This document shows positions 1-64,000 of a DNA stretch of 64,000 nucleotides, piece by piece. The DNA is taken from positions 138,178-202,177 of the forward strand of contig JAXGRD010000005.1 in assembly GCA_040766105.1 (NCBI GenBank), written 5' to 3'. This DNA comes from Anaerovoracaceae bacterium. GTDB taxonomy: Bacteria; Bacillota; Clostridia; Peptostreptococcales; Anaerovoracaceae. Made by a program: the position numbers and the translations under genes. Below the pieces are notes generated by a model that was not told the DNA's origin, ran no database searches, and saw only the letters and a list, made by a program, of their open reading frames with translations. Each line of letters opens with the position of its first letter. Positions within the stretch are counted from its first letter, which is position 1.

Positions 1-167
1 TTTTCTCCCGCCGCCAGATCTTTTTTGTTTGCCGCAAAGATATCTTCTTTCCTTGCTTCAAGTGCTTCGCCGATGGAAGCCAGCGCTGCTATCCTCTTCT
101 CGTTGGGAAGAGACCCCATAACAAAGCTGTCTGCCTTTACGTTCCTCGCTATTTCCTTGTAATCCAT
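1..167 (-). CDS. proA: gamma-glutamyl phosphate reductase, N-terminal 55 codons only (gene runs off the left edge)
   Basis: My reverse-strand translation from the ATG at 167 gives MDYKEIARNVKADSFVMGSLPNEKRIAALASIGEALEARKEDIFAANKKDLAAGE, a typical ProA N-terminus. It is absent from the ORF track because it is under 60 aa in the window. It overlaps the stop of the upstream gene by 19 nt. Confidence 0.7.
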   Translation of the reverse strand, partial: MDYKEIARNVKADSFVMGSLPNEKRIAALASIGEALEARKEDIFAANKKDLAAGE

Positions 168-1138
168 TGTTCCGTCATCCTTTCCAATAATAATCGTACC
201 AATAAATTGATTTCACTGTAATGGAAGTCATCGGCCTTTTTAATGACCGAATATCCTTCGATGGTGTTTTCTGTGGTGATGCCCAAGCGCTTCCCGTCCA
301 CCAATACAAGACTCTTGTGGGTGAGGGTGGGGATAGAGAAGGAAAAGTCTCCGTTGTTGAAATGAAAATGGGGAAGTTCCTCTCCGTAATACACGTAATT
401 TAGAGTGGGACTGGGCTGTTTCCCCTCTACCATTAGGTGGTCTTTTTTTAACTGAATGTTGCTAATAATGAAGCGCTCCTTTTCCAAGGTGAGTGGAAAG
501 CCGAACTTGTACATGGCGCCATGAAGGTTCACCTTTGGCAGGACGCGAAGCAAGCGAAACAACTGAAGGACATCATCTCTGTTGTGAAGAAGAATCTTCT
601 CCTTCAGGTCGGATGCCCCCGTAATTAAATAATCCAAGTATAGCTGAACGCTTTCTCCACCTGAGATTTCATCGGTCCGGTTCTGCCAGAGTCCCAAAAA
701 ACTTTCCAAGGTCTTTTGCTTCAAATTAGGGGTGAACTTTCCAATATCGGAAAAATCGCGGACGATTTTGTACAGGTCCAAGTTGTATATATTTGGTGCC
801 GAGGGGAGACCCAAACGCCTTCTTCTCCCTTCCAAAAAGGGGAGATCAAAAGCACGACCGTTGTAGGTGACCAAGAAATCCAGATTCTGATAGTCCCGGT
901 CCACTGCTTTTAAGAGGGCTTCTTCTTCTCCCGGGTCCTCGGCAAAAAATTGTTTCATGATGAGCGCCCCATCTTCTCGCCGCGCAGAGAGAATTCCCAC
1001 GAGAATCACCTGAGAAGATTCGGGAGAAAGGCCGGAAGTTTCAATGTCAAGAACACCCATGGAGAGACCACCGAAGTAGGTTTCAAAAGGTGAAAAAATC
1101 TCATTTTTTTCCGTTATAATGCTTTCGGTTATTTCCAT
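149..1138 (-). CDS. RNase H-fold 3'-5' exonuclease-like protein (YprB-like)
   Basis: 329-aa ORF with the DEDD-type motif GVLDIETSGL near the N-terminus and later DLPFL / HNRDDV motifs. The stop codon is TAG. Confidence 0.6.
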   Translation of the reverse strand: MEITESIITEKNEIFSPFETYFGGLSMGVLDIETSGLSPESSQVILVGILSARREDGALIMKQFFAEDPGEEEALLKAVDRDYQNLDFLVTYNGRAFDLPFLEGRRRRLGLPSAPNIYNLDLYKIVRDFSDIGKFTPNLKQKTLESFLGLWQNRTDEISGGESVQLYLDYLITGASDLKEKILLHNRDDVLQLFRLLRVLPKVNLHGAMYKFGFPLTLEKERFIISNIQLKKDHLMVEGKQPSPTLNYVYYGEELPHFHFNNGDFSFSIPTLTHKSLVLVDGKRLGITTENTIEGYSVIKKADDFHYSEINLLVRLLLERMTEQWITRK

Positions 1139-1160
1139 GCCTTATTGTACCATAAATTAT

Positions 1161-1197
1161 AGAAAACAAGAATCCCTGCATAACAGGGACTCTTGTT
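1161..1197 (-). terminator. intrinsic terminator-like hairpin 23 nt upstream of the exonuclease-like gene start
   Basis: The minus strand reads AACAAGAGTCCCTG-ttatg-CAGGGATTCTTGTT followed by TTTCT. This is a 14-position stem with one mismatch. Confidence 0.5.
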
Positions 1198-1256
1198 CAA
1201 AAGGGGGTTTTGGGATTAGAGATTAGTGAAATATCCTTTCGGACTTTCACGAGGTC

Positions 1257-1285
1257 AGTATACTATAGAATGCTTGGAAATGCAA
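1257..1285 (-). promoter_or_regulatory. sigma-A-like promoter (TTGCAT-17 nt-TATACT) for a short leader or small RNA ending at the 1161-1197 terminator
   Basis: The hexamers and the 17-nt spacer were read directly on the minus strand. Confidence 0.4.
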
Positions 1286-1330
1286 GATTATATTGAATAA
1301 ATATTTCCATCTTCCCATTCCCCATAAAGA

Positions 1331-1339
1331 TGATATAAT
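1331..1339 (+). promoter_or_regulatory. extended -10 element (TGaTATAAT) upstream of proB
   Basis: TGATATAAT lies about 30 nt before the proB ATG. The -35 is weak. Confidence 0.35.
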
Positions 1340-1369
1340 TACAAGAAAATATAAATAAGGAGATAGTAG

Positions 1370-2179
1370 ATGGAAGCAATTAGCGAAGTGTTGAGGGACA
1401 GCAGAAAAGTAGTCGTAAAAATTGGAAGCAATGTGCTTTCCAAAGACGACGGAGCCGTCAACAAGGAAATCATGCACAACATTGTAGAGCAGGTCAGCGA
1501 AATGATTGACATGGGAAAGCAGGTCATTATCGTTTCATCGGGAGCGGGAATCTGTGGCGTTGGCGCCATCAACAAGTGGTCCCGGAGGGGGGATATCAAC
1601 TATAAACAGGCGCTTTGTGCCATTGGGCAGGTGGAGCTGATGATGGCATACAAGGAGTATTTTTGGGATTACGGCCTCCACGTGGGGCAGATTCTTCTCA
1701 CTAGGGATGACTTTTCCAACGACCAGCGAACTTTGCATATTCGAAATACATTGTTTACTATGGTGGATGAGGGGGTGATTCCCATCATCAATGAAAACGA
1801 TAGCGTCAGCGTGGAAGAAATCAAAATCGGTGATAACGATACATTGAGCGCCTTGACGGCGAATCTTTGGAATGCGGACGTGCTTGTTTGCCTCAGCGAT
1901 ATTGACGGTGTCTATGACAGAGATCCCAAAAGGAACCCTGACGCGGAGCTCATTGAAGAGGTCTACGATATCGATGGGCTTTTGGAAGAAATCGACATGA
2001 GGGGGAAGAGTACCTTTGGATGTGGCGGAATTGCCACAAAGATAGAAGCGGCGCGACGAGCTGGAGAGTACTATATCCCTACGGTTCTACTTAACGGGAA
2101 GCGGAAAGATGTGTTGCGCAACGCCTTGGAAGGTGAGGAAAGAGGAACGGTATTCTTTTGGAATCAAGGAGATCAGTAA
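1370..2179 (+). CDS. proB: glutamate 5-kinase (no PUA domain)
   Basis: 269 aa. VVVKIGSNVL...IIVSSGA and INENDSV..EEIKIGDNDTLSA motifs are typical of amino-acid kinase / ProB. Confidence 0.9.
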   Translation: MEAISEVLRDSRKVVVKIGSNVLSKDDGAVNKEIMHNIVEQVSEMIDMGKQVIIVSSGAGICGVGAINKWSRRGDINYKQALCAIGQVELMMAYKEYFWDYGLHVGQILLTRDDFSNDQRTLHIRNTLFTMVDEGVIPIINENDSVSVEEIKIGDNDTLSALTANLWNADVLVCLSDIDGVYDRDPKRNPDAELIEEVYDIDGLLEEIDMRGKSTFGCGGIATKIEAARRAGEYYIPTVLLNGKRKDVLRNALEGEERGTVFFWNQGDQ

Positions 2180-2180
2180 T

Positions 2181-2981
2181 ATGAAAATCGGCTTTATCGG
2201 CATTGGAAATATGGGCGGAGCAATCATAAAGGGATATAAGTCTCATGGAGGGCAAGATAGAAATGAGATTCTCGCTTACTCCAGAACTGCAGAGCGCCTT
2301 CATGCCTTTTGTGAAGAAAATAATGTGACACCATGTGACTCAGTAGAGGATCTAGTGAAGGCCAGCGATATCATCGTGCTTGCAGTCAAGCCAAAGGATT
2401 TCCCTGCGGTCCTGGCACAGGTTGCCCCGGTTTTCACCAAGAGTAAGACCATCGTTTCCATCGCCGCAGGAATTACCATGAAGGTCATGGAAGATGCCTT
2501 GGGCGCGGATGCCATGATTGTCCGAACCATGCCCAACACCCCCGCAATGGTTGGGGAAGGGATGACTTCCGTAAGTAGAAACGCCAATGTTTCTGACGAA
2601 TCCTTTGGTCAAATCATGAAAGTATTTCGCTCTCTGGGGAAGGCAGAAGAAGTTTCCGAGGATATGATTCACTGTGTCGTGGGCGTTTCCGGAAGCAGTC
2701 CCGCCTATACATACATGTACATCGATGCCCTGGCAAGAACCGCGGAAAAGAACGGAATGGATTATGATCAAGCAATTACCTTTGCTGCCCAGGCAGTATT
2801 GGGTGCGGCAAAGATGGTTCTGGAAACCGGAGAAAATCCGGAAAAGCTGCGCATTGACGTGTGCTCTCCCGGGGGAGCAACAATCGAGGCTGTCAACGCA
2901 CTCTTCGATAACGGCTTCGTTGATGATGTTGCGGAAGGATTTCAGGCGGCATACGAGAAATCAAAGGTGATGAGCAAATGA
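2181..2981 (+). CDS. proC: pyrroline-5-carboxylate reductase
   Basis: MKIGFIGIGNMGGAI Rossmann N-terminus and a PGGATIEA motif. I chose the ATG at 2181, directly after the proB stop, over the longer track ORF starting at 2109. Confidence 0.9.
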   Translation: MKIGFIGIGNMGGAIIKGYKSHGGQDRNEILAYSRTAERLHAFCEENNVTPCDSVEDLVKASDIIVLAVKPKDFPAVLAQVAPVFTKSKTIVSIAAGITMKVMEDALGADAMIVRTMPNTPAMVGEGMTSVSRNANVSDESFGQIMKVFRSLGKAEEVSEDMIHCVVGVSGSSPAYTYMYIDALARTAEKNGMDYDQAITFAAQAVLGAAKMVLETGENPEKLRIDVCSPGGATIEAVNALFDNGFVDDVAEGFQAAYEKSKVMSK

Positions 2982-3523
2982 TTGTAGAAGAAAAAACGCT
3001 GAGTACGGAACGAATCTACGAAGGCCACATACTGAATCTTAGGAGGGACCGGGTGATTACCAGAGACGGCGAGTCCTATCGAGAAATCGTGGAGCACAAC
3101 GGCGGTGCTGCTGTTGCTGCCATAACGAATGAAGACAAAATTGTTATGGTCAAGCAATATCGAAAGGCCTTCGATTCGGTCATATTAGAGGTGCCGGCCG
3201 GCAAAATCGAGAAGGGAGATAATCCTGATGAAACCGTTAACCGGGAGTTGAAGGAAGAAACCGGCTATACAGCCGAAAAGGTTACTTACTTGACGGAGAT
3301 GCTCCCGTCGGTGGGCTATACCCAAGAAGCGGTTCATATTTACCTCGCGGAAGGATTGGCACCTGGAGAAACGGACTTGGATGCCAATGAAGCCATTCAG
3401 GTGGTTGAGTTGGACTTTCAAGAGGCTCTGGGAATGGTCATGAGAGGAGAGATAAAGGATGCGAAATCTATTATTGCCATCCTGATGACCAATCAAATGA
3501 GGGAAGAAAACAGGGAAAGGTGA
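2978..3523 (+). CDS. NUDIX hydrolase, ADP-ribose pyrophosphatase-like
   Basis: Nudix box GKIEKGDNPDETVNRELKEETGY. 181 aa. The ATGA overlaps the proC stop. Confidence 0.8.
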   Translation: MIVEEKTLSTERIYEGHILNLRRDRVITRDGESYREIVEHNGGAAVAAITNEDKIVMVKQYRKAFDSVILEVPAGKIEKGDNPDETVNRELKEETGYTAEKVTYLTEMLPSVGYTQEAVHIYLAEGLAPGETDLDANEAIQVVELDFQEALGMVMRGEIKDAKSIIAILMTNQMREENRER

Positions 3524-3590
3524 TTTTTTTTATTGTAACCCTCCTGCAGGGGTAGTATACTAAGATGGACAGATAAGTAGGGGAGTAGTT

Positions 3591-4475
3591 ATGCATTTGG
3601 ACTCATTTCTGGAATACCTAAAGACGGGCAAAAAAATGTCGTGGAATACACAAGAGGCATATAAGAGAGATATGCTGGCTTTTTTTGCTTTTTTGGAAGA
3701 AAAGGGCATTCGTGATCCGAAAGATGTGACCAATACGGAAATTGTTTCCTATTTATTCCTACTGCGAAAGACAGGAAAATCCGCCTCGACAATCAACCGG
3801 AAGCTGGCAACAATCAGAGGCTATTTTAGATTCCTTATGGAAGAAAAGGGTGTTATCACCGCCAATCCCACTGCCAACATTAAATCCCCCAAGGTGGAGC
3901 GAAAGGAAATCGAATATCTAACTATAGAAGAGGTGGATGTATTGCTTTCCATCCCCGATGATAGCGTAAAAGGTAAGCGAGATCGAGCTATTTTGGAGTT
4001 GCTCTATGCCACCGGAATTCGAGTCAACGAGCTGATTTACGCATCCTTGTCAGATGTAAATTTACGTATCGGTTTCTTCACATGCCCCGGAGATTCGGGG
4101 AAGGCAAGAATCATCCCCATAGGCGGACCTGCGCGTGCGGCAATGGAGGAATATATTTATCGGGGAAGAGACATGCTGGTAAAGGATAACAGAGATGAGA
4201 CTTCTCTCTTTGTAAACTTTTACGGGAAGCAGATGACAAGGCAAGGCCTTTGGAAAATTCTTCGAGAATACGGCATCAAGGCCGGTATTGAAGGCAAGAT
4301 TACGCCGCACATTCTGCGAAACTCTTTCGCCGTCCATATGATACAAAACGGTGCAGATTTAAAGTCTCTTCAGGAACTGCTTGGACATGAAGACCTGTCG
4401 GCAACACAGATTTATTTGTCCGTGACCAAGAACAGAATCAAGGATGTCTACGACAAGACACACCCGAGAGCGTAA
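3591..4475 (+). CDS. xerD: tyrosine recombinase, XerD/XerC family
   Basis: 294 aa with ATGIRVNEL (Arg), HILR (HxxR), LLGH and TQIY (catalytic Tyr). The XerD versus XerC assignment is tentative. Confidence 0.7.
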   Translation: MHLDSFLEYLKTGKKMSWNTQEAYKRDMLAFFAFLEEKGIRDPKDVTNTEIVSYLFLLRKTGKSASTINRKLATIRGYFRFLMEEKGVITANPTANIKSPKVERKEIEYLTIEEVDVLLSIPDDSVKGKRDRAILELLYATGIRVNELIYASLSDVNLRIGFFTCPGDSGKARIIPIGGPARAAMEEYIYRGRDMLVKDNRDETSLFVNFYGKQMTRQGLWKILREYGIKAGIEGKITPHILRNSFAVHMIQNGADLKSLQELLGHEDLSATQIYLSVTKNRIKDVYDKTHPRA

Positions 4476-4604
4476 GAACAGTTCCTTTCTGCAGGATTTA
4501 TTAAAAACCATTCTCTGAGACAGTAGAAATTCTCTTTAACCACCTTTTCCCAGGTACGGCACCGGGACAGGAATAATCTTGGGATATGTCCTTTGGAGGA
4601 GGTG

Positions 4605-4730
4605 AAAGTGTAAGTTTTTTACACTATCAGCTCATTTTTTCTTCCAAAGTGTAAGGGCAATTAGGACCAAATAATTGTTTTGTTGTATTTGCAACAAAAT
4701 GTCGTGTTGACAAAGAAAAAACTTACACTT
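4605..4730. repeat. nested inverted/direct repeat set in a 449-bp non-coding gap
   Basis: AAGTGTAAGTTTTTT (4606-4620) is the exact reverse complement of AAAAAACTTACACTT (4716-4730). AAAGTGTAAG recurs at 4646-4655. A central hairpin TTTTGTTG-tatttg-CAACAAAA sits at about 4677-4698. Confidence 0.6.
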
Positions 4731-4815
4731 CTAGCCTAGCTATTTCCAAATTCGTAGATTATTTTTGTCCCACTGAGGACATTTAAGAAATGGTGATAAA
4801 AGGTCAAAAAAGTCC

Positions 4816-4844
4816 TTGATTTACCTATTCCATCATGGTAAAAT
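4816..4844 (+). promoter_or_regulatory. sigma-A promoter of rplS (TTGATT-17 nt-TAAAAT with upstream TG)
   Basis: Hexamers and spacing were read directly. This leaves an approximately 75-nt 5' UTR that could be an r-protein leader, which I have not verified. Confidence 0.55.
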
Positions 4845-4924
4845 GGATAAGTTATTACGGGCGGTCCTCTGGGCGGGAGATTTTATGCGCGCCATGAACG
4901 TCTATGAGGGAAGGAGGAATACCA

Positions 4925-5527
4925 ATGAATGTATTAGATCAAATCACAGCAGAATATAAGAAAAGTGATATCCCGGCATTTAACGTAGGTGATACAGTCA
5001 AGGTCCACATCAAGATCAAAGAAGGGACCAGAGAGAGAATCCAGATATTTGAAGGATTCGTACTGAAGAGACAGAACGGTGGTGTCAGTGAGACATTTAC
5101 CGTGAGAAGACTGGCATCCGGCGTAGGTGTGGAAAAGACTTTCCCGCTACATTCACCTAAGATCGATAAGATTGAGGTGGTGAGAAGCGGTGATGTAAGA
5201 AGAGCAAAACTTCATTACATGCGTGAGAGAACCGGTAAATCTGCCAAGATCAAGACGAAAGTCGTGACACAGGAGCAGCTGGAAATGGAAGCGGCTTCCA
5301 GAGCTGCAAAGGCAGAAGCCGAAGCAGAGGCGGCGGCAGCAGCGGCTGCAGCAGCAGAAGCAGAAGCTAAGGCGGCGGAAGAAGCAGCAGCTAAGGCAGA
5401 GGCTGAAGCGGAAGAAGCGGCTAAGGCGGCAGCAGAAGCGGAAGAAAAAGCCGAAGAGGCAGAAGAAAAAGCGGAAGCGGCAGCGGAAGAAGCCGAAGAA
5501 ATCGCAGCAGAAAAAACAGAAGAGTAA
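4925..5527 (+). CDS. rplS: 50S ribosomal protein L19 with an approximately 85-aa Ala/Glu/Lys-rich C-terminal extension
   Basis: [44 protein letters not shown] is canonical L19. The start is taken at the ATG at 4925, behind GGAAGGAGG. Confidence 0.9.
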
Positions 5528-5531
5528 TCAA

Positions 5532-5560
5532 GAAGGGGTTCCGCTAGAGGGCCCCTTTTA
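5532..5560 (+). terminator. intrinsic terminator after rplS
   Basis: AAGGGG...CCCCTT stem followed by TTTA. Confidence 0.5.
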
Positions 5561-5586
5561 CTTTAGCAGAGAAAAGGAACAGACCA

Positions 5587-6423
5587 ATGGATCAAATCAA
5601 CTGGTATCCGGGACATATGAAAAAAACGCGAGAACTCATTGCCGAGAACATTAAGGCGGTGGATGTTGTGGCGGAACTTGTGGATGCACGAATTCCCAGG
5701 TCCAGCAGAAATCCCATTCTTCACGAAATCATGGGAGACAAGGAGCGCTTGGTTCTGTTGAACAAAAGTGACTTGGCGGATACCGCTGAAAACAATCGAT
5801 GGTTGGAGCATTTTCGCAATAATGGAGAAGATGCCTTGCTAATCAATGCCAACACCGGTGAAGGGATACGAAACCTCCTACGAGACTTGGAGGACAGAAA
5901 GAACCGGCGAACCGGGCGGCGTGCCAACATTCCCTATCGCCTCATGGTGGTGGGGGTTCCTAACGTGGGGAAGTCTTCCTTTATCAACAGGGTGACAGGA
6001 CGAAAGAGCACCCAGACAGGGGATCGTCCCGGTGTAACCAAGGGAAAGCAATGGTTGACCATTCCGGGAGGAATGCAGTTACTGGATACCCCGGGAATTC
6101 TATGGCCCAAGTTTGAGGACCCTAAGGCCGGCATGAATTTGGCATTTTGTGGATCCATTCGTGATGAAATCCTAGACCTGGAGACCCTCGCTTTGGAGTT
6201 CGTCACCTATATGGAAGCAAACTATCCGCAGTTGCTCATGGATCGATACAAGCTGGATGGATTAGGTGACACATCCCTGGAAACCATGGAAGCAATCGCC
6301 GCAAAGCGAGGTTTTCTCATGAAGGGAAAGCGAGTGGACTACACACGAACCGCAAGAACCTTGCTGGATGAGTTCCGGGGCGGAAGCATTGGAAAAATTA
6401 CTTTGGAAAAGGTGGCGGAATGA
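5587..6423 (+). CDS. rbgA: ribosome biogenesis GTPase A (YlqF/RbgA)
   Basis: INWYPGHMKK start, circularly permuted GTPase motifs NKSD ... GVPNVGKSS ... DTPG. Confidence 0.9.
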   Translation: MDQINWYPGHMKKTRELIAENIKAVDVVAELVDARIPRSSRNPILHEIMGDKERLVLLNKSDLADTAENNRWLEHFRNNGEDALLINANTGEGIRNLLRDLEDRKNRRTGRRANIPYRLMVVGVPNVGKSSFINRVTGRKSTQTGDRPGVTKGKQWLTIPGGMQLLDTPGILWPKFEDPKAGMNLAFCGSIRDEILDLETLALEFVTYMEANYPQLLMDRYKLDGLGDTSLETMEAIAAKRGFLMKGKRVDYTRTARTLLDEFRGGSIGKITLEKVAE

Positions 6424-7097
6424 AGAAGGCGGAACGGGAAGAATTGCTTCTTCGGAAATTGGCGGAAATGAAGGAATTTGAGTCAGGGTTTTACGCTGAC
6501 GGAATCCAAACCCTAGGTGGTGTAGATGAAGTGGGAAGAGGTCCGCTGGCCGGGCCGGTGGTAGCCGCCTGTGTGGTGCTGCCGAGAAGTTTTGATGTGC
6601 CGGGTGTGGATGACTCTAAGAAGCTGACGGAAAAGAAGCGGACGTCTCTTGCCACCCTCATTAAGCAGGAAGCCCTCGCCTACGGCCTTGCCATGGCAGA
6701 CCAAGAGGTCATTGACGAAATCAATATTCTGGAAGCAACCAAGGGTGCCATGAAAATGGCAGTAGAGAAAGCCAACGAAATGCTGTTGTTGAAAACCGGC
6801 AGCCCAATATCCCACGTGTTGCTGGATGCGGTGACTCTCAAGTATTTTGCCTTTCCTCAGACGGCAATCATCGGCGGAGACGGAAAGAGCATCTCCATTG
6901 CAGCAGCTTCCATCCTTGCAAAGGTGACTAGGGATGATTTGATGGTAAAGTATTCCGAAATTTACCCGGGATATGCCTTTGAAAGAAACAAAGGATACGG
7001 AACAAAGGCGCACTACGAAGGAATTGAAAAACTCGGTATTTGTCCCATTCACAGAAAGAGTTTTTTGAAGAAGTATACAAAAGGTTTTGACACGTAA
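6420..7097 (+). CDS. rnhB: ribonuclease HII
   Basis: GVDEVGRGPLAGPVVAA and DDSKKL motifs. 225 aa. Confidence 0.9.
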   Translation: MKKAEREELLLRKLAEMKEFESGFYADGIQTLGGVDEVGRGPLAGPVVAACVVLPRSFDVPGVDDSKKLTEKKRTSLATLIKQEALAYGLAMADQEVIDEINILEATKGAMKMAVEKANEMLLLKTGSPISHVLLDAVTLKYFAFPQTAIIGGDGKSISIAAASILAKVTRDDLMVKYSEIYPGYAFERNKGYGTKAHYEGIEKLGICPIHRKSFLKKYTKGFDT

Positions 7098-7157
7098 GAG
7101 TGGGATGAAGTAAAATAAAAATTAGTATTGGTGAATATAAATAGAAAGAAGGAAGTC

Positions 7158-8021
7158 ATGAAAATCAGTGAGATATTGAAGAAGAAAATGAGCTTTTCCT
7201 TTGAAGTCTTTCCCCCCAAAACCCAGCAACCCATGGAGCCCTTACTGGAGACATTGGATAAGCTGTACCAATATTCTCCGGACTACATCAGTTGTACCTA
7301 CGGAGCGGGCGGCACCAACAAGGGCAGAAATGCTGAAATATGTAAGGCCATTCACGACAGTGGAAACACTGCCATGAGTCACTACACCTGCATCGGCAAT
7401 ACCAGAGAAGATGTCTCTGCGGCCATGCAGGAGTACAAGGATATGGGCATCGAAAATATTCTTGCCTTGAGAGGGGATCTTCCCAAGGGATGGGAAGATA
7501 CCAGAGGCTACTTTGCCCACGGAGACCGGTTGATACAATATATCAAGGAAGCGTTTCCGGAGTTTTGCGTGGGCGGCGCTTGCTATCCGGAGAAGCACTT
7601 AACTGCCAAAAGTCTGGATGCTGACATAGCCCATCTTCGATCCAAGCAGGACAACGGCGCAGAGTTCCTCATGACCCAATTCTGCTATGATGTAGAGGCT
7701 TACGAACGATACATGGACAAGTTGCGCACTGCGGGGATTCACCTTCCCATGATTGTAGGTGTCATGCCCGTACTGTTCAAAGATGGTTTGCTGAGAATGA
7801 CCTTATCCAACGGCTGTTCCATTCCTGCTGAAGTAGCCGAAATCATCGGACGCTACGGTGAGAATCCTGCGGACTTTAAGAAAGCCGGTAAGGAATATAC
7901 CATCAACCTCATATATAAGTATATCAACCTGGGAATAGACGGCTTGCACATCTATTCTCTCAATAAATACAAAGATCTTGCCGAAATCATCAACGATTCC
8001 GGACTACGGGGATCATTTTGA
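7158..8021 (+). CDS. metF: methylenetetrahydrofolate reductase
   Basis: MKISEILKKKMSFSFEVFPPKT and GGACYPEKH motifs. The ATG at 7158 sits behind AAGGAAG and is preferred to the TTG at 7128. Confidence 0.85.
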   Translation: MKISEILKKKMSFSFEVFPPKTQQPMEPLLETLDKLYQYSPDYISCTYGAGGTNKGRNAEICKAIHDSGNTAMSHYTCIGNTREDVSAAMQEYKDMGIENILALRGDLPKGWEDTRGYFAHGDRLIQYIKEAFPEFCVGGACYPEKHLTAKSLDADIAHLRSKQDNGAEFLMTQFCYDVEAYERYMDKLRTAGIHLPMIVGVMPVLFKDGLLRMTLSNGCSIPAEVAEIIGRYGENPADFKKAGKEYTINLIYKYINLGIDGLHIYSLNKYKDLAEIINDSGLRGSF

Positions 8022-8140
8022 TTGTGGAGGAGACCAACTATGAAAAGTCAAGGTAAATATGGATAAAAAAGAAATTCCATAGAGGGTTGATTTTGTGCAT
8101 GCTAAGCAGAACACCCTTAAGATGAACATTGAAAATCAAA

Positions 8141-9413
8141 TATGGTTGGAAACTTAATCTAAGTCAAAAGCGATATTGTCGGTCAAAATCTTGTGTAGGA
8201 CACGAACCAACTTTCCTGCCACATGACCAAGTGCTGCGTAGTGGCAACGACCCTGAGAGACTTTAAGGTCATAGTATGCCTTGAAAGTTTCGTTATGAAG
8301 AGTCAGTTGCCAAGCAGCATTCATCAATGCGTAGCGAAGGATTTTGGAACCCCTCTTAGACATTCTAGTGCGAGAGGCGTTGAAATTACCGGATTGATAA
8401 ACAGCAGGGTCAAGACCAGAATAGGCAAGAAGTTGTGAAGGTTTTGCAAAGCGGCGAATGTCGCCAATTTCACCAAGAATCATGGCTCCATTCAAATCAC
8501 CAATGCCGGGAATTGTTTTAAGGACGGAATCCACCTTTTCCATCAGAGCCTTGATGGAATCATTGACCTCTTTGATTTGAGAATCAAGGAGACGAATTTG
8601 GATAATGGATTGCTTGATTTGAAGAGATAGTATATCATTGTTAGTACCGACGGAATTGGTAGCAAGAGCTTTTAGAGCTTTTGCGGTATCTTTGCCAAAG
8701 TGACCCCTAGAGGTCTTGTTCAGCAGGTTGGATAACCGCGCAAGATGCATCTTTGCAATTTCGTCGGGAGAAGAAGATTGCTCCAGTAAAGCATAGCAAG
8801 CTTTGCCGTGAATCCCTGATTGAAAGAAATACTGAAGTTCAGGGAAAGAACGGTCAACGAATGAAATGAGCTGGATTTTAACCTTTGTCCTGGATTTGAC
8901 GAGTTTCTGTCGAAAGCGACAAAGGTTTTTGATTGCGAGAGAATCCATATCCTGTTGAGAAAAGAGGCGATAATGATTCATTTGAAGCGCCTTGACAATC
9001 ATGAGGGAGTCAATACGATCATTCTTAGTTTTGCGTATATTGCCCTTTCTAAGAGAGGCGGTCTGTATGGGATTGATGATACAGATACGAAAGCCTTTAG
9101 GGAAGAGAAATGCCGTAAGGTTCTCTGCATAATGGGCGGTAGACTCCATGCCAATGAGTAAGTCGGATTTTTCATAGACAGATAAGTGAGAGAGCAAAAG
9201 AGAGAAACCCTGGTGGTCGTTGGTGAATGGAAAGGGATCCACTAAAACTTCTCCATCAGCGGAGACCAGGCATGCATAGTGGTTGCGTTTTGCGATATCG
9301 ATACCTACATAAATCATAAAAACAACTCCTAACTATACCACTGTGGATGTTCCACATCGTTTTGTCCTCATAAACTTGCCGGAAATAAAAGTTCTAAGAC
9401 TTATCCAACCATA
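8141..9413 (-). mobile_element. IS110-family insertion sequence (boundaries approximate)
   Basis: Contains the IS110-type transposase. The only terminal symmetry I see is TATGGTTGG (8141-8149) versus CCAACCATA (9405-9413). IS110 elements often lack inverted repeats, so the true ends may lie anywhere in 8022-8153 and 9318-9568. Confidence 0.55.
8154..9317 (-). CDS. IS110-family transposase (DEDD N-domain plus C-terminal Ser-recombinase-like domain)
   Basis: 387 aa. MIYVGIDIAKRNHYACLV start and a C-terminal IPGIGDLNGAMILGEIGDIRRF..QSG...MSKRGSKILR pattern are typical of IS110/IS1111 enzymes. Confidence 0.9.
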   Translation of the reverse strand: MIYVGIDIAKRNHYACLVSADGEVLVDPFPFTNDHQGFSLLLSHLSVYEKSDLLIGMESTAHYAENLTAFLFPKGFRICIINPIQTASLRKGNIRKTKNDRIDSLMIVKALQMNHYRLFSQQDMDSLAIKNLCRFRQKLVKSRTKVKIQLISFVDRSFPELQYFFQSGIHGKACYALLEQSSSPDEIAKMHLARLSNLLNKTSRGHFGKDTAKALKALATNSVGTNNDILSLQIKQSIIQIRLLDSQIKEVNDSIKALMEKVDSVLKTIPGIGDLNGAMILGEIGDIRRFAKPSQLLAYSGLDPAVYQSGNFNASRTRMSKRGSKILRYALMNAAWQLTLHNETFKAYYDLKVSQGRCHYAALGHVAGKLVRVLHKILTDNIAFDLD

Positions 9414-9568
9414 AACGATTTAGACAAAACTGTGGCAATACACTCCTATCGAGAAGTCAAGCTTCAAGAAAAAATCAAAAGTCCACAGTGTAAGACAAAG
9501 TATATCAAAAAGATAAATAGAAAGGAGTGTATGGTGAAAAATGGTTAATTACACCATACAAGGAAAAA

Positions 9569-11245
9569 ATGAGTTTTAAGTCGGATATTCAGATTGCACA
9601 GGAAACCCCCATAGAAAAGATTTCTACCATAGCGGAGAAGGCGGGAATCCATGAAAAATACGTAGAGTTCTATGGAAATCATAAGGCAAAAATCGATTAC
9701 AACCTTTTGGAAGATCGAAAAGGAGAAACGGACGGAAAGCTGATTCTTGTTACAGCCATTACCCCAACACCTGCCGGCGAGGGGAAGACCACTACGACAG
9801 TGGGGTTGGCCGACGGACTACGCCACATTGGAAAAACCTCCTTTGTGGCACTTCGGGAGCCGTCCATGGGACCGGTCTTCGGGGTGAAGGGTGGTGCTGC
9901 CGGAGGCGGATATGCCCAGGTGGTTCCCATGGAGGATATTAACTTGCATTTTACGGGAGATATGCATGCCATTAGCGCTGCCAACAATCTTCTTGCCGCC
10001 ATGTTGGACAATCACATCCAGCAGGGAAATGAATTGAACATTGACCCCAGGAAGATTACTTGGCGCCGTTGTCTGGATATGAATGACAGGCAGCTGAGAA
10101 ATCTTGTGGACGGACTGGGCGGCAAGCCCCACGGTGTCCCTAGGGAAGACGGGTTTGACATTACGGTGGCCAGTGAGATTATGGCAATCCTTTGTCTGTC
10201 AAAGGATATTATGGACTTAAAGGAACGGGTTGGAAGAATTGTGGTAGGTTATACCCACGATGATAAACCGGTGACGGCGAGAGAGCTAAAGGCGGAGGGT
10301 GCCATGGCAGTTCTGCTGAAAGATGCCCTGAAACCTAATTTAGTACAGACATTGGAACATACTCCGGCATTCATCCACGGCGGACCCTTCGCCAATATTG
10401 CCCATGGATGCAATTCCATTATGGCAACACGAATAGCGCTGAAGCTGGCCGATTATGTGGTGACGGAGGCGGGCTTCGGCGGAGACTTAGGGGCAGAAAA
10501 GTTCTTGGATATTAAATGTCGTATGGCAGGTCTGATGCCTTCAGCTGTCGTTGTGGTTGCCACTGTTCGAGCCCTGAAACATCACGGTGGTGTAACCAAA
10601 GATAAGCTCAACGAAGAAAACTTGGAAGCTTTGGAAAAAGGGCTCCCCAATCTTCTCCAGCATGTGGAGAATATGACCACGGTCTACGGCCTACCTGCTG
10701 TAGTAGCTATCAACGCCTTTCCTACAGACACAGATGCGGAATTGAAACTGGTGGAAGACAAGTGCAGGGAGCTGGGTGTCAAGGTTGCCTTATCTCAGGT
10801 ATGGGAAAAGGGTGGTGAAGGTGGTGCAGCCCTGGCAGAGGAAGTGGTTCGTCTATGTGATGAACCCAATGACTTTGCCTATTCCTATGATTTAGATAGT
10901 TCTATTGAAGAAAAAATTGAAGCCATTGCAACCAAGGTCTATCGTGCCAAGGATATTTCCTTCGGCCCCATTGCGAAAAATCAGCTAAAACAGCTGACAG
11001 AACTGGGATTTGGGAATCTTCCCGTTTGTATGGCAAAGACACAGTACAGTTTTTCCGATGATCCCAAACTGCTGGGTGCACCCAGAGACTTTACCGTTAC
11101 TATTAGAAACTTGAAGGTTTCCGCGGGGGCAGGCTTTATCGTTGCCTTGACGGGAGACATTATGACTATGCCGGGTCTTCCAAAGGTTCCGGCGGCGGAA
11201 AAAATAGATGTGGACAGCAGCGGAAGGATAAGTGGGCTTTTCTAA
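9569..11245 (+). CDS. fhs: formate-tetrahydrofolate ligase
   Basis: [12 protein letters not shown] start and [17 protein letters not shown]-loop. The track ORF starts at a GTG inside the RBS (9527), so I chose the ATG at 9569. Confidence 0.9.
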
Positions 11246-11257
11246 AGGAGTATAGCT

Positions 11258-11887
11258 ATGGAACGAAGTTGTAAGGAATTTGTGGAAGTTCTTGCGGGGA
11301 AGGATCCCGTACCCGGTGGGGGCGGTGCCTCTGCCTTGGTAGGTGCCATAGGAACTGCTTTGGGAAACATGGTCGGTTCTTTGACCATAGGGAAGAAGCA
11401 GTATGCCGATGTGCAAGGGGACATTGAGAGTCTTCGCATTCAGGCAGATCGACTGCAGACGGAGTTTTTGGTCCTCATCGAAAAGGATACCGTGGCATTT
11501 GCCCCCTTGGCGGAGGCGTATAGAATGCCCAAGGAGACAGAGGAGGAGCGGGAAGAGAAGGCTCGCACCATGGAAACTTGCCTGGTGAATGCCTGCCTGG
11601 TCCCCTTGGAAATCATGGAAAAATGTGGAGAGGCCATTGCACTTCACAGAGAGTTTGCTGAAAAGGGGACGAGAATCGCCATCTCCGATGTGGGCGTTGG
11701 TGTGATTTTTTGCAAGGCTGCCCTTCAAGGAGCAAGTTTAAATGTCTTCATCAACACATCCTCCATGATCAATAGGGAAAAGGCGGAAGAGCTGGAAGAT
11801 AAGGCGACCGGATTGTTGACAAAATATATGAAGCTTGCAGATGAGATTTATGAAGAAGTCTCGCTCACAATCAGGGGGAAAGAATGA
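11258..11887 (+). CDS. fchA: methenyl-THF cyclohydrolase / formimino-THF cyclodeaminase family protein
   Basis: 209 aa. The PVPGGGGASALVGAIG motif is typical of the FTCD_C/FchA family. It lies between fhs and folD. Confidence 0.75.
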   Translation: MERSCKEFVEVLAGKDPVPGGGGASALVGAIGTALGNMVGSLTIGKKQYADVQGDIESLRIQADRLQTEFLVLIEKDTVAFAPLAEAYRMPKETEEEREEKARTMETCLVNACLVPLEIMEKCGEAIALHREFAEKGTRIAISDVGVGVIFCKAALQGASLNVFINTSSMINREKAEELEDKATGLLTKYMKLADEIYEEVSLTIRGKE

Positions 11888-12744
11888 CGAAAATTTGGAA
11901 TGGCAAGGATGTTGTGGACGCACTCAACGAAAAGTTGCATCAGACGGTGTCAGAGCTAAAAGAGGCAGGAGTACATCCCACCATAGGGATTCTGCGCGTG
12001 GCGGAAGACCCCAGCGCTGTGGCATACGAAAAAGGCGCCACCAAGCGAGCCGAAAAGATTGGCATCAATGTGAAGAGCATTTCTCTTCCCCAAGAAACGG
12101 GAGAGGCAGATGTTCTGGCTATGATCGAGATGCTAAATGTGGATGATGCAGTACATGGTGTCTTGATTTTCAGTCCTCTACCGGAGCATATTGATGAAAA
12201 GCGCGTGCGGGAGATGCTCACTCCCGAAAAAGATGTGGACGGCATTACGTCCGGCTCCATGGCCGGGGTCTATATGGGTGAGAAGAGAGGCTATCCTCCT
12301 TGTACTGCGCAGGCGTGCATGGAGATGTTGGACTACTATGGGGTGGATCCGGAAGGCAAGCGAGTTGCAGTCATAGGCCGCAGCTTGGTGGTGGGACGAC
12401 CGGTTTCCATGATGCTCATGAGGGCCAATGCCACGGTTACCATTTGTCATACGAAGACGAAGAATATGTGGGAGGTTGCACGGAGTGCGGACATCCTAGT
12501 TGTAGCCGCGGGGAAGGCTAAGGCCATTGGCGAGGCGTATTTCAGAGAAGATCAGATTGTAATTGACGTGGGAATCAATATGGATGAGGATGGCACCATG
12601 TGCGGCGATACGGATTTTGATGCTGCCATGGGAAAGGTCGCTGCCATCACTCCGGTTCCGGGCGGAGTGGGATCTGTGACAACCAGCATATTGATGAAAC
12701 ATGTGGTGGAAGCCGCATTGCGGAAGAAGGACAAGGGAATATGA
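11884..12744 (+). CDS. folD: bifunctional methylene-THF dehydrogenase / methenyl-THF cyclohydrolase
   Basis: 286 aa with DVDG..., GRSLVVGRPVSMML and PVPGGVG motifs. Confidence 0.9.
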   Translation: MTKIWNGKDVVDALNEKLHQTVSELKEAGVHPTIGILRVAEDPSAVAYEKGATKRAEKIGINVKSISLPQETGEADVLAMIEMLNVDDAVHGVLIFSPLPEHIDEKRVREMLTPEKDVDGITSGSMAGVYMGEKRGYPPCTAQACMEMLDYYGVDPEGKRVAVIGRSLVVGRPVSMMLMRANATVTICHTKTKNMWEVARSADILVVAAGKAKAIGEAYFREDQIVIDVGINMDEDGTMCGDTDFDAAMGKVAAITPVPGGVGSVTTSILMKHVVEAALRKKDKGI

Positions 12745-13400
12745 ACACAACAGAGAATTTGGGCTTTGCCAATTTGGACCTGATCAGAAAACAGCGGACG
12801 GGGGCGCCGGAGGCTGTTTTTTGTCAAGGGAAGACCAGTGGGCAAGTGGCAGAAATCATTCAGACCCTTTCCAAAGGGGAAGATACCATCTTTGGAACCA
12901 GGGCCACCCAACGGGATTACGAAGAGACGAAAAAACTGGTACCGGAAGCGAAATATTTTGAGGAGGCGAGAATCATCGCCGTGGAGAAAAAGGTTCTTCC
13001 CAAGAAGGAAGGCGTGGTAGCAGTGATTACAGCGGGTACGGCGGACATTCCCGTTGCGGAAGAAGCGGCGGTGACGGCAGAGCTGTTGGGGAATCCGGTG
13101 AATCGCATTTACGACGTGGGCGTAGCGGGAATCCATCGCCTCTTTGATCGACTGGAAGAAATCAGGAAGGCAAATGTAGTCATTGTGGTTGCCGGCATGG
13201 AGGGTGCACTGCCCAGCGTGTTGGGTGGATTGGTGGAAAGTCCGGTGGTTGCCGTTCCCACCAGCGTGGGATACGGTGCTCATTTTGAAGGGTTGACGGC
13301 TCTTCTCGCCATGCTCAACAGCTGTGCGCCGGGAATTGGCGTTGTGAATATCGATAACGGTTACGGTGCCGCTTGTTTGGCATCCAAGATGAATAGGTGA
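12741..13400 (+). CDS. larB: nickel-pincer cofactor biosynthesis protein LarB (PurE-like carboxylase/hydrolase)
   Basis: VAVITAGTADIPVAEEAAVTAELLG..IYDVGVAGIHRL..VVAGMEGALPSV..AVPTSVGYG is near-colinear with LarB as I remember it. The ATGA overlaps the folD stop. Confidence 0.85.
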   Translation: MNTTENLGFANLDLIRKQRTGAPEAVFCQGKTSGQVAEIIQTLSKGEDTIFGTRATQRDYEETKKLVPEAKYFEEARIIAVEKKVLPKKEGVVAVITAGTADIPVAEEAAVTAELLGNPVNRIYDVGVAGIHRLFDRLEEIRKANVVIVVAGMEGALPSVLGGLVESPVVAVPTSVGYGAHFEGLTALLAMLNSCAPGIGVVNIDNGYGAACLASKMNR

Positions 13401-13404
13401 GAAT

Positions 13405-14037
13405 ATGAAGTTATATATGGATTGTACCAACGGCATCAGCAGCGACATGGTGCTTATGGCTTTGCTGGATTTGGGCGCAGACAAAAGGGCTTGTGACAAG
13501 GGGGTAGAGAGCCTCAGATTGGGAAGGGACCACTATCACAGCCGAAGCTACGGCGATATTAAGAAGATCATCAACGAAGGTGAGCTTAGCCCAAGGGCAA
13601 AGGAAATTGCTCTAAAGACCTATGAGGCCATTGCCATTGCGGAGGCGGAGGTCCATGAAGAAACGGTGGAAACAGTTCACTTTCATGAAGTGGGAAGAGA
13701 CAAGGCCATTGAGAATATTGTAGGTGCAGCCATAGCCTTGGACTCACTGAATCCTGAGGGTGTCTATTGCTCTGCGATTCACGACGGTCACGGGACAATC
13801 TTGTGCAGTCACGGTGAAATCCCGGTGCCCGTTCCTGCCGTAGCCGCGATGATGAAGGTGTGTGACTACGACTTTGTCACCGATGATATTGAGACGGAAA
13901 TGGTCACCCCAACGGGTCTGGCTTTACTCATAGGTATGGGTGCCCAAAAGGGGGGATTGACAGCAATTAAGAAGACGGGGGTCGGAAAGGGCACGCGAGA
14001 TATCGGCCGAGGGGGACTGAAGGTACATATTATCTAA
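13405..14037 (+). CDS. larC: LarC-family protein, N-terminal (LarC1-like) domain only
   Basis: MKLYMDCTNGISSDMVLMALLDLG, HFHEVG and GEIPVPVPA..TPTG motifs match the LarC N-domain. The 210-aa ORF ends in TAA and is followed by a terminator. No C-terminal domain is present. Confidence 0.65.
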   Translation: MKLYMDCTNGISSDMVLMALLDLGADKRACDKGVESLRLGRDHYHSRSYGDIKKIINEGELSPRAKEIALKTYEAIAIAEAEVHEETVETVHFHEVGRDKAIENIVGAAIALDSLNPEGVYCSAIHDGHGTILCSHGEIPVPVPAVAAMMKVCDYDFVTDDIETEMVTPTGLALLIGMGAQKGGLTAIKKTGVGKGTRDIGRGGLKVHII

Positions 14038-14050
14038 TATCTAGATTTGA

Positions 14051-14089
14051 GACCGGTGGATTTGGAGCCATTTCCAACCATCGGTTTTT
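14051..14089 (+). terminator. intrinsic terminator after larC
   Basis: ACCGGTGG...CCATCGGT stem (one G-U pair) followed by TTTTT. Confidence 0.6.
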
Positions 14090-14140
14090 TGATGGAAAGA
14101 AATGTGACAAAAGGGAAATATAACAGAACCGTAACACTTA

Positions 14141-14169
14141 TTGATAATGGAGTAACAAACCAATATACT
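14141..14169 (+). promoter_or_regulatory. sigma-A promoter (TTGATA-17 nt-TATACT) for the ABC transporter pair
   Basis: Hexamers and spacing read directly, 34 nt upstream of the ATG at 14203. Confidence 0.5.
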
Positions 14170-14202
14170 CGTGGTGAAAATCGAGAAAGAGAGGTAAGGC
14201 TT

Positions 14203-16404
14203 ATGATTAGATTGAACAACGTCTCAAAGTTCTATTACAGCAAGGGTATCATTGCCAGCGGGATTACCAAGGTGAACCTGGAACTGAACGTGGGAGAGTT
14301 CGTTGTGATTACCGGAGAGTCGGGCAGCGGGAAATCCACCTTGCTCAATGTAATCTCCGGATTGGACACCTACGAAGAAGGGGAGATGTACATTGACGGG
14401 ATTGAAACCAGTCACTATACATCGGGAGATTTTGAGCAATACAGAAAGAAGTATATCGGCAATATCTTCCAAAACTTCAACTTAATCAACAGCTACACAG
14501 TCTATCAAAATGTGGAGCTGATTTTGTTGATTAAGGGGTGCTCCAAGGAAGAAACCAAGGCGAAGGTGCCTGAAATCATCCAAAAGGTAGGCTTGACGGA
14601 ATACACCAACACAAAGGCATCCAAGCTATCGGGGGGGCAGAAGCAGAGAGTTTCCATCGCTCGTGCCCTTGCCAAGGAGACTTCCGTCATCGTGGCAGAT
14701 GAGCCTACGGGAAATCTGGACACCGTTTCCGCTCAGGGCATCGTTCAACTGCTGAAGGAATTGGCAAAGGACCGACTGATTATCGTAGTAACCCATAACT
14801 TTGACCAGTTTGCCGATCAAGCAACGAGAGTTATAAAAATGCATGACGGTCGCGTGGTGGAAGACAAGTCCATGGCTCATGGAGAAGAGAAAACACCTGC
14901 CTTGCAACCGGTATCTTCTCGAGAAATCACAGGCGGCAGCGTAGTCAGATTGGGGACCAGGAATACCTTCAACATATTGACCAAGTTTTTTTTGCTGCTG
15001 ATTGTCTTTCTCTTTGTGACCCTGGCAATCAGCTCCCAATACACATCTTTTGCCAAACAAAAGGATGAAATGGCAAAGTTGGGATTTAACAGTTACTTCA
15101 GCAATACAGACACCTCCCGTATTGTCTTGAAAAAAACCGATAAGACTGCATTTACCGACGAGGATTATGCCCGGTTGGCAAAGATGAAGAATATCAAGAG
15201 TGTGGTGAAAGAGGATATCGTTCTGGATGCCAACGTGATGATGGAAAAAGAAAACTTCATCTTTAGCGGCTACCCGGCGGATCTGCAGCAGTTTAAGGGA
15301 AAACCGGACAAGGGGGTTCTTCCCAAAGAGGATAACGAAGTTCTTTTGGAAGGCCCTGACGACGGATACTCCTTGCCGGAGGATATTTTGGGAAAAGAAA
15401 TCGACATGACCTACCAGGACACTTTTTCCAAGAAGATGAAGGTGGTGGGCATCAAGTATATAGATGCGGTCTCCATGACCAACAACGGGAAGGTGTACAT
15501 GACGCCGGCGGCAACAGAGGAACTGACTTTGGCGGTGTATCAAACCTACAGCGAAACCAAGGTGACCATTGACGGTAAGATATATAAGGCTGAGATAGGA
15601 ATGCCTCTGAATCGAGTGGTTCCCAACAAAAACGTTGACCCGGGGGAAGCGTTAGTCACGGAGGAGATGCACTATCAGTTTTCAAGCGGATGGGCCATAG
15701 GCAAGAACATCGATATCAGGGTGAAAACCCCCTATTTCTCCGACGGTATCACGGTAAAAATTGACGGTACCTACAACAAGGACAACTGGGAGAAAAAGAC
15801 GGGATTGAAAGACTTTGAGCTTCACAGCGGAGAAATCTATGTGAACCCCGCTGACTTTAAGAGCATGTTCGACAACGGCAACTTTCAAAGCAGCGTGTAT
15901 GTGTCGGATTTAAAGATTATAGATGAAACAAAGGAAGCTCTCGCGGATAAGGGTTACGAACCCTTGGTGATTGCTGACACCTTGGTGAAGTTTATCGACA
16001 CGGCCATCACAGATATCGTTCGGGTGCCCTTGGTGGTAATCCTGGTGTTGGCTCTCTTCTTCATCGCCTACTTCGTCATTCGCCTCATCATGAAATCCAG
16101 AGCCGTATACTTTACCATTTTGCGAATCTTGGGGATGAGCAGGAAGAAGGCGAAGCAAATTTTGGACCTGGAGTTTTTCATTATCATCAATATCGCCTAT
16201 GTGATCTTCCTAGGGGTGGTAGCCTTGGCAGCAACGGGTGTCATCGGCATCCCCTTCATGCAGGACTTGGTCACCTATCTGAGAGTGAGGGACTATATCT
16301 TCCTCTACCTTGCCTTAGTGGTGCTGGCGTATTTGATCTCGTCAAAATTTGCCAGATCGATCTTTAAGAAATCGGCAATGGATGCATACAGAGAGGAGGC
16401 GTAA
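14203..16404 (+). CDS. MacB-like ABC transporter: N-terminal ATPase fused to an FtsX-type permease with a large extracytoplasmic domain
   Basis: Walker A GESGSGKST, signature LSGGQKQR and Walker B VIVADEPT, then one TM helix, an approximately 330-aa loop and C-terminal TM helices. The ATG at 14203 (MIRLNNVSKFY) lies behind GAGAGG. Confidence 0.8.
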   Translation: MIRLNNVSKFYYSKGIIASGITKVNLELNVGEFVVITGESGSGKSTLLNVISGLDTYEEGEMYIDGIETSHYTSGDFEQYRKKYIGNIFQNFNLINSYTVYQNVELILLIKGCSKEETKAKVPEIIQKVGLTEYTNTKASKLSGGQKQRVSIARALAKETSVIVADEPTGNLDTVSAQGIVQLLKELAKDRLIIVVTHNFDQFADQATRVIKMHDGRVVEDKSMAHGEEKTPALQPVSSREITGGSVVRLGTRNTFNILTKFFLLLIVFLFVTLAISSQYTSFAKQKDEMAKLGFNSYFSNTDTSRIVLKKTDKTAFTDEDYARLAKMKNIKSVVKEDIVLDANVMMEKENFIFSGYPADLQQFKGKPDKGVLPKEDNEVLLEGPDDGYSLPEDILGKEIDMTYQDTFSKKMKVVGIKYIDAVSMTNNGKVYMTPAATEELTLAVYQTYSETKVTIDGKIYKAEIGMPLNRVVPNKNVDPGEALVTEEMHYQFSSGWAIGKNIDIRVKTPYFSDGITVKIDGTYNKDNWEKKTGLKDFELHSGEIYVNPADFKSMFDNGNFQSSVYVSDLKIIDETKEALADKGYEPLVIADTLVKFIDTAITDIVRVPLVVILVLALFFIAYFVIRLIMKSRAVYFTILRILGMSRKKAKQILDLEFFIIINIAYVIFLGVVALAATGVIGIPFMQDLVTYLRVRDYIFLYLALVVLAYLISSKFARSIFKKSAMDAYREEA

Positions 16405-16407
16405 ATC

Positions 16408-18885
16408 ATGGTAAGAATCGAAAACGTAAACAAATATTTTAACAGAAAAAAGAAGAATGAGATCCATGTCATCAACAACACCTCTCTCGCCTTTGAAGAA
16501 AAGGGAATGATTGCTCTTCTCGGTCCGTCGGGATGCGGAAAGACCACGCTTCTCAATGTCATCGGCGGCTTGGATAAGGTAAACAAGGGCAGCATCTTCA
16601 TCAACGGACAGCGGATTACGGGAAGAAGGTCCGGAAAGATCGATGAAATCCGAAACTTAAATATCGGCTACATCTTTCAGAACTACAACCTGATCGACCA
16701 CATGACGGTCAGAGACAACGTTGCCATGGTTCTGGAGATGATCGGCATCAAGGATAAGGAAGAAATCCAAGAAAAGGTGGATTACGCCTTGGAATTGGTG
16801 GGCATGTACCGCTACCGAAATCGATATGCCGACATGCTTTCCGGAGGGGAACGGCAGAGGGTTGGAATTGCGAGAGCCATAGTAAAGAATCCATCCATCA
16901 TCATTGCCGATGAGCCCACCGGAAATCTGGACAGCGCCAACACCTTGGAAATCATGAATATCATCAAGACCATCTCACGAAAGAAGCTGGTGATCTTGGT
17001 GACCCATGAGGAAAAGTTGGCTAATTTCTATGCGGGGAGGATTATCCGCCTGCAGGACGGCAGAGTAGTTTCCGATGAAGAAAATTATCACAGTGACAAT
17101 TTGGACTATCGACTGGAAAACAAGATATACCTGAAGGATATGGAAAGTCATGATACTTTTTCTCAGGAGGGACATCGAATCGATATCTACCGGGACAAGG
17201 ATGAAAAGGTGGACATTGATGTGGTCATCAAGGACGGCAACATCTATTTACAGTCCAAAGATCCCACAGCCAGAATGGAAATCGTGGATGACCATTCCAG
17301 CATTCAGTTGGTTGACGACCACTATAGGGAGTTGACCCGGGAAGAGTACGAACAATATCAGCTGGATGAAGCCAAGCTGACGGCAAAAGGAAGAATCAAA
17401 CATTCTTCCATCTTCAATCCGGTGACCATGATTACCGGTGGCTTTCGAAAGGTGTTTGATTATCACATTTTGAAAAAGATTCTGCTGGTGGGCTTCTTCG
17501 TATCCGCCATGTTCATCATGTATGCTTTGAGCAGTATCGGCGGTGCTTTGAATATGCCCGACTCCAAGTTCGTATCCATTAACAAGGACTACCTGCAGAT
17601 TCAAGGGAAGAACACCAAGGTGGAGGACTATTTGGCCTATGAAAAGGACCCTTCCGTGGACTATCTTCTCCCGGGAGACTCCAAGGTGAACTTCCAAATC
17701 AAGTTTGACAGATACGTACAGACCTATCGCGTAGAGGCGCCGTTGGCCGGCTCCCTTTCCGCTGTGGACACCATCTCCAAGAAGGACTTGATTGCCGGGA
17801 AGATGCCCACCTCCGGAAGAGAAATCGTAATTGACGAGCTGACATTAAACGAGCTACAGGAGCAGGGTGTAATCAAACAGGCGGGCATATTGTCGGGCAA
17901 AGATCTCATCGGCTTTCAGGTGACTATTCCCAACATGCCGGCGTTCACCATAACCGGCGTAACGGATCAACAGGCGCCAAACATCTATGTGGACAGAGAT
18001 ATGATGATGAATATCATCGCCAACAGCAGTCCGGGAGAAGGTGGTGAAATGCCCATGGGTCCCGGTGTGACTGTGGAAGATGTAGGTACGGAAGAGGGTG
18101 CCCCCGGGCAGGGCGGCGGACAGATTTTGGACGTGGCTCTGATGAAGGATGAAATCAAGGTGGAAAGAGGTCGCCTTCCCGAAAAAGACTATGAGGTGAT
18201 GGTCAACAAAAAGAACGAGGAATCCATGCCTCTCAACAAGGAAATCTCGGAGCGAGTCAATAATAAAAAGCTGAAGGTGGTTGGCTACTATTCCGTCAAG
18301 GAGGACAAGGATGTAAGACTGGTCACGGCCAACACGGTTAAAATCAATGCTATTGCCACCAAGGCCAACATTACCGTCTATCCCAAGGATAAGGAAGATG
18401 CGCTGCAAGCCTTCCGAGACAAGGGATTGAACATTCAGGACACCTACGAAAAGAGTAAGACCCAGTATCGAGCAGGCAGATTGGATGCCATCAAGGCTTC
18501 CGTCATCTTGGCCGCGGTCATTATGCTCATTTCCTTCATCGAAATTTACCTCATGATGAGGGCGTCCTTCCTCTCTCGCGTAAAGGAGGTAGGGGTGCTC
18601 CGTGCCATTGGCGTGAAGAAGTCGGATATCTACAAGATGTTCGTGGGAGAGGTGGTTGCCATCACTACCCTGGCATCCGTGCCGGGCTACCTGTTCATGA
18701 CCTACATTGTCTACAAGCTATCGGACATGATGTTCTTCAAGGAAATCTTGTTCTTTAGTCCACAGATCGTGGTCATAGGCCTGGTCCTCCTCTTCGCTTT
18801 CAATCTGGTTTTCGGACTGCTTCCGGTGTTTACCACACTGCGTAAGACCCCGGCGGCCATATTGGCAAGGACGGATGTGAACTGA
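16408..18885 (+). CDS. second MacB-like ABC ATPase-FtsX fusion protein
   Basis: GPSGCGKTT, LSGGERQR and IIADEPT motifs. Long extracytoplasmic region with a Gly/Glu/Pro-rich stretch. C-terminal FtsX-like TM bundle. Confidence 0.8.
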   Translation: MVRIENVNKYFNRKKKNEIHVINNTSLAFEEKGMIALLGPSGCGKTTLLNVIGGLDKVNKGSIFINGQRITGRRSGKIDEIRNLNIGYIFQNYNLIDHMTVRDNVAMVLEMIGIKDKEEIQEKVDYALELVGMYRYRNRYADMLSGGERQRVGIARAIVKNPSIIIADEPTGNLDSANTLEIMNIIKTISRKKLVILVTHEEKLANFYAGRIIRLQDGRVVSDEENYHSDNLDYRLENKIYLKDMESHDTFSQEGHRIDIYRDKDEKVDIDVVIKDGNIYLQSKDPTARMEIVDDHSSIQLVDDHYRELTREEYEQYQLDEAKLTAKGRIKHSSIFNPVTMITGGFRKVFDYHILKKILLVGFFVSAMFIMYALSSIGGALNMPDSKFVSINKDYLQIQGKNTKVEDYLAYEKDPSVDYLLPGDSKVNFQIKFDRYVQTYRVEAPLAGSLSAVDTISKKDLIAGKMPTSGREIVIDELTLNELQEQGVIKQAGILSGKDLIGFQVTIPNMPAFTITGVTDQQAPNIYVDRDMMMNIIANSSPGEGGEMPMGPGVTVEDVGTEEGAPGQGGGQILDVALMKDEIKVERGRLPEKDYEVMVNKKNEESMPLNKEISERVNNKKLKVVGYYSVKEDKDVRLVTANTVKINAIATKANITVYPKDKEDALQAFRDKGLNIQDTYEKSKTQYRAGRLDAIKASVILAAVIMLISFIEIYLMMRASFLSRVKEVGVLRAIGVKKSDIYKMFVGEVVAITTLASVPGYLFMTYIVYKLSDMMFFKEILFFSPQIVVIGLVLLFAFNLVFGLLPVFTTLRKTPAAILARTDVN

Positions 18886-18895
18886 CAAGGAAGTC

Positions 18896-18924
18896 TTGAC
18901 ATCGACCGCAAAAATCAATAGAAT
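18896..18924 (+). promoter_or_regulatory. sigma-A promoter (TTGACA-17 nt-TAGAAT) of the valS leader
   Basis: Consensus -35, 17-nt spacer and near-consensus -10, all read directly. Confidence 0.65.
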
Positions 18925-18930
18925 AGCGGG

Positions 18931-19147
18931 GTACAGTTGAATAGGAAACGATGAAAAAGAGGAGTAGCAGAAGTGCCCCCGACAGAGAAGGAAGCCCGTG
19001 GCTGAAAGGTTTCCAGGATTGGTACCCTGTGAAGGTTGCTTTGGAGTTTCCACCCCAAGCAGGAGCGTCACACCCAAGGGTGTGGAACAAAGGTGGTACC
19101 GCGGACAGTGAATACAAAGTTCGTCCTTTATGGGGCGAACTTTTTTT
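18931..19147 (+). promoter_or_regulatory. T-box leader (tRNA-sensing riboswitch) controlling valS
   Basis: AGAGA bulge-like motif and GGCTGAAAGG distal-loop-like motif. Conserved T-box sequence AACAAAGGTGGTACCGCG at 19087-19103. Terminator AAGTTCGTCC-tttat-GGGGCGAACTT plus T7 at 19117-19147. The specifier codon is not confidently placed (candidate GTG-A at 19029-19032). Confidence 0.85.
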
Positions 19148-19157
19148 GGAGGAAGAA

Positions 19158-21845
19158 ATGGAAAAAAACTTAGCGAAGACATACGATCCCAAGGATTTTG
19201 AGGATCGAATTTACACCAAGTGGGAAGAGGCCGGCGCCTTCCGTGCGGAGCGGGATCCGGATAAAAAGCCCTACACCATTGTGATGCCGCCGCCAAATAT
19301 TACCGGTCAGCTTCACATGGGCCACGCCTTGGACCAGACCTTACAGGACGTGCTCACCAGATGGAAGCGACTGGAGGGTTTCAGTGCGCTGTGGCTCCCC
19401 GGCTCCGATCACGCCAGCATCGCTACGGAAGTAAAGGTAGTGGAAAAGTTGCGAGAAGATGAGGGCAAGGAGAAGGAGGACATTGGCAGGAAAGAATTCC
19501 TCAAGCGTGCTTGGGAATGGAAGAGAATATATGGTGGGAAGATTACCCAACAGTGCAGAAAGTTGGGAGACTCCTGCGACTGGGAGAGAGAGCGGTTTAC
19601 CATGGACGAGGGCTGCAACAAGGCTGTGGTTACCATGTTTATTCGACTCTATGAGAAAGGCCTCATCTACAGGGGCAATCGCCTGATCAACTGGTGTCCC
19701 GACTGTGGTACATCCCTATCCGATGCGGAGGTGGAACACGAGGACAAGCAGGGCAAGTACTGGTACTTCAGGTACCCGGCAGCGGACGGTGGCGAGGGAA
19801 TTGTGGTTGCCACATCCAGACCGGAGACCATGTTCGGAGACGTGGCCATTGCCGTGAATCCGGAAGATCCCAGATACGAAGATAGGATTGGAAGCTATGT
19901 GGTGCTGCCTTTGACGGGAAGAGAAATCCCCATCATCGCCGACCCCTATCCGGACCCGGACAAGGGAACGGGAGCGGTGAAGATTACCCCTGCCCACGAT
20001 CCCAACGATTTTGAAGTGGGACAGAGGCACAACTTGGACAGCCCTACCTGCATCAACTTGGACGGAACCATGAATGAATTGGCAGGAAAGTATGAAGGCA
20101 TGGATCGATTTGCCTGTCGAAAGGCATGGGTCGCCGACTTAGAAGCGGCAGGATATTTGGAGAAAACCGAAGACGTGGTCATTCCCATTGGCGGATGCTA
20201 TCGTTGCGATACCGTTGTGGAGCCCATGCTCAGCGAGCAGTGGTTCGTCTCCATGGAGGAACTGGCAAAGCCGGCACTGGAAGTTGCAAGAAACGGAAAG
20301 TTGACCCACGTACCCGAGCGCTTTACAAAGATATATACCCACTGGCTGGAGAACATTCGAGACTGGTGCATCTCCCGTCAGCTTTGGTGGGGACATCGAA
20401 TCCCCGCTTACTATTGTGACGATTGCGGAGAACTGATGGTGCAAGCAGAGGCGCCCACCGCCTGCTCCAAGTGCAGCAGCGGTAAGATTCGCCAGGACGA
20501 AGATGTTTTGGACACCTGGTTCTCTTCTGCCCTATGGCCCTTCTCCACATTGGGATGGCCGGAAGAAACGGAGGACATGAAGTACTTCTATCCTACGGAT
20601 GTATTGGTCACCGGCTATGACATCATCTTCTTTTGGGTGGTGCGCATGGTCTTTTCTGCCTTGGAAATGACGGGAGAATCTCCCTTCCATCACGTGTATA
20701 TTCACGGCTTGGTATTGGATTCCCAGGGAAGAAAGATGAGCAAATCCCTGGGCAACGGCATTGACCCCTTGGAAATCATCGACGCCTACGGAGCAGACGC
20801 ACTGCGCTTCATGTTGACCACGGGAATCACTCCGGGAAACGACATGCGATTCAGCGAGGACAAGATAGAATCTTCTCGGAACTTCGCCAATAAGCTGTGG
20901 AATGCTTCCCGGTTCGTCATTATGAACCTGCAGGATGAAGAGGGGAACTTTAAGAAATTGGCCGACTTGGAGGGTGCAGCCCTTCAGGATGAAGACAAGT
21001 GGATATTGTCCAGGGTCAACGACGCCACCGGATATATGACCAATGCCATGGAGAAATACGACCTGGCACTTGCCGGTCAGCGAGCATACGATTTGATTTG
21101 GAACGAATACTGTGATTGGTATATTGAAATCGTCAAGGGAAGACTCTACGGAGAAGACGAGGAAGACAAGAAGGTGGCAAGACGGATATTGGTTGACGTC
21201 CTTAAGGACATGCTTCGTCTCCTTCACCCCTTCATGCCTTTCATCACAGAAGAGATTTGGAGTTTCTTGCCCCAAGGAGAAGCGGATCCCAAAAACGCGG
21301 AGAACTTCCTCATTAAGGACAAGTGGCCGGTGTACAAGGAAGAATTGAACTACGAAAGAGAAGCGGCTCATCTGGAGATGGCAAAAGAGGTTATTCGAGC
21401 CATTCGTAACATTCGCGCTGAGGTAGAAGCACCGCCCAGCAAGGCCTTGACAGCCGTTATTGTGGCAACGGGAGAGGCTGCAGAGTCCTGTTTGGCTGCA
21501 GAACGATACATTAAAAAGTTGGCCAATGTAACGGAGCTAAGGGTAACCCAAAAGGGAGATGATCTTCCCCAGGAAGTCATGTCAGCCGTCATATCCGGTG
21601 CGGAAATTTTCATTCCTCTGGATGATTTGCTGGACTACGGTGCGGAACTGGAAAGACTGAAGAAGGAACACAAGAAGCTGACGGGAGAAGTGCAGCGATC
21701 GGAAAAGATGCTGTCCAATCCCGGGTTTGTAAACAAGGCACCGGAAGCAAAGATCAAGGAAGAAGAGGAAAAACTGGAGAACTACAGGGAAATGCTATCC
21801 AAGGTAGTGGATAGGATGACCATGGTGGAGAATAAACTGAAATGA
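19158..21845 (+). CDS. valS: valine-tRNA ligase
   Basis: PPPNITGQLHMGHA (HIGH) and KMSKSLGN (KMSKS) motifs with a coiled-coil C-terminus. The start is the ATG at 19158, after the T-box terminator. The track ORF from 18951 reads through the leader. Confidence 0.95.
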   Translation: MEKNLAKTYDPKDFEDRIYTKWEEAGAFRAERDPDKKPYTIVMPPPNITGQLHMGHALDQTLQDVLTRWKRLEGFSALWLPGSDHASIATEVKVVEKLREDEGKEKEDIGRKEFLKRAWEWKRIYGGKITQQCRKLGDSCDWERERFTMDEGCNKAVVTMFIRLYEKGLIYRGNRLINWCPDCGTSLSDAEVEHEDKQGKYWYFRYPAADGGEGIVVATSRPETMFGDVAIAVNPEDPRYEDRIGSYVVLPLTGREIPIIADPYPDPDKGTGAVKITPAHDPNDFEVGQRHNLDSPTCINLDGTMNELAGKYEGMDRFACRKAWVADLEAAGYLEKTEDVVIPIGGCYRCDTVVEPMLSEQWFVSMEELAKPALEVARNGKLTHVPERFTKIYTHWLENIRDWCISRQLWWGHRIPAYYCDDCGELMVQAEAPTACSKCSSGKIRQDEDVLDTWFSSALWPFSTLGWPEETEDMKYFYPTDVLVTGYDIIFFWVVRMVFSALEMTGESPFHHVYIHGLVLDSQGRKMSKSLGNGIDPLEIIDAYGADALRFMLTTGITPGNDMRFSEDKIESSRNFANKLWNASRFVIMNLQDEEGNFKKLADLEGAALQDEDKWILSRVNDATGYMTNAMEKYDLALAGQRAYDLIWNEYCDWYIEIVKGRLYGEDEEDKKVARRILVDVLKDMLRLLHPFMPFITEEIWSFLPQGEADPKNAENFLIKDKWPVYKEELNYEREAAHLEMAKEVIRAIRNIRAEVEAPPSKALTAVIVATGEAAESCLAAERYIKKLANVTELRVTQKGDDLPQEVMSAVISGAEIFIPLDDLLDYGAELERLKKEHKKLTGEVQRSEKMLSNPGFVNKAPEAKIKEEEEKLENYREMLSKVVDRMTMVENKLK

Positions 21846-23152
21846 AGAGTGCCATAGAAAGAATTGCGGAATACCATCGCTTCGGAAGTGTTTTGGGTCT
21901 TGAAAGGATGGAGGAGATTCTAAAGAGATTGGGGAATCCGCATCTGGATCTGAAGGTGATTCACGTTGCGGGAACCAATGGAAAGGGGTCCGTGTGTAAG
22001 TACATATATGAATGTCTTCGAGGGGCAGGTTACAGCGTTGGCTTGTACAGCTCCCCCTATATTGAGCACTTTCGAGAGCGGATAGAGCTGGATGGGGATA
22101 TGATTTGCCCGGAGGATTTGGAAGTCAATACGGAACGAGTGATTGCGGCGGCCGAAGCTATGGTGGCGGAGGGGATGGAATCGCCCACGGAGTTTGAAAT
22201 CGTCACCGCAGTCGCCTTGCTTTACTTCTATGAAAAGGGACCGGACTTTGTCATCTTGGAAGTTGGCCTAGGGGGAAGAGGAGATTCCACCAATGTATGC
22301 CCCAAACCCCTCCTCACAGTGATTACCTCCATATCCTACGATCATATGGATCGCTTGGGAAACACCTTGGAGGAAATCGCCTGGGAAAAAGCGGGCATCA
22401 TCAAGGAAGGTGTTCCCTTGGTCATCAATGTGGAAGATATTTCCGCCGCCAAGGTCATTGCAAGAGAAGCCTATGCCAAGGGCTGTGTCCTATATGATGC
22501 CGGAAAGGTGAAACCCCTTCGGGGGATTCCCTCGGTGGAAGGGGAGATTTTTTCAGCGGAAATACAGGGAACATTCTTTGAAAATGTGAGATTGTCCATG
22601 GTGGGAGAACATCAGGTTTCCAACGGAGTAACCGCACTCACCGCTATTGAAATTCTGCGAAAAAATAGTATAATCAATATAACTGCGTTGCAGATTAGAG
22701 AGGGTATGGGTCGAGCGTTCCAAAAGGGGCGTTTTGAAGTATTTCACCGGAATCCCCCCATGGTTTTGGACGGTGCCCACAATCGGGATGGGATGGAAGC
22801 CTTGGTAAAGACCATGGACGACATTTTTTACCAAAAGAAGGTGTTGACTGTCATAGGCGTGCTGGGGGACAAGGATGTGGATGCCATGGTGGAAATGGCG
22901 GCTTTTCTGGGTGAAGACTTCATCGTTACGGAGCCGGGGAATGCCAGGAGGATGGACAGTTCTTTGCTGGCTGAAAAGCTTAGAGCCAAAGGAAAGACCT
23001 GCACGGTGATTCCCGATCAAAGGGAAGCCATCGCCCATGGCGTATTCTTGGCAGAAAAAGAAGAGCGGCCCTATGATGTGATATTATGTGTCGGTTCCCT
23101 GTATCTCATAGGCGAGCTGAGGAGGTGGATCAACAATGAACAAAGAGACTAG
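21842..23152 (+). CDS. folC: folylpolyglutamate synthase / dihydrofolate synthase
   Basis: HVAGTNGKGS P-loop, Mur-ligase architecture, 436 aa. The stop codon is TAG. Confidence 0.85.
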   Translation: MKSAIERIAEYHRFGSVLGLERMEEILKRLGNPHLDLKVIHVAGTNGKGSVCKYIYECLRGAGYSVGLYSSPYIEHFRERIELDGDMICPEDLEVNTERVIAAAEAMVAEGMESPTEFEIVTAVALLYFYEKGPDFVILEVGLGGRGDSTNVCPKPLLTVITSISYDHMDRLGNTLEEIAWEKAGIIKEGVPLVINVEDISAAKVIAREAYAKGCVLYDAGKVKPLRGIPSVEGEIFSAEIQGTFFENVRLSMVGEHQVSNGVTALTAIEILRKNSIINITALQIREGMGRAFQKGRFEVFHRNPPMVLDGAHNRDGMEALVKTMDDIFYQKKVLTVIGVLGDKDVDAMVEMAAFLGEDFIVTEPGNARRMDSSLLAEKLRAKGKTCTVIPDQREAIAHGVFLAEKEERPYDVILCVGSLYLIGELRRWINNEQRD

Positions 23153-24068
23153 AAAAAAAATTCTCATGCTGTACAATCCCTTTGCCGGAGACGGCTTGCT
23201 GAAAGATAAGTTGGATTTTATTATTGAAAGAATACAGAAGGAAGGCTATCAAGCCATCCCCGTTCGTGCCACCGATACGGATGTGGTTCGACAGGCACTG
23301 GGAGAAGTGGACTGCGAGAACTACCGTCAAATCATCATTGCCGGTGGAGATGGGACAATCAATGCATGTGTCAATGAAATGTTGACCTTGGGGCTGGATC
23401 TTCCCATTGCGATCTTTCCTACAGGGACTGCCAATGACTTTGCCTACTACTTTGATATGCCCAAGGAACTGGAGAAGATGCTGGACATTGCCCTGGGAGA
23501 ACATACCAAAGCTGTGGATGTAGGCGTCTGCAACGACTCCTACTTCATAAACGTGGCCGCCTTGGGGGCATTGGTGGATACCAGCCAAAAGACGGATCCA
23601 AACTTGAAAAACACACTGGGCGTGCTGTCCTACTACCTGAAGGGCGTTACGGAAATCGCAAACCTGAAACCCATGCCGGTAAAGCTCATCACCGAGGAAG
23701 AGACGTATGAGGAAAATATGTACTTTATGTTGGTGATGAACGGGAAATCTGCCGGCGGCTTTAAGAAGATTTCTCCCGATTCGGAAATCAACGATGGACT
23801 GTTGGATGTCATCCTCTTCCGAGAGATGCCCATGCGGGAATTGGGACCCTTGTTTGTCAGCGTCATACAGGGACAACATGCATCCCACAAAAACGTGCTG
23901 GTCTTTAAGACGAACAAGATGAGAATAGAATCCTCGGTGGACGTACCAACGGATATCGACGGTGAGGAAGGCGCAACCCTGCCCTTGGAGTTCTCGGTAT
24001 TGCACAAGAAGCTCTGTGTCTTCACAAAGGAGAAAGAAGTTGAAAAATATACGTATTCAGGAAACTAA
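23136..24068 (+). CDS. diacylglycerol-kinase-family lipid kinase (YegS/BmrU-like)
   Basis: IIIAGGDGTIN motif. 310 aa. Confidence 0.75.
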   Translation: MNKETRKKILMLYNPFAGDGLLKDKLDFIIERIQKEGYQAIPVRATDTDVVRQALGEVDCENYRQIIIAGGDGTINACVNEMLTLGLDLPIAIFPTGTANDFAYYFDMPKELEKMLDIALGEHTKAVDVGVCNDSYFINVAALGALVDTSQKTDPNLKNTLGVLSYYLKGVTEIANLKPMPVKLITEEETYEENMYFMLVMNGKSAGGFKKISPDSEINDGLLDVILFREMPMRELGPLFVSVIQGQHASHKNVLVFKTNKMRIESSVDVPTDIDGEEGATLPLEFSVLHKKLCVFTKEKEVEKYTYSGN

Positions 24069-24504
24069 GGAATATGAAAGATTGATTAAGCTCTTCATGG
24101 ATAACGATTTGGAGTTTTCCGACGAAGAGCCGGTTCCTACGGACTTGGTCAAGTGCTGGAAGGTGATGGATGATGAATCCGACCGCTTGGCCGGTGGCAT
24201 TGCTCTTGCCATGCGCCAGGGAGAGTACATCATCGACGGCATTGCCGTGGAGGAAGAATATAGAAAGTACAATGTGGGTAAGGCATTGTTGCAAGCTGCC
24301 ATAGATGAGGTGAAAAGCAGAGACGGGAACAAGATTTTTCTTGTTGCCAGAGCGCCCGGCTTTTTCCGAAAATCCGGCTTTGTAACCGTGGAAAAGGCGG
24401 ATGCGCCCAACTTCTTTGAATGCCTCACTTGTCCCCAATATGGGGTCAACTGTTTCCCCGAAGTAATGGTACTTCACATGGACGGACAGGAGGATGGAAA
24501 ATGA
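24040..24504 (+). CDS. GNAT-family N-acetyltransferase
   Basis: Acetyl-CoA-binding-like IAVEEEYRKYNVGKALL motif. The start is tentatively the TTG at 24040, behind AAGGAG. The alternative is the ATG at 24097. Confidence 0.55.
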   Translation: MKNIRIQETKEYERLIKLFMDNDLEFSDEEPVPTDLVKCWKVMDDESDRLAGGIALAMRQGEYIIDGIAVEEEYRKYNVGKALLQAAIDEVKSRDGNKIFLVARAPGFFRKSGFVTVEKADAPNFFECLTCPQYGVNCFPEVMVLHMDGQEDGK

Positions 24505-25523
24505 GAGTCATACTGGATGGCATGGGCGGAGATCATGCGCCGGAAGAAACAGTCAAAGGTGCGGTGGAAGCATCCAAACTAGTAGATGCAGAAATCTGCA
24601 TCGTGGGAATCGAGCACCTGATCAATGCCGAATTGGCAAAATACAATTACGATGAAGACAAAATCACCGTCGTTCATGCGGAGCAGGTGATTGCCAATGA
24701 AGACGCCCCGGTAAAGGCGGTACGGACGAAGAAGGATTCCTCCATGGTAAAAGGGCTGAATATGGTCCGAAATTGTGAGGGTGATATTTTCATTTCCGCT
24801 GGTAATACGGGAGCACTGTTAGCAGGCGGTCTGTTTATCTTGGGAAGAATCCAAGGAATTGACCGACCCACCTTGGCCAGCATATATCCAAGCCTCAACG
24901 GCGGACAACCCAGTCTCTTGGTAGATGCCGGTGCAAACAGCGAGTGCAAGCCGGATAACCTGTTGGAGTTTGGCATTATGGGCAGCATCTACATGGAGAA
25001 GGTCCTCAATCGCCAGAATCCCAGAGTCGGTCTGGTGAACTTGGGTGTGGAAGAAAACAAGGGATCCACCTTGACCAGGGCGGCCTATGAACTCCTTGAA
25101 AAAAGCCATGTGAACTTCATTGGAAACGTGGAGGCCAGAGAACTTCCCAACAGCGCTTGCGATGTAATTGTCTGCGACGGCTTTGTGGGCAATGTTATCT
25201 TGAAGTTGACGGAAGGCCTTGCCTGGAGCATGTTGAAACTGCTGAAGAAAAAGTTTACCGATGGAGTGAAGGCAACGGTAGGAGCCCTCTTCCTCAAGAG
25301 TAAGATGATGGAGATGAAGAAGGAGTTTGATTACTCCGAATACGGGGGCGCTCCAATCTTAGGCGTTAAAGGACCCATCGTCAAGATGCATGGTTCTTCC
25401 AAGTCCAATGCAGTGAAGAACACCATCATCAAGGGCATTCCCTATGCTCAAGGAAATGTAGTAGAGATTATTCAGAACTCCGTTCTGGATATAGAGGAGA
25501 TCATAATCAGTGAAGATGAATGA
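24501..25523 (+). CDS. plsX: phosphate acyltransferase PlsX
   Basis: MRVILDGMGGDHAP start. 340 aa. The ATG at 24501 overlaps the GNAT stop. Confidence 0.9.
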   Translation: MRVILDGMGGDHAPEETVKGAVEASKLVDAEICIVGIEHLINAELAKYNYDEDKITVVHAEQVIANEDAPVKAVRTKKDSSMVKGLNMVRNCEGDIFISAGNTGALLAGGLFILGRIQGIDRPTLASIYPSLNGGQPSLLVDAGANSECKPDNLLEFGIMGSIYMEKVLNRQNPRVGLVNLGVEENKGSTLTRAAYELLEKSHVNFIGNVEARELPNSACDVIVCDGFVGNVILKLTEGLAWSMLKLLKKKFTDGVKATVGALFLKSKMMEMKKEFDYSEYGGAPILGVKGPIVKMHGSSKSNAVKNTIIKGIPYAQGNVVEIIQNSVLDIEEIIISEDE

Positions 25524-26205
25524 CCTGCAGACAAAAATAGGATACTCCTTTCGGGAGGAAGGGTATCTGGCGCAGGCCATGACCCACAGTTCTCACATTA
25601 GAGAAAAGGGACTGTCCCCCAATGAGAGCAATGAACGGCTGGAATTTTTGGGGGATGCTTTTTTGGATGCCATTGTGGGGGAAGAACTGTATCGACGCAT
25701 GCCGAAGGCAACGGAAGGGGTGCTCTCCAAGGCGCGCGCCCATGTGGTCTGTGAAGAGTCCCTGACGGACTTGGGGAAAACCTTGGGACTGGGCGCTTTT
25801 CTGGAACTGGGAAAGGGAGAAGAACAGACCGGGGGAAGGGAACGAGAATCCATTCTCGCCGATGCTGTGGAGGCCACCATTGGCAGCATATATTTGGACG
25901 GAGGCTATGAAGAGGCTAAGACCTTTGTTCTCCGATGGCTCGCTCCCAGAATTGAGGAGGCAGTGGCAGGAAAAATTCGAAATGATTATAAGTCCATGTT
26001 ACAGGAGCTGATGCAGCGGGATGGCTCGGTAGATATTCGGTATATCTTGGATGGGGAAGAAGGTCCGGATCACAACAAGACCTTTTTCGTTACCGCCTCG
26101 GTGGATGGTGTTCCCAAGGGTCGAGGACAGGGAAAGAGCAAGAAGGATGCGGAGCAGCAGGCCGCAAAGGAAGCGGTAATGCGAGGGAAAAAGGATGTAC
26201 TTTAA
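25516..26205 (+). CDS. rnc: ribonuclease III
   Basis: NERLEFLGDAFLD signature plus a C-terminal dsRBD (GKSKKDAEQQAAKEA). The ATG at 25516 is preferred to the GTG at 25510. Confidence 0.9.
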   Translation: MNDLQTKIGYSFREEGYLAQAMTHSSHIREKGLSPNESNERLEFLGDAFLDAIVGEELYRRMPKATEGVLSKARAHVVCEESLTDLGKTLGLGAFLELGKGEEQTGGRERESILADAVEATIGSIYLDGGYEEAKTFVLRWLAPRIEEAVAGKIRNDYKSMLQELMQRDGSVDIRYILDGEEGPDHNKTFFVTASVDGVPKGRGQGKSKKDAEQQAAKEAVMRGKKDVL

Positions 26206-29200
26206 AAGATTGGAAATACACGGGTTCAAGTCGTTTGCAGAGCCTGTTATCATAGAGTTTCATAAAGGTGTCACCTGTGTCGTTGGCCCCAATGGCAGCG
26301 GAAAGAGCAATGTCTGCGATGCCATTCGGTGGGTTTTAGGCGCCCAAAGTGCAAAGATGCTTCGGGGGGACAAGATGGAAGATGTCATCTTCTCGGGAAC
26401 CACCAACAGGAAGTCCAGAGGAATGGCGGAAGTGACCTTGGTCATCGACAATTCCACGGGAATTCTTCCCATTGCTTACAACGAGGTTGCCATTACCAGG
26501 CGAATGTATCGGTCGGGAGAAAGCGAATACCTGATCAACAACAATCCCTGCCGCATGCGGGATATCCGTGAACTCATTATGGACACGGGCATCGGCGTGG
26601 AAGGCTATTCCATCATCGGCCAGGGAAAGATATCGGACATCATCAGCAACAATACGGAAAGTATTCGGGAGATTCTGGAAGAGACTGCCGGCATTGTCAT
26701 GTACAGGAGCAAAAAAGCGGAGGCGGAGCGAAAGTTGTCTGCTGCCACTTCCAATGTGGAGCGCGTCAACGATATCATCGGAGAAATCGAAGGGCGAATC
26801 GACGGTCTTCGAGAGGACAGTGTGAAGGCTACGGAATATCTGGAGCTGAAGGATCGTCACCGAGAGTTGGAAATAAACATTACGTTGAAGAACGTGGAGT
26901 CCATCGAGCTGAAAAGCGAGTACATCAAGGATGACATGACCCAACTGAAACAGGAGATGGAAGAGAAGAAATCCGAAAAGGATCTGCTGATGAAATCCCT
27001 TTCCGAAGGAAATGAGAAGAGAGAAGAGCTGGACCGTCTTATGGAAGAGGCGACAGCCAAGCACTTGGCTGCGGTGGAAGCGGTCAACTCACTGGTCAAC
27101 CAAGGAGAAGTGAGCAACGAGAGACTGACGGCCATCACCGCCAACCGGGAGCGATTGGAACAGGAAATCACCGCATTGGCGGAGAAGATAGAGGGGGAAG
27201 AAAACAGTGCGCAAGAGCTCTTCTCAAGAAAAGAAGAAATCGACCAACAGCTTGCGGAAAAGGAAGCTGCTTTAACCGAGAAAATCGGAGAGCATGAAGC
27301 CCTCGAGGGTGCTCTTGAACAAAAGACGAGGGAGCTGGATGAAAAGAAGAACCGCATCTTCTCCATAAACACCGATATCAACGGCAAGACCATGGAAATC
27401 AACAGCCTGACCAATCTCAAGGAGACACTGGAAAAGAGAGAGGCTGCCCTTCTTGCGGAAAGAGGAGAAGGGGACACCAGTTTTGATGAGCAGAAACAGG
27501 CTTTGGCAGATGCTGAAGAGGGACACAGGGTTTCTGTGAAATCTCTTGGGGAAAATCGAAAGTTGCGGGAGAAGCATTCCCATCGCAGAGAAGAAATCCG
27601 ACATGAAGAGAGTCGGCTCCAGAAGGAAATCGAAGCGCTGAACATTGAGATGGGACAAATCTCGTCCAGGCGGAAGACCTTCGAGGAAATGGAGAATAAC
27701 TACGAGGGATACAACAGCGGCGTGAAGTTTATCATGTCGGAAGGCATAAAGGGCATCAACGGTGTGGTGGCCGAGCTGATAAAGGTACCGGCAGGGTATG
27801 AAACAGCCGTAGAAACTGCACTGGGTGCCACCATGCAGAACATTATCTGTGAGGATGATGCCGCCGCAAAGGAAGCCATTGGGAGGCTCAAGGACAGGAA
27901 GGGTGGTCGTTTGACATTTTTGCCCCTGAAATCCTTAAAGGCAAGAGATCCTCTCCGTCATAAGGGAATCGAAACAGTGGCCGGCTTCATGGGTTATGCT
28001 ACGGAAACCGTGGGATACGACAAGAAGTATCAGGTGGCAATGGATTATCTTCTCGGAAACATCGTCATCATGGAGACCATGGACCAAGCCATAGCCCTAT
28101 CCAAAAGGCTTTCCGGGGGCTTTAAAATAGTTACCTTGGAGGGAGAAATCATCAATGCCGGCGGAGCCATTACCGGTGGAAAATACCGGAACAAATCGGC
28201 AAATATCCTAGATAGAAGGGTGGAAATGGAGAGCCTGGGCAAAGCCCTGGAGGAAAAGAGCCTCATCCTGGAAAAAAAGAAGCAGGAGCTGACAGACTTT
28301 AGAGAAGAACTACGGGAAACGGAACACGCCATCAGCCTCACGGAAGATGATTTGCGAGAGTCAGAGCGACTTGTTATGGCGAAGGAAAACGAAATCAATA
28401 TACTCCAAACGTCCCTTTCTGCCTTGGAGACCGGTAGCGAGAAGAGAGACAAGGAGCTGGAACACATACAAAGGGAACAGGCAGAGTCTGACGAAGGGGT
28501 GGAAAAACTCCGCTTAGAAGTGGAAAAGGCAAGGTCCGACTTGGCTGTCTTGGAGAAGGAACTGGAAGAGGGTTCCCAAGTTTTCAATGAAGAGAAAAAG
28601 ATTGCAGAGGACTTTGAGGATCTATTGACAGAAGAAAGAATTGCTTTGCAAGAAGAAGTGGGCGAACAGAAAAAAATCGATGCCCTCGTGGACAAAATCA
28701 AAGAGAGCATTGAGGGCTTCCAAAGGGAGAAACAACGGAAGGAAGAGGACTTGGCGGCCCAGTTGACTGAGGGAGAAGAAATCCGCAACAGCCACAAAAG
28801 CAACGAGGAACGCATCGAAGAGAAGGAAAGAGTCAGGGATCATCTGCAGGGATATTTGGGAGAACTGCGAGAGGATAAGGGTCGCATTGCCGCATCTTTG
28901 GACGAAGAAAATGCCCAAAGGGATACGATAGAAGAGCAACTGACAAACTTGCAGAACAGCTTTGTGGAATTGGAAATCAAGAAGGCGAGAGGGGAAACCC
29001 AGCTGGAGAATGCCCGCAACAAGTTATGGGAAGAGTTTGAACTGTCCTATATTCAGGCAATGGACTTTAAGAAAAAAGACTTTTCTCTTTCTTCGGCGAT
29101 AAAGGAAAACAGGGACATTAAGTCCAGAATAAAGGAGCTGGGGGAAGTGAACGTGGGGGCCATCAAGGAATACGCCACCGTCAGCGAACGGTATGAATTC

Positions 29201-29743
29201 CTGACTGGACAGCGAAATGACATTATCACGTCCATGGACGAATTGAAAAGACTCATCGACCAGATGGACAGAACCATTCGAAGCAAGTTCAAGGAGAGTT
29301 TCGACCAGGTGGTGGACAACTTTGAGAAGGTCTTTCAGGAGCTATACGGCGGTGGGGAGGCGAAGATTACCCTCTCGGATGAAAGCAACCCCTTCGATTC
29401 GGAAATCGAAATCATTGCACAGCCTCCGGGCAAGCAGTTGAAACACATCAACCTTCTTTCCGGAGGGGAGAAGACCATGACGGCCATTGCCCTCATGTTT
29501 GCCGTTTTGAAAACGAAGCCGACACCTTGCTGTATTTTAGACGAGGTGGAAGCCGCCTTGGACGACAGCAATCTGAATATCTTCGGAGAGTATTTAAGAA
29601 ACTTTGACGGGGTGCAATTTACACTGATCACCCACCAGAAGGCCACCATGGAACACGCAGATGTCATGTACGGCATCACCATGCCGGAAAGTGGCGTATC
29701 CAAGGTGTATTCCTTGAGAATGGGTGATGCACCGTTGATGTAG
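26195..29743 (+). CDS. smc: chromosome segregation protein SMC
   Basis: 1182 aa. N-terminal GPNGSGKSN, long coiled coils, a hinge and C-terminal LSGGEK...LDEVEAALD. The stop codon is TAG. Confidence 0.95.
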   Translation: MYFKRLEIHGFKSFAEPVIIEFHKGVTCVVGPNGSGKSNVCDAIRWVLGAQSAKMLRGDKMEDVIFSGTTNRKSRGMAEVTLVIDNSTGILPIAYNEVAITRRMYRSGESEYLINNNPCRMRDIRELIMDTGIGVEGYSIIGQGKISDIISNNTESIREILEETAGIVMYRSKKAEAERKLSAATSNVERVNDIIGEIEGRIDGLREDSVKATEYLELKDRHRELEINITLKNVESIELKSEYIKDDMTQLKQEMEEKKSEKDLLMKSLSEGNEKREELDRLMEEATAKHLAAVEAVNSLVNQGEVSNERLTAITANRERLEQEITALAEKIEGEENSAQELFSRKEEIDQQLAEKEAALTEKIGEHEALEGALEQKTRELDEKKNRIFSINTDINGKTMEINSLTNLKETLEKREAALLAERGEGDTSFDEQKQALADAEEGHRVSVKSLGENRKLREKHSHRREEIRHEESRLQKEIEALNIEMGQISSRRKTFEEMENNYEGYNSGVKFIMSEGIKGINGVVAELIKVPAGYETAVETALGATMQNIICEDDAAAKEAIGRLKDRKGGRLTFLPLKSLKARDPLRHKGIETVAGFMGYATETVGYDKKYQVAMDYLLGNIVIMETMDQAIALSKRLSGGFKIVTLEGEIINAGGAITGGKYRNKSANILDRRVEMESLGKALEEKSLILEKKKQELTDFREELRETEHAISLTEDDLRESERLVMAKENEINILQTSLSALETGSEKRDKELEHIQREQAESDEGVEKLRLEVEKARSDLAVLEKELEEGSQVFNEEKKIAEDFEDLLTEERIALQEEVGEQKKIDALVDKIKESIEGFQREKQRKEEDLAAQLTEGEEIRNSHKSNEERIEEKERVRDHLQGYLGELREDKGRIAASLDEENAQRDTIEEQLTNLQNSFVELEIKKARGETQLENARNKLWEEFELSYIQAMDFKKKDFSLSSAIKENRDIKSRIKELGEVNVGAIKEYATVSERYEFLTGQRNDIITSMDELKRLIDQMDRTIRSKFKESFDQVVDNFEKVFQELYGGGEAKITLSDESNPFDSEIEIIAQPPGKQLKHINLLSGGEKTMTAIALMFAVLKTKPTPCCILDEVEAALDDSNLNIFGEYLRNFDGVQFTLITHQKATMEHADVMYGITMPESGVSKVYSLRMGDAPLM

Positions 29744-29755
29744 GGAGGAAAAGAG

Positions 29756-30658
29756 ATGGTAATGGACAAGAAGATAAAGAAATCCTTCTTTGGACGGATG
29801 TCGGAGCGGCTCAATGAAGCCATCCGGGGGAAAAACGAGGTAGACGACGACCTGTTGGATGAACTGGAAGAAATTCTCATCACCTCGGACATCGGCATGG
29901 AAACCACCATGCACATCATGGACAGGATTCGTGGAATTATTGAAAATGAAAATATTACAACTGCCAAAAGCGTGACCACCATCATGCAAAAGATCATGAC
30001 CAACCTGGTGGATAAGGGCGATGCATTGAAGCTGAGCAGTGAGACACCTTTGGTCATTTTAATGATTGGCATCAACGGTGGTGGGAAGACCACCTCCATC
30101 GGAAAAATTGGCCACAAATGCATCTTGGAAGGGAAGAGCGTTCTTCTTGCCGCCGCCGACACCTTCCGTGCCGCTGCCGGAGAGCAGCTGGCTATTTGGG
30201 GGGACCGAATCGGTGCCCAAGTCATTCGTCACCAAGAGGGGGCAGACCCCTCGGCCGTCATATTCGACGCCATTGCCGCTGCAAAGGCGAGGGGAATTGA
30301 TGTACTCATCTGTGATACGGCGGGCAGGCTACAGACAAAGAAAAACCTCATGACGGAGTTGGAAAAGATGAATAAGGTCATCGACAGGGAGTGGCCGGAG
30401 GCGGCTCGAGAAACCCTCCTTGTCTTAGATGCCACCACGGGAAAAAACGCCGTTTCTCAGGCAAAGGAGTTTGGTGATGTAACCAACCTGAGCGGCATCG
30501 TTTTAACAAAGTTGGACGGAACGGCAAAGGGCGGCATCGCCATTACCATTGCCGATGAATTCGACATGCCCATTAAGTATGTGGGCGTGGGCGAAGGGAT
30601 GGACGACCTGAAAGAGTTCATTCCCCAGGAGTTCATAGGAGGAATATTTGATGAGTAA
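29756..30658 (+). CDS. ftsY: signal recognition particle receptor FtsY
   Basis: GINGGGKTTSIGK, DTAGR and TKLDG motifs. Confidence 0.9.
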   Translation: MVMDKKIKKSFFGRMSERLNEAIRGKNEVDDDLLDELEEILITSDIGMETTMHIMDRIRGIIENENITTAKSVTTIMQKIMTNLVDKGDALKLSSETPLVILMIGINGGGKTTSIGKIGHKCILEGKSVLLAAADTFRAAAGEQLAIWGDRIGAQVIRHQEGADPSAVIFDAIAAAKARGIDVLICDTAGRLQTKKNLMTELEKMNKVIDREWPEAARETLLVLDATTGKNAVSQAKEFGDVTNLSGIVLTKLDGTAKGGIAITIADEFDMPIKYVGVGEGMDDLKEFIPQEFIGGIFDE

Positions 30659-31973
30659 ACCCATAGTAGCCGTCGTAGGACGACCCAACGTGGGAAAATC
30701 CACCCTCTTTAACAGAATTGTGGGGAAGCGGATTTCCATTGTGGACGACACCCCCGGCGTGACGCGGGACAGAATATATGCGGAAGCAGACTGGAACGGA
30801 ATATCCTTTGCCCTGATAGATACAGGGGGGATTGAACCGGATAACACGGAAATCATTCCCGCCCAAATGCGTGCCCAAGCGGAACTGGCCATGGAAACGG
30901 CAGATGTGGTTCTGTTTTTGGTGGACGGAAAGGAAGGCCTTACCACCTCCGATCGAGAAGTGGCAGAGATGCTTCGTCGGAAGGCGGAAAAGGTCGTTCT
31001 GGCAGTGAACAAGGTGGACAAGCCTCAACTTCCAGAGGACTTTTATGACTTTTACGAGTTGGGATTGGGGGAGCCGATTCCGGTTTCCGCGGCCAATATG
31101 CTCAACCTGGGAGACTTGTTGGATGCCATCATGGATGGCTTCCCACCCTTGGATGGGGAAGAAGAGGAAGAGGATATTAAGATTGCCGTCATTGGAAAGC
31201 CCAATGTGGGGAAGTCCTCCCTCATCAACGAACTGTTGGGAGAGAACCGGGTCATTGTTTCCCCCATTGCGGGAACCACCAGGGATTCCATTGACACTCC
31301 CTTTGAAAAGGATGGGGAAAAGTACGTGCTCATTGATACCGCCGGCATTCGGCGAAAGAGCAAGGTGAACATAGATATTGAGCGTTACAGTGTCATCCGT
31401 GCCGTGGCGGCCATTGAACGATGCGATGTTTGCCTCTTGGTCATCGATGCCCAGGATGGAGTGACGGAGCAGGACAAGAAGATTGCCGGAGTGGCTCATG
31501 AGGCGGGAAAGGGTATCATCGTTGTGGTGAACAAGTGGGATCTCATTGAGAAGGAAACCAACACCATGAACAATTTCAAGAAGGACATCGCCAAGGAACT
31601 GTCCTTTATGTCCTATGCCCCCAGCATTTTCATTTCCGTTCTCAACCGACAGCGGGTGCCCCAGGTTTTGGAGATGTCCAAGGTTGTGGCGGAAAAGAGG
31701 GCTCTTCGCATATCCACCGGTCAGCTGAACAGCCTTATTGCCGATGCGGTGATGATGAAGCAACCGCCTTCCGACAAGGGAAAGCGACTGAAGATATATT
31801 ACGCCACACAGGTAGGTGTGAAACCGCCTCTGTTTTCCTTTAAGATCAACGAAAGAAAGCTAATGCATTTCTCCTACTCCAGATATTTGGAAAACAAGAT
31901 TAGAGATGCCTTTGGCTTTGAAGGAACATCCATCAAGTTTGTGTTCAGAGAAAAGGGAGAAGAGGATGTATAG
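30651..31973 (+). CDS. der: ribosome biogenesis GTPase Der (EngA)
   Basis: Two G domains (GRPNVGKST and GKPNVGKSS) plus a KH-like C-terminus. ATG at 30651. The stop codon is TAG. Confidence 0.9.
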   Translation: MSKPIVAVVGRPNVGKSTLFNRIVGKRISIVDDTPGVTRDRIYAEADWNGISFALIDTGGIEPDNTEIIPAQMRAQAELAMETADVVLFLVDGKEGLTTSDREVAEMLRRKAEKVVLAVNKVDKPQLPEDFYDFYELGLGEPIPVSAANMLNLGDLLDAIMDGFPPLDGEEEEEDIKIAVIGKPNVGKSSLINELLGENRVIVSPIAGTTRDSIDTPFEKDGEKYVLIDTAGIRRKSKVNIDIERYSVIRAVAAIERCDVCLLVIDAQDGVTEQDKKIAGVAHEAGKGIIVVVNKWDLIEKETNTMNNFKKDIAKELSFMSYAPSIFISVLNRQRVPQVLEMSKVVAEKRALRISTGQLNSLIADAVMMKQPPSDKGKRLKIYYATQVGVKPPLFSFKINERKLMHFSYSRYLENKIRDAFGFEGTSIKFVFREKGEEDV

Positions 31974-32586
31974 TTACACAGGCCTCATTGATTGGGGCAC
32001 AGGGTATTGGGCCATTGTAATTGCCGCAATCATTGCATATTTGCTGGGCAACATCTCACCATCCATCCTCATCGGCAGAATGCATGGAATTGATATTCGC
32101 AAGGAAGGCAGCGGAAATGCGGGCACGACCAACGTACTTCGGGTGCTGGGAAAGAGAGCAGCCGTCGCAACCTTGGTTATCGATGTGCTCAAGGGTACGG
32201 TGGCAGTGGTGTTGGCAGGTGTTCTGCTGGGACAATTGGCTGCCATGATTTGCGTCGTTGCCGTGATGATCGGACATGTTTGGCCCGTCTTCTTCCGCTT
32301 CAAGGGCGGCAAGGGGGTGGCAACAGCCTTCGGTGCGCTGTGCGGTCTGAACCCGGCGCTGGGATTTGCCTGCCTTGGTGTGGTTGTCATCGTCGTATTG
32401 GTGACGAAGCGAATGTCTGCCGGTTCCGTGGTGGGTGCCATGCTCTTTCCGGTATTGGCATACTTTCTGGAACCGGACTTCATCCTTTTGGGGAGCCTGT
32501 TGGCGTTGATTATTTTATGGAAGCACAGGAGCAATATCGGTCGTCTCGTCAGGGGAGAAGAGCCCAAGATGAGCTTCAAAAAATAG
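31966..32586 (+). CDS. plsY: glycerol-3-phosphate acyltransferase PlsY
   Basis: GSGNAGTTNVLR and FKGGKGVAT motifs. The ATG at 31966 overlaps the der stop. The stop codon is TAG. Confidence 0.9.
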   Translation: MYSYTGLIDWGTGYWAIVIAAIIAYLLGNISPSILIGRMHGIDIRKEGSGNAGTTNVLRVLGKRAAVATLVIDVLKGTVAVVLAGVLLGQLAAMICVVAVMIGHVWPVFFRFKGGKGVATAFGALCGLNPALGFACLGVVVIVVLVTKRMSAGSVVGAMLFPVLAYFLEPDFILLGSLLALIILWKHRSNIGRLVRGEEPKMSFKK

Positions 32587-32623
32587 GAGTATCACGCTGC
32601 CATAGTGCAGTGGGGAGGAAAAA

Positions 32624-33625
32624 ATGGAAATGAAGAGAGTCGGCGTCATCGGTGCGGGAAGCTGGGGAACGGCTTTGGCGGTCACCCTGTCCAATAAGGG
32701 ACATGCCGTGAAGATGTGGGATTTGGATCGTGCCCTATTGAAGAACATGACTTCCGCAAGGGAAAATGAAAAATACCTAAAGGGGATCTCCTTTGGGGAT
32801 AATTTGGATATAGTCGAGACCATGGAAGATGCCCTCGAAGGGGTTCAATTAGTGGTATTCTCTGTCCCGGCGCAGCACTTCCGCAAGGCCCTCTTGTCGG
32901 CGAAGCCCTTCTTGGGAGAGGATGTCATTGCCGTCAACGTGGCTAAGGGAATCGAGCAGAAAACCCTGCTTCGAATGTCTCAGGTGGCGGAAGAGATCAT
33001 GCCGGAATTAAAGTATGCCGTTCTTTCCGGACCTTCTCACGCGGAAGAGGTGGGCCAGGCGCTGCCTACAACGGTAGCTGTGGTTTCAAAGGATGAGACT
33101 ATCTCCCACGAAGTGCAGGACGCATTTATGACCAACCGTTTTCGCGTATATACGGGAAGCGATGTGGTGGGTGTGGAACTGGGTGGATCTTTGAAGAATA
33201 TCATCGCCCTCGGTGCGGGAATCTCGGACGGCATCGGCTTTGGAGACAATGCAAAAGCAGCCCTCATGACGAGAGGACTTGCGGAAATCACCAGGTTAGG
33301 TGTTGCCTTAGGGGCTGACCCCGCAACCTTTGCAGGTCTTACGGGAGTGGGTGACCTCATCGTGACCTGTACCAGCATGCACTCTCGAAATCGCCGCTGC
33401 GGTATTATGATAGGAGAGGGAATGCATCCCCATGAGGCAACCGAGAAGGTTGGCATGGTGGTGGAAGGCATGTTCACCACGGAGGCGGCCTATCAGTTGG
33501 CGGAAAAGGCCGGCGTGGAAATGCCCATAACGGAACAGATATACAAGGTCATTCAGGGCGAGACGAACGCAAAGGATGCGGTGGAAATACTAATGGGACG
33601 AGACAGAAAACATGAACAAGGATAA
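32624..33625 (+). CDS. gpsA: NAD(P)H-dependent glycerol-3-phosphate dehydrogenase
   Basis: GAGSWGTALA Rossmann motif, GSLKNIIALGAG. 333 aa. Confidence 0.9.
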   Translation: MEMKRVGVIGAGSWGTALAVTLSNKGHAVKMWDLDRALLKNMTSARENEKYLKGISFGDNLDIVETMEDALEGVQLVVFSVPAQHFRKALLSAKPFLGEDVIAVNVAKGIEQKTLLRMSQVAEEIMPELKYAVLSGPSHAEEVGQALPTTVAVVSKDETISHEVQDAFMTNRFRVYTGSDVVGVELGGSLKNIIALGAGISDGIGFGDNAKAALMTRGLAEITRLGVALGADPATFAGLTGVGDLIVTCTSMHSRNRRCGIMIGEGMHPHEATEKVGMVVEGMFTTEAAYQLAEKAGVEMPITEQIYKVIQGETNAKDAVEILMGRDRKHEQG

Positions 33626-34931
33626 AAAGTTTCACATACAGACATTCGGCTGCCAGATGAACGAACGAGATTCGGAGACATTGGCAGGGCTTCTTTCGGA
33701 AAAGGGATATGGAGAAACGGAAAGTAAATATGAGGCTGACATAGCCATTATCAACACATGCAGCGTAAGGGAAAATGCGGACAAGCGATTCTTCGGTACC
33801 TTGGGACAGTTAAAGAGGATCAAGAAGGAGCGACCGGACTTTGTCGTCTGTGTCTGCGGGTGCATGATGCAGCAGCAACACGTAGTGGACGAAGTAAAGC
33901 AAAAATACCCTTGGGTGGACATCGTCTTTGGCACCCACAACATCCATCAATTTCCCCAATTACTGGACGATACTCTTCTCAGGAACGAAAAGAGTATTTC
34001 CGTATGGGAAGAGGGGGGCGAAATCGTGGAGAAGATGCCCTCCAAGCGAAAGCATAAATACAAGGCATTCGTCAACATCATGTACGGCTGCAACAACTTC
34101 TGTACCTACTGCATCGTGCCCTACACCAGGGGGCGTGAGCGAAGCAGGTTGGCGGAAGAAATCAAACGAGAAATCATGGAACTGACCGCCGACGGCGTGC
34201 GAGAGGTGACATTACTGGGCCAAAATGTCAACTCCTACTACAGCGAAGGAACGGACTTCACGGGACTGATTCGCCTGCTTCACGAAATTCCCGACCTGCA
34301 GCGAATTCGCTTTATGACATCCCATCCCAAGGATCTGTCCCCGGATTTGATTGCTGCCTTTGGAGAGTTTGAGAAGCTCTGCGGCCATATTCATCTTCCT
34401 ATGCAGTCGGGAAGCGATGAAATCTTGAGACGAATGAACCGAAAGTACAGTGGACAAGATTATCTTCTTCTCGTGAAAAAACTCAGGGAAGTCAGGCCGG
34501 ATATTGCCATTACCACGGACATCATCGTGGGCTTTCCGGGAGAGACGGAAGAAGACTTTCGTGAGACACTTCGTCTATGCCAAGAGGTGGGTTTTGATTC
34601 CGCCTTTACCTTTTTGTACTCCGTACGAAAGGGAACGCCGGCGGAAAAATATGAGGATCAAATCCCCGAGGAAATCAAGCACGAAAGATTCGAAATGTTG
34701 GTGGATGTAATCAACCAATCCGCCCTGGAGAAGAACCGAAATCGTGAAGGAAAAGTGGAGCGGGTTTTGGTGGAAGGCCTCAGTAAAAAGGACAAAAATA
34801 TCTTGACGGGAAGGACGGAAGGCTTCAAAAAAATCGACTTTTCCGGGCCGGAAAATCTCATTGGAGAAATCGTTTCCGTCCGGGCTTTAGAAGGCAAAAC
34901 ATTCAGTTTATTCGGCAAATTGTGTCAATGA
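33612..34931 (+). CDS. miaB: tRNA-i6A37 methylthiotransferase
   Basis: FGCQMNERDSE (UPF0004 domain), radical-SAM CNNFCTYCIVP and a TRAM C-terminus. Confidence 0.85.
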   Translation: MNKDKKFHIQTFGCQMNERDSETLAGLLSEKGYGETESKYEADIAIINTCSVRENADKRFFGTLGQLKRIKKERPDFVVCVCGCMMQQQHVVDEVKQKYPWVDIVFGTHNIHQFPQLLDDTLLRNEKSISVWEEGGEIVEKMPSKRKHKYKAFVNIMYGCNNFCTYCIVPYTRGRERSRLAEEIKREIMELTADGVREVTLLGQNVNSYYSEGTDFTGLIRLLHEIPDLQRIRFMTSHPKDLSPDLIAAFGEFEKLCGHIHLPMQSGSDEILRRMNRKYSGQDYLLLVKKLREVRPDIAITTDIIVGFPGETEEDFRETLRLCQEVGFDSAFTFLYSVRKGTPAEKYEDQIPEEIKHERFEMLVDVINQSALEKNRNREGKVERVLVEGLSKKDKNILTGRTEGFKKIDFSGPENLIGEIVSVRALEGKTFSLFGKLCQ

Positions 34932-35038
34932 CATATAATGTTGTATAAAAAATGAAACATAGGTGAAAATGCTTGTTTTAAGTATACAAGACATATATAA
35001 TGTCTGTGTATTTATTTTAACAATGTTAGGAGGGTTTA

Positions 35039-36976
35039 ATGAGCACAATATTTTTTCTTATCGGGTTCCCCTTAATTGTTGCAATCGTTCTGTTATTGCT
35101 CAAAGCGGATGTGGCCAGAGATATTATTGTGAAGATTTCTGCAGCGGTTATCGCAGCGGCTTCCATCTATCTCGTGGTACAGCATTTCAACAGCGGAGGA
35201 CAATATTTTGATGTTCCGAAAGCGGCAACTATCGGCTATGTTATGATGGCCATTGAGGTGGTTCTCGCGATTATCATCATTGTTGTCGGCGTGATGAAAA
35301 AGCAGTACCTGGCTCCCATATTTGCGTTAATCCAGACACCACTATTGATCTGGTTTGAGATGGGCACGGGACATAGCATCGAAGTGGGATACAATGTCTA
35401 TGTAGATAGGCTATCCATGATTATGGTTTTGATCATCGGAATCATAGGTTCTCTCATTTGCGTCTACGCAATCGGGTACATGAAGGACTTCCAAAAGCAC
35501 CACAAGAGTGCGCCGGATCGAAGACCTTATTTCTTCTTCCTCATGTTCGTATTTTTATCAGCTATGTTCGGCTTGGTAATGTCAAACAACCTGGTTTGGA
35601 TGTACTTCTTCTGGGAGATCACTTCCCTCTGCTCGTTCTTCCTCATCGGCTACAACGGACTTTTCCACAAGAAAGAGAACGAGGACAAGGTGGCAACGAG
35701 AAACGCTTTCAGAGCCCTCGTCATGAACTTGGCCGGAGGACTGGGATTCGTCATCGGTATCATCACCCTTGGCACCACCTACGGTACACTGGAACTAAAC
35801 ACAATGTTGACCATCGGAACCATGGGATACAGCGTCGTAATACCTGCCATCTTCTTGGCATTTGCAGGAATCACCAAGGCGGCACAGATGCCGTTCAACA
35901 GCTGGCTGTTGGGAGCCATGGTAGCGCCTACACCTACGTCGGCACTGCTTCACTCTTCCACAATGGTTAAGGCGGGTGTCTTCCTGATTATCAAACTGGC
36001 ACCGGTTCTTGGAAACAATGTTGCAGGAATTATGGTAGCGCTGGTGGGAGGAATTACCTTCCTCTTGGCATCCTTTGCTGCCATCTCTCAGAGCAACGCA
36101 AAGAAGGTGCTGGCTTACTCCACCGTTGCCAACTTGGGACTCATCGTAGCCTGCGGCGGTATCGGCTCTGCGGAAGCGGTTTGGGCAGGAATCATGCTCA
36201 TCATCTTCCATGCAGTAACCAAGTCTCTTCTCTTCCTATGCGTAGGAACGGCGGAGCATAACATCGGAAGTAGAGATATTGAGGATATGGACGGCCTGTT
36301 CAACAGAATGCCAAGGCTTGCCAGCTTCATGCTCATAGGAATTGCAGGAATGTTCCTGGCACCCTTCGGCATGCTCATATCCAAGTGGGCGACCATGGTT
36401 GCCTTTGTGGATTCGGGCAATGTCATCTTGGTGGTGATTATCTGCTTCGGTAGTGCGGCGACAGCCTTCTACTGGACCAAATGGATGGGCAAGCTTTCTG
36501 CCATTATGGCGGGAAGAGAGGATATTCAAAAGAATGTTCATCGTGAAGAAACCGTAGTGCATATGATTTTGTCAGTGTTGACTGTAATCGTATGTCTGGG
36601 CTTCCCCTTCATCTCTAAGGCTATGGTCATCCCCTATCTGTCCGATACCTACGGAACAGTGGAAACCATGGCACTGTCTGAGAACAACATGATTATCATG
36701 GTTATCATGATAGCTGTACTGATTTTGCTCTTTGCATTCCTCTTCGGAAGAACTACAAAGAAAATCGTCCCCATCTACATGGCAGGTGTCAACACCGGCG
36801 ACGACTTGACCTTCATCAACTCCATGGAAGGCAAGACGGAAGTTTCCCTGAGAAACTGGTATATGGAAGGCTATTTCGGAGAGTTTAAGATGAATGTCAT
36901 CGGCGTGATTACCACGGGCATCGTAATTGTCGTTGCCATTGGAATGGTTGCCGGTGCAATGCTGGGAGGTATGTAA
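35039..36976 (+). CDS. echA: Ech-type hydrogenase membrane subunit A (NuoL/antiporter-like)
   Basis: 645-aa polytopic protein with the Mrp/NuoL-like core (AAQMPFNSWLLGAMVAPTPTSALLHSSTMVKAG). First gene of a six-gene group-4 hydrogenase set. Confidence 0.8.
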   Translation: MSTIFFLIGFPLIVAIVLLLLKADVARDIIVKISAAVIAAASIYLVVQHFNSGGQYFDVPKAATIGYVMMAIEVVLAIIIIVVGVMKKQYLAPIFALIQTPLLIWFEMGTGHSIEVGYNVYVDRLSMIMVLIIGIIGSLICVYAIGYMKDFQKHHKSAPDRRPYFFFLMFVFLSAMFGLVMSNNLVWMYFFWEITSLCSFFLIGYNGLFHKKENEDKVATRNAFRALVMNLAGGLGFVIGIITLGTTYGTLELNTMLTIGTMGYSVVIPAIFLAFAGITKAAQMPFNSWLLGAMVAPTPTSALLHSSTMVKAGVFLIIKLAPVLGNNVAGIMVALVGGITFLLASFAAISQSNAKKVLAYSTVANLGLIVACGGIGSAEAVWAGIMLIIFHAVTKSLLFLCVGTAEHNIGSRDIEDMDGLFNRMPRLASFMLIGIAGMFLAPFGMLISKWATMVAFVDSGNVILVVIICFGSAATAFYWTKWMGKLSAIMAGREDIQKNVHREETVVHMILSVLTVIVCLGFPFISKAMVIPYLSDTYGTVETMALSENNMIIMVIMIAVLILLFAFLFGRTTKKIVPIYMAGVNTGDDLTFINSMEGKTEVSLRNWYMEGYFGEFKMNVIGVITTGIVIVVAIGMVAGAMLGGM

Positions 36977-36977
36977 A

Positions 36978-37850
36978 ATGAATACTACAATCACAATCAT
37001 CATCAGTGTAGTTGCATATCTGATCCTGGCTCCCTTTATCGGTGGTCTGCTGGCAGGTATCGATCGAAGAATCACTGCGAGAATGCAGGGAAGATTCGGT
37101 CCTCCCATATTGCAGCCGTTCTATGACTTCTTGAAGCTGTGGGAAAAGGAAAACATTACGGTAAACAGAGTACAGGACTTCTACGTTTTCTGCTTCTTCA
37201 TCTTCATCGTCGTCACAGGTGCATTCTTCTTTGCGGGACTGAGCCTGTTGCTGGTCATCTTCACACTGACACTGGCAAGCGTGTTCCTCATCATAGCAGC
37301 CTTCTCCTCCAACTCTCCCTTTGCACAGGTAGGTGCGGAAAGAGAATTGTTGCAGATGCTGGCATACGAGCCTATGGTGCTGATCACAGCAATCGGATTC
37401 TACATGTACACAGGCAGCTTCGATGTAGGCGCTATCATGGGTGGTGAAAAAATGCCCCTCATATACCTCATCGGAATCTTCTTGGGATATATCTTCATTC
37501 TGACCATTAAGTTCAGAAAATCCCCCTTCGACCTGTCCATGTCCCATCACGGACACCAGGAACTGGTTGCGGGACTGAAGACCGAGTTTTCAGGCAGAAC
37601 CTTGGCCCTCATTGAAGCGGCACACTGGTTTGAAAACATATTCTTACTCGGATTCGTGTTCCTCTTCTTCATGAACGGAACCGTCTGGGGTATCGTTATA
37701 GGCGTAGTTGTTTGTCTTCTGACCTACTTCCTGGAAGTATTCATCGACAACAGCTTTGCAAGAATGAAGTGGCAGTTTGCAATCAATTCGGCGTGGGTCG
37801 TTGCGTTGGTTCTGGGAACTGTAAACCTGTTCATTCTGCTATATGTTTAA
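36978..37850 (+). CDS. echB: Ech hydrogenase membrane subunit B (NuoH-like)
   Basis: GGLLAGIDRRITARMQGRFGPPILQPFYDFLKL is a NuoH/HycD hallmark. ATG at 36978. Confidence 0.85.
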   Translation: MNTTITIIISVVAYLILAPFIGGLLAGIDRRITARMQGRFGPPILQPFYDFLKLWEKENITVNRVQDFYVFCFFIFIVVTGAFFFAGLSLLLVIFTLTLASVFLIIAAFSSNSPFAQVGAERELLQMLAYEPMVLITAIGFYMYTGSFDVGAIMGGEKMPLIYLIGIFLGYIFILTIKFRKSPFDLSMSHHGHQELVAGLKTEFSGRTLALIEAAHWFENIFLLGFVFLFFMNGTVWGIVIGVVVCLLTYFLEVFIDNSFARMKWQFAINSAWVVALVLGTVNLFILLYV

Positions 37851-37862
37851 GGAGGCAATCAC

Positions 37863-38318
37863 ATGGCATATGTAACAAAATCACCCTGGGTCATCCACTA
37901 TGACGGATCCAGCTGTAACGGTTGCGACATAGAAGTGTTGGCCTGCCTTACACCTATGTACGACGTAGAGCGGTTTGGAATTATCAACACCGGTAACCCC
38001 AAGCACGCAGATGTTTTTCTTGTCACCGGCTCCATCAACGAGCAGAACAAGAATGTTGTACAACAAATATATGAGCAAATGCCGGAACCAAAGGTAGTAG
38101 TAGCGATCGGAATCTGCGCCACCAACGGTGGAATCTTTAAAGAATGCTACAATATCATGGGCGGAACGGACACCGTAATTCCCGTGGACTGCTACGTTCC
38201 CGGCTGTGCTGCAAGACCGGAGGCCATCATTGACGGCGTCGTTAAGGGTCTTGGCATCTTGGCGGAAAAAAAGGCCAAGATGGATGCCGATAATAACCAG
38301 AAGGGAGCGGCGGTATGA
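37863..38318 (+). CDS. echC: Ech hydrogenase small subunit C (NuoB-like, one [4Fe-4S])
   Basis: SCNGCDIE ... GICATNGG ... PGCAARPE cysteine pattern. Confidence 0.85.
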   Translation: MAYVTKSPWVIHYDGSSCNGCDIEVLACLTPMYDVERFGIINTGNPKHADVFLVTGSINEQNKNVVQQIYEQMPEPKVVVAIGICATNGGIFKECYNIMGGTDTVIPVDCYVPGCAARPEAIIDGVVKGLGILAEKKAKMDADNNQKGAAV

Positions 38319-38671
38319 GCGAAAAGAAATTTCTAGTTCAGGACATACGATCAATACAGGGTTCTGAATTATTGGGTATTGTGCGTAACCTGCGACAGGA
38401 CGGCTATCGATTTGTCCAGGCATGTGCAACGGCGAAGGAAGAAGGCTATGAACTTCTGTACTCCTTCGACAAGGATCACGACCTCGTCAACTTCAGGATC
38501 CATGTGAATGAAGGCGATGAGTTGGAAAGCATCACGAAGGAATATTGGAGTGCCTTTATCTATGAAAACGAGTTGAATGACTTGTTCGGCATCAAGTTCC
38601 TTCACAACGCATTAGATTACGGCGGCAACTTCTACAAGGTTGCAGAGCCGACTCCATGGAAGAAGAAATAA
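38315..38671 (+). CDS. echD: Ech hydrogenase subunit D (NuoC-like)
   Basis: 118 aa. Called from its position between the small and large subunits and a NuoC-like YENELNDLFGI motif. Confidence 0.7.
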   Translation: MSEKKFLVQDIRSIQGSELLGIVRNLRQDGYRFVQACATAKEEGYELLYSFDKDHDLVNFRIHVNEGDELESITKEYWSAFIYENELNDLFGIKFLHNALDYGGNFYKVAEPTPWKKK

Positions 38672-38689
38672 GAAAGGAAGGTAGAAAAC

Positions 38690-39775
38690 ATGGGTAAAAG
38701 AACTATTATTCCTTTCGGACCACAACATCCGGTACTTCCCGAGCCGGTTCATTTGGACCTGGTCATCGAGGACGAGAAGGTTGTAGAAGCCATTCCCTCC
38801 ATTGGATTTATCCATAGAGGATTGGAAAAGTTGGTAGAAAAAAAGGAATATACCGAAATGGTATACGTTATAGAGCGAGTTTGCGGCATCTGCAGCTTCG
38901 GACACGGTTGGGGCTATTGCGCTGCCGTGGAAGGCGCAATGGGCATTGAGATTCCCAAGAGAGCGGAATATCTGCGAACCATTTGGCATGAATTGGGAAG
39001 AGCACATTCCAACATGCTGTGGTTGGGACTTTTGGCCGACGGATTTGGCTTTGAAAGCTTGTTCATGCATGTGTGGAAGCTGCGAGAGACCGTTCTGGAC
39101 CTCTTTGAAGAGACCACCGGGGGAAGAGTTATCTTCTCCGTGTGCAAGGTGGGTGGTGTAAGAAAAGACATCGACACTGCCACATTGAACAAGATGGTCA
39201 AGGAACTCAACGGTATTAAAAAAGAGCTGAAGGAGTTGACCGATGTCTTTATGGAAGACAAGTCCGTAAAGAACAGACTGTGTGGCGTAGGATATTTGTC
39301 CAAGGAAGACGCCATTGAATTGGACGCAGTCGGCGCCATGGCAAGAGCTTCCGGCGTTGTACAGGATATGCGTCTCAATGGTCACGGCATCTACGATGAA
39401 TTAAACTTTGAGCCTTGTGTGGAAACTGCCGGCGACTGTTATGCTCGTTGTGTCGTAAGAATCAGAGACATCTTCTTGGCTTTGGACATGATTGAAGAAG
39501 CGGTCAACAAGATTCCCGATGGACCCATCTCCGTTCCCGTTAAGGGCAACGTAACCGGTGAGTTCGTCATGAGGCTGGAGCAGCCCAGAGGAGAAGCGGT
39601 TTATTATGCAAAGGGATTCGACACGGGAACAAAGTTCCTGGAGAGAATGCGCGTCCGAACACCGACCAATCAGAACATTCCCGCCATGGTGAAGACCTTG
39701 CAGGGATGTGACCTGGCTGATGTTCCCATGCTCATACTGACTATCGACCCCTGTATCAGTTGTACAGAAAGGTAG
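38690..39775 (+). CDS. echE: Ech [NiFe] hydrogenase large subunit E (NuoD-like)
   Basis: N-terminal Ni-binding RVCGICSFGH and C-terminal DPCISCTER motifs. 361 aa. The stop codon is TAG. Confidence 0.9.
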   Translation: MGKRTIIPFGPQHPVLPEPVHLDLVIEDEKVVEAIPSIGFIHRGLEKLVEKKEYTEMVYVIERVCGICSFGHGWGYCAAVEGAMGIEIPKRAEYLRTIWHELGRAHSNMLWLGLLADGFGFESLFMHVWKLRETVLDLFEETTGGRVIFSVCKVGGVRKDIDTATLNKMVKELNGIKKELKELTDVFMEDKSVKNRLCGVGYLSKEDAIELDAVGAMARASGVVQDMRLNGHGIYDELNFEPCVETAGDCYARCVVRIRDIFLALDMIEEAVNKIPDGPISVPVKGNVTGEFVMRLEQPRGEAVYYAKGFDTGTKFLERMRVRTPTNQNIPAMVKTLQGCDLADVPMLILTIDPCISCTER

Positions 39776-39785
39776 GTGGAAAAGC

Positions 39786-40373
39786 ATGGCAAATTTTAAA
39801 ATCGGTAAGGTAGTAATGGGCAGCCTGTTTAAGAAGCCTGCCACCAAGATGTATCCTGTCATTCCTGCTGAATGGAAGGAAAGGACGAGAGGTCACATCC
39901 GCATCGAAGAAAAGGACTGCATCCTTTGCGGTATCTGCGGCAAGAAGTGTCCCACCAATGCCATTACGGTAGATCGAGGTGGGCGCACATGGACCATCGA
40001 GAGGATGCAGTGCATCCAATGTGGAGAGTGTGTTGCTGTCTGTCCCAAGAAGTGTCTGTTCATGGAACCGGATTACACGGAGCCAAGCACGGAAAAGGTA
40101 ATAGATACGGCCAACGTTCCGGAAGTGGAAAAGCCAAAGGCGACACCGGCGAAGAACGGGGAAGCAAAGGAAGCGGCACCTGCTGACGGAGACGAAAAGC
40201 TGAAATGCGACGAAGAAGTCTGCATATACTGCGGCATCTGCGTGAAGAACTGTCCCGTGGACGCTTTGGAAGTGGATCGAAAGGAAAAGATTTGGAAGGT
40301 AGATCATGACACCTGCACAACGTGCGGAATCTGCGTTGAGAAATGCCCCAAGGATTGCCTGGTGATTGAATAA
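39786..40373 (+). CDS. echF: Ech hydrogenase ferredoxin subunit F (NuoI-like) carrying four CxxCxxCxxxCP motifs
   Basis: CILCGICGKKCP, CIQCGECVAVCP, then a Pro/Lys/Ala/Glu linker, then CIYCGICVKNCP and CTTCGICVEKCP. Confidence 0.8.
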   Translation: MANFKIGKVVMGSLFKKPATKMYPVIPAEWKERTRGHIRIEEKDCILCGICGKKCPTNAITVDRGGRTWTIERMQCIQCGECVAVCPKKCLFMEPDYTEPSTEKVIDTANVPEVEKPKATPAKNGEAKEAAPADGDEKLKCDEEVCIYCGICVKNCPVDALEVDRKEKIWKVDHDTCTTCGICVEKCPKDCLVIE

Positions 40374-40387
40374 AATAACGGAAACTG

Positions 40388-40423
40388 CTGCTCCGCCTTG
40401 GATTGCCAGGGTGGAGCAGTTTG
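40388..40423 (+). terminator. weak terminator-like hairpin after echF
   Basis: CTGCTCCGCC-12 nt-GGTGGAGCAG followed by only TTT. Confidence 0.35.
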
Positions 40424-40437
40424 ATATTACAGGGGTG

Positions 40438-41532
40438 ATGATGGACGTTTTTGTCATTGTATTGGCAGCCTTTGCTGCCTTGGGATTTTTGGATAAAGCC
40501 ATAGGTGGTCGATTCGGTTTTGATAGGGAAATTGATAGCGGGCTTTCCACCATGGGCACCATGTCCGTATATATTGTGGGTATCTACTGTGTAGGAACCG
40601 TACTCATAGAGGGGAATTCCGAAACGATTGGAAATGCCACCTCCTTTTTGCCTATGGATCCCTCCATCCTCTCGGGAGGAATACTCGCCCCGGATTTGGG
40701 CGGCCAACCTATCGCCATGGGTTTGGCGGAAGATCGGGACATGGGCTTCTTTTCGGGGCTGGTCATCGGTGGTTGTCTGGGACAATTCGTTAGCTTTCAA
40801 CTTCCCGTCATCTTTGCCGTTCTCGATATGGAGACCAAACAGAAGATGGTCAGAGGATTTATCTATGGAATCATAGCAATTCCTGCAGGTCTGGTTGTGG
40901 GTGGCTTAGTCATGGGAATTCCACCGGGCAAGCTCTTTCTCAACATCAGCATCATCACTCTGATTTGCCTTGTCCTCCTCATGGGATTCCTCAAGGCGCC
41001 GAAACAAACGGAGAAGATCATTCTTACCTTTAGCAATATCATTAAATTCATTTGTCAAATCCTCTTCGTGATTGTCATTGCCGGTCTATTCATCCCCAAG
41101 CTGTCCTTTGTTCCCGGCGATTTGGTCCTCAATGCCCTTCTCATTGTCTTCCGCATGTCCATCATCGTCTGCGGTGGTTTGGTCCTTACGAGAATTCTCA
41201 CTATGTATTTCGGGAAGGCCTTTGACTACTTGGGTGAGAAGATGGGGACGGACAAGCTGGGCATAATCGGCCTCATGCTGAACATGATCAATAGCATAAC
41301 GGCCATTACCTTGTTTAGCAAGATGGATGACCGTGGGAAGATTATCAACGGGGCCATCTGTGTTAGCGGCGCATATATTCTGGGAGGTCAATTGGCCTTT
41401 GTCATCTCCGTTGCTCCTGCCTACGTTTTTTATGGCTATATTGCATCTAAAATTACTGCTGGAGGACTGGCACTGGCCATCGCTCTTCTCGGGGAGAGAA
41501 AAAGAAATTTGAATCAGTCTCCCCTTGTATGA
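40438..41532 (+). CDS. EutH-family (ethanolamine-permease-like) membrane protein
   Basis: Polytopic, about 365 aa. The N-terminal LGFLDKAIGGRFG and LAPDLGGQPIAMGLAED resemble EutH (LIAAVDRIL..FGG / LACDMGGFFLAKELA) as I remember it. The start is set at the ATG at 40438. Confidence 0.55.
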   Translation: MMDVFVIVLAAFAALGFLDKAIGGRFGFDREIDSGLSTMGTMSVYIVGIYCVGTVLIEGNSETIGNATSFLPMDPSILSGGILAPDLGGQPIAMGLAEDRDMGFFSGLVIGGCLGQFVSFQLPVIFAVLDMETKQKMVRGFIYGIIAIPAGLVVGGLVMGIPPGKLFLNISIITLICLVLLMGFLKAPKQTEKIILTFSNIIKFICQILFVIVIAGLFIPKLSFVPGDLVLNALLIVFRMSIIVCGGLVLTRILTMYFGKAFDYLGEKMGTDKLGIIGLMLNMINSITAITLFSKMDDRGKIINGAICVSGAYILGGQLAFVISVAPAYVFYGYIASKITAGGLALAIALLGERKRNLNQSPLV

Positions 41533-41569
41533 TACAATGAATTAATTCATCATCGCAGAGGAGGTTGGG

Positions 41570-42958
41570 ATGGAAAAAAGAAAAGGGAAAGCGGAGCGGC
41601 AATACGAAGCAGACTTTTATAAAATCATGGCCGATAACTTCGGTGATGAAATTTTTGTGACCGACGGAAAGGGAATCACGATATTCGTCAATCCTGCGGC
41701 AGTGGAGGTCATTGGAAAACCTGTTACAGAAATCATCGGACGGCACGTAGACGACTTGGTTGAGGAAGGCTTCTTCAAGCCCAGTGTCACCATGGAGGTT
41801 CTTCGCCAGAGAAAGACCGTTTCCATTATCCAAAAGGTAAAGGAGGATAAGGCTGTTCTGGCAACGGGAGTCCCGATTTTCGGAGACGACCGAGAAAACA
41901 TCATCATGGTAATCAGCACCACAAAGGACGTGGATGCGCTAAATCACCTATTGGGAACCGTGGAATCTCAGCAGGAGGAAATCACCAACTTGCGAGACAA
42001 CGTGTTCTCTGAGGAGGGTTTTATCTCAGTGGACCATGGGATGAAAGAAATCAAGAATACCTTGGTAAAGATAGCCGACCTGGATATGGCAATCCTTGTA
42101 GAGGGAGAGACCGGTGTGGGGAAGGAAGTTGCGGTTCGGACCATTCATCACTTTGGGATTAACAGAAAGGGACCGCTTTTCAAGATAAACTGTGGGACAA
42201 TACCTGAAAATCTCATTGAATCGGAACTCTTTGGATATGAAGCCGGTGCGTTTACCGGTGCCGAGAGGAACGGGAAAAAAGGAAAGATCGAGATGGCCCA
42301 TGGGGGAACACTGTTTTTAGATGAAATTGGGGAGCTTCCGTTGAATTTGCAAGTCAAGCTCTTAGACTTCCTCCAGGAAGGGACTTTTACACGGGTGGGC
42401 GGTACCGAGCCGATAAAAATAAATGCGCGGGTGATTGCCGCCACCAACCGAGACCTTCGCAGGATGTGTGAAGAGGGCACTTTCCGAAAGGATTTGTACT
42501 ACCGCCTGAGCGTCATCCCTGTTCGAATTCCACCCCTTCGGGAACGACCGGATGACATCGATGCCTTGACTCGATACTTTGTTTCTCGGTACAACTCCAA
42601 ATACAGAAGCCACAAGGGAATCGATCCGGAGTTCTATGCCGTCGCCCGAAGCTACAGATGGCCGGGAAATATCCGTGAGTTGGAACATATGATTGAGAGA
42701 ATCTACGTGATGACGGAAGGCGAATTTATCAAGAAGGAGGATTTCGAGAAGATCATGCTAATGGAACACGAGGACCATCGCCAGGGCTCCAACGTAATCT
42801 GCATGGGAATCATGAACCTGAAAGAAGCGAAGTGGGAAGTGGAGAAACAATTGGTTCGTCATGCCTATCAAAAGGAGGGGAGTACCTATAAAGCTGCCAA
42901 GGTTTTGGGGGTGGATCAATCCACGGTGGTAAAGCTCTTAAAAAAGCACGAATCCTAG
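41570..42958 (+). CDS. sigma-54-dependent transcriptional activator (PAS - AAA+ - HTH), paralog 1
   Basis: GETGVGKE Walker A, ESELFGYEAGAFTGA (GAFTGA loop) and a C-terminal Fis-type HTH. The stop codon is TAG. Confidence 0.9.
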   Translation: MEKRKGKAERQYEADFYKIMADNFGDEIFVTDGKGITIFVNPAAVEVIGKPVTEIIGRHVDDLVEEGFFKPSVTMEVLRQRKTVSIIQKVKEDKAVLATGVPIFGDDRENIIMVISTTKDVDALNHLLGTVESQQEEITNLRDNVFSEEGFISVDHGMKEIKNTLVKIADLDMAILVEGETGVGKEVAVRTIHHFGINRKGPLFKINCGTIPENLIESELFGYEAGAFTGAERNGKKGKIEMAHGGTLFLDEIGELPLNLQVKLLDFLQEGTFTRVGGTEPIKINARVIAATNRDLRRMCEEGTFRKDLYYRLSVIPVRIPPLRERPDDIDALTRYFVSRYNSKYRSHKGIDPEFYAVARSYRWPGNIRELEHMIERIYVMTEGEFIKKEDFEKIMLMEHEDHRQGSNVICMGIMNLKEAKWEVEKQLVRHAYQKEGSTYKAAKVLGVDQSTVVKLLKKHES

Positions 42959-42973
42959 AACGACTGATGAAAT

Positions 42974-43020
42974 AAATCATGAGAATTGATGAAAAAAATC
43001 ATTATTTCTCATGATTTTTT
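42974..43020 (+). terminator. intrinsic terminator after activator 1
   Basis: AAATCATGAGAA-20 nt-TTCTCATGATTT followed by a T-run. Confidence 0.55.
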
Positions 43021-43086
43021 ATTGCGATAAAGCAATCGGTTCGATAGAAGCATTGAAATTACTGGATTCTTAATTGGTGAAATACT

Positions 43087-43102
43087 TGGCATTGATATTG
43101 CT
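43087..43102 (+). promoter_or_regulatory. sigma-54 (-24/-12) promoter TGGCAT-tgata-TTGCT
   Basis: GG-N10-GC spacing is exact. It lies 46 nt upstream of the corrinoid-protein ATG and directly downstream of a sigma-54 activator gene. Confidence 0.75.
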
Positions 43103-43147
43103 TAAGTAAAGGGCAGGAGTTATCATTTTTGTACAAAGGAGACAATA

Positions 43148-43801
43148 ATGGCAAGAGAAGATTTAATGAACAGAGCTTTCGAAGCAATCGTTGAAGCCGA
43201 TGAAGATATGGCTACCGAAGTGCTGGAAGAAGGCGAAAAGGAAGGAATCACTGCTGTAGAGCTGCTGCAGGAAGGATTCAGTAAGGGAATGAACGAGCTG
43301 GGTGACAGATTCGGTCGTGGAGAAGTTTTCCTTCCCGAATTGATCTTTGCAACAGAAGTCATGAAAGTCGTTACCGACAAGGTAGACGAAGAATTGGCTG
43401 CCAAGGGTGGCGAAGCAGAGGAAAAGGGCAAGATGATCATGGCGACCGTAGAAGGTGACGTTCACGATATCGGAAAAGGTATCTGCGTATCCATGCTGAA
43501 GTCTGTTGGCCTGGAAGTATATGACCTGGGACGTGAAGTACCTGCCGATGTCATCATCGAAAAGGCGAAGGAAGTCAACGCTGACATCATCGGAACTAGT
43601 GCTCTTCTCACCACCACAATGGTAGTGCAGAAGGAAATCGAAGAGAAGTTGGCTGCTCAGGACTTGAAGAAGGAGTTCAAGACCATGGTAGGTGGATCAC
43701 CGATTACACAGAGATGGGCTGACAAGATTGGTGCAGACGCTTACACCGAGGACGCGTCCGAGTGCTGCCAGAGAGCTCTGAAGTTTATTGATGAGAAATA
43801 A
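43148..43801 (+). CDS. mtbC: methyltransferase-cognate corrinoid (B12-binding) protein
   Basis: 217 aa. N-terminal helical cap plus a B12-binding domain with DVHDIGK (DxHxxG). The symbol is assigned only from adjacency to mtbB. Confidence 0.75.
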   Translation: MAREDLMNRAFEAIVEADEDMATEVLEEGEKEGITAVELLQEGFSKGMNELGDRFGRGEVFLPELIFATEVMKVVTDKVDEELAAKGGEAEEKGKMIMATVEGDVHDIGKGICVSMLKSVGLEVYDLGREVPADVIIEKAKEVNADIIGTSALLTTTMVVQKEIEEKLAAQDLKKEFKTMVGGSPITQRWADKIGADAYTEDASECCQRALKFIDEK

Positions 43802-43822
43802 GGAGTAGAAAGGAGGATTACA

Positions 43823-45214
43823 ATGAGTGATAAAAAGTATTTCACCCGTATGGGCGACGGCGAAGCAACATGGATGACCAAAGACGAGCTGAAAGCTGAT
43901 GTTCTTGCCGGAATGGAAGACGCCGTAGTTAAGGGCAAGTCCCAGCCTATGAGCGACGAAGATGTTGAGCACATGATGGAAATCTTGACCATGCCCAACA
44001 AGCTGGTCAGTGTTGAGCCGGGTAATGAAGCCATCACCACATTTGACGCAGGAACCTTGAAGGCACCTGTACGATCCGGATTGCCGGTAGACAGAGGAAC
44101 GGACATCCTCATGCACGAGAGAGTGCTTTGTTCCGATTCCATGGAATTGTGTAACACAGACTACAGCTACAAAGCAATCAAGAATATCGCACCGGAAGAA
44201 GGAATGGCAATGGAGGCTGTACAGCAGCAGACCATCATTCCCCTATTCTACGGCGCAATGCCCAACATGGGATTATACACCAAGCCTGACGGCCCGGTAG
44301 ATAACTGGTCCATGCTCCTTCCCGAAGGGAAAATCAAGGAAGCTATGGCGGCACAGGAAGAAGCTGCAGAGCTGTGTGCGGCAGATATGATCTATATCGG
44401 CTCCATCATGGCAGAAGCAGGTGCTGACGGTATCCAGTTTGATACAGCGGGAGCATCGGGAGATGCCGACGCTTTGGCAGCTCTCAATGCCGCAAAGGCA
44501 TTGTCCGAGAAATATCCGGACCTTTGCATCACCATGGGTATGGCAAACGAGTTCCACTTGGGAATGCACGGCAGACTCAAGTTTGAAGGAGACAAGATTG
44601 CGGGACAGTATCCGGCAGCACAGGTAAAGACTTGTGAAAAGGCCGGCGTACACAGCTACGGTTGCGTAGTTAACACCAACAGCAGCAAGTCCTTTGCATG
44701 GAACCTGGCGAGAGCCACAACTTATGTACAGCAGGCTACAAGAGTAGCGAACATTCCTGTTCTGGTAGATGTAGGAATGGGTGTTGGCGGAATTCCTCTG
44801 ACCAACGTTTCACCTGTTGATGCTACTTCGAGAGTATCCAAGACCATGATTGAAATCGGCAAAGCCGACGGATTGTAGATAGGTCACGGAGATACATTCG
44901 GAATGGCTGCCATTCACGAAGCTGCTGCCGGAATGGGCGGCGTACGAGCTGCCGGAGATCTGGTTGCACGTATGGTCTTCAAGGGAATGAAGCTAAACGA
45001 AGCAAAAGAATATGTCGCAGGAAAACTGGGATGCAGTACAATGGATTTGTCTGATGAGGCTGCCATGAAGGAGATCAGGGAAACTCTGGATATCGGTCAC
45101 ATCATCATCACTCCTCATGCATCTTACGGAATGGCTGCAAAGATTAAGATTGCAGAACTGCTGGACATCACTATTCCTAGCGTTGAGATGTTTAAGAAAC
45201 GTGTAGGTATCTAA
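43823..45214 (+). CDS. mtbB: dimethylamine:corrinoid methyltransferase with an in-frame TAG (pyrrolysine codon) at 44876-44878
   Basis: The track ORFs 43823-44878 and 44903-45214 share a frame and are joined by TAG-ATA-GGT-CAC-GGA-GAT-ACA-TTC-GGA. The combined 463 aa is colinear with Methanosarcina MtbB (PLFYGAMPNMGLY, GADGIQFDTAGASGD, MGMGVGGIP, RAAGDLVARM). Confidence 0.85.
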
Positions 45215-45222
45215 GAATATAT

Positions 45223-45268
45223 GGTATACAGCTCGCAGGAAGGACCTGCGGGCGTATACCTGATTTTT
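45223..45268 (+). terminator. strong intrinsic terminator after mtbB
   Basis: GGTATAC-a-GCTCGCAGG-aagga-CCTGCGGGC-GTATACC, about 16 bp with one bulge, followed by TGATTTTT. Confidence 0.7.
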
Positions 45269-45322
45269 GACTCATGTTACTTATCACTCCAATACGAAAG
45301 GAATATAGGAGGAGAAATAGAA

Positions 45323-46894
45323 ATGGAAAATAACAATTTAGGGAAAAAACAAAAGAAATTTGATGTTCCGCAAATCGTTGTCAGCTGTGCCGTCTTGTTT
45401 GCCTTCGTTGCATTTATGGCGATTAAGCCGGAGATGACACTGAATGCGGTTAACAGTTCCTTTGACTGGCTCATCAAATACTTTGGTTCCATGTTGCTCA
45501 TCTTTACCTTTACAGCTGTTATTATATCGGTATATTTTTGCTTAAGCGGTAAATACGGCAACATCAAATTAGGAGATGCCGAGCCCGAATACAACATGTT
45601 CAGTTATGTGGCCATGATGACCCTTGCTGCTGTTGCATCTGCACTGCTCTACTGGTCATTTACTGAGTGGGCATACTACTATGTGTCCCCGGGAATTGGA
45701 ATCGAGCCGGAATCCATACAGGCGGCGGAGGCTTCATTGGGTTACGCTTTCTTCCACTGGGGTATTTCCGGGCAAGCCATCTACGTGGTCATCGCCTTGG
45801 CACTATCCTATGCTTACTACATCAGAAAGGTGCCGGAACTGCAGACCAGTGCTATCTGTGTTGAGATGATGGGAGACAGATTGAACCCTACCGCCAGAAC
45901 CGGTCTGGGCAAGGTCATTGACTTCGTCGTTATCTTTGGAATCGTTGGTGGTCTTGGATGTTCTTTGGGTCTGGCAGTGCCTCTGGCCGGCGGCGCTTTG
46001 ACTCAACTCTTCGGAATTGACGTCACCTTCCCCATTCAGGTGGGCATCGTACTGTTCATCGCAGCGGTATTCACCTTTACATCCTTTATCGGAACGAAAA
46101 AAGGAATGAAGAACTTGAGTAACGGGTCGGTTATCTTGGCAGGCGTATTCCTGCTTTGGATCTTCTTGACAGGACCTACGGACTTTATCATGAAGAATAC
46201 AGCAAACTCCTTTGGATGGATGTTGGAAATCTTCCCAAGAGCTAGTCTCTTTACCGATCCCATTGCCGATACAGGCTTCCCGGAATCATGGACTCTGTAC
46301 TTCCAGGCATTCTACCTGAACTACGGTGCCATGATGGGAATCTTCATTACCAAAATCTCCAAGGGCAGAACCATCAGACAGCTCTCCATTGCATCCCTCA
46401 TCGGAATCAGTGTGGGCGGTTGGTTGGTGTTTGCTATAGATGGCAGTTTCTCCATCTACTCCCATGTGAACGGATTGACAGACGTTGTAGAGTTAGTAAA
46501 CAGTAACGTAGGAGAAGCCGGAATCTATCAGGTTCTTGAACTCTTGCCCGGCGGCGCAGTATTCCTTCCTGCTTTGGTGTTAATCATCATGGTTGGATTT
46601 GTGGCATCCTCTTTGGACTCCGCTTCCCTTTCGCTGTCACAGACGACCCAGCCCATACCGGAAAAAGACGGCAATGTCAACAGATGGCTTCGTGTGTTCT
46701 GGTGTATCGTATTGACGCTGGTACCACTGTCCATCATGTTTGTAGAAGCAAACTTCTCGATTCTAAAAATATTTTCAATCGTTGTATCCATACCGTTTAT
46801 GTTCGTGGTCATCTTCCTGATGTACAACTTCTTCAGATGGCTGAAGGAAGATGAGAGAGCAGGCAAATTGGACAATATCGGTTTGAAAAAATAA
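45323..46894 (+). CDS. BCCT-family (betaine/carnitine/choline-type) transporter
   Basis: 12-TM profile and BCCT signature ...WTLYFQAFYLNYGAMMGIFITKISKGRTIRQL. The ATG at 45323 lies behind AGGAGG. Confidence 0.8.
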   Translation: MENNNLGKKQKKFDVPQIVVSCAVLFAFVAFMAIKPEMTLNAVNSSFDWLIKYFGSMLLIFTFTAVIISVYFCLSGKYGNIKLGDAEPEYNMFSYVAMMTLAAVASALLYWSFTEWAYYYVSPGIGIEPESIQAAEASLGYAFFHWGISGQAIYVVIALALSYAYYIRKVPELQTSAICVEMMGDRLNPTARTGLGKVIDFVVIFGIVGGLGCSLGLAVPLAGGALTQLFGIDVTFPIQVGIVLFIAAVFTFTSFIGTKKGMKNLSNGSVILAGVFLLWIFLTGPTDFIMKNTANSFGWMLEIFPRASLFTDPIADTGFPESWTLYFQAFYLNYGAMMGIFITKISKGRTIRQLSIASLIGISVGGWLVFAIDGSFSIYSHVNGLTDVVELVNSNVGEAGIYQVLELLPGGAVFLPALVLIIMVGFVASSLDSASLSLSQTTQPIPEKDGNVNRWLRVFWCIVLTLVPLSIMFVEANFSILKIFSIVVSIPFMFVVIFLMYNFFRWLKEDERAGKLDNIGLKK

Positions 46895-46915
46895 ATTCAC
46901 TCTTTGTTCATGTCA

Positions 46916-46950
46916 AAAGGATGCAAGACCTGCTGTCTTGTGTCCTTTTG
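46916..46950 (+). terminator. intrinsic terminator after the BCCT transporter
   Basis: AAAGGATGCAAGAC-ctgct-GTCTTGTGTCCTTT: 14 bp including two G-U pairs, followed by a T-rich tail. Confidence 0.65.
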
Positions 46951-46996
46951 CTATTGGGTGTATCATGGGGTTAATAGCGGATGAAGCGAGGAGAAA

Positions 46997-48424
46997 ATGG
47001 AGAAAGAAAACCAAAAAAACTTTGATAACCTATCGGAAATCGTCCTTATTGAAGACCCTGTTGGCAACATTAAATATGTCAATAAGGCTTTTTGCGATTG
47101 TCACGGTGTTTCTCAAGAAGAGGCTATAGGAAGAAGTTGCTTCGACTTCATCATTCCCGAAGACCGTGAGCGGTGCACCATGCACAATGTGGTCACGCCT
47201 GAAAATTCCAGTTATCGAATCGAAGGAAGGTCTAAAAGGGTCGATGGCAAGATCATTTGGATTCAATATGTGGGAAAGGCTTTCTTCTCCGAAGAAGGAG
47301 AACTTCTTGAATTCCAGGAGTTGGGTGTGGACATCACCCAATGGAAGGAAAAGATTGCCGAAAAGACAAAGGAGCTGGAAAAGGCCAATGAACAGCTAAA
47401 CAGACCTAAAATTTCGGTAGCGGAGACCAAGGTTTCCGGTGGTAAGAATAGTAGCCGCAGAAATGCAGCCATATATAAGTTTTCCGACATTATTACGGCA
47501 AATCCCAAACTTATCGGTCAGAAGACTTATGCGGAAGCGGTAGCCGACGGAGAGTGTTCGGTCCTCATTGAAGGGGAAAGCGGCACCGGCAAGGAGTTGT
47601 TTGCCCAAGCCATCCATAACGGCAGCCGGCGAGTCAACGGTCCCTTCGTAGCGGTGAACTGTGGTGCCATTCCAACAGAGCTAATCAGCAGTGAGTTCTT
47701 TGGCTATGAGGAGGGGGCATTTACGGGAGCGGCAAGAGGCGGCAAGGCGGGAAAGTTTGAGCAGGCCTCGGGAGGAACTCTTTTTCTCGATGAAATCGGA
47801 GAAATGCCCATGGCGCAGCAGGTGGCACTTCTCAGGGTATTGGAGACAAAGTCGGTTACCAGGGTAGGGGGAAATAAAGAAATTCCCATAGATATTCGCA
47901 TTGTCTGTGCCACCAACAGGGACTTACTGGATGAAATCAACCAAAACCGCTTCAGGCGGGACCTGTACTATCGATTGAATATCATCAATATAAAGATCCC
48001 ACCCTTGCGGCAGAGGCGAGAAGATATATACTTGCTCATAGGATACTTCATCAAAAGGTTCGGAAGCAATTCCTTTGCCAAGAGGGCGGCCTTCAGCGAT
48101 GAACAGCTCATTCGACTTTACAACTATGACTGGCCGGGGAATGTGAGAGAATTACAAAACGCAGTAGAGAGGATGCGCTTTCGACCGGAAGAGACGGTAG
48201 ACGAGATCTTGGGAACCATGCAAAGTCAAACTTTGGGAGTGGATAAAAAAACAAAAGGGGAATTGAAAGACAAAGGAAAAATCGGGGAACAAGAAGCCTT
48301 GGAAGAAGCCTTGGAGTTGTGTGAGGGTAACATCAGTATGGTGGCCAGAAAATTAGGAATCTCACGGAAAACCGTATATAAGCGCATGGAGAAATACCAT
48401 ATCCAAGGTGGACAAAAACTGTAA
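46997..48424 (+). CDS. sigma-54-dependent transcriptional activator (PAS - AAA+ - HTH), paralog 2
   Basis: GESGTGKE, SSEFFGYEEGAFTGA and a C-terminal HTH. Confidence 0.9.
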   Translation: MEKENQKNFDNLSEIVLIEDPVGNIKYVNKAFCDCHGVSQEEAIGRSCFDFIIPEDRERCTMHNVVTPENSSYRIEGRSKRVDGKIIWIQYVGKAFFSEEGELLEFQELGVDITQWKEKIAEKTKELEKANEQLNRPKISVAETKVSGGKNSSRRNAAIYKFSDIITANPKLIGQKTYAEAVADGECSVLIEGESGTGKELFAQAIHNGSRRVNGPFVAVNCGAIPTELISSEFFGYEEGAFTGAARGGKAGKFEQASGGTLFLDEIGEMPMAQQVALLRVLETKSVTRVGGNKEIPIDIRIVCATNRDLLDEINQNRFRRDLYYRLNIINIKIPPLRQRREDIYLLIGYFIKRFGSNSFAKRAAFSDEQLIRLYNYDWPGNVRELQNAVERMRFRPEETVDEILGTMQSQTLGVDKKTKGELKDKGKIGEQEALEEALELCEGNISMVARKLGISRKTVYKRMEKYHIQGGQKL

Positions 48425-48431
48425 CCTTAAC

Positions 48432-48463
48432 AAAAACTGTAACCCTGAAAGGTTACAGTTTTT
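48432..48463 (+). terminator. intrinsic terminator after activator 2
   Basis: AAAAACTGTAACC-ctgaaa-GGTTACAGTTTTT. Confidence 0.7.
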
Positions 48464-48518
48464 GCATACGCAAGAAAGGAGAGTCTATAAAAAGGGTTGA
48501 AATCAAAGGGTTGTATTT

Positions 48519-48534
48519 TGGCACAGAAGTTGCT
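48519..48534 (+). promoter_or_regulatory. sigma-54 promoter TGGCAC-agaag-TTGCT (consensus)
   Basis: Perfect TGGCAC-N5-TTGC, 55 nt upstream of the mttB ATG. Confidence 0.85.
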
Positions 48535-48588
48535 CTATATAGTTGCAACAAATCGTTTTTCATAAAGAACGTTAGATGGGAGGTCATT

Positions 48589-50067
48589 ATGGCAAAACGA
48601 AAAAAATCAACAGTTGGCGCATTGGATAATTTGAAGTGTGCCAATTCCTATGGGAATAAACTTACAGATGATGAACTTTACGCGATTCATGCAGCAAGTC
48701 TGGAAGTTCTGGCTGAAATCGGAATCAAGGTGGAAAGCAAGAAAGCGCAAAAGATATTTGCTGACGGCGGTGCCACCATTGATGGTGACTTTGTAAGAAT
48801 TCCTCCTTCCTTGGTGGAAGAATGCATCCGCACGGCTCCTTCCGTGATTAAATTGGCAGGCAGAAACCCCAAGAACGATTACATTATCAAGCAAAAGAAA
48901 GTAGCGTTTATCAACTTTGGCGAGGGGGTCAATGTAATCGATCCCTATACAAAGGAATACAGAAGGTCCACCAAGGAAGACCTGGGTCGCAACACTAAGG
49001 TTGCCGACTCCCTAAAGGTGCTTCCCGTTGCCTATCGATCTGTTGCTGCGCAAGATAAGCCGGGTGCAGTACAGGCGCTTCACAATATGGAAGTCATGTT
49101 TCACAACACATCCAAGCATATTTTTATCGGACCCGATGGTGCGGTAAATGCGTCGAAAATTATCGACATGGCCGCATTTATCATGGGCGGCAAGGACGTT
49201 CTTCGGGAGAGACCCATTGTGACATTTAACGTTTGTCCCACCAGCCCTCTCCAACTGAACCCCACGGCGGCAGATACCATTATCGTCGGTGCGGAACATG
49301 GAATCCCCAGCAATGTTATATCCATGGCACTGGCAGGGGCAACCGGACCGGTTACCATGGCCGGCGTCTTGGTTACACACAATGCAGAGGTTCTTTCTGC
49401 TGTGGTTCTTTCCCAGCTGACCAAAAAGGGCGCACCGGTACTGTACGGTAGTTCTACATCCATGATGGACATGCGCCACCTCACTACGCCGGTAGGGGCA
49501 CCGGAATTGGCAATGATCAGCAACGCCGTTGCACAGTTGTCCCAGTACTATCTGCTACCAAGTTTCGTAGCCGGTGGTTAGGCAGACAGCAAGTTACCCG
49601 ATGCACAGGCTGCTCACGAAAAGACCTTAACCGCTATGATGGCTGCCCAGGGCGGCGCCAACCTGATATACGGTGCAGGAATGATCGAACTGGGCATGAC
49701 CTTCGACCTTGCCCAACTGATTATCGACTCAGAAATCTACAAGATGGTATTGCATACTGTAAAGGGATTTGAAGTCAATGAAGAAACGTTGGCTCTTGAT
49801 GTAATCAAGGAGATTAAAACAGGAGAATTCGTTTCTCATCCTCATACAGTGACCAACTTTAAGGACATCCAGTCTCACTCCAACGTGATCAACCGACAGT
49901 CGAGAGAAGCTTGGCTGGCAGGCGGATCCAAGGATATGACAACGGTTGCCTACGAAAAAGCAATAGATATTCTTGAAAATTACACGCCGGATCCCCTTAC
50001 GGATGAACAGGCAGAATATATCAAAAAAATCGTGGAAGATGCGGAAGAGGAATACGGAGTGAAGTAA
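48589..50067 (+). CDS. mttB: trimethylamine:corrinoid methyltransferase with an in-frame TAG (pyrrolysine codon) at 49579-49581
   Basis: The track ORFs 48511-49581 and 49636-50067 share a frame. The junction reads ..[28 protein letters not shown].., matching ..LPSYVAGS-Pyl-SDAKVPDDQAGHEKTMT.. of Methanosarcina MttB as I recall it. The ATG at 48589 (MAKRKK) lies behind GGGAGG. Confidence 0.85.
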
Positions 50068-50078
50068 AGGAGAAAATC

Positions 50079-50711
50079 ATGAGCAAGGTATTAAGAAATC
50101 TTAGAGAAGCCATTGAAGACGGCGACATGGATGAAGTGGTGGAGCTGGTTCAGGAAGCATTGGATGACGAAGTCCCCGCCCAAGAAATCCTCAACGACGG
50201 CCTCATTGAAGGGATGAACGAAGTGGGAGATATGTTTAAGGATGGAGAAATGTACGTTCCTGAAGTACTCATGTCGGCCAATGCCATGGATGCGGGGATG
50301 GAAATTCTCAAACCCTACCTGAAGGAAGGGGATGTGAAGAAAGTTGGGAAGGTGGTATTCTGCACTGTAAAAGGAGACCTTCACGATATCGGAAAGAAGC
50401 TCTGCGTCATGATGATGGAAGGCGGCGGCTTTGATGTAGTGGACTTAGGTGTAGATGTAGGTGTTGAAGATATCATGGCGGCAGTGGAAGATCATCAGCC
50501 CAATATTCTGGCAATGTCTGCCATGTTAACCACGACGATGGTTACCATGGACGAGGCAGTAAATGCACTGGAGGAAGCGGGAAAAGATGACATAAAGGTG
50601 ATGGTAGGGGGCGCACCTTTGTCGGGAGATTATGCAGAAAATATTTCTGCCAACTATTCCGAAGATGCCATTGCCGCTGTCGCTTTAGCAAACAAACTTT
50701 TGGGAAACTGA
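50079..50711 (+). CDS. mttC: methyltransferase-cognate corrinoid (B12-binding) protein
   Basis: 210 aa with DLHDIGK (DxHxxG). The symbol comes from adjacency to mttB. Confidence 0.75.
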   Translation: MSKVLRNLREAIEDGDMDEVVELVQEALDDEVPAQEILNDGLIEGMNEVGDMFKDGEMYVPEVLMSANAMDAGMEILKPYLKEGDVKKVGKVVFCTVKGDLHDIGKKLCVMMMEGGGFDVVDLGVDVGVEDIMAAVEDHQPNILAMSAMLTTTMVTMDEAVNALEEAGKDDIKVMVGGAPLSGDYAENISANYSEDAIAAVALANKLLGN

Positions 50712-50738
50712 TTTACGGTTCATTGGCTATTTCTCGTG

Positions 50739-50804
50739 GTAACGTGATATAATTCCAGTCAAGGGTTCGTTGGGCACCAGCCCGATGAACCCTTGTACCG
50801 TTAC
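50739..50804 (+). other. three-tier hairpin of unknown function between mttC and activator 3
   Basis: Outer stem GTAACG/CGTTAC, middle stem CAAGGGTTC/GAACCCTTG, inner stem GGGC-acca-GCCC. No T-run follows. Confidence 0.35.
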
Positions 50805-50824
50805 TGCCATAGGAAAGGAAAGTT

Positions 50825-52237
50825 ATGATGGAACACAAAGATGAAAAGATGGATATTCTTTTTAAGGTTATGGACAACGAAAATGACGTGACCTTAACAG
50901 ACGGAAAGGGTGTTGTCATCAGAATCAGTGATTCCTACGAAAAGCACTACAATGTTTCAAAAGATGAAGTGATAGGAAAGTCCATTTGGGAATTGGAAGA
51001 TGTGGGCATATTTAAACCCTCCGTCACCGCCATCGTGCTGGAGAAGAAGTGCAAGGCGACTATATTGCAGAAGAACATGATGGGGGAAAGCATTCTCACT
51101 ACAGGAGTTCCCATTTTTGATGATGAAGGAGAAATTGAATATGTGATCAGCTTCAATTCCATTGACATCGCCAACATGAATTCCCTTCAAGAAAAGTACA
51201 ATAAACTAACGGAATTAATGCAAGCATACAACGAAGAAATCAATGCTCTCAGGATGGAGGAAATCAAGGACAAGGAATTGGTCACCAAAAGCAACCACAT
51301 GGAGAAGATTAAAACATTGGTAGACCAAGTTGCCGACACCCATGCAAACATCTTGATAACAGGAGAAACGGGTGTGGGGAAGAGCATGATTGCAAAAATT
51401 GTCCACCAAAAGAGTGGAAGGGTGGACGGCCCGTTTGTGGAAATCAACTGCGGTACCATACATGAAAACCTAATCGAATCAGAACTCTTTGGCTACGAGA
51501 AGGGGGCCTTTACGGGAGCCAACGAAAAGGGAAAGATGGGCAAGATAGAACTTGCCAACGGTGGCACTCTTTTCCTGGATGAAATCGGGGAACTTTCCTT
51601 GGGCATGCAGATGAAACTGCTGCAGGCGATACAGGAAAAAGAAATTACCCGCGTAGGAGGGCTGAATAAAATCAAGGTGGATTTTCGCCTCATTGCAGCC
51701 ACCAATCGAGATTTAAAGAAGCGAATCAAGGAGAATCTTTTCCGAGAAGATCTATACTATCGATTGAACGTGATCCCCATCTCTATTCATCCCTTGCGAG
51801 ATCGCCCCGATGATATTCGCCCCTTGGTGGAGAACTTTTTGGTTCGTGCCAATGGAAAGTACAACCGAAATGTGACGATCCAAGAAGAGGCAATTGCCTT
51901 ACTGGAAAAGCATAGCTGGCCCGGAAATATAAGGCAAGTGGAGAACTTAGTGGAACGTCTGGTCATCATGTCCGTAGGTGACTTGGTTACGGCTTCCGAT
52001 CTTCCCACAGAAATCCGATATGGTGGAAGAAGCCATTACGGCATTGGCGAAACGGACTCACTGAAAGAGATACTGGAGAGCGTGGAAAAGCAGATTGTGA
52101 AAGAAGCCTACGAAAAAGGGGGAACCAGTATTGCCGTAGGGAAAACCTTGAAAATCAGCCAAGCGACCGCTGCAAGGAAGTTGCGTAAATACATTCCCGG
52201 ATATGCGGAACAGCCCAAGAAAGAGGGTAGTCAATAA
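50825..52237 (+). CDS. sigma-54-dependent transcriptional activator (PAS - AAA+ - HTH), paralog 3
   Basis: GETGVGKS, ESELFGYEKGAFTGA and a C-terminal HTH. Confidence 0.9.
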   Translation: MMEHKDEKMDILFKVMDNENDVTLTDGKGVVIRISDSYEKHYNVSKDEVIGKSIWELEDVGIFKPSVTAIVLEKKCKATILQKNMMGESILTTGVPIFDDEGEIEYVISFNSIDIANMNSLQEKYNKLTELMQAYNEEINALRMEEIKDKELVTKSNHMEKIKTLVDQVADTHANILITGETGVGKSMIAKIVHQKSGRVDGPFVEINCGTIHENLIESELFGYEKGAFTGANEKGKMGKIELANGGTLFLDEIGELSLGMQMKLLQAIQEKEITRVGGLNKIKVDFRLIAATNRDLKKRIKENLFREDLYYRLNVIPISIHPLRDRPDDIRPLVENFLVRANGKYNRNVTIQEEAIALLEKHSWPGNIRQVENLVERLVIMSVGDLVTASDLPTEIRYGGRSHYGIGETDSLKEILESVEKQIVKEAYEKGGTSIAVGKTLKISQATAARKLRKYIPGYAEQPKKEGSQ

Positions 52238-52417
52238 TGACTAATAGTCATCTGTGATTACTCCGGTAAATCAGCATTATGCGTCATTCCCGTCCCATTC
52301 TAGTCAAAAATGAATACACCTAAGTTGAGACCTTCGTGAGTCTTTGAAATCATCCTTAGAAACCCTTAAATTTCAATGAAATTCAACCATACTCTTTCAC
52401 ACGACATGCCATTTTTA

Positions 52418-52433
52418 TGGCATGTTCTTTGCT
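52418..52433 (+). promoter_or_regulatory. sigma-54 promoter TGGCAT-gttct-TTGCT
   Basis: Exact GG-N10-GC spacing, 54 nt upstream of the aminotransferase ATG. Confidence 0.75.
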
Positions 52434-52486
52434 TATATTATTCTCAATGATAAGTAAGATCTACCGTAAGGGAAAAGGAGAAGAAA

Positions 52487-53839
52487 ATGGATTTAAGAAA
52501 CAGTTTGCCCAAAATCGTTACGGAGAAAGTACCGGGACCCAAATCTGCAGAAATGCTGAAGATTAGAAAGGACAATGTAACCGATGCCGTGGGGATGCTT
52601 TCACCGGTCTTCGTGGAAAGGGCCGAAGGCGCCATGGTGCTGGACATTGACGGGAACACCTTTGTGGACTTTGTAGCGGGCATCGGCGTGCTCAATGTGG
52701 GCCATTCTCATCCAGAGGTGGTGGAGGCTGTCAAAGCCCAATGTGATAAGTACTTTGCTCCCAATATCAATGTGTTCAACTACGAACAATACCCGAGATT
52801 GGCGGAAAAGCTCAATGAGATTATTCCCATAGATGGAGAAAAGGAAACGATTTTGGTCAACACCGGTGCGGAAGCGGACGAAAATGCCATCAAACTGGCA
52901 AGGCGTTTTACCGGAAGGTCAGAGGTCATTTGCTTTACAGGTGCTTTTCACGGAAGATCCTACATGACCATGGCCATGACCAGTAAGTGCCGCCCCTATA
53001 AAACGGGATTCGGACCATTGCCCGGCGGTGTCCATCGCTTCCCCTTTCCCTACTGCTATCGTTGTCCCTATGGCTTGGAAAAAGAAAGCTGCGGACTACA
53101 CTGTGCAAAGATGTTTGAAGAGAGCTTTTTCCTGGAGTACGTAGCACCGGATCAGGTGGCAGCTATTATCATAGAGCCAATCCTGGGTGAAGGGGGCTTT
53201 GTTGTAGCTCCCGATGAATTCATGGTGGAAATGCGAAGGTTGTGCGATAAGTACGGCATAGTCCTCATTGCCGATGAGATTCAAACAGGCTATGCAAGAA
53301 CGGGGAAGATGTTTGCCTGTCAGCATTGGAGCGTCAAGCCGGATATGGTGGTCAGTGCCAAATCCGTTGCAGGAGGAATTCCCGTTTCCTGTGTCACTGC
53401 AAGACAGGACATCATGGATTCGGTGGGCCCGGGAGAACTGGGTGGAACCTATTCGGGGAACGCCTTGGCCACTGCCTCAGCACTTAAGATTTTGGAAATC
53501 TTGAAGAGGGATGACTTCTGCGGAAAGGCAAATCACATTGGAGATATCCTGACAAAGCGACTCTATGAATGTAAGGAGAAATACGAGATTATTGGCGATG
53601 TGAGAGGTGTCGGTGCCATGATGGCCATTGAGTTGGTAAAGAACAGGGCTACAAAGGAACCTGCCAAAGATGAAACGAAAAAAATCATTGGAGAGTGTAT
53701 CGCAAATGGCCTGGTTGTTTTAGGGGCCGGCGTAAGAGACAACTGTATAAGGTTCCTGACTCCCCTTGTGATTACCGATGAACAGCTGAATGCAGGCTTA
53801 GATATTTTGGAAAAAGCCATTGAAAGAGTAAACGAATAG
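52487..53839 (+). CDS. class-III PLP-dependent aminotransferase (GabT / omega-aminotransferase-like)
   Basis: 450 aa with GIGVLNVGHSHP, FTGAFHGRS, LIADEIQTGYARTG and VSAKSVAGG (PLP Lys). The stop codon is TAG. Confidence 0.8.
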   Translation: MDLRNSLPKIVTEKVPGPKSAEMLKIRKDNVTDAVGMLSPVFVERAEGAMVLDIDGNTFVDFVAGIGVLNVGHSHPEVVEAVKAQCDKYFAPNINVFNYEQYPRLAEKLNEIIPIDGEKETILVNTGAEADENAIKLARRFTGRSEVICFTGAFHGRSYMTMAMTSKCRPYKTGFGPLPGGVHRFPFPYCYRCPYGLEKESCGLHCAKMFEESFFLEYVAPDQVAAIIIEPILGEGGFVVAPDEFMVEMRRLCDKYGIVLIADEIQTGYARTGKMFACQHWSVKPDMVVSAKSVAGGIPVSCVTARQDIMDSVGPGELGGTYSGNALATASALKILEILKRDDFCGKANHIGDILTKRLYECKEKYEIIGDVRGVGAMMAIELVKNRATKEPAKDETKKIIGECIANGLVVLGAGVRDNCIRFLTPLVITDEQLNAGLDILEKAIERVNE

Positions 53840-53856
53840 GATAAGGAGAAGAAAAA

Positions 53857-54879
53857 ATGAAGAAAGTATTGGTAGTAGGATACGGTGTAATTGGGCAGAG
53901 ATTGGCGGACGGTGTGGCGGCCCAGGAAGATATGGAACTGGTAGGGGTGGTAGATGCTGCACCAACCTTGGGCTTGATGGCACTGAGGGAGAAGGGAATG
54001 CCATATAAACTGTACACCCCCAACCAAGAGAAAAAAGAACTGTTGGAAGAGAAAGGCTTTGAAATAACCGGTGTATTAGAGGATGTTCTGCCTGAAGTGG
54101 ATATCGTCTTAGATTCCACCAGCGCTGGCGTGGGTGCCCAAAACAAGGAGCTATATCTAAAGCATGGAAAAAAGGCCATCTTCCAAGGGGGTGAAAGCAA
54201 TGAAATTGCAGACATCTTTTTCCACGGCTATGCCAACTATGAAAAGGGCGTAGGGAAAGACTATTTAAAACTCACATCCTGTAATACTACGGGACTCATT
54301 CGAGCAATTCACTGCTTGGATAAGACGGTGGGAATTGAAAAAGTTGCCATTACCATTGTGAGAAGAGTCGCCGATCCGGGGGACTACCACAGAGGCTTGA
54401 CCAATGCGCTCCAGGTAGACAAGGCTCCCAGTCACCAAGCGGTGGACCTGATGACCATCATGCCTCACATTGATGCCACCGGTATACTGGTCCATACTCC
54501 AGTGACCCACGGCCACTTCATCACGGTTGTGGCAACACCGAAAGAGGACATCTCCGTGGAAGAAGTGAAAAAGGCCTTTGAGAGCCATGACAGAATCAGA
54601 GTCGTCAGCTTGGATCAGGGGTTCCTAGGCAATGCCTCTCTCTTCAAATATGCAAGAGATCTAGGTCGACCAAGGGGAGACCTATATGAAATATGTGTTT
54701 GGGAAGATACCATCGTAAAATCCGGAAAGGACATCATGTTTGGAATTCACATACCACAAGAATCCATTACCATTCCCGAGACCATCGACGGAATACGAGC
54801 TGCACTGGAAATGCAAACCGACGGAGCAGATGCCGTTGCAGCGACCAACAAGTATTTGGGGTTGCCGTCATGGAAGTAG
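53857..54879 (+). CDS. type II (archaeal-type) phosphorylating glyceraldehyde-3-phosphate dehydrogenase homolog
   Basis: 340 aa, colinear with archaeal GAPDH as I recall it: GYGVIGQRLADGV, KAIFQGGE, active-site SCNTTGL, VRRVADP, PSHQ. The stop codon is TAG. Confidence 0.8.
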   Translation: MKKVLVVGYGVIGQRLADGVAAQEDMELVGVVDAAPTLGLMALREKGMPYKLYTPNQEKKELLEEKGFEITGVLEDVLPEVDIVLDSTSAGVGAQNKELYLKHGKKAIFQGGESNEIADIFFHGYANYEKGVGKDYLKLTSCNTTGLIRAIHCLDKTVGIEKVAITIVRRVADPGDYHRGLTNALQVDKAPSHQAVDLMTIMPHIDATGILVHTPVTHGHFITVVATPKEDISVEEVKKAFESHDRIRVVSLDQGFLGNASLFKYARDLGRPRGDLYEICVWEDTIVKSGKDIMFGIHIPQESITIPETIDGIRAALEMQTDGADAVAATNKYLGLPSWK

Positions 54880-54896
54880 GCAGCAAGATCAAACAT

Positions 54897-56111
54897 ATGG
54901 ATGAGTTTGATTGTAAAGGGAAGACGGTGTTATTGCGGGTGGATATCAATTCCCCCATCGACAGTAAAACGAAAAAAATAGTCAACGAAAACAGGATTCA
55001 AAAAAGCATCCCCACCATCGAAGGTCTTCTCCAAAAGGGAGCAAGGCTTGCCATCATAGCTCACCAAGGAGACACCTTGGATTATCCAAACCTGATTTCC
55101 ATGGAGGAGCACGCTGCAAAACTGGGGAAATATCTTGGGAGAAAAGTGAAATACGTGGACGATGTGGCAGGTCCCGCCGCTCAACTGGCTGTGAAGAACC
55201 TAAGAGAAGGGGAGGCTGTTCTTCTGGGAAATTTAAGATACTTGACGGAAGAAGTGTCAACATTTGAGAATGCTGTGAAACTTTGCCCTGAGGAAATGAC
55301 GGAGACCTACTTGGTCCGCAACTTGGCACCATTGATGGACATCTACATCAATGATGCCTTTGCGGCAGCCCACAGAAATGCTCCTTCCATGGTGGCTTTT
55401 CAGGAACTCTTGCCCAGTGGGGGAGGTCTTCTCCTCATGGAAGAAGTATCTTCTCTTTCAAAAGTGTTGACGGACCCGGCAAAGCCCTGCGTTTTTGTGT
55501 TGGGAGGAGCGAAGATTTCGGATGCTTTCGGTATGATGGGAACTGTTCTGGCATCCGGTGCCGCGGACAAAATCTTGACCTGCGGAGTGACCGGCGAGAT
55601 TATGCTCATGGCACAGGGAATATCTTTGGGCAGTGTGAAGGAAGGTTTTATTAAGGATAGAGGACTGGATGTCTTTTGTAAGGATGCGGAAAAATACCTT
55701 TGGGATTATCCGGATAAGATATTGTTTCCTTGGGATTTGGCATATGAAAAGTCCTCCAAGAGAGAAGAAATCTTTGTGAATCGCTTGCCCCAAGAGGAAA
55801 TGTTCATGGACATTGGAGAAGAGACTATCAGGAGATACGGAGAAGAAATAAAAAAGGCTGCCACCATATTTGTCAACGGGCCTGCCGGAGCCTATGAGAA
55901 TCCAATCTTTGAAAAAGGGACAAGGGAAATCCTCGGTTATATAGCAGAAGCGAAGGGGTATTCTGTCATCGGCGGCGGTGATACGGTGGCAGCGGCACAA
56001 AAGTTGGTAGGAACCCAAGGGATTGATTATGTCAGCACTGCGGGAGGTGCCATGGTTCAATACATGTCCGGAAAAGAACTGCCCCTCCTGAAAGCAATGA
56101 TGAAGAAGTAG
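54897..56111 (+). CDS. archaeal-type phosphoglycerate kinase homolog
   Basis: MDEFDCKGKTVLLRVDINSPID...IIAHQGD...VKYVDDVAGP..LLGNLRYLTEE resembles archaeal rather than bacterial PGK. The start is 54897 or 54870. The track ORF from 54693 overlaps the previous gene. The stop codon is TAG. Confidence 0.75.
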   Translation: MDEFDCKGKTVLLRVDINSPIDSKTKKIVNENRIQKSIPTIEGLLQKGARLAIIAHQGDTLDYPNLISMEEHAAKLGKYLGRKVKYVDDVAGPAAQLAVKNLREGEAVLLGNLRYLTEEVSTFENAVKLCPEEMTETYLVRNLAPLMDIYINDAFAAAHRNAPSMVAFQELLPSGGGLLLMEEVSSLSKVLTDPAKPCVFVLGGAKISDAFGMMGTVLASGAADKILTCGVTGEIMLMAQGISLGSVKEGFIKDRGLDVFCKDAEKYLWDYPDKILFPWDLAYEKSSKREEIFVNRLPQEEMFMDIGEETIRRYGEEIKKAATIFVNGPAGAYENPIFEKGTREILGYIAEAKGYSVIGGGDTVAAAQKLVGTQGIDYVSTAGGAMVQYMSGKELPLLKAMMKK

Positions 56112-56118
56112 AAGGAGA

Positions 56119-57381
56119 GTGAAATTGCATAAGGTTCAATTGAAATACGGAAGGGGACAGGTGTCCCTTGCAATTCCTGATCATAATTACATGGGGACAT
56201 TGGTGCCCAAGGATAGGAGCGAATCTTGCAATGAAGAGGCGATAATTGCAGAGGCAATGAACCATCCCATTGGTACCCAGCGTCTAAGAGATATTGTACA
56301 GCCGGACAATAAGGTAGTAATTGTGACCAGCGATATTACACGACCTCTCCCCACCGATAGAATCCTGCCTTCTGTTCTTGAAGAATTGAAGGCAGGAGGG
56401 GTGGCGGAATCCAACATTACAGTCGTCTTCGCCTTGGGAAGCCATCGACCCCATACAGAAGAAGAAAAAATGAGATTGGTGGGAGCGGACATATACCACA
56501 GCGATGTTTTCCTCTTGGACAGCAACATGGAGGACTGCGTTAATTTGGGAACTTGTGACCACGGCACTCCTGCAGACATCTTCAAGCCTGTGGTGGATGC
56601 AGATGTTCGGGTGTGTCTGGGCAACGTAGAGTTTCACTATTTCGCCGGCTATTCGGGGGGAAGTAAGGCTCTCATGCCGGGCGTGTCCAGCCGCAGAGCG
56701 ATTCAAGCCAACCACTCCAACATGGTGAAGCCGGAAGCCCAATCGGGTAGGTTAGAGGGAAATCCAGTGAGGGAAGACATCGACCAAATCACAGAGTTCC
56801 TTCCCATTGAATTCATCGTCAACGTAGTTCTAAACGATAAGGTGAAGATTGTAAGCGCTTTTGCCGGTCATCACAGACTCGCTCATCGGGAAGGGTGCAA
56901 GGCAATCGATGATATGTACAAGATTGAAATCGAAAAGTCTGCGGACATTGTGGTGCTATCTCCCGGGGGCTTCCCCAAAGATATTAATCTCTATCAGGCC
57001 CAAAAGGGTTTGGACAATGCCCAACATGCGGTGAAAGACGGTGGAATCGTTATTTGGTGCGCTGCTGCGGGGGAAGGCTTCGGCGAAAAGAACTTTGAGG
57101 ATTGGATGGTCAATAAAAGCGTGGATGAAATGATTCAAGATATTTCCGAGAAGTTCCTGTTGGGTGCCCATAAAGCGGCAGCAATAGCCATGGTTCTGAA
57201 GAGGGCTTCCGTTTATCTTGTTTCCCAGTTGGAAGAAGAAACCGTTGAAAGAATTGGGTTTACGCACTTTGACTCGCCGCAATCCGCTCTTAATCATGCC
57301 TTATCCATTTTGGGAGAAGATGCGTCGGTGCTGGTAATGCCTTATGCAGGATCCACCTTGCCTTTCTGTCCTAACCTATGA
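56119..57381 (+). CDS. LarA-family nickel-pincer-dependent 2-hydroxyacid racemase/epimerase homolog
   Basis: 420 aa. GTG start behind GAAGGAG. GSHRPH, EFHYFAGYSGGSKALMPG and IQANHS match the LarA catalytic His/His, the cofactor-tethering Lys and the Ni-His positions as I recall them. Confidence 0.8.
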   Translation: MKLHKVQLKYGRGQVSLAIPDHNYMGTLVPKDRSESCNEEAIIAEAMNHPIGTQRLRDIVQPDNKVVIVTSDITRPLPTDRILPSVLEELKAGGVAESNITVVFALGSHRPHTEEEKMRLVGADIYHSDVFLLDSNMEDCVNLGTCDHGTPADIFKPVVDADVRVCLGNVEFHYFAGYSGGSKALMPGVSSRRAIQANHSNMVKPEAQSGRLEGNPVREDIDQITEFLPIEFIVNVVLNDKVKIVSAFAGHHRLAHREGCKAIDDMYKIEIEKSADIVVLSPGGFPKDINLYQAQKGLDNAQHAVKDGGIVIWCAAAGEGFGEKNFEDWMVNKSVDEMIQDISEKFLLGAHKAAAIAMVLKRASVYLVSQLEEETVERIGFTHFDSPQSALNHALSILGEDASVLVMPYAGSTLPFCPNL

Positions 57382-57423
57382 TATAATTCAGAAAATTCGT
57401 ATAATAATATCAAGGAGGTCGCT

Positions 57424-57753
57424 ATGGGTTATGTTAAAGTTGACTCCCTTGACCGGTTGCCACCGGGTCAAATGAAGGGGTACACAGTGGAAGGAAGAAA
57501 AATCCTCGTTGCAAATGTCGATGATTCCTTCTACGCCATGGACAATACCTGCCCCCACATGGGTGGTGTATTAAGTGAAGGAAAATTGGAAGGAAGCCAT
57601 GTGGTTTGTCCGAAACACGGGTCTATTTTTGATGTAACCAGTGGGAAGGCAGTGCAAGATGGCAAGATGTTTTTTATCAAAGCGAAGGTGCATGACTTGA
57701 AGGGGTATCAGGTCAAGATTGAGGGGGATGCTATTTTCATTGAAGTGGAGTAG
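57424..57753 (+). CDS. Rieske [2Fe-2S] ferredoxin-like protein
   Basis: 109 aa with CPHMGG ... CPKHGS (CxH...CxxH). The stop codon is TAG. Confidence 0.8.
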   Translation: MGYVKVDSLDRLPPGQMKGYTVEGRKILVANVDDSFYAMDNTCPHMGGVLSEGKLEGSHVVCPKHGSIFDVTSGKAVQDGKMFFIKAKVHDLKGYQVKIEGDAIFIEVE

Positions 57754-57764
57754 GGGGATTAGAG

Positions 57765-59657
57765 ATGAAAACAACGGGTTTTGTGATGAAAAAAAGGGGG
57801 AAGCGTGGAGTTGCCATATGCGTTGCCCTCATAGTTTTACTTGTAATGAACGTACAATATGTAAAGGCAGTGGAAGGACCTGCGGATCAGGTTTCTGTAG
57901 CTGCTGAAATCACATCCACCGACCCTACACTTTGTGAGAGGGAACTGCAAGGGCAGGTGGATTTTACCCTTCCTTTCATGGAGACTTATGTAGATATTAT
58001 TTTCATTCAAGATGCCAGCGGTTCTTTCACTAATACGATGGGGGATGTGAAGACTTCATTGAAGCACATGGTGGGGAACCTGGATTTAGGTACGGAGGCC
58101 AACGGATACCCTAAGGACAGAGCCATGGTGGTCACCTTTCAGGGATCACACGGCTTCGGAATTTCCTTTAATGACAGACCCATGGCCTTTGAAGATTATC
58201 ATAATTACTTTGGATATAAGATTACCTCCACGCCACTTACTACAGATGCGTCGGTTCTAAATACTGCAATTGACGGGATCAAACCTCTTGGTGCCACGCC
58301 CACCATTGACGGAATGGCAAGGGCGCAGGAGGATTATACGTCTGCGATTTCCGGAGACAATCCATACGATAACACCTTTTACACAAATAATGGAGAAGTT
58401 CGTCAGCGGCAGACGATATACTTTCTCATTACCGACGGTGTCGCCAACTCAGGCTATTATGAGAACTTTCCTGAAGGACATAAGCCTGTAGACCAACGAC
58501 CGGTGCCTGCCAATGACCATCCTTGGACTTGGGTGTACGAGGAAATGGGTAGACATTACTTTCAACTGTACTGGAATGACCCAAATACGACTGTCAGCGA
58601 ATACACTTATAACTATGCTGACACTGACGGCAATGTGAAGACCGAGAACTATCGAACTTTTACAGATGCCCTAGGAAAGCAGTATTATCTAATGAACCCG
58701 GATATCCCCATGCCTACTAACTATCACGCCGGACCATTGTTCATGTATGAAAAGAATAATATGGGGAATATTGTCATGTCATCAGTGACCTATGACCCTT
58801 GGGAGCACTTTCCCAAGATGGTTGCTGCCACTGTGGCTAAAGCTGATGAGATGAAAACCTTGGGCGGCTTGCCTGTGGACGAAAACCAGACAACTGGTCC
58901 CGCATGGTTTGTAGCGGCATACTGGGAAGATATAAACCGCTTCATTAGCGGAAAGCTCAATGGTATGATGTATGTTTCCCAAGTACAGCCCGTGGTATAC
59001 CAGGGTATGAATCAAATGGCAACAGACCCGGACTGGTTTGTAAAGCATGAGGAGGGAGAAGATGTCTCAGACTTCCATGAGAAGTTGGTCAATGCCTTTC
59101 ACGATGTAATGCTCGAGCAACAAAAGGGGAATCTATCCATCAAACTGGATCCACGGGTTATGGCAGACTCTTCCCAACAGTCACTTAGATACATAAAAGA
59201 GGATGGAACTTGGGAAAACATCGATATCACAGATAGGTTGACTCAGGAAGGGGACGATATTTATTTAAACTTGGATGCACTTCCCGGCGGTGATTATCAA
59301 TTCCGATTCAAGATGACGGAAGAGGAATACATTGATAAAGACTACGCACCCATGAAGGAAGTTTTGGTTGAACAGATTCATAGCAACGGCGAACCTGTTG
59401 GGGTGAAGTTAAACGAGGCAAAAGGAAATGTACCTGTCATCGAAGCTAATCCCAATGCCGATTGTGCGAAGAAAAGCAATCCACAGGTGACACCGGCGGA
59501 ACCGGAGAAGACGGAGGATGTTGCGGGAACGGTAGAAAAGAAAAGCCCGAGGACCGGGGACGAACAATCTATGTTTGGGGGAGTTCTCTTACTGGTCATT
59601 GGGGGAGCAACCATGGCGTGCATAATCTTACAAAAAAGACGGTATAATATACACTGA
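57765..59657 (+). CDS. secreted von Willebrand factor A-domain protein with an SPxTG cell-wall sorting signal
   Basis: Signal peptide (KRGVAICVALIVLLVMNVQYVKA), MIDAS FIQDASGSF, and C-terminal SPRTGDE plus a hydrophobic helix and KRRYN. Confidence 0.8.
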   Translation: MKTTGFVMKKRGKRGVAICVALIVLLVMNVQYVKAVEGPADQVSVAAEITSTDPTLCERELQGQVDFTLPFMETYVDIIFIQDASGSFTNTMGDVKTSLKHMVGNLDLGTEANGYPKDRAMVVTFQGSHGFGISFNDRPMAFEDYHNYFGYKITSTPLTTDASVLNTAIDGIKPLGATPTIDGMARAQEDYTSAISGDNPYDNTFYTNNGEVRQRQTIYFLITDGVANSGYYENFPEGHKPVDQRPVPANDHPWTWVYEEMGRHYFQLYWNDPNTTVSEYTYNYADTDGNVKTENYRTFTDALGKQYYLMNPDIPMPTNYHAGPLFMYEKNNMGNIVMSSVTYDPWEHFPKMVAATVAKADEMKTLGGLPVDENQTTGPAWFVAAYWEDINRFISGKLNGMMYVSQVQPVVYQGMNQMATDPDWFVKHEEGEDVSDFHEKLVNAFHDVMLEQQKGNLSIKLDPRVMADSSQQSLRYIKEDGTWENIDITDRLTQEGDDIYLNLDALPGGDYQFRFKMTEEEYIDKDYAPMKEVLVEQIHSNGEPVGVKLNEAKGNVPVIEANPNADCAKKSNPQVTPAEPEKTEDVAGTVEKKSPRTGDEQSMFGGVLLLVIGGATMACIILQKRRYNIH

Positions 59658-59730
59658 TTCTTGAATACCCCATATGAAATACTTTCATGAGGACGGCGAT
59701 TCTTAGGAGTAAGAAATGCCGTTCTCAATC

Positions 59731-59759
59731 TTGACTTTACCCTATCAGTAGTATAAACT
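59731..59759 (+). promoter_or_regulatory. sigma-A-like promoter (TTGACT-17 nt-TAAACT) upstream of nifJ
   Basis: Hexamers read directly, about 70 nt upstream of the ATG. Confidence 0.4.
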
Positions 59760-59827
59760 TCTATACATGTTTGAACAGGTAGGGAAGTAATTTGTTATTG
59801 TTCCCGTATACTTAAAGGGAGGAAATA

Positions 59828-62800
59828 ATGGCTAAAAAAATAATGAAAACAATGGATGGAAATACAGCCGCGGCATATGTATCTTATGCATTCACCGATG
59901 TTGCTGCTATTTATCCCATCACACCCAGTTCCCCCATGGCGGAAGTCGTGGATGAAATGGCTGCCCACGGGGAGAAGAATCTCTTTGGACAGGAAGTAAA
60001 GGTTGTAGAAATGCAGTCGGAAGCCGGCGCTGCAGGAGCTGTTCACGGTTCGTTGGCAGCAGGTGCACTGACTTCAACATATACAGCATCTCAGGGATTG
60101 CTTCTGATGATCCCCAACATGTATAAAATTGCAGGAGAATTCTTACCCTGTGTTTTCCACGTGTCCGCAAGAACCCTTGCGACCCATGCACTGTGTATCT
60201 TCGGCGACCATTCCGACGTAATGGCCACCAGACAGACCGGTTTTGCACTGCTTTGCTCCAGCTCGGTTCAGGAAGCAATGGACATGGCCGGAGTGGCACA
60301 TCTATCAACCATTAAGAGCAAAGTTCCATTCCTTCACTTCTTTGATGGATTCAGAACCTCTCACGAAGTACAGAAAATCGAAGCCATCGGATACGATGTA
60401 TTTGACAAGCTTTTGGATAAGAAAGCCGTCCAGGCATTCCGTGACAACGCTTTGAATCCGGAGCGTCCGGTTATTCGAGGAACCGCGCAGAACCCGGATA
60501 TCTTCTTCCAGGCAAGACAGGCAAGTGCTCCCATGTTCGAAAAGGTGCCAAAGATTGTAGAAGACTACATGAATGCTTTGGAAAAGGAAACAGGCAGAGC
60601 ATATAAGCCCTTTGACTATGTAGGTGCTCCCGATGCGGAGAACATTATCATTGCCATGGGTTCCGTCTGTGAGACCATTGAAGAGACCATGGATGTCCTC
60701 TTGAAGGAAGGGAAGAAGATTGGTCTTATCAAGGTTCGTCTATACAGACCTTGGTCCGTGGAACACATCATGAGCGTAATGCCAAAGTCGGTGAAGAGAA
60801 TTGCGGTTCTGGACAGAACCATGGAACCGGGTGCCATCGGGGATCCCCTTTACATGGATGTGAAGACCATGTACTTTGACGACAAAAAGGCACCGGAAAT
60901 CTATGGCGGTCGTTATGGCTTGGGTTCCAAGGATACTACACCGGGTCAAATCGTAGCAGTATTTAACAACTTGGAAGCAAAGAAGCCAAAGAATAACTTT
61001 ACCATAGGTATCACAGATGACGTAACCAACAGTTCCTTGGAGACTGTGGACATTTCCACCGAACCGGAAGGCACTGTAAGATGTAAGTTCTGGGGTCTTG
61101 GTTCCGACGGTACCGTAGGTGCCAACAAGCAGGCAATCAAGATTATCGGAGACAACACGGACATGTATGCCCAGGGATATTTCTCCTACGACTCCAAGAA
61201 GTCCGGCGGTATTACGGTTTCCCATCTTCGATTTGGAAAGAACAAGATTCAGTCCACCTATTTGATTAAGGAAGCGGACTTTGTGGCATGCCATACACAG
61301 GCTTATGTCTACCAGTATGATCTTCTCAAGGGACTGAAGAAGGGCGGTACCTTCCTCCTCAACTGTATTTGGAATGAAGAGGAACTGGACAAGCACCTTC
61401 CTGCAGCCATGAAGAGATATATCGCAAAGAACGACATTAAGTTCTACACCATAAACGCTACCGAGATTGGAAACAAAATCGGTCTGGGAACAAGAATCAA
61501 CATGATCATGCAGTCGGCATTCTTCAGCTTGACTAAGGTTATTCCTGTGGAAGATGCTGAGAAATATTTGAAAGACTCCATCCTCAAGTCATACGGCAAC
61601 AAGGGTGAGCATGTGGTCAACATGAACTACAATGCCGTCAATGAAGGTATGAAGGGTGCGGTACAGGTCAATGTACCGAAGGAGTGGAAGGATGCCCCTG
61701 ACGATAAGGTTAAGGTGGAAGATGTTCCTGAGTTCATTGAGAGCGTACTCATTCCCATGAACAAGCAAGAGGGAGACGATCTTCCTGTAAGCACCTTTGC
61801 AGACATTGCAGACGGTACCTTCCCATCGGGAACTGCCGCTTATGAAAAGCGTGGCGTTGCCGTAGAAGCACCCATGTGGATCAAGGAAAACTGTATTCAG
61901 TGTAACCAGTGTTCCTTCGTATGTCCTCACGCGTCCATTCGACCCTTCTTATTGACAGACGAGGAGAAGAAGAAGGCGCCCGGCGCATTTGAAACCATCA
62001 AGGCCAAGGGAAAAGGCTTTGAAGATTTGGATTACAGAATCCAGGTGGACACCTTAGACTGCTTGGGATGCGGAAACTGTGCAGACTCCTGTCCAGCCAA
62101 GGAAAAGGCATTGGTAATGCAGCCCTTGGAAACACAGGAAATTCAGATTCCCAACTGGAAATATGCAGTGACTCTTCCCATTAGAGACGACATTATGAAC
62201 AAGGAAACCGTAAAGGGATCCCAGTTCGCTATGCCTTATCTGGAGTTCTCCGGTGCCTGTGCAGGTTGTGGAGAAACACCGTATATCAAGGTTATTACAC
62301 AGCTCTTCGGAGACAGAATGATGATCGCCAACGCGACCGGTTGTTCCTCCATTTGGGGAGCCTCCGCGCCATCCACTCCTTACTGTAAGGATGCCGACGG
62401 CAGAGGACCTTCCTGGGCAAACTCCCTCTTCGAGGACAATGCCGAGTACGGAATGGGTATGGCAACAGGCGTACGACAGATGAGAGAAAAAATCAGAGAA
62501 ACCATGGAAAAACTTCTGGACATCACCGGTTATCCCGATGTTCTGGAAGCATGCAAGGCATGGATTGCCGGCTTTGATGACGGCGCCAACTCCAGAGCAC
62601 TTTCCGATGCAGTACTTGCTTCTTTGGAGGACAAGACATTTACCGACAGCGAAAGCGAGCTGGTAAACGATATTCTTGACAAGAAGGACTTCTTGGTTAA
62701 GAAATCCGTATGGTGTGTCGGCGGAGACGGCTGGTCCTATGACATCGGCTTCGGAGGCGTGGACCACGTTCTTGCCAGCGGCGAAGATATCAATATCCTG

Positions 62801-63361
62801 GTATTCGACACGGAAGTATATTCCAACACCGGAGGACAGTCCTCCAAGGCTACACCTACTGCCGCCATCGCTAAGTTTGCGGCATCCGGTAAGAAGACCA
62901 AGAAGAAGGATTTGGGCATGATGGCCATGAGCTATGGTTATGTCTATGTTGCACAGGTTGGAATGGGCTCCGACAGAAATCAGTTTATGAAGGCTGTCAA
63001 GGAAGCAGAAGCTTACAACGGGCCGTCCATCATCATGTGCTATGCACCATGTATCAACCACGGCCTGAAGGAAGGGATGGGCAAGACCCAGCACAACACA
63101 AAGGCTGCCGTGGATTGCGGTTACTGGCACCTGTACAGATACAACCCACTTTTGGAAGAAGAAGGAAAGAACCCCTTCATCTTGGACAGCAAGGAGCCGA
63201 AGGGCGGATTCCGAGACTTCATCATGAATCAGGTAAGATACTCTTCCCTGGCCAAGGAGTTCCCGGATACTGCAGAAGGCCTCTTCCAGAAGACGGAAGA
63301 AGATGCCATGAAGCGCTATGAGACATATAAAAAGTTGGCATCCGATTATAAGTGTGATTAA
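59828..63361 (+). CDS. nifJ: pyruvate:ferredoxin (flavodoxin) oxidoreductase
   Basis: 1177-aa single-chain PFOR with two ferredoxin motifs (CIQCNQCSFVCPHA, CLGCGNCADSCP) and TPP-domain GGDGW. Confidence 0.95.
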   Translation: MAKKIMKTMDGNTAAAYVSYAFTDVAAIYPITPSSPMAEVVDEMAAHGEKNLFGQEVKVVEMQSEAGAAGAVHGSLAAGALTSTYTASQGLLLMIPNMYKIAGEFLPCVFHVSARTLATHALCIFGDHSDVMATRQTGFALLCSSSVQEAMDMAGVAHLSTIKSKVPFLHFFDGFRTSHEVQKIEAIGYDVFDKLLDKKAVQAFRDNALNPERPVIRGTAQNPDIFFQARQASAPMFEKVPKIVEDYMNALEKETGRAYKPFDYVGAPDAENIIIAMGSVCETIEETMDVLLKEGKKIGLIKVRLYRPWSVEHIMSVMPKSVKRIAVLDRTMEPGAIGDPLYMDVKTMYFDDKKAPEIYGGRYGLGSKDTTPGQIVAVFNNLEAKKPKNNFTIGITDDVTNSSLETVDISTEPEGTVRCKFWGLGSDGTVGANKQAIKIIGDNTDMYAQGYFSYDSKKSGGITVSHLRFGKNKIQSTYLIKEADFVACHTQAYVYQYDLLKGLKKGGTFLLNCIWNEEELDKHLPAAMKRYIAKNDIKFYTINATEIGNKIGLGTRINMIMQSAFFSLTKVIPVEDAEKYLKDSILKSYGNKGEHVVNMNYNAVNEGMKGAVQVNVPKEWKDAPDDKVKVEDVPEFIESVLIPMNKQEGDDLPVSTFADIADGTFPSGTAAYEKRGVAVEAPMWIKENCIQCNQCSFVCPHASIRPFLLTDEEKKKAPGAFETIKAKGKGFEDLDYRIQVDTLDCLGCGNCADSCPAKEKALVMQPLETQEIQIPNWKYAVTLPIRDDIMNKETVKGSQFAMPYLEFSGACAGCGETPYIKVITQLFGDRMMIANATGCSSIWGASAPSTPYCKDADGRGPSWANSLFEDNAEYGMGMATGVRQMREKIRETMEKLLDITGYPDVLEACKAWIAGFDDGANSRALSDAVLASLEDKTFTDSESELVNDILDKKDFLVKKSVWCVGGDGWSYDIGFGGVDHVLASGEDINILVFDTEVYSNTGGQSSKATPTAAIAKFAASGKKTKKKDLGMMAMSYGYVYVAQVGMGSDRNQFMKAVKEAEAYNGPSIIMCYAPCINHGLKEGMGKTQHNTKAAVDCGYWHLYRYNPLLEEEGKNPFILDSKEPKGGFRDFIMNQVRYSSLAKEFPDTAEGLFQKTEEDAMKRYETYKKLASDYKCD

Positions 63362-63434
63362 GTTACGGAACGAGTGGTACAATAGGCATATAATGTAAAT
63401 AACGAACATTGCTTAATGTAGAAGGGAGGCCAAC

Positions 63435-63743
63435 ATGGCTGTAGTAACGATAACAAAAGATAATTTCAAAGAAGAGGTTTTAGAATCCAAGGTTCCCGTT
63501 TTAGTGGACTTCTGGGCTGCATGGTGTGGTCCTTGCAAAATGGTAGGTCCTGTGATAGACGAAATCGCAGCAGAAAACAGCGACTTCAAAGTTGGAAAAA
63601 TCAACGTTGATGAGCAAGTTGAGCTGGCAGGTCAGTTTGGCGTAATGTCCATTCCCACCATCTGCGTCTTCAAAGACGGACAGCTGGTAAAGAAGGAAGT
63701 TGGAGCCAGACCTAAGGAAGCCATCCTTGCAATGGTGAAATAG
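63435..63743 (+). CDS. trxA: thioredoxin
   Basis: 102 aa with WAAWCGPCK. The stop codon is TAG. Confidence 0.9.
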   Translation: MAVVTITKDNFKEEVLESKVPVLVDFWAAWCGPCKMVGPVIDEIAAENSDFKVGKINVDEQVELAGQFGVMSIPTICVFKDGQLVKKEVGARPKEAILAMVK

Positions 63744-63768
63744 AATAAAAAACCGAAACATAAAAAAT

Positions 63769-63805
63769 CAGGAGCAGACTGCGGTAGCGGCTTGCTCCTG
63801 TTTTC
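63769..63805 (+). terminator. intrinsic terminator after trxA
   Basis: CAGGAGCA-16 nt-TGCTCCTG followed by TTTTCT. Confidence 0.55.
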
Positions 63806-64000
63806 TGGTGTTTCTATTAGCGGGGATGCTTTTTTGCCTATACCGTCTTTCAGCCCCTCTCGTGGGCAAATAATCGGGTGTTTTTCAGCGATTTCATCTC
63901 TTTTCTTAAAATTACTTTGCCTACAGAGAAGGTATTCAGCACCCGTAGGCAAAAAACTATGATTATTTTTAGTCATAGGAGCAGTAAAACGTCCTTGTAG

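What the first reader, a model, noticed from the sequence alone, without database searches (positions are those of the whole stretch)
41570..52433. Three paralogous PAS/sigma-54 activators, each with its own -24/-12 promoter, form a modular regulon
Each activator gene (41570, 46997, 50825) has the PAS - AAA+(GAFTGA) - HTH architecture and ends with a terminator or hairpin. Each is followed within 130-180 bp by TGGCAT-N5-TTGCT, TGGCAC-N5-TTGCT or TGGCAT-N5-TTGCT. These promoters lie 46-55 nt before mtbC, mttB and the aminotransferase respectively. I know of no described sigma-54/PAS-sensor control of bacterial pyrrolysine-dependent methylamine methyltransferases. The PAS domains may sense the individual amines, which would give substrate-specific switching.
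Basis: partly seen in the sequence, partly recalled or inferred. Interest (0 to 1): 0.6.

Follow-up and report, generated by a model that had tools for sequence, protein, structure and literature searches.

The report
Sigma-54 switches for methylamine methyltransferase operons
An anaerobic-digester bacterium (Anaerovoracaceae) puts its pyrrolysine-dependent dimethylamine and trimethylamine methyltransferase operons, and an unrelated neighbouring amino-acid operon, each under its own sigma-54 activator, private enhancer repeats and -24/-12 promoter; this is real and conserved in relatives, but it is the ordinary clostridial way of wiring catabolic operons and 2025 Sporomusa data already show it for the same genes.

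Summary
Three PAS-AAA+(GAFTGA)-HTH activators (41570, 46997, 50825) are each followed by a strict TGGCAY-N5-TTGCT site 46-55 nt before mtbC, mttB and an aminotransferase gene. There are 3 such sites in the window against 0.18 expected. rpoN is intact in the genome.

New here: each activator has its own repeat motif between its stop codon and its promoter.
- Activator 1: ATGA-W6-TCAT.
- Activator 2: AAAACTGTAACC.
- Activator 3: TAGTCAA-N3-TGAMTA.

Each motif occurs only there in the 2-Mb genome and is conserved in orthologous loci. These are therefore three independent single-operon modules, not one regulon.

Activator 2 belongs to a different subfamily from activators 1 and 3. The third module (GABA-type transaminase, type II GAPDH, PGK, LarA-like) also occurs in relatives that lack mtbB, so it is unrelated to methylamines.

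The genome holds 24 such activators and 25 strict promoters, so the layout is stereotyped. In close relatives an activator-1-type enhancer and sigma-54 promoter also drive the MT2-cobW-ramA-pyl operon. In this genome that operon sits elsewhere, behind a GntR gene.

Sensing of the amines by the PAS domains is untested. Published Sporomusa TSS data and a 2025 regulon survey reduce the novelty: this is a new member of a known kind.

The parts
41509..41538 (+). Sigma-70-like promoter of the activator 1 gene (TTGAAT-18-TACAAT with an upstream TG); a prediction only
   Evidence: Consensus scan. Its -10 hexamer overlaps the enhancer-type palindrome at 41537-41550.
41537..41550 (.). Third copy of the activator 1 palindrome (ATGAATTAATTCAT), just upstream of the activator 1 ribosome-binding site; a candidate autoregulatory operator
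   Evidence: one of only three ATGA-W6-TCAT sites in the 2-Mb genome. Among the nine orthologous loci scanned, only L010 has a strict copy upstream of the activator gene.
41570..42958 (+). Activator 1 (462 aa): PAS, AAA+ with GAFTGA, HTH_50; a sigma-54 enhancer-binding protein for the mtbCB operon
   Evidence: Orthologues at 53-64% identity sit upstream of mtbC in nine loci, plus L078.
42967..43002 (.). Enhancer (UAS) of activator 1: two ATGA-W6-TCAT palindromes (42967-42980 and 42989-43002), 22 bp centre to centre. The centre of the promoter-proximal copy lies about 93 bp upstream of the GG of the -24 element.
   Evidence: The motif is found after the activator 1 stop codon in all nine orthologous loci, and nowhere else in this genome except at 41537.
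42975..43020 (+). Terminator hairpin of the activator 1 gene followed by a U-run; its arms are built from the enhancer repeats
   Evidence: -22.5 kcal/mol, z -6.0.
43087..43102 (+). Sigma-54 promoter 1 (TGGCAT-N5-TTGCT). The transcription start is predicted near 43112.
   Evidence: A GG-N10-GC promoter is conserved in front of mtbC, or of mtbB where no mtbC precedes it (L013, L018), in 12 of 12 close-clade loci.
43148..43801 (+). mtbC, the dimethylamine corrinoid protein
   Evidence: TIGR02370 and MtbC models.
43823..45214 (+). mtbB, the dimethylamine methyltransferase, with an in-frame TAG (pyrrolysine) at 44876-44878
   Evidence: PF09505 at 569 bits, matched 2-462 of 463 when TAG is read through.
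45223..45268 (+). Strong hairpin followed by a U-run between mtbB and the BCCT gene; a likely partial terminator or attenuator
   Evidence: -36.2 kcal/mol for the 126-nt stretch, z -4.5.
45323..46894 (+). BCCT-family transporter. The likely start is the ATG at 45323 after a GGAGGAG ribosome-binding site; the open frame begins at 45221.
   Evidence: A BCCT gene follows mtbB in nearly all close-clade loci.
46914..46955 (+). Terminator hairpin after the BCCT gene
   Evidence: -25 kcal/mol, z -5.5.
46997..48424 (+). Activator 2 (475 aa): PAS (PAS_3/PAS_9) with a conserved CxC, AAA+ with GAFTGA, Fis-type HTH_8; a sigma-54 enhancer-binding protein for mttBC
   Evidence: Forty-six proteins share this type of PAS domain. 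Their contexts L079, L080 and L081 place such a protein upstream of a sigma-54 promoter and a TAG-split mttB.
48415..48462 (.). Enhancer of activator 2: AAAACTGTAACC three times (48415 and 48433 direct, 48451-48462 inverted). It overlaps the last codons of the gene and its terminator hairpin.
   Evidence: These are the only three copies in the genome. Related TGTAAC/GTTACA repeats occur at the same place in L005, L006, L007, L079 and L081.
48519..48534 (+). Sigma-54 promoter 2 (TGGCAC-N5-TTGCT). The transcription start is predicted near 48545.
   Evidence: It is conserved in L005, L006, L007, L079 and L081, with some variation in the -12 element.
48589..50067 (+). mttB, the trimethylamine methyltransferase, with an in-frame TAG at 49579-49581
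   Evidence: PF06253 at 342 bits, matched 21-498 of 500.
50079..50711 (+). mttC, a corrinoid protein
50760..50795 (+). Strong GC-rich hairpin after mttC, without a U-run
   Evidence: -39.9 kcal/mol, z -5.8.
50825..52237 (+). Activator 3 (470 aa): PAS, AAA+ with GAFTGA, HTH_50; a sigma-54 enhancer-binding protein for the transaminase operon
   Evidence: Orthologues at 62-69% identity accompany the same operon in G008 and G023.
52228..52316 (.). Enhancer of activator 3: TAGTCAATAATGACTA (52228-52243, overlapping the stop codon) and TAGTCAAAAATGAATA (52301-52316)
   Evidence: These are the only two matches in the genome. The same TAGTCAA...TGA motif lies between the orthologous activator and its promoter in G008 and G046.
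52403..52424 (.). Perfect palindrome ACATGCCAT-TTTT-ATGGCATGT overlapping the -24 element; function unknown
52418..52433 (+). Sigma-54 promoter 3 (TGGCAT-N5-TTGCT). The transcription start is predicted near 52444.
   Evidence: The G008 orthologue has TGGCACACAAATTGCT at the same place.
52487..57753 (+). Target operon of activator 3: a GABA-type class-III transaminase, a type II (archaeal-type) GAPDH homologue, a PGK homologue, a LarA-like racemase and a Rieske protein. It is not a methylamine operon.
   Evidence: TIGR00700 at 526 bits, cut-off 506.65; NF003251 at 409 bits. The operon is conserved with activator 3 in G008 and G023, which lack mtbB.

Best explanation
The region holds three independent, locally wired sigma-54 circuits of the one-component clostridial type. 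Each has the same order:
- the activator gene (PAS sensor, AAA+ motor with GAFTGA, HTH);
- activator-specific enhancer repeats embedded in or beside the gene's own terminator hairpin;
- a -24/-12 promoter 64-184 bp further on;
- a catabolic operon.

Proposed mechanism:
1. Sigma-54 RNA polymerase sits as a closed complex on TGGCAY-N5-TTGCT.
2. The activator binds its own repeats through the HTH.
3. When the PAS domain receives its signal, the activator assembles into an active AAA+ ring.
4. The ring contacts sigma-54 by DNA looping and uses ATP to open the promoter.

Module 1 switches on mtbC-mtbB(Pyl) and, by read-through of an internal hairpin, a BCCT transporter. Module 2 switches on mttB(Pyl)-mttC. 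Module 3 switches on an unrelated omega-amino-acid-type operon.

What is shown:
- domain architecture and catalytic motifs;
- an intact rpoN;
- strict promoters;
- motifs that are unique in the genome and conserved in orthologues;
- conserved synteny.

What is inferred:
- binding of each activator to its motif;
- the transcription start positions;
- inducibility;
- the identity of the signals. My best guess is DMA and/or TMA, or a closely linked metabolite, for modules 1 and 2.
For: Architecture and motifs.

rpoN.

Promoters:
- 3 in the window against 0.18 expected.
- 25 genome-wide against 1-7 in shuffles.
- Nearly all lie just upstream of a ribosome-binding site and an ATG.
- 24 activators are present, and at least 13 have a strict promoter roughly 100-220 bp downstream on the same strand.

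Enhancer motifs:
- ATGA-W6-TCAT occurs 3 times in the genome, all flanking activator 1.
- AAAACTGTAACC occurs 3 times, all at the 3' end of activator 2.
- TAGTCAA-N3-TGAMTA occurs twice, both after activator 3.

Conservation:
- Activator 1, its enhancer, its promoter and mtbC-mtbB-BCCT recur in L005-L012, L014, L018 and L078.
- Activator 2, TGTAAC repeats, a promoter and TAG-split mttB-mttC recur in L005-L007 and L079-L081.
- Activator 3, its enhancer, its promoter and the transaminase recur in G008.

Domain identities:
- PAS domains are conserved among orthologues (45-84%) about as well as the AAA+ domain, but are only 22-36% identical between the three activators.
- HTH identity tracks conservation of the enhancer motif.

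Experimental precedent: Sporomusa sphaeroides KIAC has dRNA-seq transcription starts with a SigL motif at the mttC-mttB and pylSc operons beside a sigma-54 regulator. Their read counts differ by up to about 4000-fold across the four growth conditions in the paper's expression table, and the transcription units from these starts are listed for betaine-grown cells (PMC12456013 supplement).
Against: - There are no transcript 5' ends, induction data or binding data for this organism.
- The only metatranscriptome that holds the region has a depth of 2-8 and shows no boundaries.
- The enhancer of activator 2 is only about 64 bp from its -24 element, which is short for DNA looping.
- The upstream autoregulatory copy of the activator 1 motif was found upstream of the activator gene in only one of the nine orthologous loci scanned (L010).
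- The ligand cannot be read from the sequence. The PAS domains have only generic PAS relatives in the PDB.
- The PAS domain of activator 2 carries conserved cysteines (CxC in 42-44 of 46 sequences). These could mean a redox or metal input rather than, or besides, an amine.
- A second Pyl mttB-mtbB cluster in the same genome has no sigma-54 promoter and lies beside a PocR/AraC regulator. Sigma-54 is therefore not the only control of methylamine genes here.
Confidence: 0.85

Rival explanations
1. One reading: the three activators form one coordinated, modular amine regulon. Their PAS domains would sense TMA, DMA and a third amine, giving substrate-specific switching along one pathway.
For: - The three modules are adjacent and on the same strand.
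- Orthologue-specific conservation of the PAS domains fits module-specific ligands.
- In relatives, the activator-1-type enhancer occurs at two or three promoters, including the MT2-ramA-pyl operon. A small regulon therefore exists there.
Against: - In this genome the three enhancer motifs differ, and each is confined to its own module.
- Module 3 is found with its activator in G008 and G023, which lack mtbB, and is not next to mtt genes there.
- Activator 2 is from a different subfamily.
- The genome has no mtmB.
- L014 and L018 have a single activator in front of mtbCB-BCCT-mttBC.
Confidence: 0.12
2. The circuits are real, but the PAS domains read a general cellular state, such as redox, energy, or corrinoid or methyl-THF status, or they need a partner protein. 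The amines themselves would not be the signal. Specificity would come only from the enhancers.
For: - PAS domains of clostridial activators are commonly proposed to be redox or energy sensors (PMC6615313).
- The PAS domain of activator 2 has conserved cysteines.
- The PDB holds no relative with an amine-binding PAS domain.
Against: - The PAS domains differ strongly between modules but are conserved within orthologue groups. This is what ligand-specific sensors would show.
- A genome with 24 activators that mostly carry single PAS domains, each beside a different catabolic operon, is hard to reconcile with one shared signal.
- In Sporomusa the homologous operons are among the genes that vary most between growth substrates.
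Confidence: 0.25
3. The -24/-12 matches and the repeats are chance or purely terminator sequences. The operons would then be transcribed from sigma-70 promoters or by read-through from the activator genes.
For: - The repeats do form the terminator hairpins of the activator genes.
- Sigma-70-like hexamers can be found almost anywhere in this AT-rich intergenic DNA (34 found against 27.6 expected).
Against: - The promoter count is far above chance.
- The GG-N10-GC element is kept at the same place in every orthologous locus although the flanking sequence diverges.
- The repeat motifs are conserved in sequence, not just in pairing.
- One copy of the activator 1 motif lies upstream of the gene, where it cannot act as a terminator.
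Confidence: 0.03

Closest known systems
SigL (sigma-54) promoters of the mttC-mttB and pylSc-pylBCD-pylSn-mtbB operons of Sporomusa sphaeroides KIAC, beside the sigma-54 regulator KIAC18_001665 (PMC12456013, supplementary TSS and expression tables)
   Same: - A bacterial, pyrrolysine-dependent methylamine methyltransferase cluster.
- An adjacent sigma-54-interacting regulator.
- The TGGCA-N6-TTGC promoter type.
- Strong variation in expression between growth substrates.
   Different: - A different class (Negativicutes).
- One regulator between two divergent promoters that also cover the pyl genes. Here there are two regulators from different subfamilies, each with a private enhancer, and the pyl operon lies elsewhere without a sigma-54 promoter.
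- The paper's text highlights the betaine cluster; the mtt/pyl promoters appear only in its tables.
- The enhancers are not defined there.
One-component PAS-type sigma-54 activators of Clostridiales (Nie et al. 2019, PMC6615313). PrdR, the proline reductase activator, is the best-scoring named family.
   Same: - PAS-AAA+-HTH architecture.
- The activator gene lies next to its target operon.
- Enhancer repeats lie upstream of a TGGCAC-N5-TTGCT promoter.
- Control of amino-acid or amine catabolism.
   Different: - All three score far below the PrdR cut-off: 372-391 bits against 795.
- They lack the roughly 130 N-terminal residues of the PrdR model.
- The 2019 regulon reconstruction lists no methyltransferase targets.
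Structurally solved enhancer-binding proteins: NtrC1 (1NY5, 4LY6), NtrC, FleQ, ZraR, PspF
   Same: The AAA+ sigma-54 interaction domain aligns over about 250 residues with E-values of 1e-56 to 1e-68 and carries GAFTGA.
   Different: Most of those are response regulators or have no sensor domain. Here a single cytoplasmic PAS domain replaces the receiver domain.
Predicted sigma-54 regulon survey that lists MttB (COG5598) in class Clostridia (PMC12316311)
   Same: A computational link between -24/-12 promoters and MttB-family genes.
   Different: - That link is at the level of a COG, which includes the many non-pyrrolysine MttB homologues.
- No activators or enhancers are described, and MtbB is not covered.
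- The paper misreads the enzyme as a step in B12 biosynthesis.
TMA-dependent expression of the pyrrolysine system in Acetohalobium arabaticum (Prat et al. 2012; recalled from my own knowledge and cited in PMC8318568)
   Same: Substrate-dependent switching of Pyl-dependent TMA metabolism in a Firmicute.
   Different: No regulator or promoter type has been assigned there, as far as I could find. I could not fetch that genome to test it.

Membership tests
[quoted passage not shown] | A sigma-54 interaction AAA+ domain (PF00158) with Walker A and Walker B motifs | tested here: met
   219-234 bits against a cut-off of 20.2. GExGxGK(E/S) and LFLDE in all three.
[quoted passage not shown] | The GAFTGA loop that contacts sigma-54 | tested here: met
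   exact GAFTGA at residues 226, 240 and 227.
[quoted passage not shown] | A C-terminal DNA-binding HTH | tested here: met
   HTH_50 in activators 1 and 3, HTH_8 (Fis type) in activator 2.
[quoted passage not shown] | Sigma-54 (rpoN) encoded in the same genome | tested here: met
   one 461-aa gene with the AID, CBD and DBD domains.
[quoted passage not shown] | A cognate -24 GG / -12 GC promoter in front of the target operon | tested here: met
   (3 sites against 0.18 expected). Conserved in orthologous loci.
[quoted passage not shown] | Upstream activator sequences bound by the protein | tested here: inconclusive
   Repeats that are unique in the genome and conserved in orthologues lie at the expected place. 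Binding itself cannot be tested with these tools.
[quoted passage not shown] | ATP-dependent, rpoN-dependent activation of transcription | not testable with these tools
   This needs reporter assays or in vitro transcription.
PrdR (NF041552, equivalog) | A whole-protein score above the curated cut-off of 795 bits | tested here: not met
   375, 372 and 391 bits, covering model positions from about 130 to 577 only. They are PrdR-like, not PrdR.
Pyrrolysine-dependent methylamine methyltransferases (MtbB, MttB) | A full-length family match across a single in-frame TAG | tested here: met
   PF09505 matched 2-462 of 463; PF06253 matched 21-498 of 500.
Pyrrolysine-dependent methylamine methyltransferases (MtbB, MttB) | pylT and pylS/B/C/D present in the genome | tested here: met
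   pylB, pylC, pylSc, pylD and pylSn all score above their cut-offs; a tRNA-like sequence with a CUA anticodon lies between ramA and pylB, although aragorn and Rfam did not call it.
A single regulon (several operons under one regulator) | A shared operator or enhancer motif at the member promoters | tested here: not met
   three different motifs, each confined to one module.

The most novel reading that the evidence does not exclude
Activators 1 and 2 are direct cytoplasmic sensors of dimethylamine and trimethylamine. In the ancestral Anaerovoracaceae layout, the activator-1-type enhancer and a sigma-54 promoter also drive MT2-cobW-ramA-pylT-pylBCSD. That layout is kept in G061 and, in variant form, in the gut isolate L078 (where MT2 sits in the mtbCB operon and cobW-ramA-pyl follows the activator-2-like gene); G062 and G063 keep pylS a few kb downstream on the same strand. 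Reading UAG as pyrrolysine would then itself be switched on by methylamine through a tightly closed sigma-54 promoter. This would give a concrete mechanism for the substrate-dependent genetic-code expansion seen in Acetohalobium. The present genome would be a natural variant in which the pyl operon has been uncoupled and placed behind a GntR regulator.
Probability: 0.3. Interest if true: 0.65.

Novelty: new member of a known kind. Interest (0 to 1): 0.4.

Why it matters
Regulation of bacterial pyrrolysine-dependent TMA and DMA demethylation is almost unstudied. TMA matters both in gut and cardiovascular research and as a methane precursor in digesters.

This locus offers three things:
- Two compact, self-contained sensor, enhancer and promoter cassettes with defined candidate binding sites. 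They could be tested directly and, if the ligands are the amines, used as TMA and DMA biosensors.
- A natural comparison, both within one genome and across relatives, between methylamine gene sets that depend on sigma-54 and sets that do not.
- A lead on how expression of the pyrrolysine machinery is coupled to substrate availability in relatives.

As biology of sigma-54 it is ordinary. It follows the stereotyped clostridial one-component design, found 24 times in this genome.

Tried and rejected
1. Metatranscriptome contigs (X20, X24) laid on 40300-54000. Depth was 2-8, the pieces were fragmentary and no 5' boundaries could be seen. A further search for RNA runs found nothing better.

2. The idea that module 3 is the missing monomethylamine step. 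The genome has no mtmB, and aminotransferases sit near mtbB here and in earlier notes of this scan. I rejected the idea for this operon because the activator 3 / transaminase / GAPDH-II / PGK / LarA set occurs in G008 and G023, which lack mtbB.

3. A search for a sigma-54 promoter or an activator 1 motif in front of this genome's MT2-cobW-ramA-pyl cluster. None was found. It has a GntR gene and sigma-70-like hexamers instead.

4. PDB sequence searches with the two PAS domains. Only generic PAS, LOV or HIF-type hits came back, at E-values of 1e-6 or worse, and they say nothing about a ligand. I did not run structure prediction because it could not identify the ligand.

5. aragorn and Rfam did not call tRNA-Pyl. 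I read it by eye.

6. My strict promoter pattern missed orthologues with a degenerate -12 element (ATGC, CTGC, GTGC). These were recovered by reading the alignments.

7. Misassembly of the mttC-to-activator-3 junction was ruled out. Contigs from four independent studies span it.

8. Three family-search calls failed because of frame or TAG errors and were repeated.

Full report
**1. Observation**

The window region 40.3-57.8 kb reads as follows on the + strand:
- a EutH-like permease;
- activator 1 (41570-42958);
- mtbC, mtbB (one in-frame TAG) and a BCCT transporter;
- activator 2 (46997-48424);
- mttB (one in-frame TAG) and mttC;
- activator 3 (50825-52237);
- a class-III transaminase, type II GAPDH, PGK, a LarA-like protein and a Rieske protein.

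All three activators are PAS + Sigma54_activat + AAA lid + HTH proteins. All have an exact GAFTGA, a Walker A and a Walker B. Their AAA+ domains align with NtrC1, FleQ, ZraR and PspF structures at E-values of 1e-56 to 1e-68.

The pattern TGGCAYNNNNNTTGCW occurs exactly three times in the 64 kb, against 0.18 expected. The sites are at 43087, 48519 and 52418. They lie 46, 55 and 54 nt before the start codons of mtbC, mttB and the transaminase.

rpoN is present once and intact, with the AID, CBD and DBD domains in 461 aa.

**2. Genome context**

The window lies in a 2.0-Mb genome of 6 contigs, 99% complete and 47% G+C. Its closest named relatives are Anaerovoracaceae (Clostridiales Family XIII) MAGs and Anaerovorax. 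The stretch is found nearly identical in anaerobic digester, wastewater, bioreactor and fertilizer metagenomes from several studies. Contigs from four of those studies span the mttC-to-activator-3 junction, so the gene order is real.

The genome encodes 24 full sigma-54 activators. It has 25 strict -24/-12 sites, against 1-7 in shuffled genomes. Nearly all of these sites lie just before a ribosome-binding site and a start codon. At least 13 activators have such a promoter roughly 100-220 bp downstream on the same strand. The three modules are therefore instances of a stereotyped design, not a special invention of this locus.

**3. Enhancers**

I compared the intergenic DNA of orthologous loci. 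Each activator turned out to have its own repeat motif.

*Activator 1.*
- The motif is the 14-bp palindrome ATGA-W6-TCAT. It occurs at 42967-42980 and 42989-43002, 22 bp apart.
- The centre of the promoter-proximal copy lies about 93 bp upstream of the GG of the -24 element.
- A third copy at 41537-41550 overlaps the -10 hexamer of a sigma-70-like promoter of the activator gene itself.
- These are the only three matches in the whole genome.
- The motif follows the activator 1 stop codon in all nine orthologous loci and in the gut isolate L078.

*Activator 2.*
- The motif is AAAACTGTAACC, twice direct and once inverted, at 48415-48462.
- These are again the only three copies in the genome.
- Related TGTAAC/GTTACA repeats occur at the same place in L005-L007, L079 and L081.

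*Activator 3.*
- The motif is TAGTCAA-N3-TGAMTA, at 52228-52243 and 52301-52316.
- These are the only two matches in the genome.
- The same motif occurs in G008 and G046.

They are built from these repeats, so the same DNA serves as terminator and enhancer.

Because the motifs differ and each is private, the three circuits are independent. They are not one regulon.

**4. Relationship of the three activators**

In a tree of the 24 activators, numbers 1 and 3 fall in one well-supported 10-member clade. They are 42% identical, and number 3 is sister to another gene on contig C1. Number 2 falls in the other major clade (33% identical to number 3) and has a Fis-type HTH_8 instead of HTH_50. The DMA and TMA regulators are therefore not sister duplicates of one methylamine sensor.

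Domain by domain, the identities are as follows:

| Comparison | PAS | HTH |
|---|---|---|
| Activator 1 vs its orthologues | 45-70% (one 5'-truncated sequence excepted) | 60-70% |
| Activator 2 vs its orthologues | 65-84% | 41-51% |
| Between the three window activators | 22-36% | 26-37% |

Within orthologue groups the PAS identity is similar to that of the AAA+ domain. The HTH figures follow the enhancers: the activator 1 motif is conserved among orthologues, whereas the activator 2 motif drifts.

This pattern fits module-specific signals and module-specific DNA sites. It does not identify the signals. PDB sequence searches with the PAS domains give only generic PAS hits.

The activator-2-type PAS domain defines a family of 46 proteins. 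In it a CxC pair is conserved in 42-44 of 46 sequences, a third cysteine in 38 of 46, and several aromatic residues are near-invariant. A metal or redox input cannot be excluded.

**5. Conservation of the wiring**

A scan of one genome per prokaryotic species with MtbB gave 47 loci.

- *Close clade (MtbB at 70% identity or more, 17 loci).* Twelve loci carry a GG-N10-GC promoter in front of mtbC, or of mtbB where no mtbC precedes it. Nine of these also show the activator 1 orthologue upstream within the stretch fetched. The other five are distinct: they have no neighbouring activator, mtbC or BCCT gene (L015-L017, L019, L020). L005, L006 and L007 also have activator 2, its promoter and mttBC, exactly as in the window.
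- *Single-activator variants.* In L014 and L018 mttBC simply follows the BCCT gene behind the single activator 1. Separate control of TMA and DMA genes is thus a feature of only part of the clade.
- *Distant clade (Emergencia, Ihubacter and others; MtbB about 50% identical, 30 loci).* These loci have mtbC-mttB-mtbB-mtbC, or a shorter variant without mttB, with no activator and no correctly placed promoter within 6 kb.
- *Activator-2-type regulators sampled from metagenomes and isolates.* They sit before a sigma-54 promoter and a TAG-split mttB-mttC (L079, L080, L081). In the gut isolate L078 one sits directly before cobW-ramA-pylBCD.

**6. The rest of the pathway**

This genome's MT2 (URO-D family, fused to a thioredoxin-like domain), cobW, ramA-like activase, pylT and pylB-pylC-pylSc-pylD-pylSn lie on another contig. 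They follow a GntR-family gene and have no -24/-12 site and no activator 1 motif.

The relatives differ:
- In the closest relative, G061, the same operon follows mttC directly. It is preceded by an activator-1-type palindrome and TGGCATATAAGTTGC.
- L006 shows two perfect palindromes and a promoter before MT2.
- In G062 and G063 pylS lies a few kb downstream of the mtbB locus on the same strand, consistent with a contiguous cluster.

So in relatives activator 1 plausibly runs a small regulon that includes the pyrrolysine machinery. In the present genome that link has been broken.

The genome also holds other methyltransferase sets:
- A second, Emergencia-type set: a divergent PocR/AraC regulator, mttB2(TAG), mtbB2(TAG), a Na/H-antiporter-family gene and mtbC. 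It has no sigma-54 promoter.
- A sigma-54-driven operon of a class I/II aminotransferase, mtbB3(TAG) and an mtbC copy 93% identical to the window's mtbC.
- A sigma-54-driven AcnX-BCCT-x-MttB(non-Pyl)-corrinoid operon beside three tandem activators.
- No mtmB.

**7. The third module**

The transaminase scores above the equivalog cut-off for 4-aminobutyrate transaminase, and the dehydrogenase scores as type II GAPDH. G008 and G023 carry activator 3 orthologues (69% and 62% identical) with the same transaminase-GAPDH-PGK-x-LarA operon (63-84% and 57-83% identity). Neither genome has mtbB. In G008 the gene upstream of the activator is not mttC. The adjacency to the mtt module in this genome is therefore incidental.

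**8. Mechanism**

I commit to the standard enhancer-binding-protein mechanism for each module:
1. A closed sigma-54 holoenzyme complex sits at -24/-12.
2. The activator is bound at its private repeats.
3. A PAS-gated AAA+ ring assembles.
4. The ring contacts sigma-54 through GAFTGA by DNA looping.
5. ATP hydrolysis drives promoter opening.

The parts are shown. Binding, transcription starts, induction and ligands are inferred. The copy of the activator 1 palindrome over its own -10 hexamer suggests negative autoregulation. I rate this weakly, because a strict copy upstream of the activator gene was found in only one (L010) of the nine orthologous loci scanned.

**9. What is known already**

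- PAS-type one-component sigma-54 activators beside catabolic operons are the rule in Clostridiales. That survey lists no methyltransferase targets (PMC6615313).
- A 2025 survey lists MttB (COG5598) among predicted sigma-54 targets in Clostridia (PMC12316311).
- The supplementary tables of the Sporomusa sphaeroides KIAC study give dRNA-seq transcription starts with a SigL motif at KIAC18_001663 (corrinoid protein, followed by mttB) and at KIAC18_001662 (pylSc, heading the string of same-strand pyl, mtbB, corrinoid and MT2 genes). Both lie next to the sigma-54 regulator KIAC18_001665. Read counts for these genes differ by up to about 4000-fold across the four growth conditions tabulated (PMC12456013).
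- Earlier notes of this scan (AI notes, leads only) report the same wiring in more than a dozen other genomes.
- I found no paper that defines the enhancers, the ligands or the activator families for these operons.

**10. Verdict**

This is a new member of a known kind. The useful additions are:
- defined enhancer motifs;
- two distinct activator families tied to Pyl methyltransferase genes across Anaerovoracaceae;
- a lead that connects sigma-54 control to expression of the pyrrolysine machinery in relatives.

Noticed in passing
G000:C4:292000-311000 (L004), minus strand: The pyrrolysine cluster lies outside the window. Its order is: GntR regulator, MT2 (URO-D family fused to a thioredoxin-like domain), cobW-like GTPase, RACo/RamA-like activase, pylT (CUA anticodon, read by eye), pylB, pylC, pylSc, pylD, pylSn. 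It has no sigma-54 promoter. In the relative G061 the same operon follows mttC behind an activator-1-type enhancer and a sigma-54 promoter; in L078 MT2 lies in the sigma-54-driven mtbCB operon and cobW-ramA-pylBCD follows the activator-2-like gene; in G062 and G063 pylS lies a few kb downstream of the mtbB locus on the same strand.
   Followed up: yes
G000:C1:472269-478817 (L072): A second methylamine set of the Emergencia type: a PocR/AraC regulator (divergent), mttB2 with TAG, mtbB2 with TAG, a Na/H-antiporter-family gene and an mtbC-like gene. No -24/-12 site lies within 14 kb. One genome thus holds both sigma-54-dependent and sigma-54-independent Pyl methyltransferase sets.
   Followed up: partly
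G000:C4:36000-54000 (L073): Three tandem sigma-54 activators, two of them with variant loops (GVYTGA, GAYTDA; the third has GSFTGA), lie next to two sigma-54 operons. One is AcnX, BCCT, an unknown gene, a non-Pyl MttB homologue and a corrinoid protein. The other is a class I/II aminotransferase, mtbB3 (TAG) and an mtbC copy 93% identical to the window's mtbC, which suggests recent duplication or gene conversion.
   Followed up: partly
whole genome: No mtmB (PF05369) is present, although there are three mtbB and two Pyl-mttB genes. The fate of monomethylamine is unknown.
   Followed up: partly
window 52403-52424: A perfect palindrome, ACATGCCAT-TTTT-ATGGCATGT, overlaps the -24 element of the third promoter. 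There is no -12 partner on the other strand. It may be an operator for a second regulator.
   Followed up: no
window 45223-45268: A strong hairpin with a U-run lies between mtbB and the BCCT gene, whose real start is probably 45323. The transporter may be expressed by partial read-through or attenuation.
   Followed up: partly
window 52487-59657: The operon comprises a GABA-type transaminase, an archaeal-type (type II) GAPDH, PGK, a LarA-like racemase, a Rieske protein and a 630-aa protein with no family match. The first four genes, with one further gene before larA, are conserved with the activator in G008 and G023. An ordinary bacterial GAPDH lies next to rpoN elsewhere (L001). The operon looks like an undescribed route from an omega-amino acid through an aldehyde and an acyl phosphate to ATP.
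   Followed up: partly
window 46997-47350 (activator 2 PAS domain): A CxC pair (C33, C35) is conserved in 42-44 of 46 family members, C60 in 38 of 46 and C48 in 29 of 46. W88, Y91, F97, F106, F49 and F51 are near-invariant. This could be a metal or redox site or an aromatic ligand pocket.
   Followed up: partly
window 36927-41532: An Ech/complex-I-like membrane hydrogenase module (NuoH-, NuoB- and NuoD/NiFe-like subunits and a four-cluster ferredoxin subunit) and a EutH-like permease lie directly upstream of activator 1.
   Followed up: no
L005:846-3700: In the closest relative, a further activator-1-type palindrome and a sigma-54 promoter precede an operon of a PadR regulator, a radical-SAM protein, an unknown protein and a C_GCAxxG_C_C protein, upstream of the activator 1 orthologue. 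The window has no counterpart.
   Followed up: partly

Follow-up and report, generated by a model that had tools for sequence, protein, structure and literature searches.

An intact bacterial mtbB gene whose single internal UAG occupies the conserved pyrrolysine position, in a sigma-54-type operon layout

The DNA analysed here, called the window, is a stretch of 64,000 nt from an Anaerovoracaceae bacterium. At 43823-45214 it most probably carries a functional mtbB of the type found in Anaerovoracaceae-type Firmicutes, in which a UAG would be read as pyrrolysine (Pyl) and whose product would serve as a dimethylamine methyltransferase within a sigma-54 operon. We put this reading at close to nine chances in ten. 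Comparison of sequences confirms the narrower statement that 43823-45214 is an intact bacterial mtbB with an internal TAG at the conserved pyrrolysine position. The locus is one more example of a known gene type. Many Firmicutes genomes contain a Pyl-type mtbB, for which curated models exist, and earlier work has described mtbB or mttB of this type in bacterial genomes (PMC6778437, PMC10653893).

The gene and its internal codon are as follows.

43823-45214, forward strand: mtbB, dimethylamine:corrinoid methyltransferase, 463 aa, with a single in-frame UAG (PF09505, TIGR02368, purifying selection after the UAG)
44876-44878, forward strand: UAG, codon 352, the predicted pyrrolysine codon (column conservation, alignment to residue 356, five assemblies)

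Two open reading frames make up the gene, 43823-44878 (351 aa) and 44903-45214 (103 aa). They share a frame, and the 24 nt between them (44879-44902) translate to IGHGDTFG without a further stop. Joined, the protein has 351 + 1 + 111 = 463 residues; its ATG is preceded at 8 nt by the ribosome-binding site AGGAGG and its terminator is the TAA at 45212-45214. Pfam PF09505 (Dimeth_Pyl) gives a single match that runs through the TAG with 569.2 bits (cutoff 25, E = 7.6e-171), spanning residues 5-459 and profile positions 2-462 of 463. The NCBIfam equivalog TIGR02368 scores 460.7 bits, above its cutoff of 369.1. Alignment with full-length Methanosarcina-type homologues is colinear and places the TAG opposite their residue 356, which we take to be the pyrrolysine number of Methanosarcina barkeri MtbB. 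The original prediction had described split frames in a common register, one TAG at codon 352 close to Pyl356, and a joined 463-aa protein colinear with methanogen MtbB; its coordinates and linker were reproduced, and the two family models and the alignment agree with it. It had also proposed KADGL-O as a peptide for mass spectrometry. The residue preceding ADGL is indeed K, and therefore the fully tryptic peptide, barring a missed cleavage, begins instead at A and takes the form ADGL-O-IGHGD...GGVR. Its predicted full sequence is ADGL-O-IGHGDTFGMAAIHEAAAGMGGVR, with Pyl as position 352.

The TAG at 44876 had been flagged for checking as a possible sequencing or assembly error. Five independently assembled public metagenome contigs (L003, L005-L008), stemming from different sequencing runs, are 99.6-100% identical to the window in this region and all contain the TAG; one of these assemblies was found again in at least 20 samples. 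The codon is identical in every relative, and no evidence was found in favor of an error at 44876-44878, which can be dismissed for practical purposes.

Alternatively, the TAG could be a true stop, in which case the gene would be a pseudogene or encode a truncated protein of 351 residues, and the downstream frame would be a decaying remnant. TAG ends 22% of the window's genes, the pyl genes were not found in the 64-kb window, and the gene callers of public databases give a 351-aa product. The best 120 of the 1022 homologues returned by a protein search are nearly all products of ~350 aa that end at the position of the window's TAG. A decaying remnant, however, is expected to accumulate stops and frameshifts, and here the 111 codons that follow the TAG are conserved to the same degree as the first 351. 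Amino-acid identity to the nearest relatives is 87-90% after the TAG and 88% before it, and dN/dS of the post-TAG part is 0.04-0.11 with dS >1 and synonymous sites near saturation, which indicates purifying selection. A genome scan, confined to close relatives, yielded 47 species-level genomes, the closest related locus being 88% identical. The TAG stands in one alignment column, as the sole internal TAG, in all 46 loci that cover the site, and each of them has a further frame of ~112 codons behind it. The column is shared across two deep clades and three other Firmicute lineages. We regard a true stop as highly improbable.

Family members with another residue at this column were also found. 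The homologue P0082 (MAG GCA_016278615.1) is a full-length member (466 aa) of the same Pfam family with 51% identity, but it has a TTG (Leu) sense codon, checked in the DNA, at the place of the window's TAG; it has no adjoining corrinoid protein and its neighborhood is unrelated. Two full-length database proteins, P0085 and P0118, show Q at the Pyl column. Most likely the underlying codons are TAG and were translated with a different genetic code, because the flanking motif of P0085 is that of the TAG-bearing L035 and L037. P0085, 50% identical to the window's protein, has an AlphaFold model with a mean pLDDT of 85 and a pTM of 0.89. Foldseek against the PDB matched this model to remote (beta-alpha)8 barrels only, among them BHMT, the homocysteine-binding module of MetH, and HisF, with TM-scores up to ~0.56 and no close relative. 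The Pyl-equivalent residue 353 falls within strand 351-354 of the predicted model. As modeled, then, the MtbB fold is TIM-barrel-like, with the Pyl-equivalent residue in a beta-strand. The description of bacterial MtbB as rare and biochemically uncharacterized holds in part. The 1022 homologues and 47 relative genomes contradict the rarity; for the biochemistry, a literature search found no study or assay of a bacterial MtbB.

Around mtbB lie two cassettes, of which the features are listed below.

41570-42958, forward strand: sigma-54-dependent activator with PAS sensor, AAA+ and HTH (Pfam Sigma54_activat 219 bits, AAA_lid_14, PAS_9, HTH_50)
43087-43102, forward strand: sigma-54 -24/-12 promoter-like element TGGCATTGATATTGCT, 45 nt 5' of the corrinoid gene start
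43148-43801, forward strand: corrinoid (B12-binding) protein, MtbC-like, presumed methyl acceptor of MtbB (Pfam B12-binding_2, B12-binding)
45323-46894, forward strand: BCCT-family transporter, 3' of mtbB (Pfam BCCT 369 bits, NCBIfam BCCT models)
46997-48424, forward strand: second PAS/sigma-54 activator, 5' of the mttB-mttC operon (Pfam Sigma54_activat 230 bits, PAS, HTH_8)
48519-48534, forward strand: perfect sigma-54 -24/-12 element TGGCACAGAAGTTGCT, 55 nt 5' of mttB
48589-50067, forward strand: mttB, trimethylamine:corrinoid methyltransferase, 492 aa, UAG at 49579-49581 (Pfam MTTB on both halves)
50079-50711, forward strand: second corrinoid protein, MttC-like (Pfam B12-binding_2, B12-binding)

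The element at 43087-43102 reads TGGCAT-N5-TTGCT, with one mismatch to TGGCAC-N5-TTGCW. It is 3' of the activator gene 41570-42958 and lies between that gene and the mtbB operon. Of 33 related loci, 12 have TGGCA[CT]-N5-TTGC[AT] at the corresponding place, a pattern whose background frequency is 0.014 per kb per strand. A scan for sigma-70 promoters and terminators gave an output close to that of shuffles. The corrinoid gene stops 21 nt before the mtbB ATG. Its product scores 212.3 bits with TIGR02370 (pyl_corrinoid), slightly below the cutoff of 215.3, and 206.8 bits with the MtbC equivalog, well below the cutoff of 350, while its architecture and position fit an MtbC-type partner. The placement of mtbB behind a corrinoid protein and a sigma-54 promoter, as first proposed, is borne out by the adjoining gene at 43148-43801 and the element at 43087-43102. 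MAG GCA_964421655.1 encodes an identical corrinoid protein, but in a different context and with 3% synonymous DNA divergence, and for this reason it did not serve as a stand-in for the window's own genome.

The start of the BCCT gene at 45323 was set by its ribosome-binding site; the mechanical open reading frame begins at 45221. The gene takes the equivalent position in L009-L013 and is also near mtbB in Ca. Formimonas warabiya. Together, the activator gene, the -24/-12 promoter, the corrinoid gene, mtbB and the transporter gene form a conserved cassette, which the mttB cassette follows, and a PAS/sigma-54 activator adjoins mtbB in related loci of other Firmicutes as well. The mttB product reaches 656 bits with the equivalog TIGR02369 (cutoff 525), and the Rfam PYLIS_3 match of 89 bits begins at its UAG. 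The TAG is kept in relatives within the motif GG*ADSK. Judged by these matches, mttB at 48589-50067 is the window's second pyrrolysine-type gene, with its TAG at the predicted pyrrolysine position.

In the proposed mechanism, codon 352 would be decoded as pyrrolysine by tRNA-Pyl and PylS encoded outside the window to give the 463-residue enzyme. By analogy with the characterized archaeal enzyme, Pyl would bind and activate dimethylamine, one methyl group would pass to the Co(I) corrinoid of the 43148-43801 protein, and monomethylamine would be released. The operon of corrinoid protein, mtbB and BCCT transporter would be transcribed from the sigma-54 promoter upon activation by the adjoining PAS-domain activator. 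Similarly, the cassette 3 kb downstream, with its own activator, sigma-54 promoter, Pyl-type mttB and corrinoid protein, may supply dimethylamine from trimethylamine. The methyl group would presumably reach tetrahydrofolate via a methylcobamide methyltransferase whose gene would lie elsewhere in the genome and then enter the folate C1 pathway, for which MTHFR, FTHFS, FchA and FolD are present in the window at 7128-12744.

The predicted specificity for dimethylamine is drawn from homology only. A Pyl-containing enzyme of the MtbB family could instead have as its substrate a different secondary or tertiary amine, brought in by the adjoining BCCT transporter. The usual cargo of BCCT transporters is quaternary amines (betaine, carnitine and choline, for example), many members of the MttB superfamily use quaternary amines rather than trimethylamine (PMC8604678, PMC12155760), and archaeal MtbB is only ~48% identical. 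Nevertheless, the MttB members with altered substrates are those without Pyl, whereas this MtbB retains both the Pyl codon and the motif around it. It also scores above the cutoff of the curated dimethylamine methyltransferase equivalog and is partnered by a Pyl-type mttB, the product of which would be dimethylamine. A different amine substrate is thus unlikely, and dimethylamine is the substrate we favor.

The decoding machinery was sought in the 64-kb window. ARAGORN, which finds tRNA-Pyl in relatives, found no tRNA there, and neither blastn with 11 pylT sequences (the pylT family consensus is GGGGnGCGGATCGnATnGATCnCAnnGACTCTAAAT) nor tblastn with PylB, PylC and PylSc of L013 gave a match. 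The large open reading frames of the window have no Pfam domains matching Pyl genes. The methylcobamide methyltransferase and RamA-type activase that flank mtbB in relatives were likewise not found in the 64 kb. Among the 47 related loci, 27 have a tRNA-Pyl(CUA) within 10 kb of mtbB by ARAGORN. For instance, L013, whose MtbB is 75% identical, carries mtbB, BCCT, an MtaA-like methyltransferase, a RamA-like activase, pylT, pylB, pylC and pylSc, and its PylB, PylC and PylSc are all above their equivalog cutoffs. L066 and L068 have a similar layout with pylD added (pylB-pylC-pylSc-pylD). We infer pyrrolysine decoding in this organism, since the pyl genes are absent from the window but stand beside mtbB in its Anaerovoracaceae relatives. 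TAG is also an ordinary terminator, ending 11 of 50 genes in the window, and the decoding of UAG must therefore be partial, regulated or context-dependent.

Read-through might also occur without Pyl machinery, by a near-cognate or another suppressor tRNA and with no pyrrolysine inserted, or the genes may have been transferred recently and not be expressible. The window has no pylTSBCD, RamA-type activase or second methyltransferase, all of which are adjacent in many relatives, and a family member with a sense codon at the site exists, namely TTG (Leu) in L058, which has no corrinoid neighbor. However, the three closest relatives (L009-L011, 85-88% identity) likewise lack pylT within 10 kb of mtbB, and a distant pyl cluster is therefore normal for this sub-clade. 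After a lasting loss, mtbB and mttB would be expected to decay or to gain sense codons, and both of these separate Pyl-type genes are intact in the window. We consider a loss of the machinery, or a recent transfer of this kind, very unlikely, and decoding by pyl genes located outside the window is the preferred explanation.

The sequence around the UAG is also conserved at the RNA level, which is the sole element of the locus that goes past routine annotation.

44876-44975, forward strand: hit of the Rfam model RF02509 (PYLIS_2, "pyrrolysine insertion sequence mtbB") that begins exactly at the UAG and scores 54.3 bits (gathering score 36)
44950-44965, forward strand: small conserved mRNA hairpin within the coding sequence, 74-89 nt 3' of the U of UAG

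PYLIS_2, derived from PMC3639795, is itself a predicted insertion sequence, and the match to it is driven mostly by coding-sequence conservation. Its first and larger helix is not supported in the window or its relatives: 51.8% of cells of helix 1 are paired, which is equal to shuffles, and most pairs are non-canonical in the window. The second hairpin, on the other hand, is kept and covaries in the bacterial sequences. The core of helix 2 has 96.5% of cells paired over 33 sequences, and two of its pairs covary at synonymous sites, one with AU 14 and UA 14, the other with CG 23, UA 6, AU 2 and UG 2. None of 500 shuffles equaled the observed values, slid controls were much lower, and RNAalifold gave the hairpin at 44950-44965 independently. 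The family form of this hairpin has 6 bp; in the window the outer pair is U-U, which leaves 5 bp. At the UAG itself, the 9 codons centered on it have the lowest synonymous variability of the whole mtbB gene, and the preceding codon is TTG in all 40 sequences with Leu there, although TTG makes up 14.5% of the Leu codons in these genes. A general codon rule before Pyl UAGs was considered and rejected: the Gly/Thr codon in mttB varies freely, and Desulfosporosinus mtbB has TTA.

The conserved nucleotides flanking the UAG, together with the hairpin at 44950-44965, could constitute a bacterial recoding context that favors Pyl-tRNA over release factor 1 at the mtbB site, a proposal we consider unlikely. 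If true, this would be a functional SECIS-like pyrrolysine signal in bacteria in which UAG still terminates about one fifth of the genes. The conservation bears on how Pyl is inserted site-specifically in bacteria that keep UAG as a stop.

With this locus, another uncultured bacterium of the Anaerovoracaceae type joins those predicted to use pyrrolysine enzymes for the demethylation of trimethylamine and dimethylamine, an activity of importance for the turnover of methylamines in guts and anoxic habitats. Such Pyl-dependent capacity is routinely missed by automatic annotation because the TAG splits the genes. The two sigma-54-controlled cassettes, mttB and mtbB, provide a clean example of the bacterial layout. 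The gene could also be the starting material for a first biochemical or structural characterization of MtbB from bacteria, given that a sequence search of the PDB found no MtbB structure.

The reference for the family is MtbB of M. barkeri, a Pyl-containing dimethylamine:corrinoid methyltransferase (Paul, Ferguson and Krzycki 2000, as cited in PMC9842639). The window's protein resembles it in family (PF09505/TIGR02368), full-length colinearity, the UAG column (residue 356 in Methanosarcina-type sequences), the flanking motif DG-x-O-IG-x-GD and a small B12-binding corrinoid partner. The two differ in sequence (~48% identity) and in host. The window's host is bacterial, and the final methyl acceptor is therefore presumably tetrahydrofolate, not coenzyme M. 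In contrast to M. barkeri, the window has a sigma-54 promoter, a dedicated PAS activator and the corrinoid gene before mtbB, and TAG often serves as the stop codon in this region of the genome.

Closer likeness is seen in Ca. Formimonas warabiya (DCMF, PMC6778437), Syntrophaceticus schinkii and Desulfosporosinus. Their MtbB proteins are 59-64% identical, with the TAG position and the motif KADGL-O-IGHGD in common, and they share the PAS/sigma-54 activator, the -24/-12 element, the corrinoid protein and a Pyl-type mttB; Ca. Formimonas warabiya has a BCCT transporter too. They differ from the window in having mtbB before the corrinoid gene and an adjoining pterin-binding methyltransferase, of which the window has none. 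The methylamine-Pyl clusters of Anaerovoracaceae and Emergencia in gut genomes (PMC10653893) come from the bacterial family of the window's closest relatives and unite TAG-bearing mttB and mtbB, a corrinoid protein, an MtaA-like methyltransferase, a RamA-like activase and the pyl cluster in one locus, whereas the window and its three nearest relatives have no pyl genes within 10 kb. MtbB of the Emergencia type is 50-53% identical and is without the sigma-54 element.

For regulated, substrate-dependent recoding of UAG, the best precedent is Acetohalobium arabaticum, which belongs to another order than the window's organism. According to what Prat et al. reportedly described in 2012, this Firmicute uses UAG as a normal stop and inserts Pyl into its methylamine methyltransferases. 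It is cited in PMC7593587 as a bacterium with trimethylamine-dependent Pyl decoding.

The mtbB gene (43823–45214, +) is a single frame of 464 codons, which begins with an ATG behind a strong ribosome-binding site (AGGAGG), ends in TAA at 45212–45214 and is interrupted once, by the TAG at 44876–44878 (codon 352). A mechanical ORF list cuts it into same-frame pieces of 351 and 103 aa, separated by 24 nt encoding IGHGDTFG. The original prediction had described this arrangement from the sequence, and every detail was correct on re-reading. The TAG does not arise from sequencing or assembly error, as five independently assembled public contigs over the site (99.6–100% identical) carry it. At 44879–44881, just past the TAG, a break occurs in each of five independent Logan contigs, probably at a k-mer common to co-occurring variants.

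For profile searches, a placeholder residue was put at the TAG of the joined 463-aa product. Pfam Dimeth_Pyl (PF09505) gave one match of 569 bits over residues 5–459 (profile positions 2–462 of 463), and the NCBIfam equivalog TIGR02368, [dimethylamine--corrinoid protein] Co-methyltransferase, was passed with 460.7 bits (cutoff 369.1). A multiple alignment shows the product to be colinear with Methanosarcina-type sequences of full length and puts the TAG opposite their residue 356, within a motif common to both, DG-x-[Pyl]-IG-x-GD; this bears out the predicted identity and colinearity with methanogen MtbB. A sequence search of the PDB returned no solved structure for any MtbB; structural work on MtbB was described as ongoing in PMC9842639. 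The AlphaFold model of a full-length homologue at 50% identity (mean pLDDT 85, pTM 0.89) finds only remote Foldseek matches, to (beta-alpha)8 barrels with TM-scores up to about 0.56, including betaine-homocysteine methyltransferase, the homocysteine-binding module of MetH, and HisF. The Pyl-equivalent residue of this model lies within a beta-strand; catalytic residues of TIM-barrel enzymes are usually located at the C-terminal ends of strands.

A species-level scan (one genome per species) identified 47 related mtbB loci of 49–88% identity, almost all from Anaerovoracaceae or 'Family XIII' Clostridia, e.g. Anaerovorax, Sinanaerobacter, Emergencia and Ihubacter. The TAG, in the same column, is the sole internal stop in 46/46 loci covering the site, and about 112 more codons follow. 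TAG and motif extend to three Firmicute lineages at a greater distance, namely Ca. Formimonas warabiya, Syntrophaceticus and Desulfosporosinus. Amino-acid identity to the closest relatives is 88% before the TAG and 87–90% after it, and dN/dS of the downstream part against these relatives is 0.04–0.11, with synonymous sites near saturation. A dead 3′ remnant would not show such conservation; the equal identity on both sides, the low dN/dS and the single-column TAG make it very unlikely. The comparison thus indicates that the region 3′ of the UAG is translated.

Two adjoining cassettes carry the methylamine genes, arranged as follows.

41570–42958: PAS/AAA+ sigma-54 activator, first member of the mtbB cassette
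43087–43102: -24/-12 element TGGCAT-N5-TTGCT, between activator and corrinoid gene
43148–43801: B12-binding corrinoid protein, ahead of mtbB
about 45323–46894: BCCT transporter, after mtbB
46997–48424: second sigma-54 activator (PAS), opening the second cassette
48519: perfect sigma-54 element TGGCAC-N5-TTGCT, ahead of mttB
48589–50067: mttB (trimethylamine methyltransferase), with in-frame TAG at 49579–49581; TIGR02369 equivalog, 656 bits (cutoff 525)
50079–50711: second corrinoid protein, directly after mttB

The TAG of mttB lies inside the conserved motif GG-O-ADSK, and mttB is, judged by its sequence, a second pyrrolysine-type gene in the window. The gene order of the mtbB region is common to the window and its three closest relatives. 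The sigma-54 element occurs at the equivalent place in 12/33 related loci, whereas the background rate is 0.014 per kb per strand, and the prediction of a sigma-54 promoter therefore holds. Three paralogous PAS/sigma-54 activators occur within 11 kb (the third at 50825–52237), each followed by a -24/-12 element (the third at 52418) and an operon. The third operon begins with a GABA-type aminotransferase (52487–53839) and so is not a methylamine operon. The corrinoid region (43127–43800) recurs in three other contigs, including one of GCA_964421655.1, with a 100% identical protein and 96–97% identical DNA, all differences being synonymous; there an MGDG-synthase gene follows in place of mtbB, which could be a paralogous copy or another strain's arrangement.

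Upstream in the window lie the folate C1-pathway genes MTHFR, FTHFS, FchA and FolD and an Ech-type hydrogenase cluster, and corrinoid-derived methyl groups might accordingly be oxidised through tetrahydrofolate. The Ech/Mbh-type membrane-bound [NiFe] hydrogenase-like cluster (35039–40373) comprises antiporter-like, NuoH-like, large-subunit and 4Fe-4S protein genes, and directly downstream a EutH-family permease (40366–41532) separates it from the methylamine cassettes. The insertion of an IS110-family transposase (8154–9317, −) separates MTHFR from FTHFS-FchA-FolD. LarB-like (AIR carboxylase family), LarC-like (nickel insertion) and LarA-like (lactate racemase family) genes occupy two separate places, 12741–14037 and 56119–57381. 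A 630-aa ORF (57765–59657) flanked by Rieske ferredoxin and PFOR genes has no Pfam or NCBIfam match.

UAG also terminates genes here. The 50 supported window genes end in TAA (23), TGA (16) or TAG (11); because TAG is not a rare terminator, UAG decoding must be partial, under regulation or confined to particular sites, as it is in other bacteria that use Pyl. The SMC gene (26195–29743), for instance, ends in TAG in frame with ftsY (29756–30658) with no other stop between, and read-through would fuse both proteins.

ARAGORN found no tRNA gene in the 64-kb window, and tblastn/blastn with a relative's PylB, PylC, PylSc, pylT, MtaA-like methyltransferase and RamA-like activase gave no match there. 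Among the 47 related loci, 27 have tRNA-Pyl(CUA) within 10 kb of mtbB (ARAGORN). In one, with an MtbB 75% identical, the order is mtbB, BCCT, MtaA-like methyltransferase, RamA-like activase, pylT, pylB, pylC, pylSc, with PylB, PylC and PylSc all above equivalog cutoffs; two further relatives (L066, L068) share this layout and add pylD. Since pylT was not found within 10 kb of mtbB in the three nearest relatives either, a remote pyl cluster is normal in this sub-clade. We infer that Pyl is inserted at the mtbB UAG, from two intact Pyl-type genes, purifying selection past both TAGs at family-wide positions, and a lineage owning a Pyl system.

Rfam holds curated models of the 100 nt after the UAG for mtbB (PYLIS_2) and mttB (PYLIS_3), which score 54 and 89 bits, respectively, exactly on the two TAGs. 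The larger first helix of PYLIS_2 is unsupported in the clade (52% of cells paired, the shuffle level), and the score therefore largely reflects coding-sequence conservation. A hairpin within the coding region at 44950–44965 (6 bp family-wide, 5 bp in the window itself) is paired in 96.5% of cells across 33 bacterial mtbB sequences; 0/500 shuffles match what was observed, slid controls fall far short of it, and RNAalifold predicts the hairpin independently. Two of its pairs show compensatory switches at synonymous third positions (AU/UA and CG/UA/AU/UG). Across 48 sequences, synonymous variability is minimal over nine codons centred on the UAG (347–355, 44861–44887; observed/expected 0.43 vs a median of 0.91), with a second dip over the hairpin; the sequences behind these and the hairpin statistics are related to each other. 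In a 45-sequence set, 40/40 sequences with Leu directly ahead of the UAG encode it by TTG, although TTG accounts for just 14.5% of the Leu codons of these genes, and only 2/199 conserved columns lack synonymous variation. In Desulfosporosinus this codon is TTA, and mttB has no such constraint at -1. The UAG context and hairpin reflect a real RNA-level constraint, for which an insertion signal is a possible but unlikely explanation; at 75 nt downstream, the hairpin is out of reach of a ribosome that pauses on the UAG. The context and hairpin are the sole lead towards anything new at the locus.

The analysis confirms the original observation and supports its interpretation. The gene is an intact mtbB of the Pyl type, part of a methylamine cassette under sigma-54 control, and belongs to an uncultured Anaerovoracaceae-like bacterium. 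The curated MtbB models, protein and RNA, both match the locus. A full-length MtbB-family protein of another genome (GCA_016278615.1, contig JADQBM010000005.1; 466 aa, 51% identical; positions 10001–11401 of its locus) is a Dimeth_Pyl family member of the non-Pyl kind: it has TTG (Leu) at the TAG position and an HTH-cupin regulator upstream, and its surroundings contain no corrinoid protein. The supposed rarity of bacterial enzymes of this type was overstated: a protein search gave 1022 homologues, the best 120 of which are nearly all about 350 aa long, ending at the TAG position. The supposed scarcity of biochemistry held, none being found for bacterial MtbB in the literature searched; the locus can help annotation and offers a candidate for the first such work. 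Bacterial Pyl-type methylamine methyltransferases have long been known from genomes, for example in Olavius symbionts, Desulfitobacterium, Acetohalobium, Bilophila and Ca. Formimonas (PMC1976440, PMC3639795, PMC7593587, PMC6778437), and an inventory lists Pyl-type mttB for Emergencia and for a new genus of Anaerovoracaceae (PMC10653893).

Follow-up and report, generated by a model that had tools for sequence, protein, structure and literature searches.

A sigma-54-preceded mttB gene with an in-frame TAG at the pyrrolysine position in an uncultured Anaerovoracaceae-like bacterium, and its probable read-through

The stretch of DNA analysed here (the window, 64 kb in length) carries two methylamine methyltransferase modules, mtbCB and mttBC, the genes and accompanying features of which are collected in Table 1. 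Translation of 48589-50067 on the forward strand yielded a single frame of 492 codons with one internal stop, a TAG, and a terminal TAA, and the two ORFs detected across this region, 48511-49581 (356 aa, from a TTG start) and 49636-50067 (143 aa), lie in a common frame, as the original prediction had stated. The true start of mttB is likely to be the ATG at 48589, which has the sequence GGGAGG 5 nt upstream. Following the TAG, 161 sense codons are free of stops, a run for which a chance of approximately 4e-4 was calculated at the local base composition (own arithmetic); more telling than this probability was considered to be the observation that the 18 codons leading from the TAG to the next ATG (49636) align with residues 335-352 of Methanosarcina barkeri MttB. 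The same TAG was present in six independent Logan metagenome assemblies, the contigs of which are 99.65-99.98% identical to the window and differ from it across the whole of mttB by at most one K/R change, so that a sequencing error is excluded. The organism represented by the window recurs in approximately 30 public sequencing runs, among them SRR24475103-116, SRR27558879/81 and ERR14098862-69.

The corrinoid protein gene that was expected to follow mttB is indeed the next gene, and its product contains the motif GDLHDIG (DxHxxG, His-on), while its score against TIGR02370 (pyl_corrinoid) was 184 bits, slightly below the cut-off of 215. The mtbB gene has its own in-frame TAG at 44876-44878 (codon 352), where an Rfam PYLIS_2 match (44876-44975) also begins; a look-up of the repeat that includes part of mtbB (43726-44881), made to locate a second mtbB copy, returned only unitigs of approximately 1.1 kb and one of 1.8 kb. 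The window also encodes metF, fhs, fchA and folD, which fits a transfer of methyl groups to tetrahydrofolate, and neither a RamA-type activase nor a methylcorrinoid:THF methyltransferase was seen in the window. A consensus sigma-54 promoter had likewise been proposed upstream of mttB, and this was borne out by the sequence TGGCAC-N5-TTGC at 48519-48533, adjoining which an activator gene is located; the protein encoded at 46997-48424 is presumed to be the activator of mttBC. In the related locus L007 the promoter is found at the same distance (-70), and upstream of mttB it is kept only in L007 and L012, the operon layout of the other relatives being different. No sigma-70-like site was detected in the 48424-48589 gap, and rpoN was not found in the window. 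A version of the promoter with one mismatch, TGGCAT-N5-TTGC, precedes mtbC (43087-43101) and a second TGGCAT version precedes an aminotransferase operon (at 52418), both of these sites being situated behind another sigma-54 activator gene.

Table 1. Features of the mtbCB and mttBC region of the window (positions are those of the 64 kb window)
Feature	Position	Strand	Evidence or remark
Second sigma-54 enhancer-binding protein, encoded ahead of mtbCB	41570..42958	+	Pfam Sigma54_activat 4.5e-65
mtbC-like corrinoid protein	43148..43801	+	B12-binding_2 + B12-binding; TIGR02370 212 bits
mtbB, dimethylamine methyltransferase	43823..45214	+	Dimeth_Pyl (Pfam), matched by both halves
BCCT-family transporter, separating the mtbB and mttB modules	45221..46894	+	Pfam BCCT 3.9e-110; NCBIfam BCCT models
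Sigma-54 enhancer-binding protein	46997..48424	+	PAS, AAA+ and HTH_8 domains; Pfam Sigma54_activat 1.8e-68, PAS_9, HTH_8
Three copies of the 13-mer AAAAACTGTAACC	48414-48426 and 48432-48444 (direct); 48451-48463 (inverted)	.	Read from sequence
Sigma-54 (-24/-12) promoter TGGCACagaagTTGCT, 55 nt before the ATG	48519..48534	+	Sole perfect TGGCAC-N5-TTGC in 64 kb
mttB, trimethylamine:corrinoid methyltransferase	48589..50067	+	492 codons including one UAG (Pyl); Pfam, TIGR02369 and PDB matches
In-frame TAG (codon 331), presumed to encode pyrrolysine	49579..49581	+	Aligned with X334 of M. barkeri MttB
Rfam PYLIS_3 (RF02510) match	49579..49678	+	89.1 bits; conserved coding sequence
mttC, cognate corrinoid (B12-binding) protein	50079..50711	+	Pfam B12-binding_2 + B12-binding

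For protein searches, in which an X was placed at the TAG, the Pfam family MTTB (PF06253) was found to span this position unbroken (residues 12-488, E 2.8e-102), and the NCBIfam equivalog TIGR02369, [trimethylamine--corrinoid protein] Co-methyltransferase, was matched with 654.3 bits (cut-off 525 bits) by residues 24-486 over profile positions 5-469 of 469. The best match among solved structures was MttB of M. barkeri (7xcl/7xcm), with which the window protein shares the same fold family over aligned residues 23-487 (350 bits, E 2e-103), and residue 331 was placed on the X334 (Pyl) column of 7xcl_A; the TAG thus lies exactly on the conserved Pyl site and not away from it, in keeping with the earlier assignment of codon 331 to the position of Pyl334. 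Desulfitobacterium hafniense MtgB (PDB 2QNE, 9YCE), a glycine-betaine enzyme of the non-Pyl type, is likewise a TIM-barrel corrinoid-dependent methyltransferase of PF06253 (E 2e-70), but its match to the window protein reached 241 bits, approximately 110 bits lower than that of MttB, and, as an enzyme acting on quaternary amines, it has Leu, encoded by a sense codon, in place of Pyl. Assignment to the non-Pyl part of the MttB superfamily (MtgB, MtcB, MtpB or MtyB type) was rejected on these scores (241 versus 350 bits) and because a TAG is not a sense codon, and the claim that a genuine trimethylamine enzyme is encoded agrees with the TMA-specific equivalog model having been passed. Residues Gly110, Met249, Tyr364 and Gly372 of M. 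barkeri MttB serve in the active site or in corrinoid contact (PMC9842639), and their four equivalents G111, M246, Y361 and G369 are all kept in the window protein, M246, Y361 and G369 being invariant in 31 of 31 aligned genes and G111 being present in 30. Thr111 of the archaeal enzyme is replaced by Glu in all 31 bacterial sequences, a position at which only the backbone is used in the MttB structure (PMC9842639). Judged by these comparisons, the window gene is to be regarded as a real mttB of an uncultured Anaerovoracaceae-like bacterium of the Bacillota.

A scan in which each GTDB species was represented by a single genome returned 36 related loci, from Anaerovoracaceae MAGs, Sinanaerobacter chloroacetimidivorans, Lentihominibacter and Bengtsoniella, and further from Desulfosporosinus, Dehalobacterium, Candidatus Formimonas and Desulfobacterales, the best genome match to the window MttB being an Anaerovoracaceae MAG with 95% amino acid identity. 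In an alignment of 31 genes, comprising the window gene, the 29 genome loci with a full gene and L051, the TAG occupies the Pyl column throughout (30 full-length homologues and the window), and it is followed in each gene by 160-176 sense codons and then by a true stop; a thirtieth locus, L035, also has the TAG, its contig ending before the true stop. Of the 120 database proteins most similar to the N-terminal part, nearly all measure 327-344 aa, as expected if gene callers cut these proteins at the same TAG. Amino acid identity to the window was not lower after the TAG than before it (95% and 93% for L007, 75% and 81% for L010). Nei-Gojobori counts for the part beyond the TAG gave 55 synonymous and 18 non-synonymous differences from L007, corresponding to a dN/dS of approximately 0.05 with synonymous sites near saturation, and values of 0.05-0.07 were obtained against L051, L010 and L018. 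As L007 is only approximately 80% identical to the window at the DNA level, this selection must have been long-acting, in a lineage without adjacent pyl genes. Such purifying selection on the segment beyond the TAG argues strongly, as far as sequence data can, that the UAG is read through.

It is highly probable on these grounds that 48589-50067 is a functional mttB, the product of which, of approximately 492 residues, would be made only when UAG 331 is decoded as pyrrolysine. Decoding would be carried out by a Pyl-tRNA(CUA), onto which PylS loads the pyrrolysine supplied by PylBCD, with pylT, pylS and pylBCD presumably residing at other sites of the genome. The pyrroline imine of the Pyl residue would then bind and activate trimethylamine, from which a methyl group would pass to the Co(I) of the adjoining corrinoid protein MttC and onward to tetrahydrofolate as the probable acceptor. 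Transcription of mttBC would proceed from the sigma-54 promoter, switched on by the upstream PAS enhancer-binding protein, thereby making expression conditional; pyrrolysine insertion, the substrate, the signal perceived by the regulator and the methyl acceptor are what we infer here. A conditional expression is also plausible in view of stop codon usage, as TAG terminates 12 of the 51 window genes (TAA 23, TGA 16) and an unregulated suppression would extend many proteins.

Recoding in this scheme would take place without a dedicated RNA structure, and the most likely mode of read-through is that Pyl-tRNA and release factor simply compete for the UAG. That read-through might instead depend on a cis-acting PYLIS RNA structure just downstream of the UAG is considered very unlikely, despite the fact that the 100 nt beginning with the UAG match Rfam PYLIS_3 (RF02510) with 89.1 bits, well in excess of the gathering score of 38, and that synonymous-codon identity is mildly elevated at codons 326-345 (0.45-0.48 versus a gene mean of 0.395). 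The PYLIS_3 model is poor in base pairs, and of the three central ones two are non-standard in the window. The same 100 nt folded worse than their shuffled versions (MFE z = +1.71, with 196 of 200 shuffles at least as stable), and RNAalifold recovered no consensus pair among 25 non-redundant sequences (the window and 24 homologues), in which variation was three-periodic. Synonymous identity was equal or higher elsewhere in mttB, at codons 19-37, 401-419 and 450-464, and for the mttB region no common structure was described in the source paper of the PYLIS families (PMC3639795). PYLIS_3 was consequently rejected as an RNA element here; the weak fold, the lack of consensus pairs and the ordinary synonymous constraint indicate that the Rfam match reflects coding conservation, including that of the codons for ...GGANxIYG.

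The location of the genes for pyrrolysine synthesis and insertion was addressed in the window and in its relatives. ARAGORN detected no tRNA gene, and hence no pylT, in the 64 kb window, NCBIfam and Pfam scans found no PylS, PylB, PylC or PylD among its approximately 50 ORFs, and the 10 kb that follow the 3' end, reached by exact-protein look-ups, were likewise devoid of pyl genes; the sequence continues there with a Na+/H+ antiporter, uvrB, uvrA, EamA and NAPRTase genes. The 5' side was covered only by contigs of less than 2 kb, on which no pyl genes are present, and each PylD homologue retrieved through homology and contig look-ups came from a different organism and a different set of samples, the DNA of one candidate cluster (L081) being only 71% identical. 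These PylD look-ups also established that the pyl genes of relatives are usually neighbours of mttBC or mtbCB. A tRNA-Pyl (CUA) was detected by ARAGORN 4-6 kb downstream of mttB in L010, L011, L016 and L017, and upstream of it in L026, L032 and L039, and in L011 the gene order is mttB-mttC-(224-aa gene)-RamA-like-pylT-pylB-pylC-pylD-pylSn. The organism represented by L051-L058 shows the order mtbC-mtbB(TAG)-BCCT-sigma-54 activator-(233-aa gene)-mttB(TAG)-mttC, which is that of the window except for the extra 233-aa gene, and continues directly with pylC, pylD and pylSc. Linkage of pyl to methyltransferase genes was seen in three further clusters, and in three related clusters the pyl genes lie directly downstream of mttC. 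Downstream of mttC the window carries a third sigma-54 activator gene and an aminotransferase operon unrelated to pyl, and L007 has Rieske and PFOR genes at this place; the presumed pyl cassette of this lineage is thus not adjacent to mttBC and is taken to be unlinked from it. Sinanaerobacter chloroacetimidivorans, an isolate with an MttB 78% identical to the window protein, likely provides a precedent for such an arrangement, as the longest contig listed for its PylD measures 204,751 bp while that of its mttB measures 420,178 bp. From the selection data we infer that pyl genes are present in this genome; an extreme version, in which the genome is devoid of pylBCD and relies on exogenous pyrrolysine or on another suppressor, is at best highly improbable.

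The pyl-free surroundings would also be in accordance with gene decay, in which the TAG acts as a real stop, mttB yields a 330-residue fragment and the sequence downstream is a decaying remnant, for instance after loss of pyl. To its credit, neither the window nor the 10 kb beyond its 3' end contains pyl genes, the position held by pyl in the three related clusters is filled by other genes both here and in L007, and TAG is a frequent normal stop in the window. A pseudogene would nevertheless not be expected to retain 161 intact codons beyond the TAG under a dN/dS of approximately 0.05, nor invariant equivalents of Tyr364 and Gly372 within that segment; in addition, a second gene, mtbB, displays the same single-TAG pattern, and the TAG of mttB is fixed in the window, in L007 and in all other aligned genes. 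Decay of the gene is accordingly held to be most improbable, and we retain the reading of mttB as a functional gene decoded with pyrrolysine.

It is scarcely credible that the locus encodes a split enzyme, assembled without pyrrolysine from polypeptides of 330 aa and 143 aa after re-initiation at ATG 49636: although this very pair of ORFs is what gene callers deliver in every assembly, the stretch of 18 codons that separates the TAG from this ATG is among the best conserved of the gene and would stay untranslated, which rules out such a two-polypeptide arrangement, while the catalytic residue itself would be missing and the non-Pyl members of the family are single chains with Leu at the Pyl column. 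Decoding of the UAG by other means, with an amber suppressor or a general reassignment of TAG placing a standard amino acid at 331, has a negligible probability in our estimation, as the lack of Pyl machinery in the sequence examined (the window and the 10 kb on its 3' side) is set against the use of TAG as the end of 12 of 51 genes, which speaks against a general reassignment, the window being without any tRNA, the presence of tRNA-Pyl and pylBCD beside the gene in relatives with the same TAG, and the need for the pyrroline ring in the chemistry of TMA activation (PMC9842639).

The mttB described here resembles that of M. barkeri (7XCL/7XCM/7XCN; PMC9842639) in its identical UAG column (Pyl334 corresponding to codon 331), in the four active-site equivalents and in the adjacent gene for a cognate His-on (DxHxxG) MttC. 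It is distinguished from the archaeal gene by its bacterial host, in which methyl groups presumably pass to tetrahydrofolate and not to coenzyme M, by the replacement of Thr111 noted above, by its probable control through sigma-54 and an enhancer-binding protein, and by the common use of TAG as a stop codon in the window. Pyl-encoding mttB genes are established in bacteria, having been described for Acetohalobium arabaticum, Olavius symbionts and Bilophila (PMC7593587), and Pyl-type mttB has been reported before in Anaerovoracaceae (PMC10653893). As in the bacterial Pyl-mttB genes catalogued in MAGICdb, which come from the same taxonomic neighbourhood, the in-frame TAG is located at the Pyl site and the gene is miscalled as two truncated ORFs, with a corrinoid protein and BCCT transporters adjoining; unlike several close relatives, the lineage of the window does not have its pyl cassette beside mttBC. 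The gene class is thus already known, Rfam and NCBIfam models recognise Pyl-mttB, and the knowledge of pyrrolysine is unchanged; the combination of probable sigma-54 control with a pyl cassette that is presumably unlinked, TAG being at the same time a frequent stop in the genome, is mildly new. The present analysis adds an mtbCB-BCCT / mttBC locus, putatively regulated by sigma-54, of an uncultured acetogen-type bacterium resembling Anaerovoracaceae, and as gene callers split Pyl genes at the TAG, each example that is correctly recognised improves annotation. No enzyme other than MttB of the Pyl type is known to remove trimethylamine under anaerobic conditions without also producing it, and MttB is for this reason of importance for the formation of methane and acetate from methylamines and for the lowering of TMA and TMAO in the gut.

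The mtbCB-BCCT and mttBC operons each lie behind their own PAS-domain sigma-54 activator gene. This may be read, tentatively and with a rather low probability, as a circuit in which methylamine-sensing sigma-54 activators coordinate, in trans, the expression of the methyltransferases with a conditional expansion of the genetic code; in this reading the pyl cassette would have been moved from, or lost at, the position following mttC that it occupies in the three related clusters. To our knowledge, a sigma-54 regulatory circuit of this kind has not been described for pyrrolysine. Between the activator gene and the promoter of mttB, the AAAAACTGTAACC repeats (48414-48463) could be a candidate activator-binding site or a terminator hairpin of the upstream gene.

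Among public assemblies, the N-terminal part of the dimethylamine methyltransferase gene mtbB (window 43726-44881) nearly always stands alone on a unitig of approximately 1.1 kb, one such unitig being found in at least 20 samples, while five contigs that could be compared with the window (L001, L002 and L004-L006) all start at position 44854. A separate unitig combined with contigs that begin at a common point is the signature of a repeat, so the genome probably carries another, near-identical copy of mtbB outside this locus. This second copy is a candidate location of the missing pyl cassette.

The position occupied by pyl genes in three related clusters is here taken up by a third sigma-54 module, following mttC. 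This block contains a TGGCAT-N5-TTGC site at 52418 and encodes a GABA-type class III aminotransferase, an archaeal-type (type II) GAPDH, PGK and a malate racemase of the nickel-pincer LarAH6 family. In the closest genome, L007, the entire block is absent between mttC and the Rieske/PFOR genes. L043 (NCBI GCA_040776205.1, JAXHBB010000011.1), a contig from a publicly available MAG of this organism, aligns to window 53374-64000 at 97% identity; the 10.7-kb alignment has 106 gap openings, and the contig's genes are broken into fragments. It looks like a long-read assembly left uncorrected, and its annotation would therefore be unreliable for deciding on the pyl genes.

In seven relatives with an internal pyrrolysine TAG in mttB (L010, L011, L015, L017, L026, L027 and L039) the true stop of the gene is also TAG, so that one codon serves as both sense codon and terminator within a single gene; in L010 and L011 a TGA directly follows the terminal TAG.

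Assembly comparison also revealed a presence/absence polymorphism of 1.87 kb (window 57739-59603), the segment being present in the window and L001 and absent from the contigs L002 and L044. The 630-aa product of the ORF it carries had no match in either Pfam or NCBIfam. Inspected by eye, it shows a signal peptide together with a vWA-like MIDAS motif (DASGS), and its C-terminal end carries SPRTG followed by a hydrophobic stretch and KRR, as in a sortase-type sorting signal. Judged by these sequence features, it looks like a cell-wall-anchored surface protein that varies between strains.

Coordinates of additional features in the window
Feature	Position	Strand	Remark
metF	7128-8021		Wood-Ljungdahl methyl branch
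IS110-family transposase	8154-9317	-	inserted between metF and fhs-fchA-folD
LarB and LarC genes	12741-14037		elsewhere in window
Group-4 membrane [NiFe]-hydrogenase cluster	35039-41532		Ech/Mbh or formate-hydrogenlyase-like; followed by EutH-family permease
Third sigma-54 module	50825-57381		sigma-54 activator, TGGCAT-N5-TTGC site, metabolic genes
630-aa ORF	57765-59657		carried by 1.87-kb polymorphic segment

The hydrogenase cluster comprises NuoL-, NuoH- and NuoD-like subunits and one 4Fe-4S subunit, and is followed by the permease gene, which lies immediately 5' of the methylamine locus. The fhs-fchA-folD genes, likewise of the Wood-Ljungdahl methyl branch, are split from metF by the transposase.
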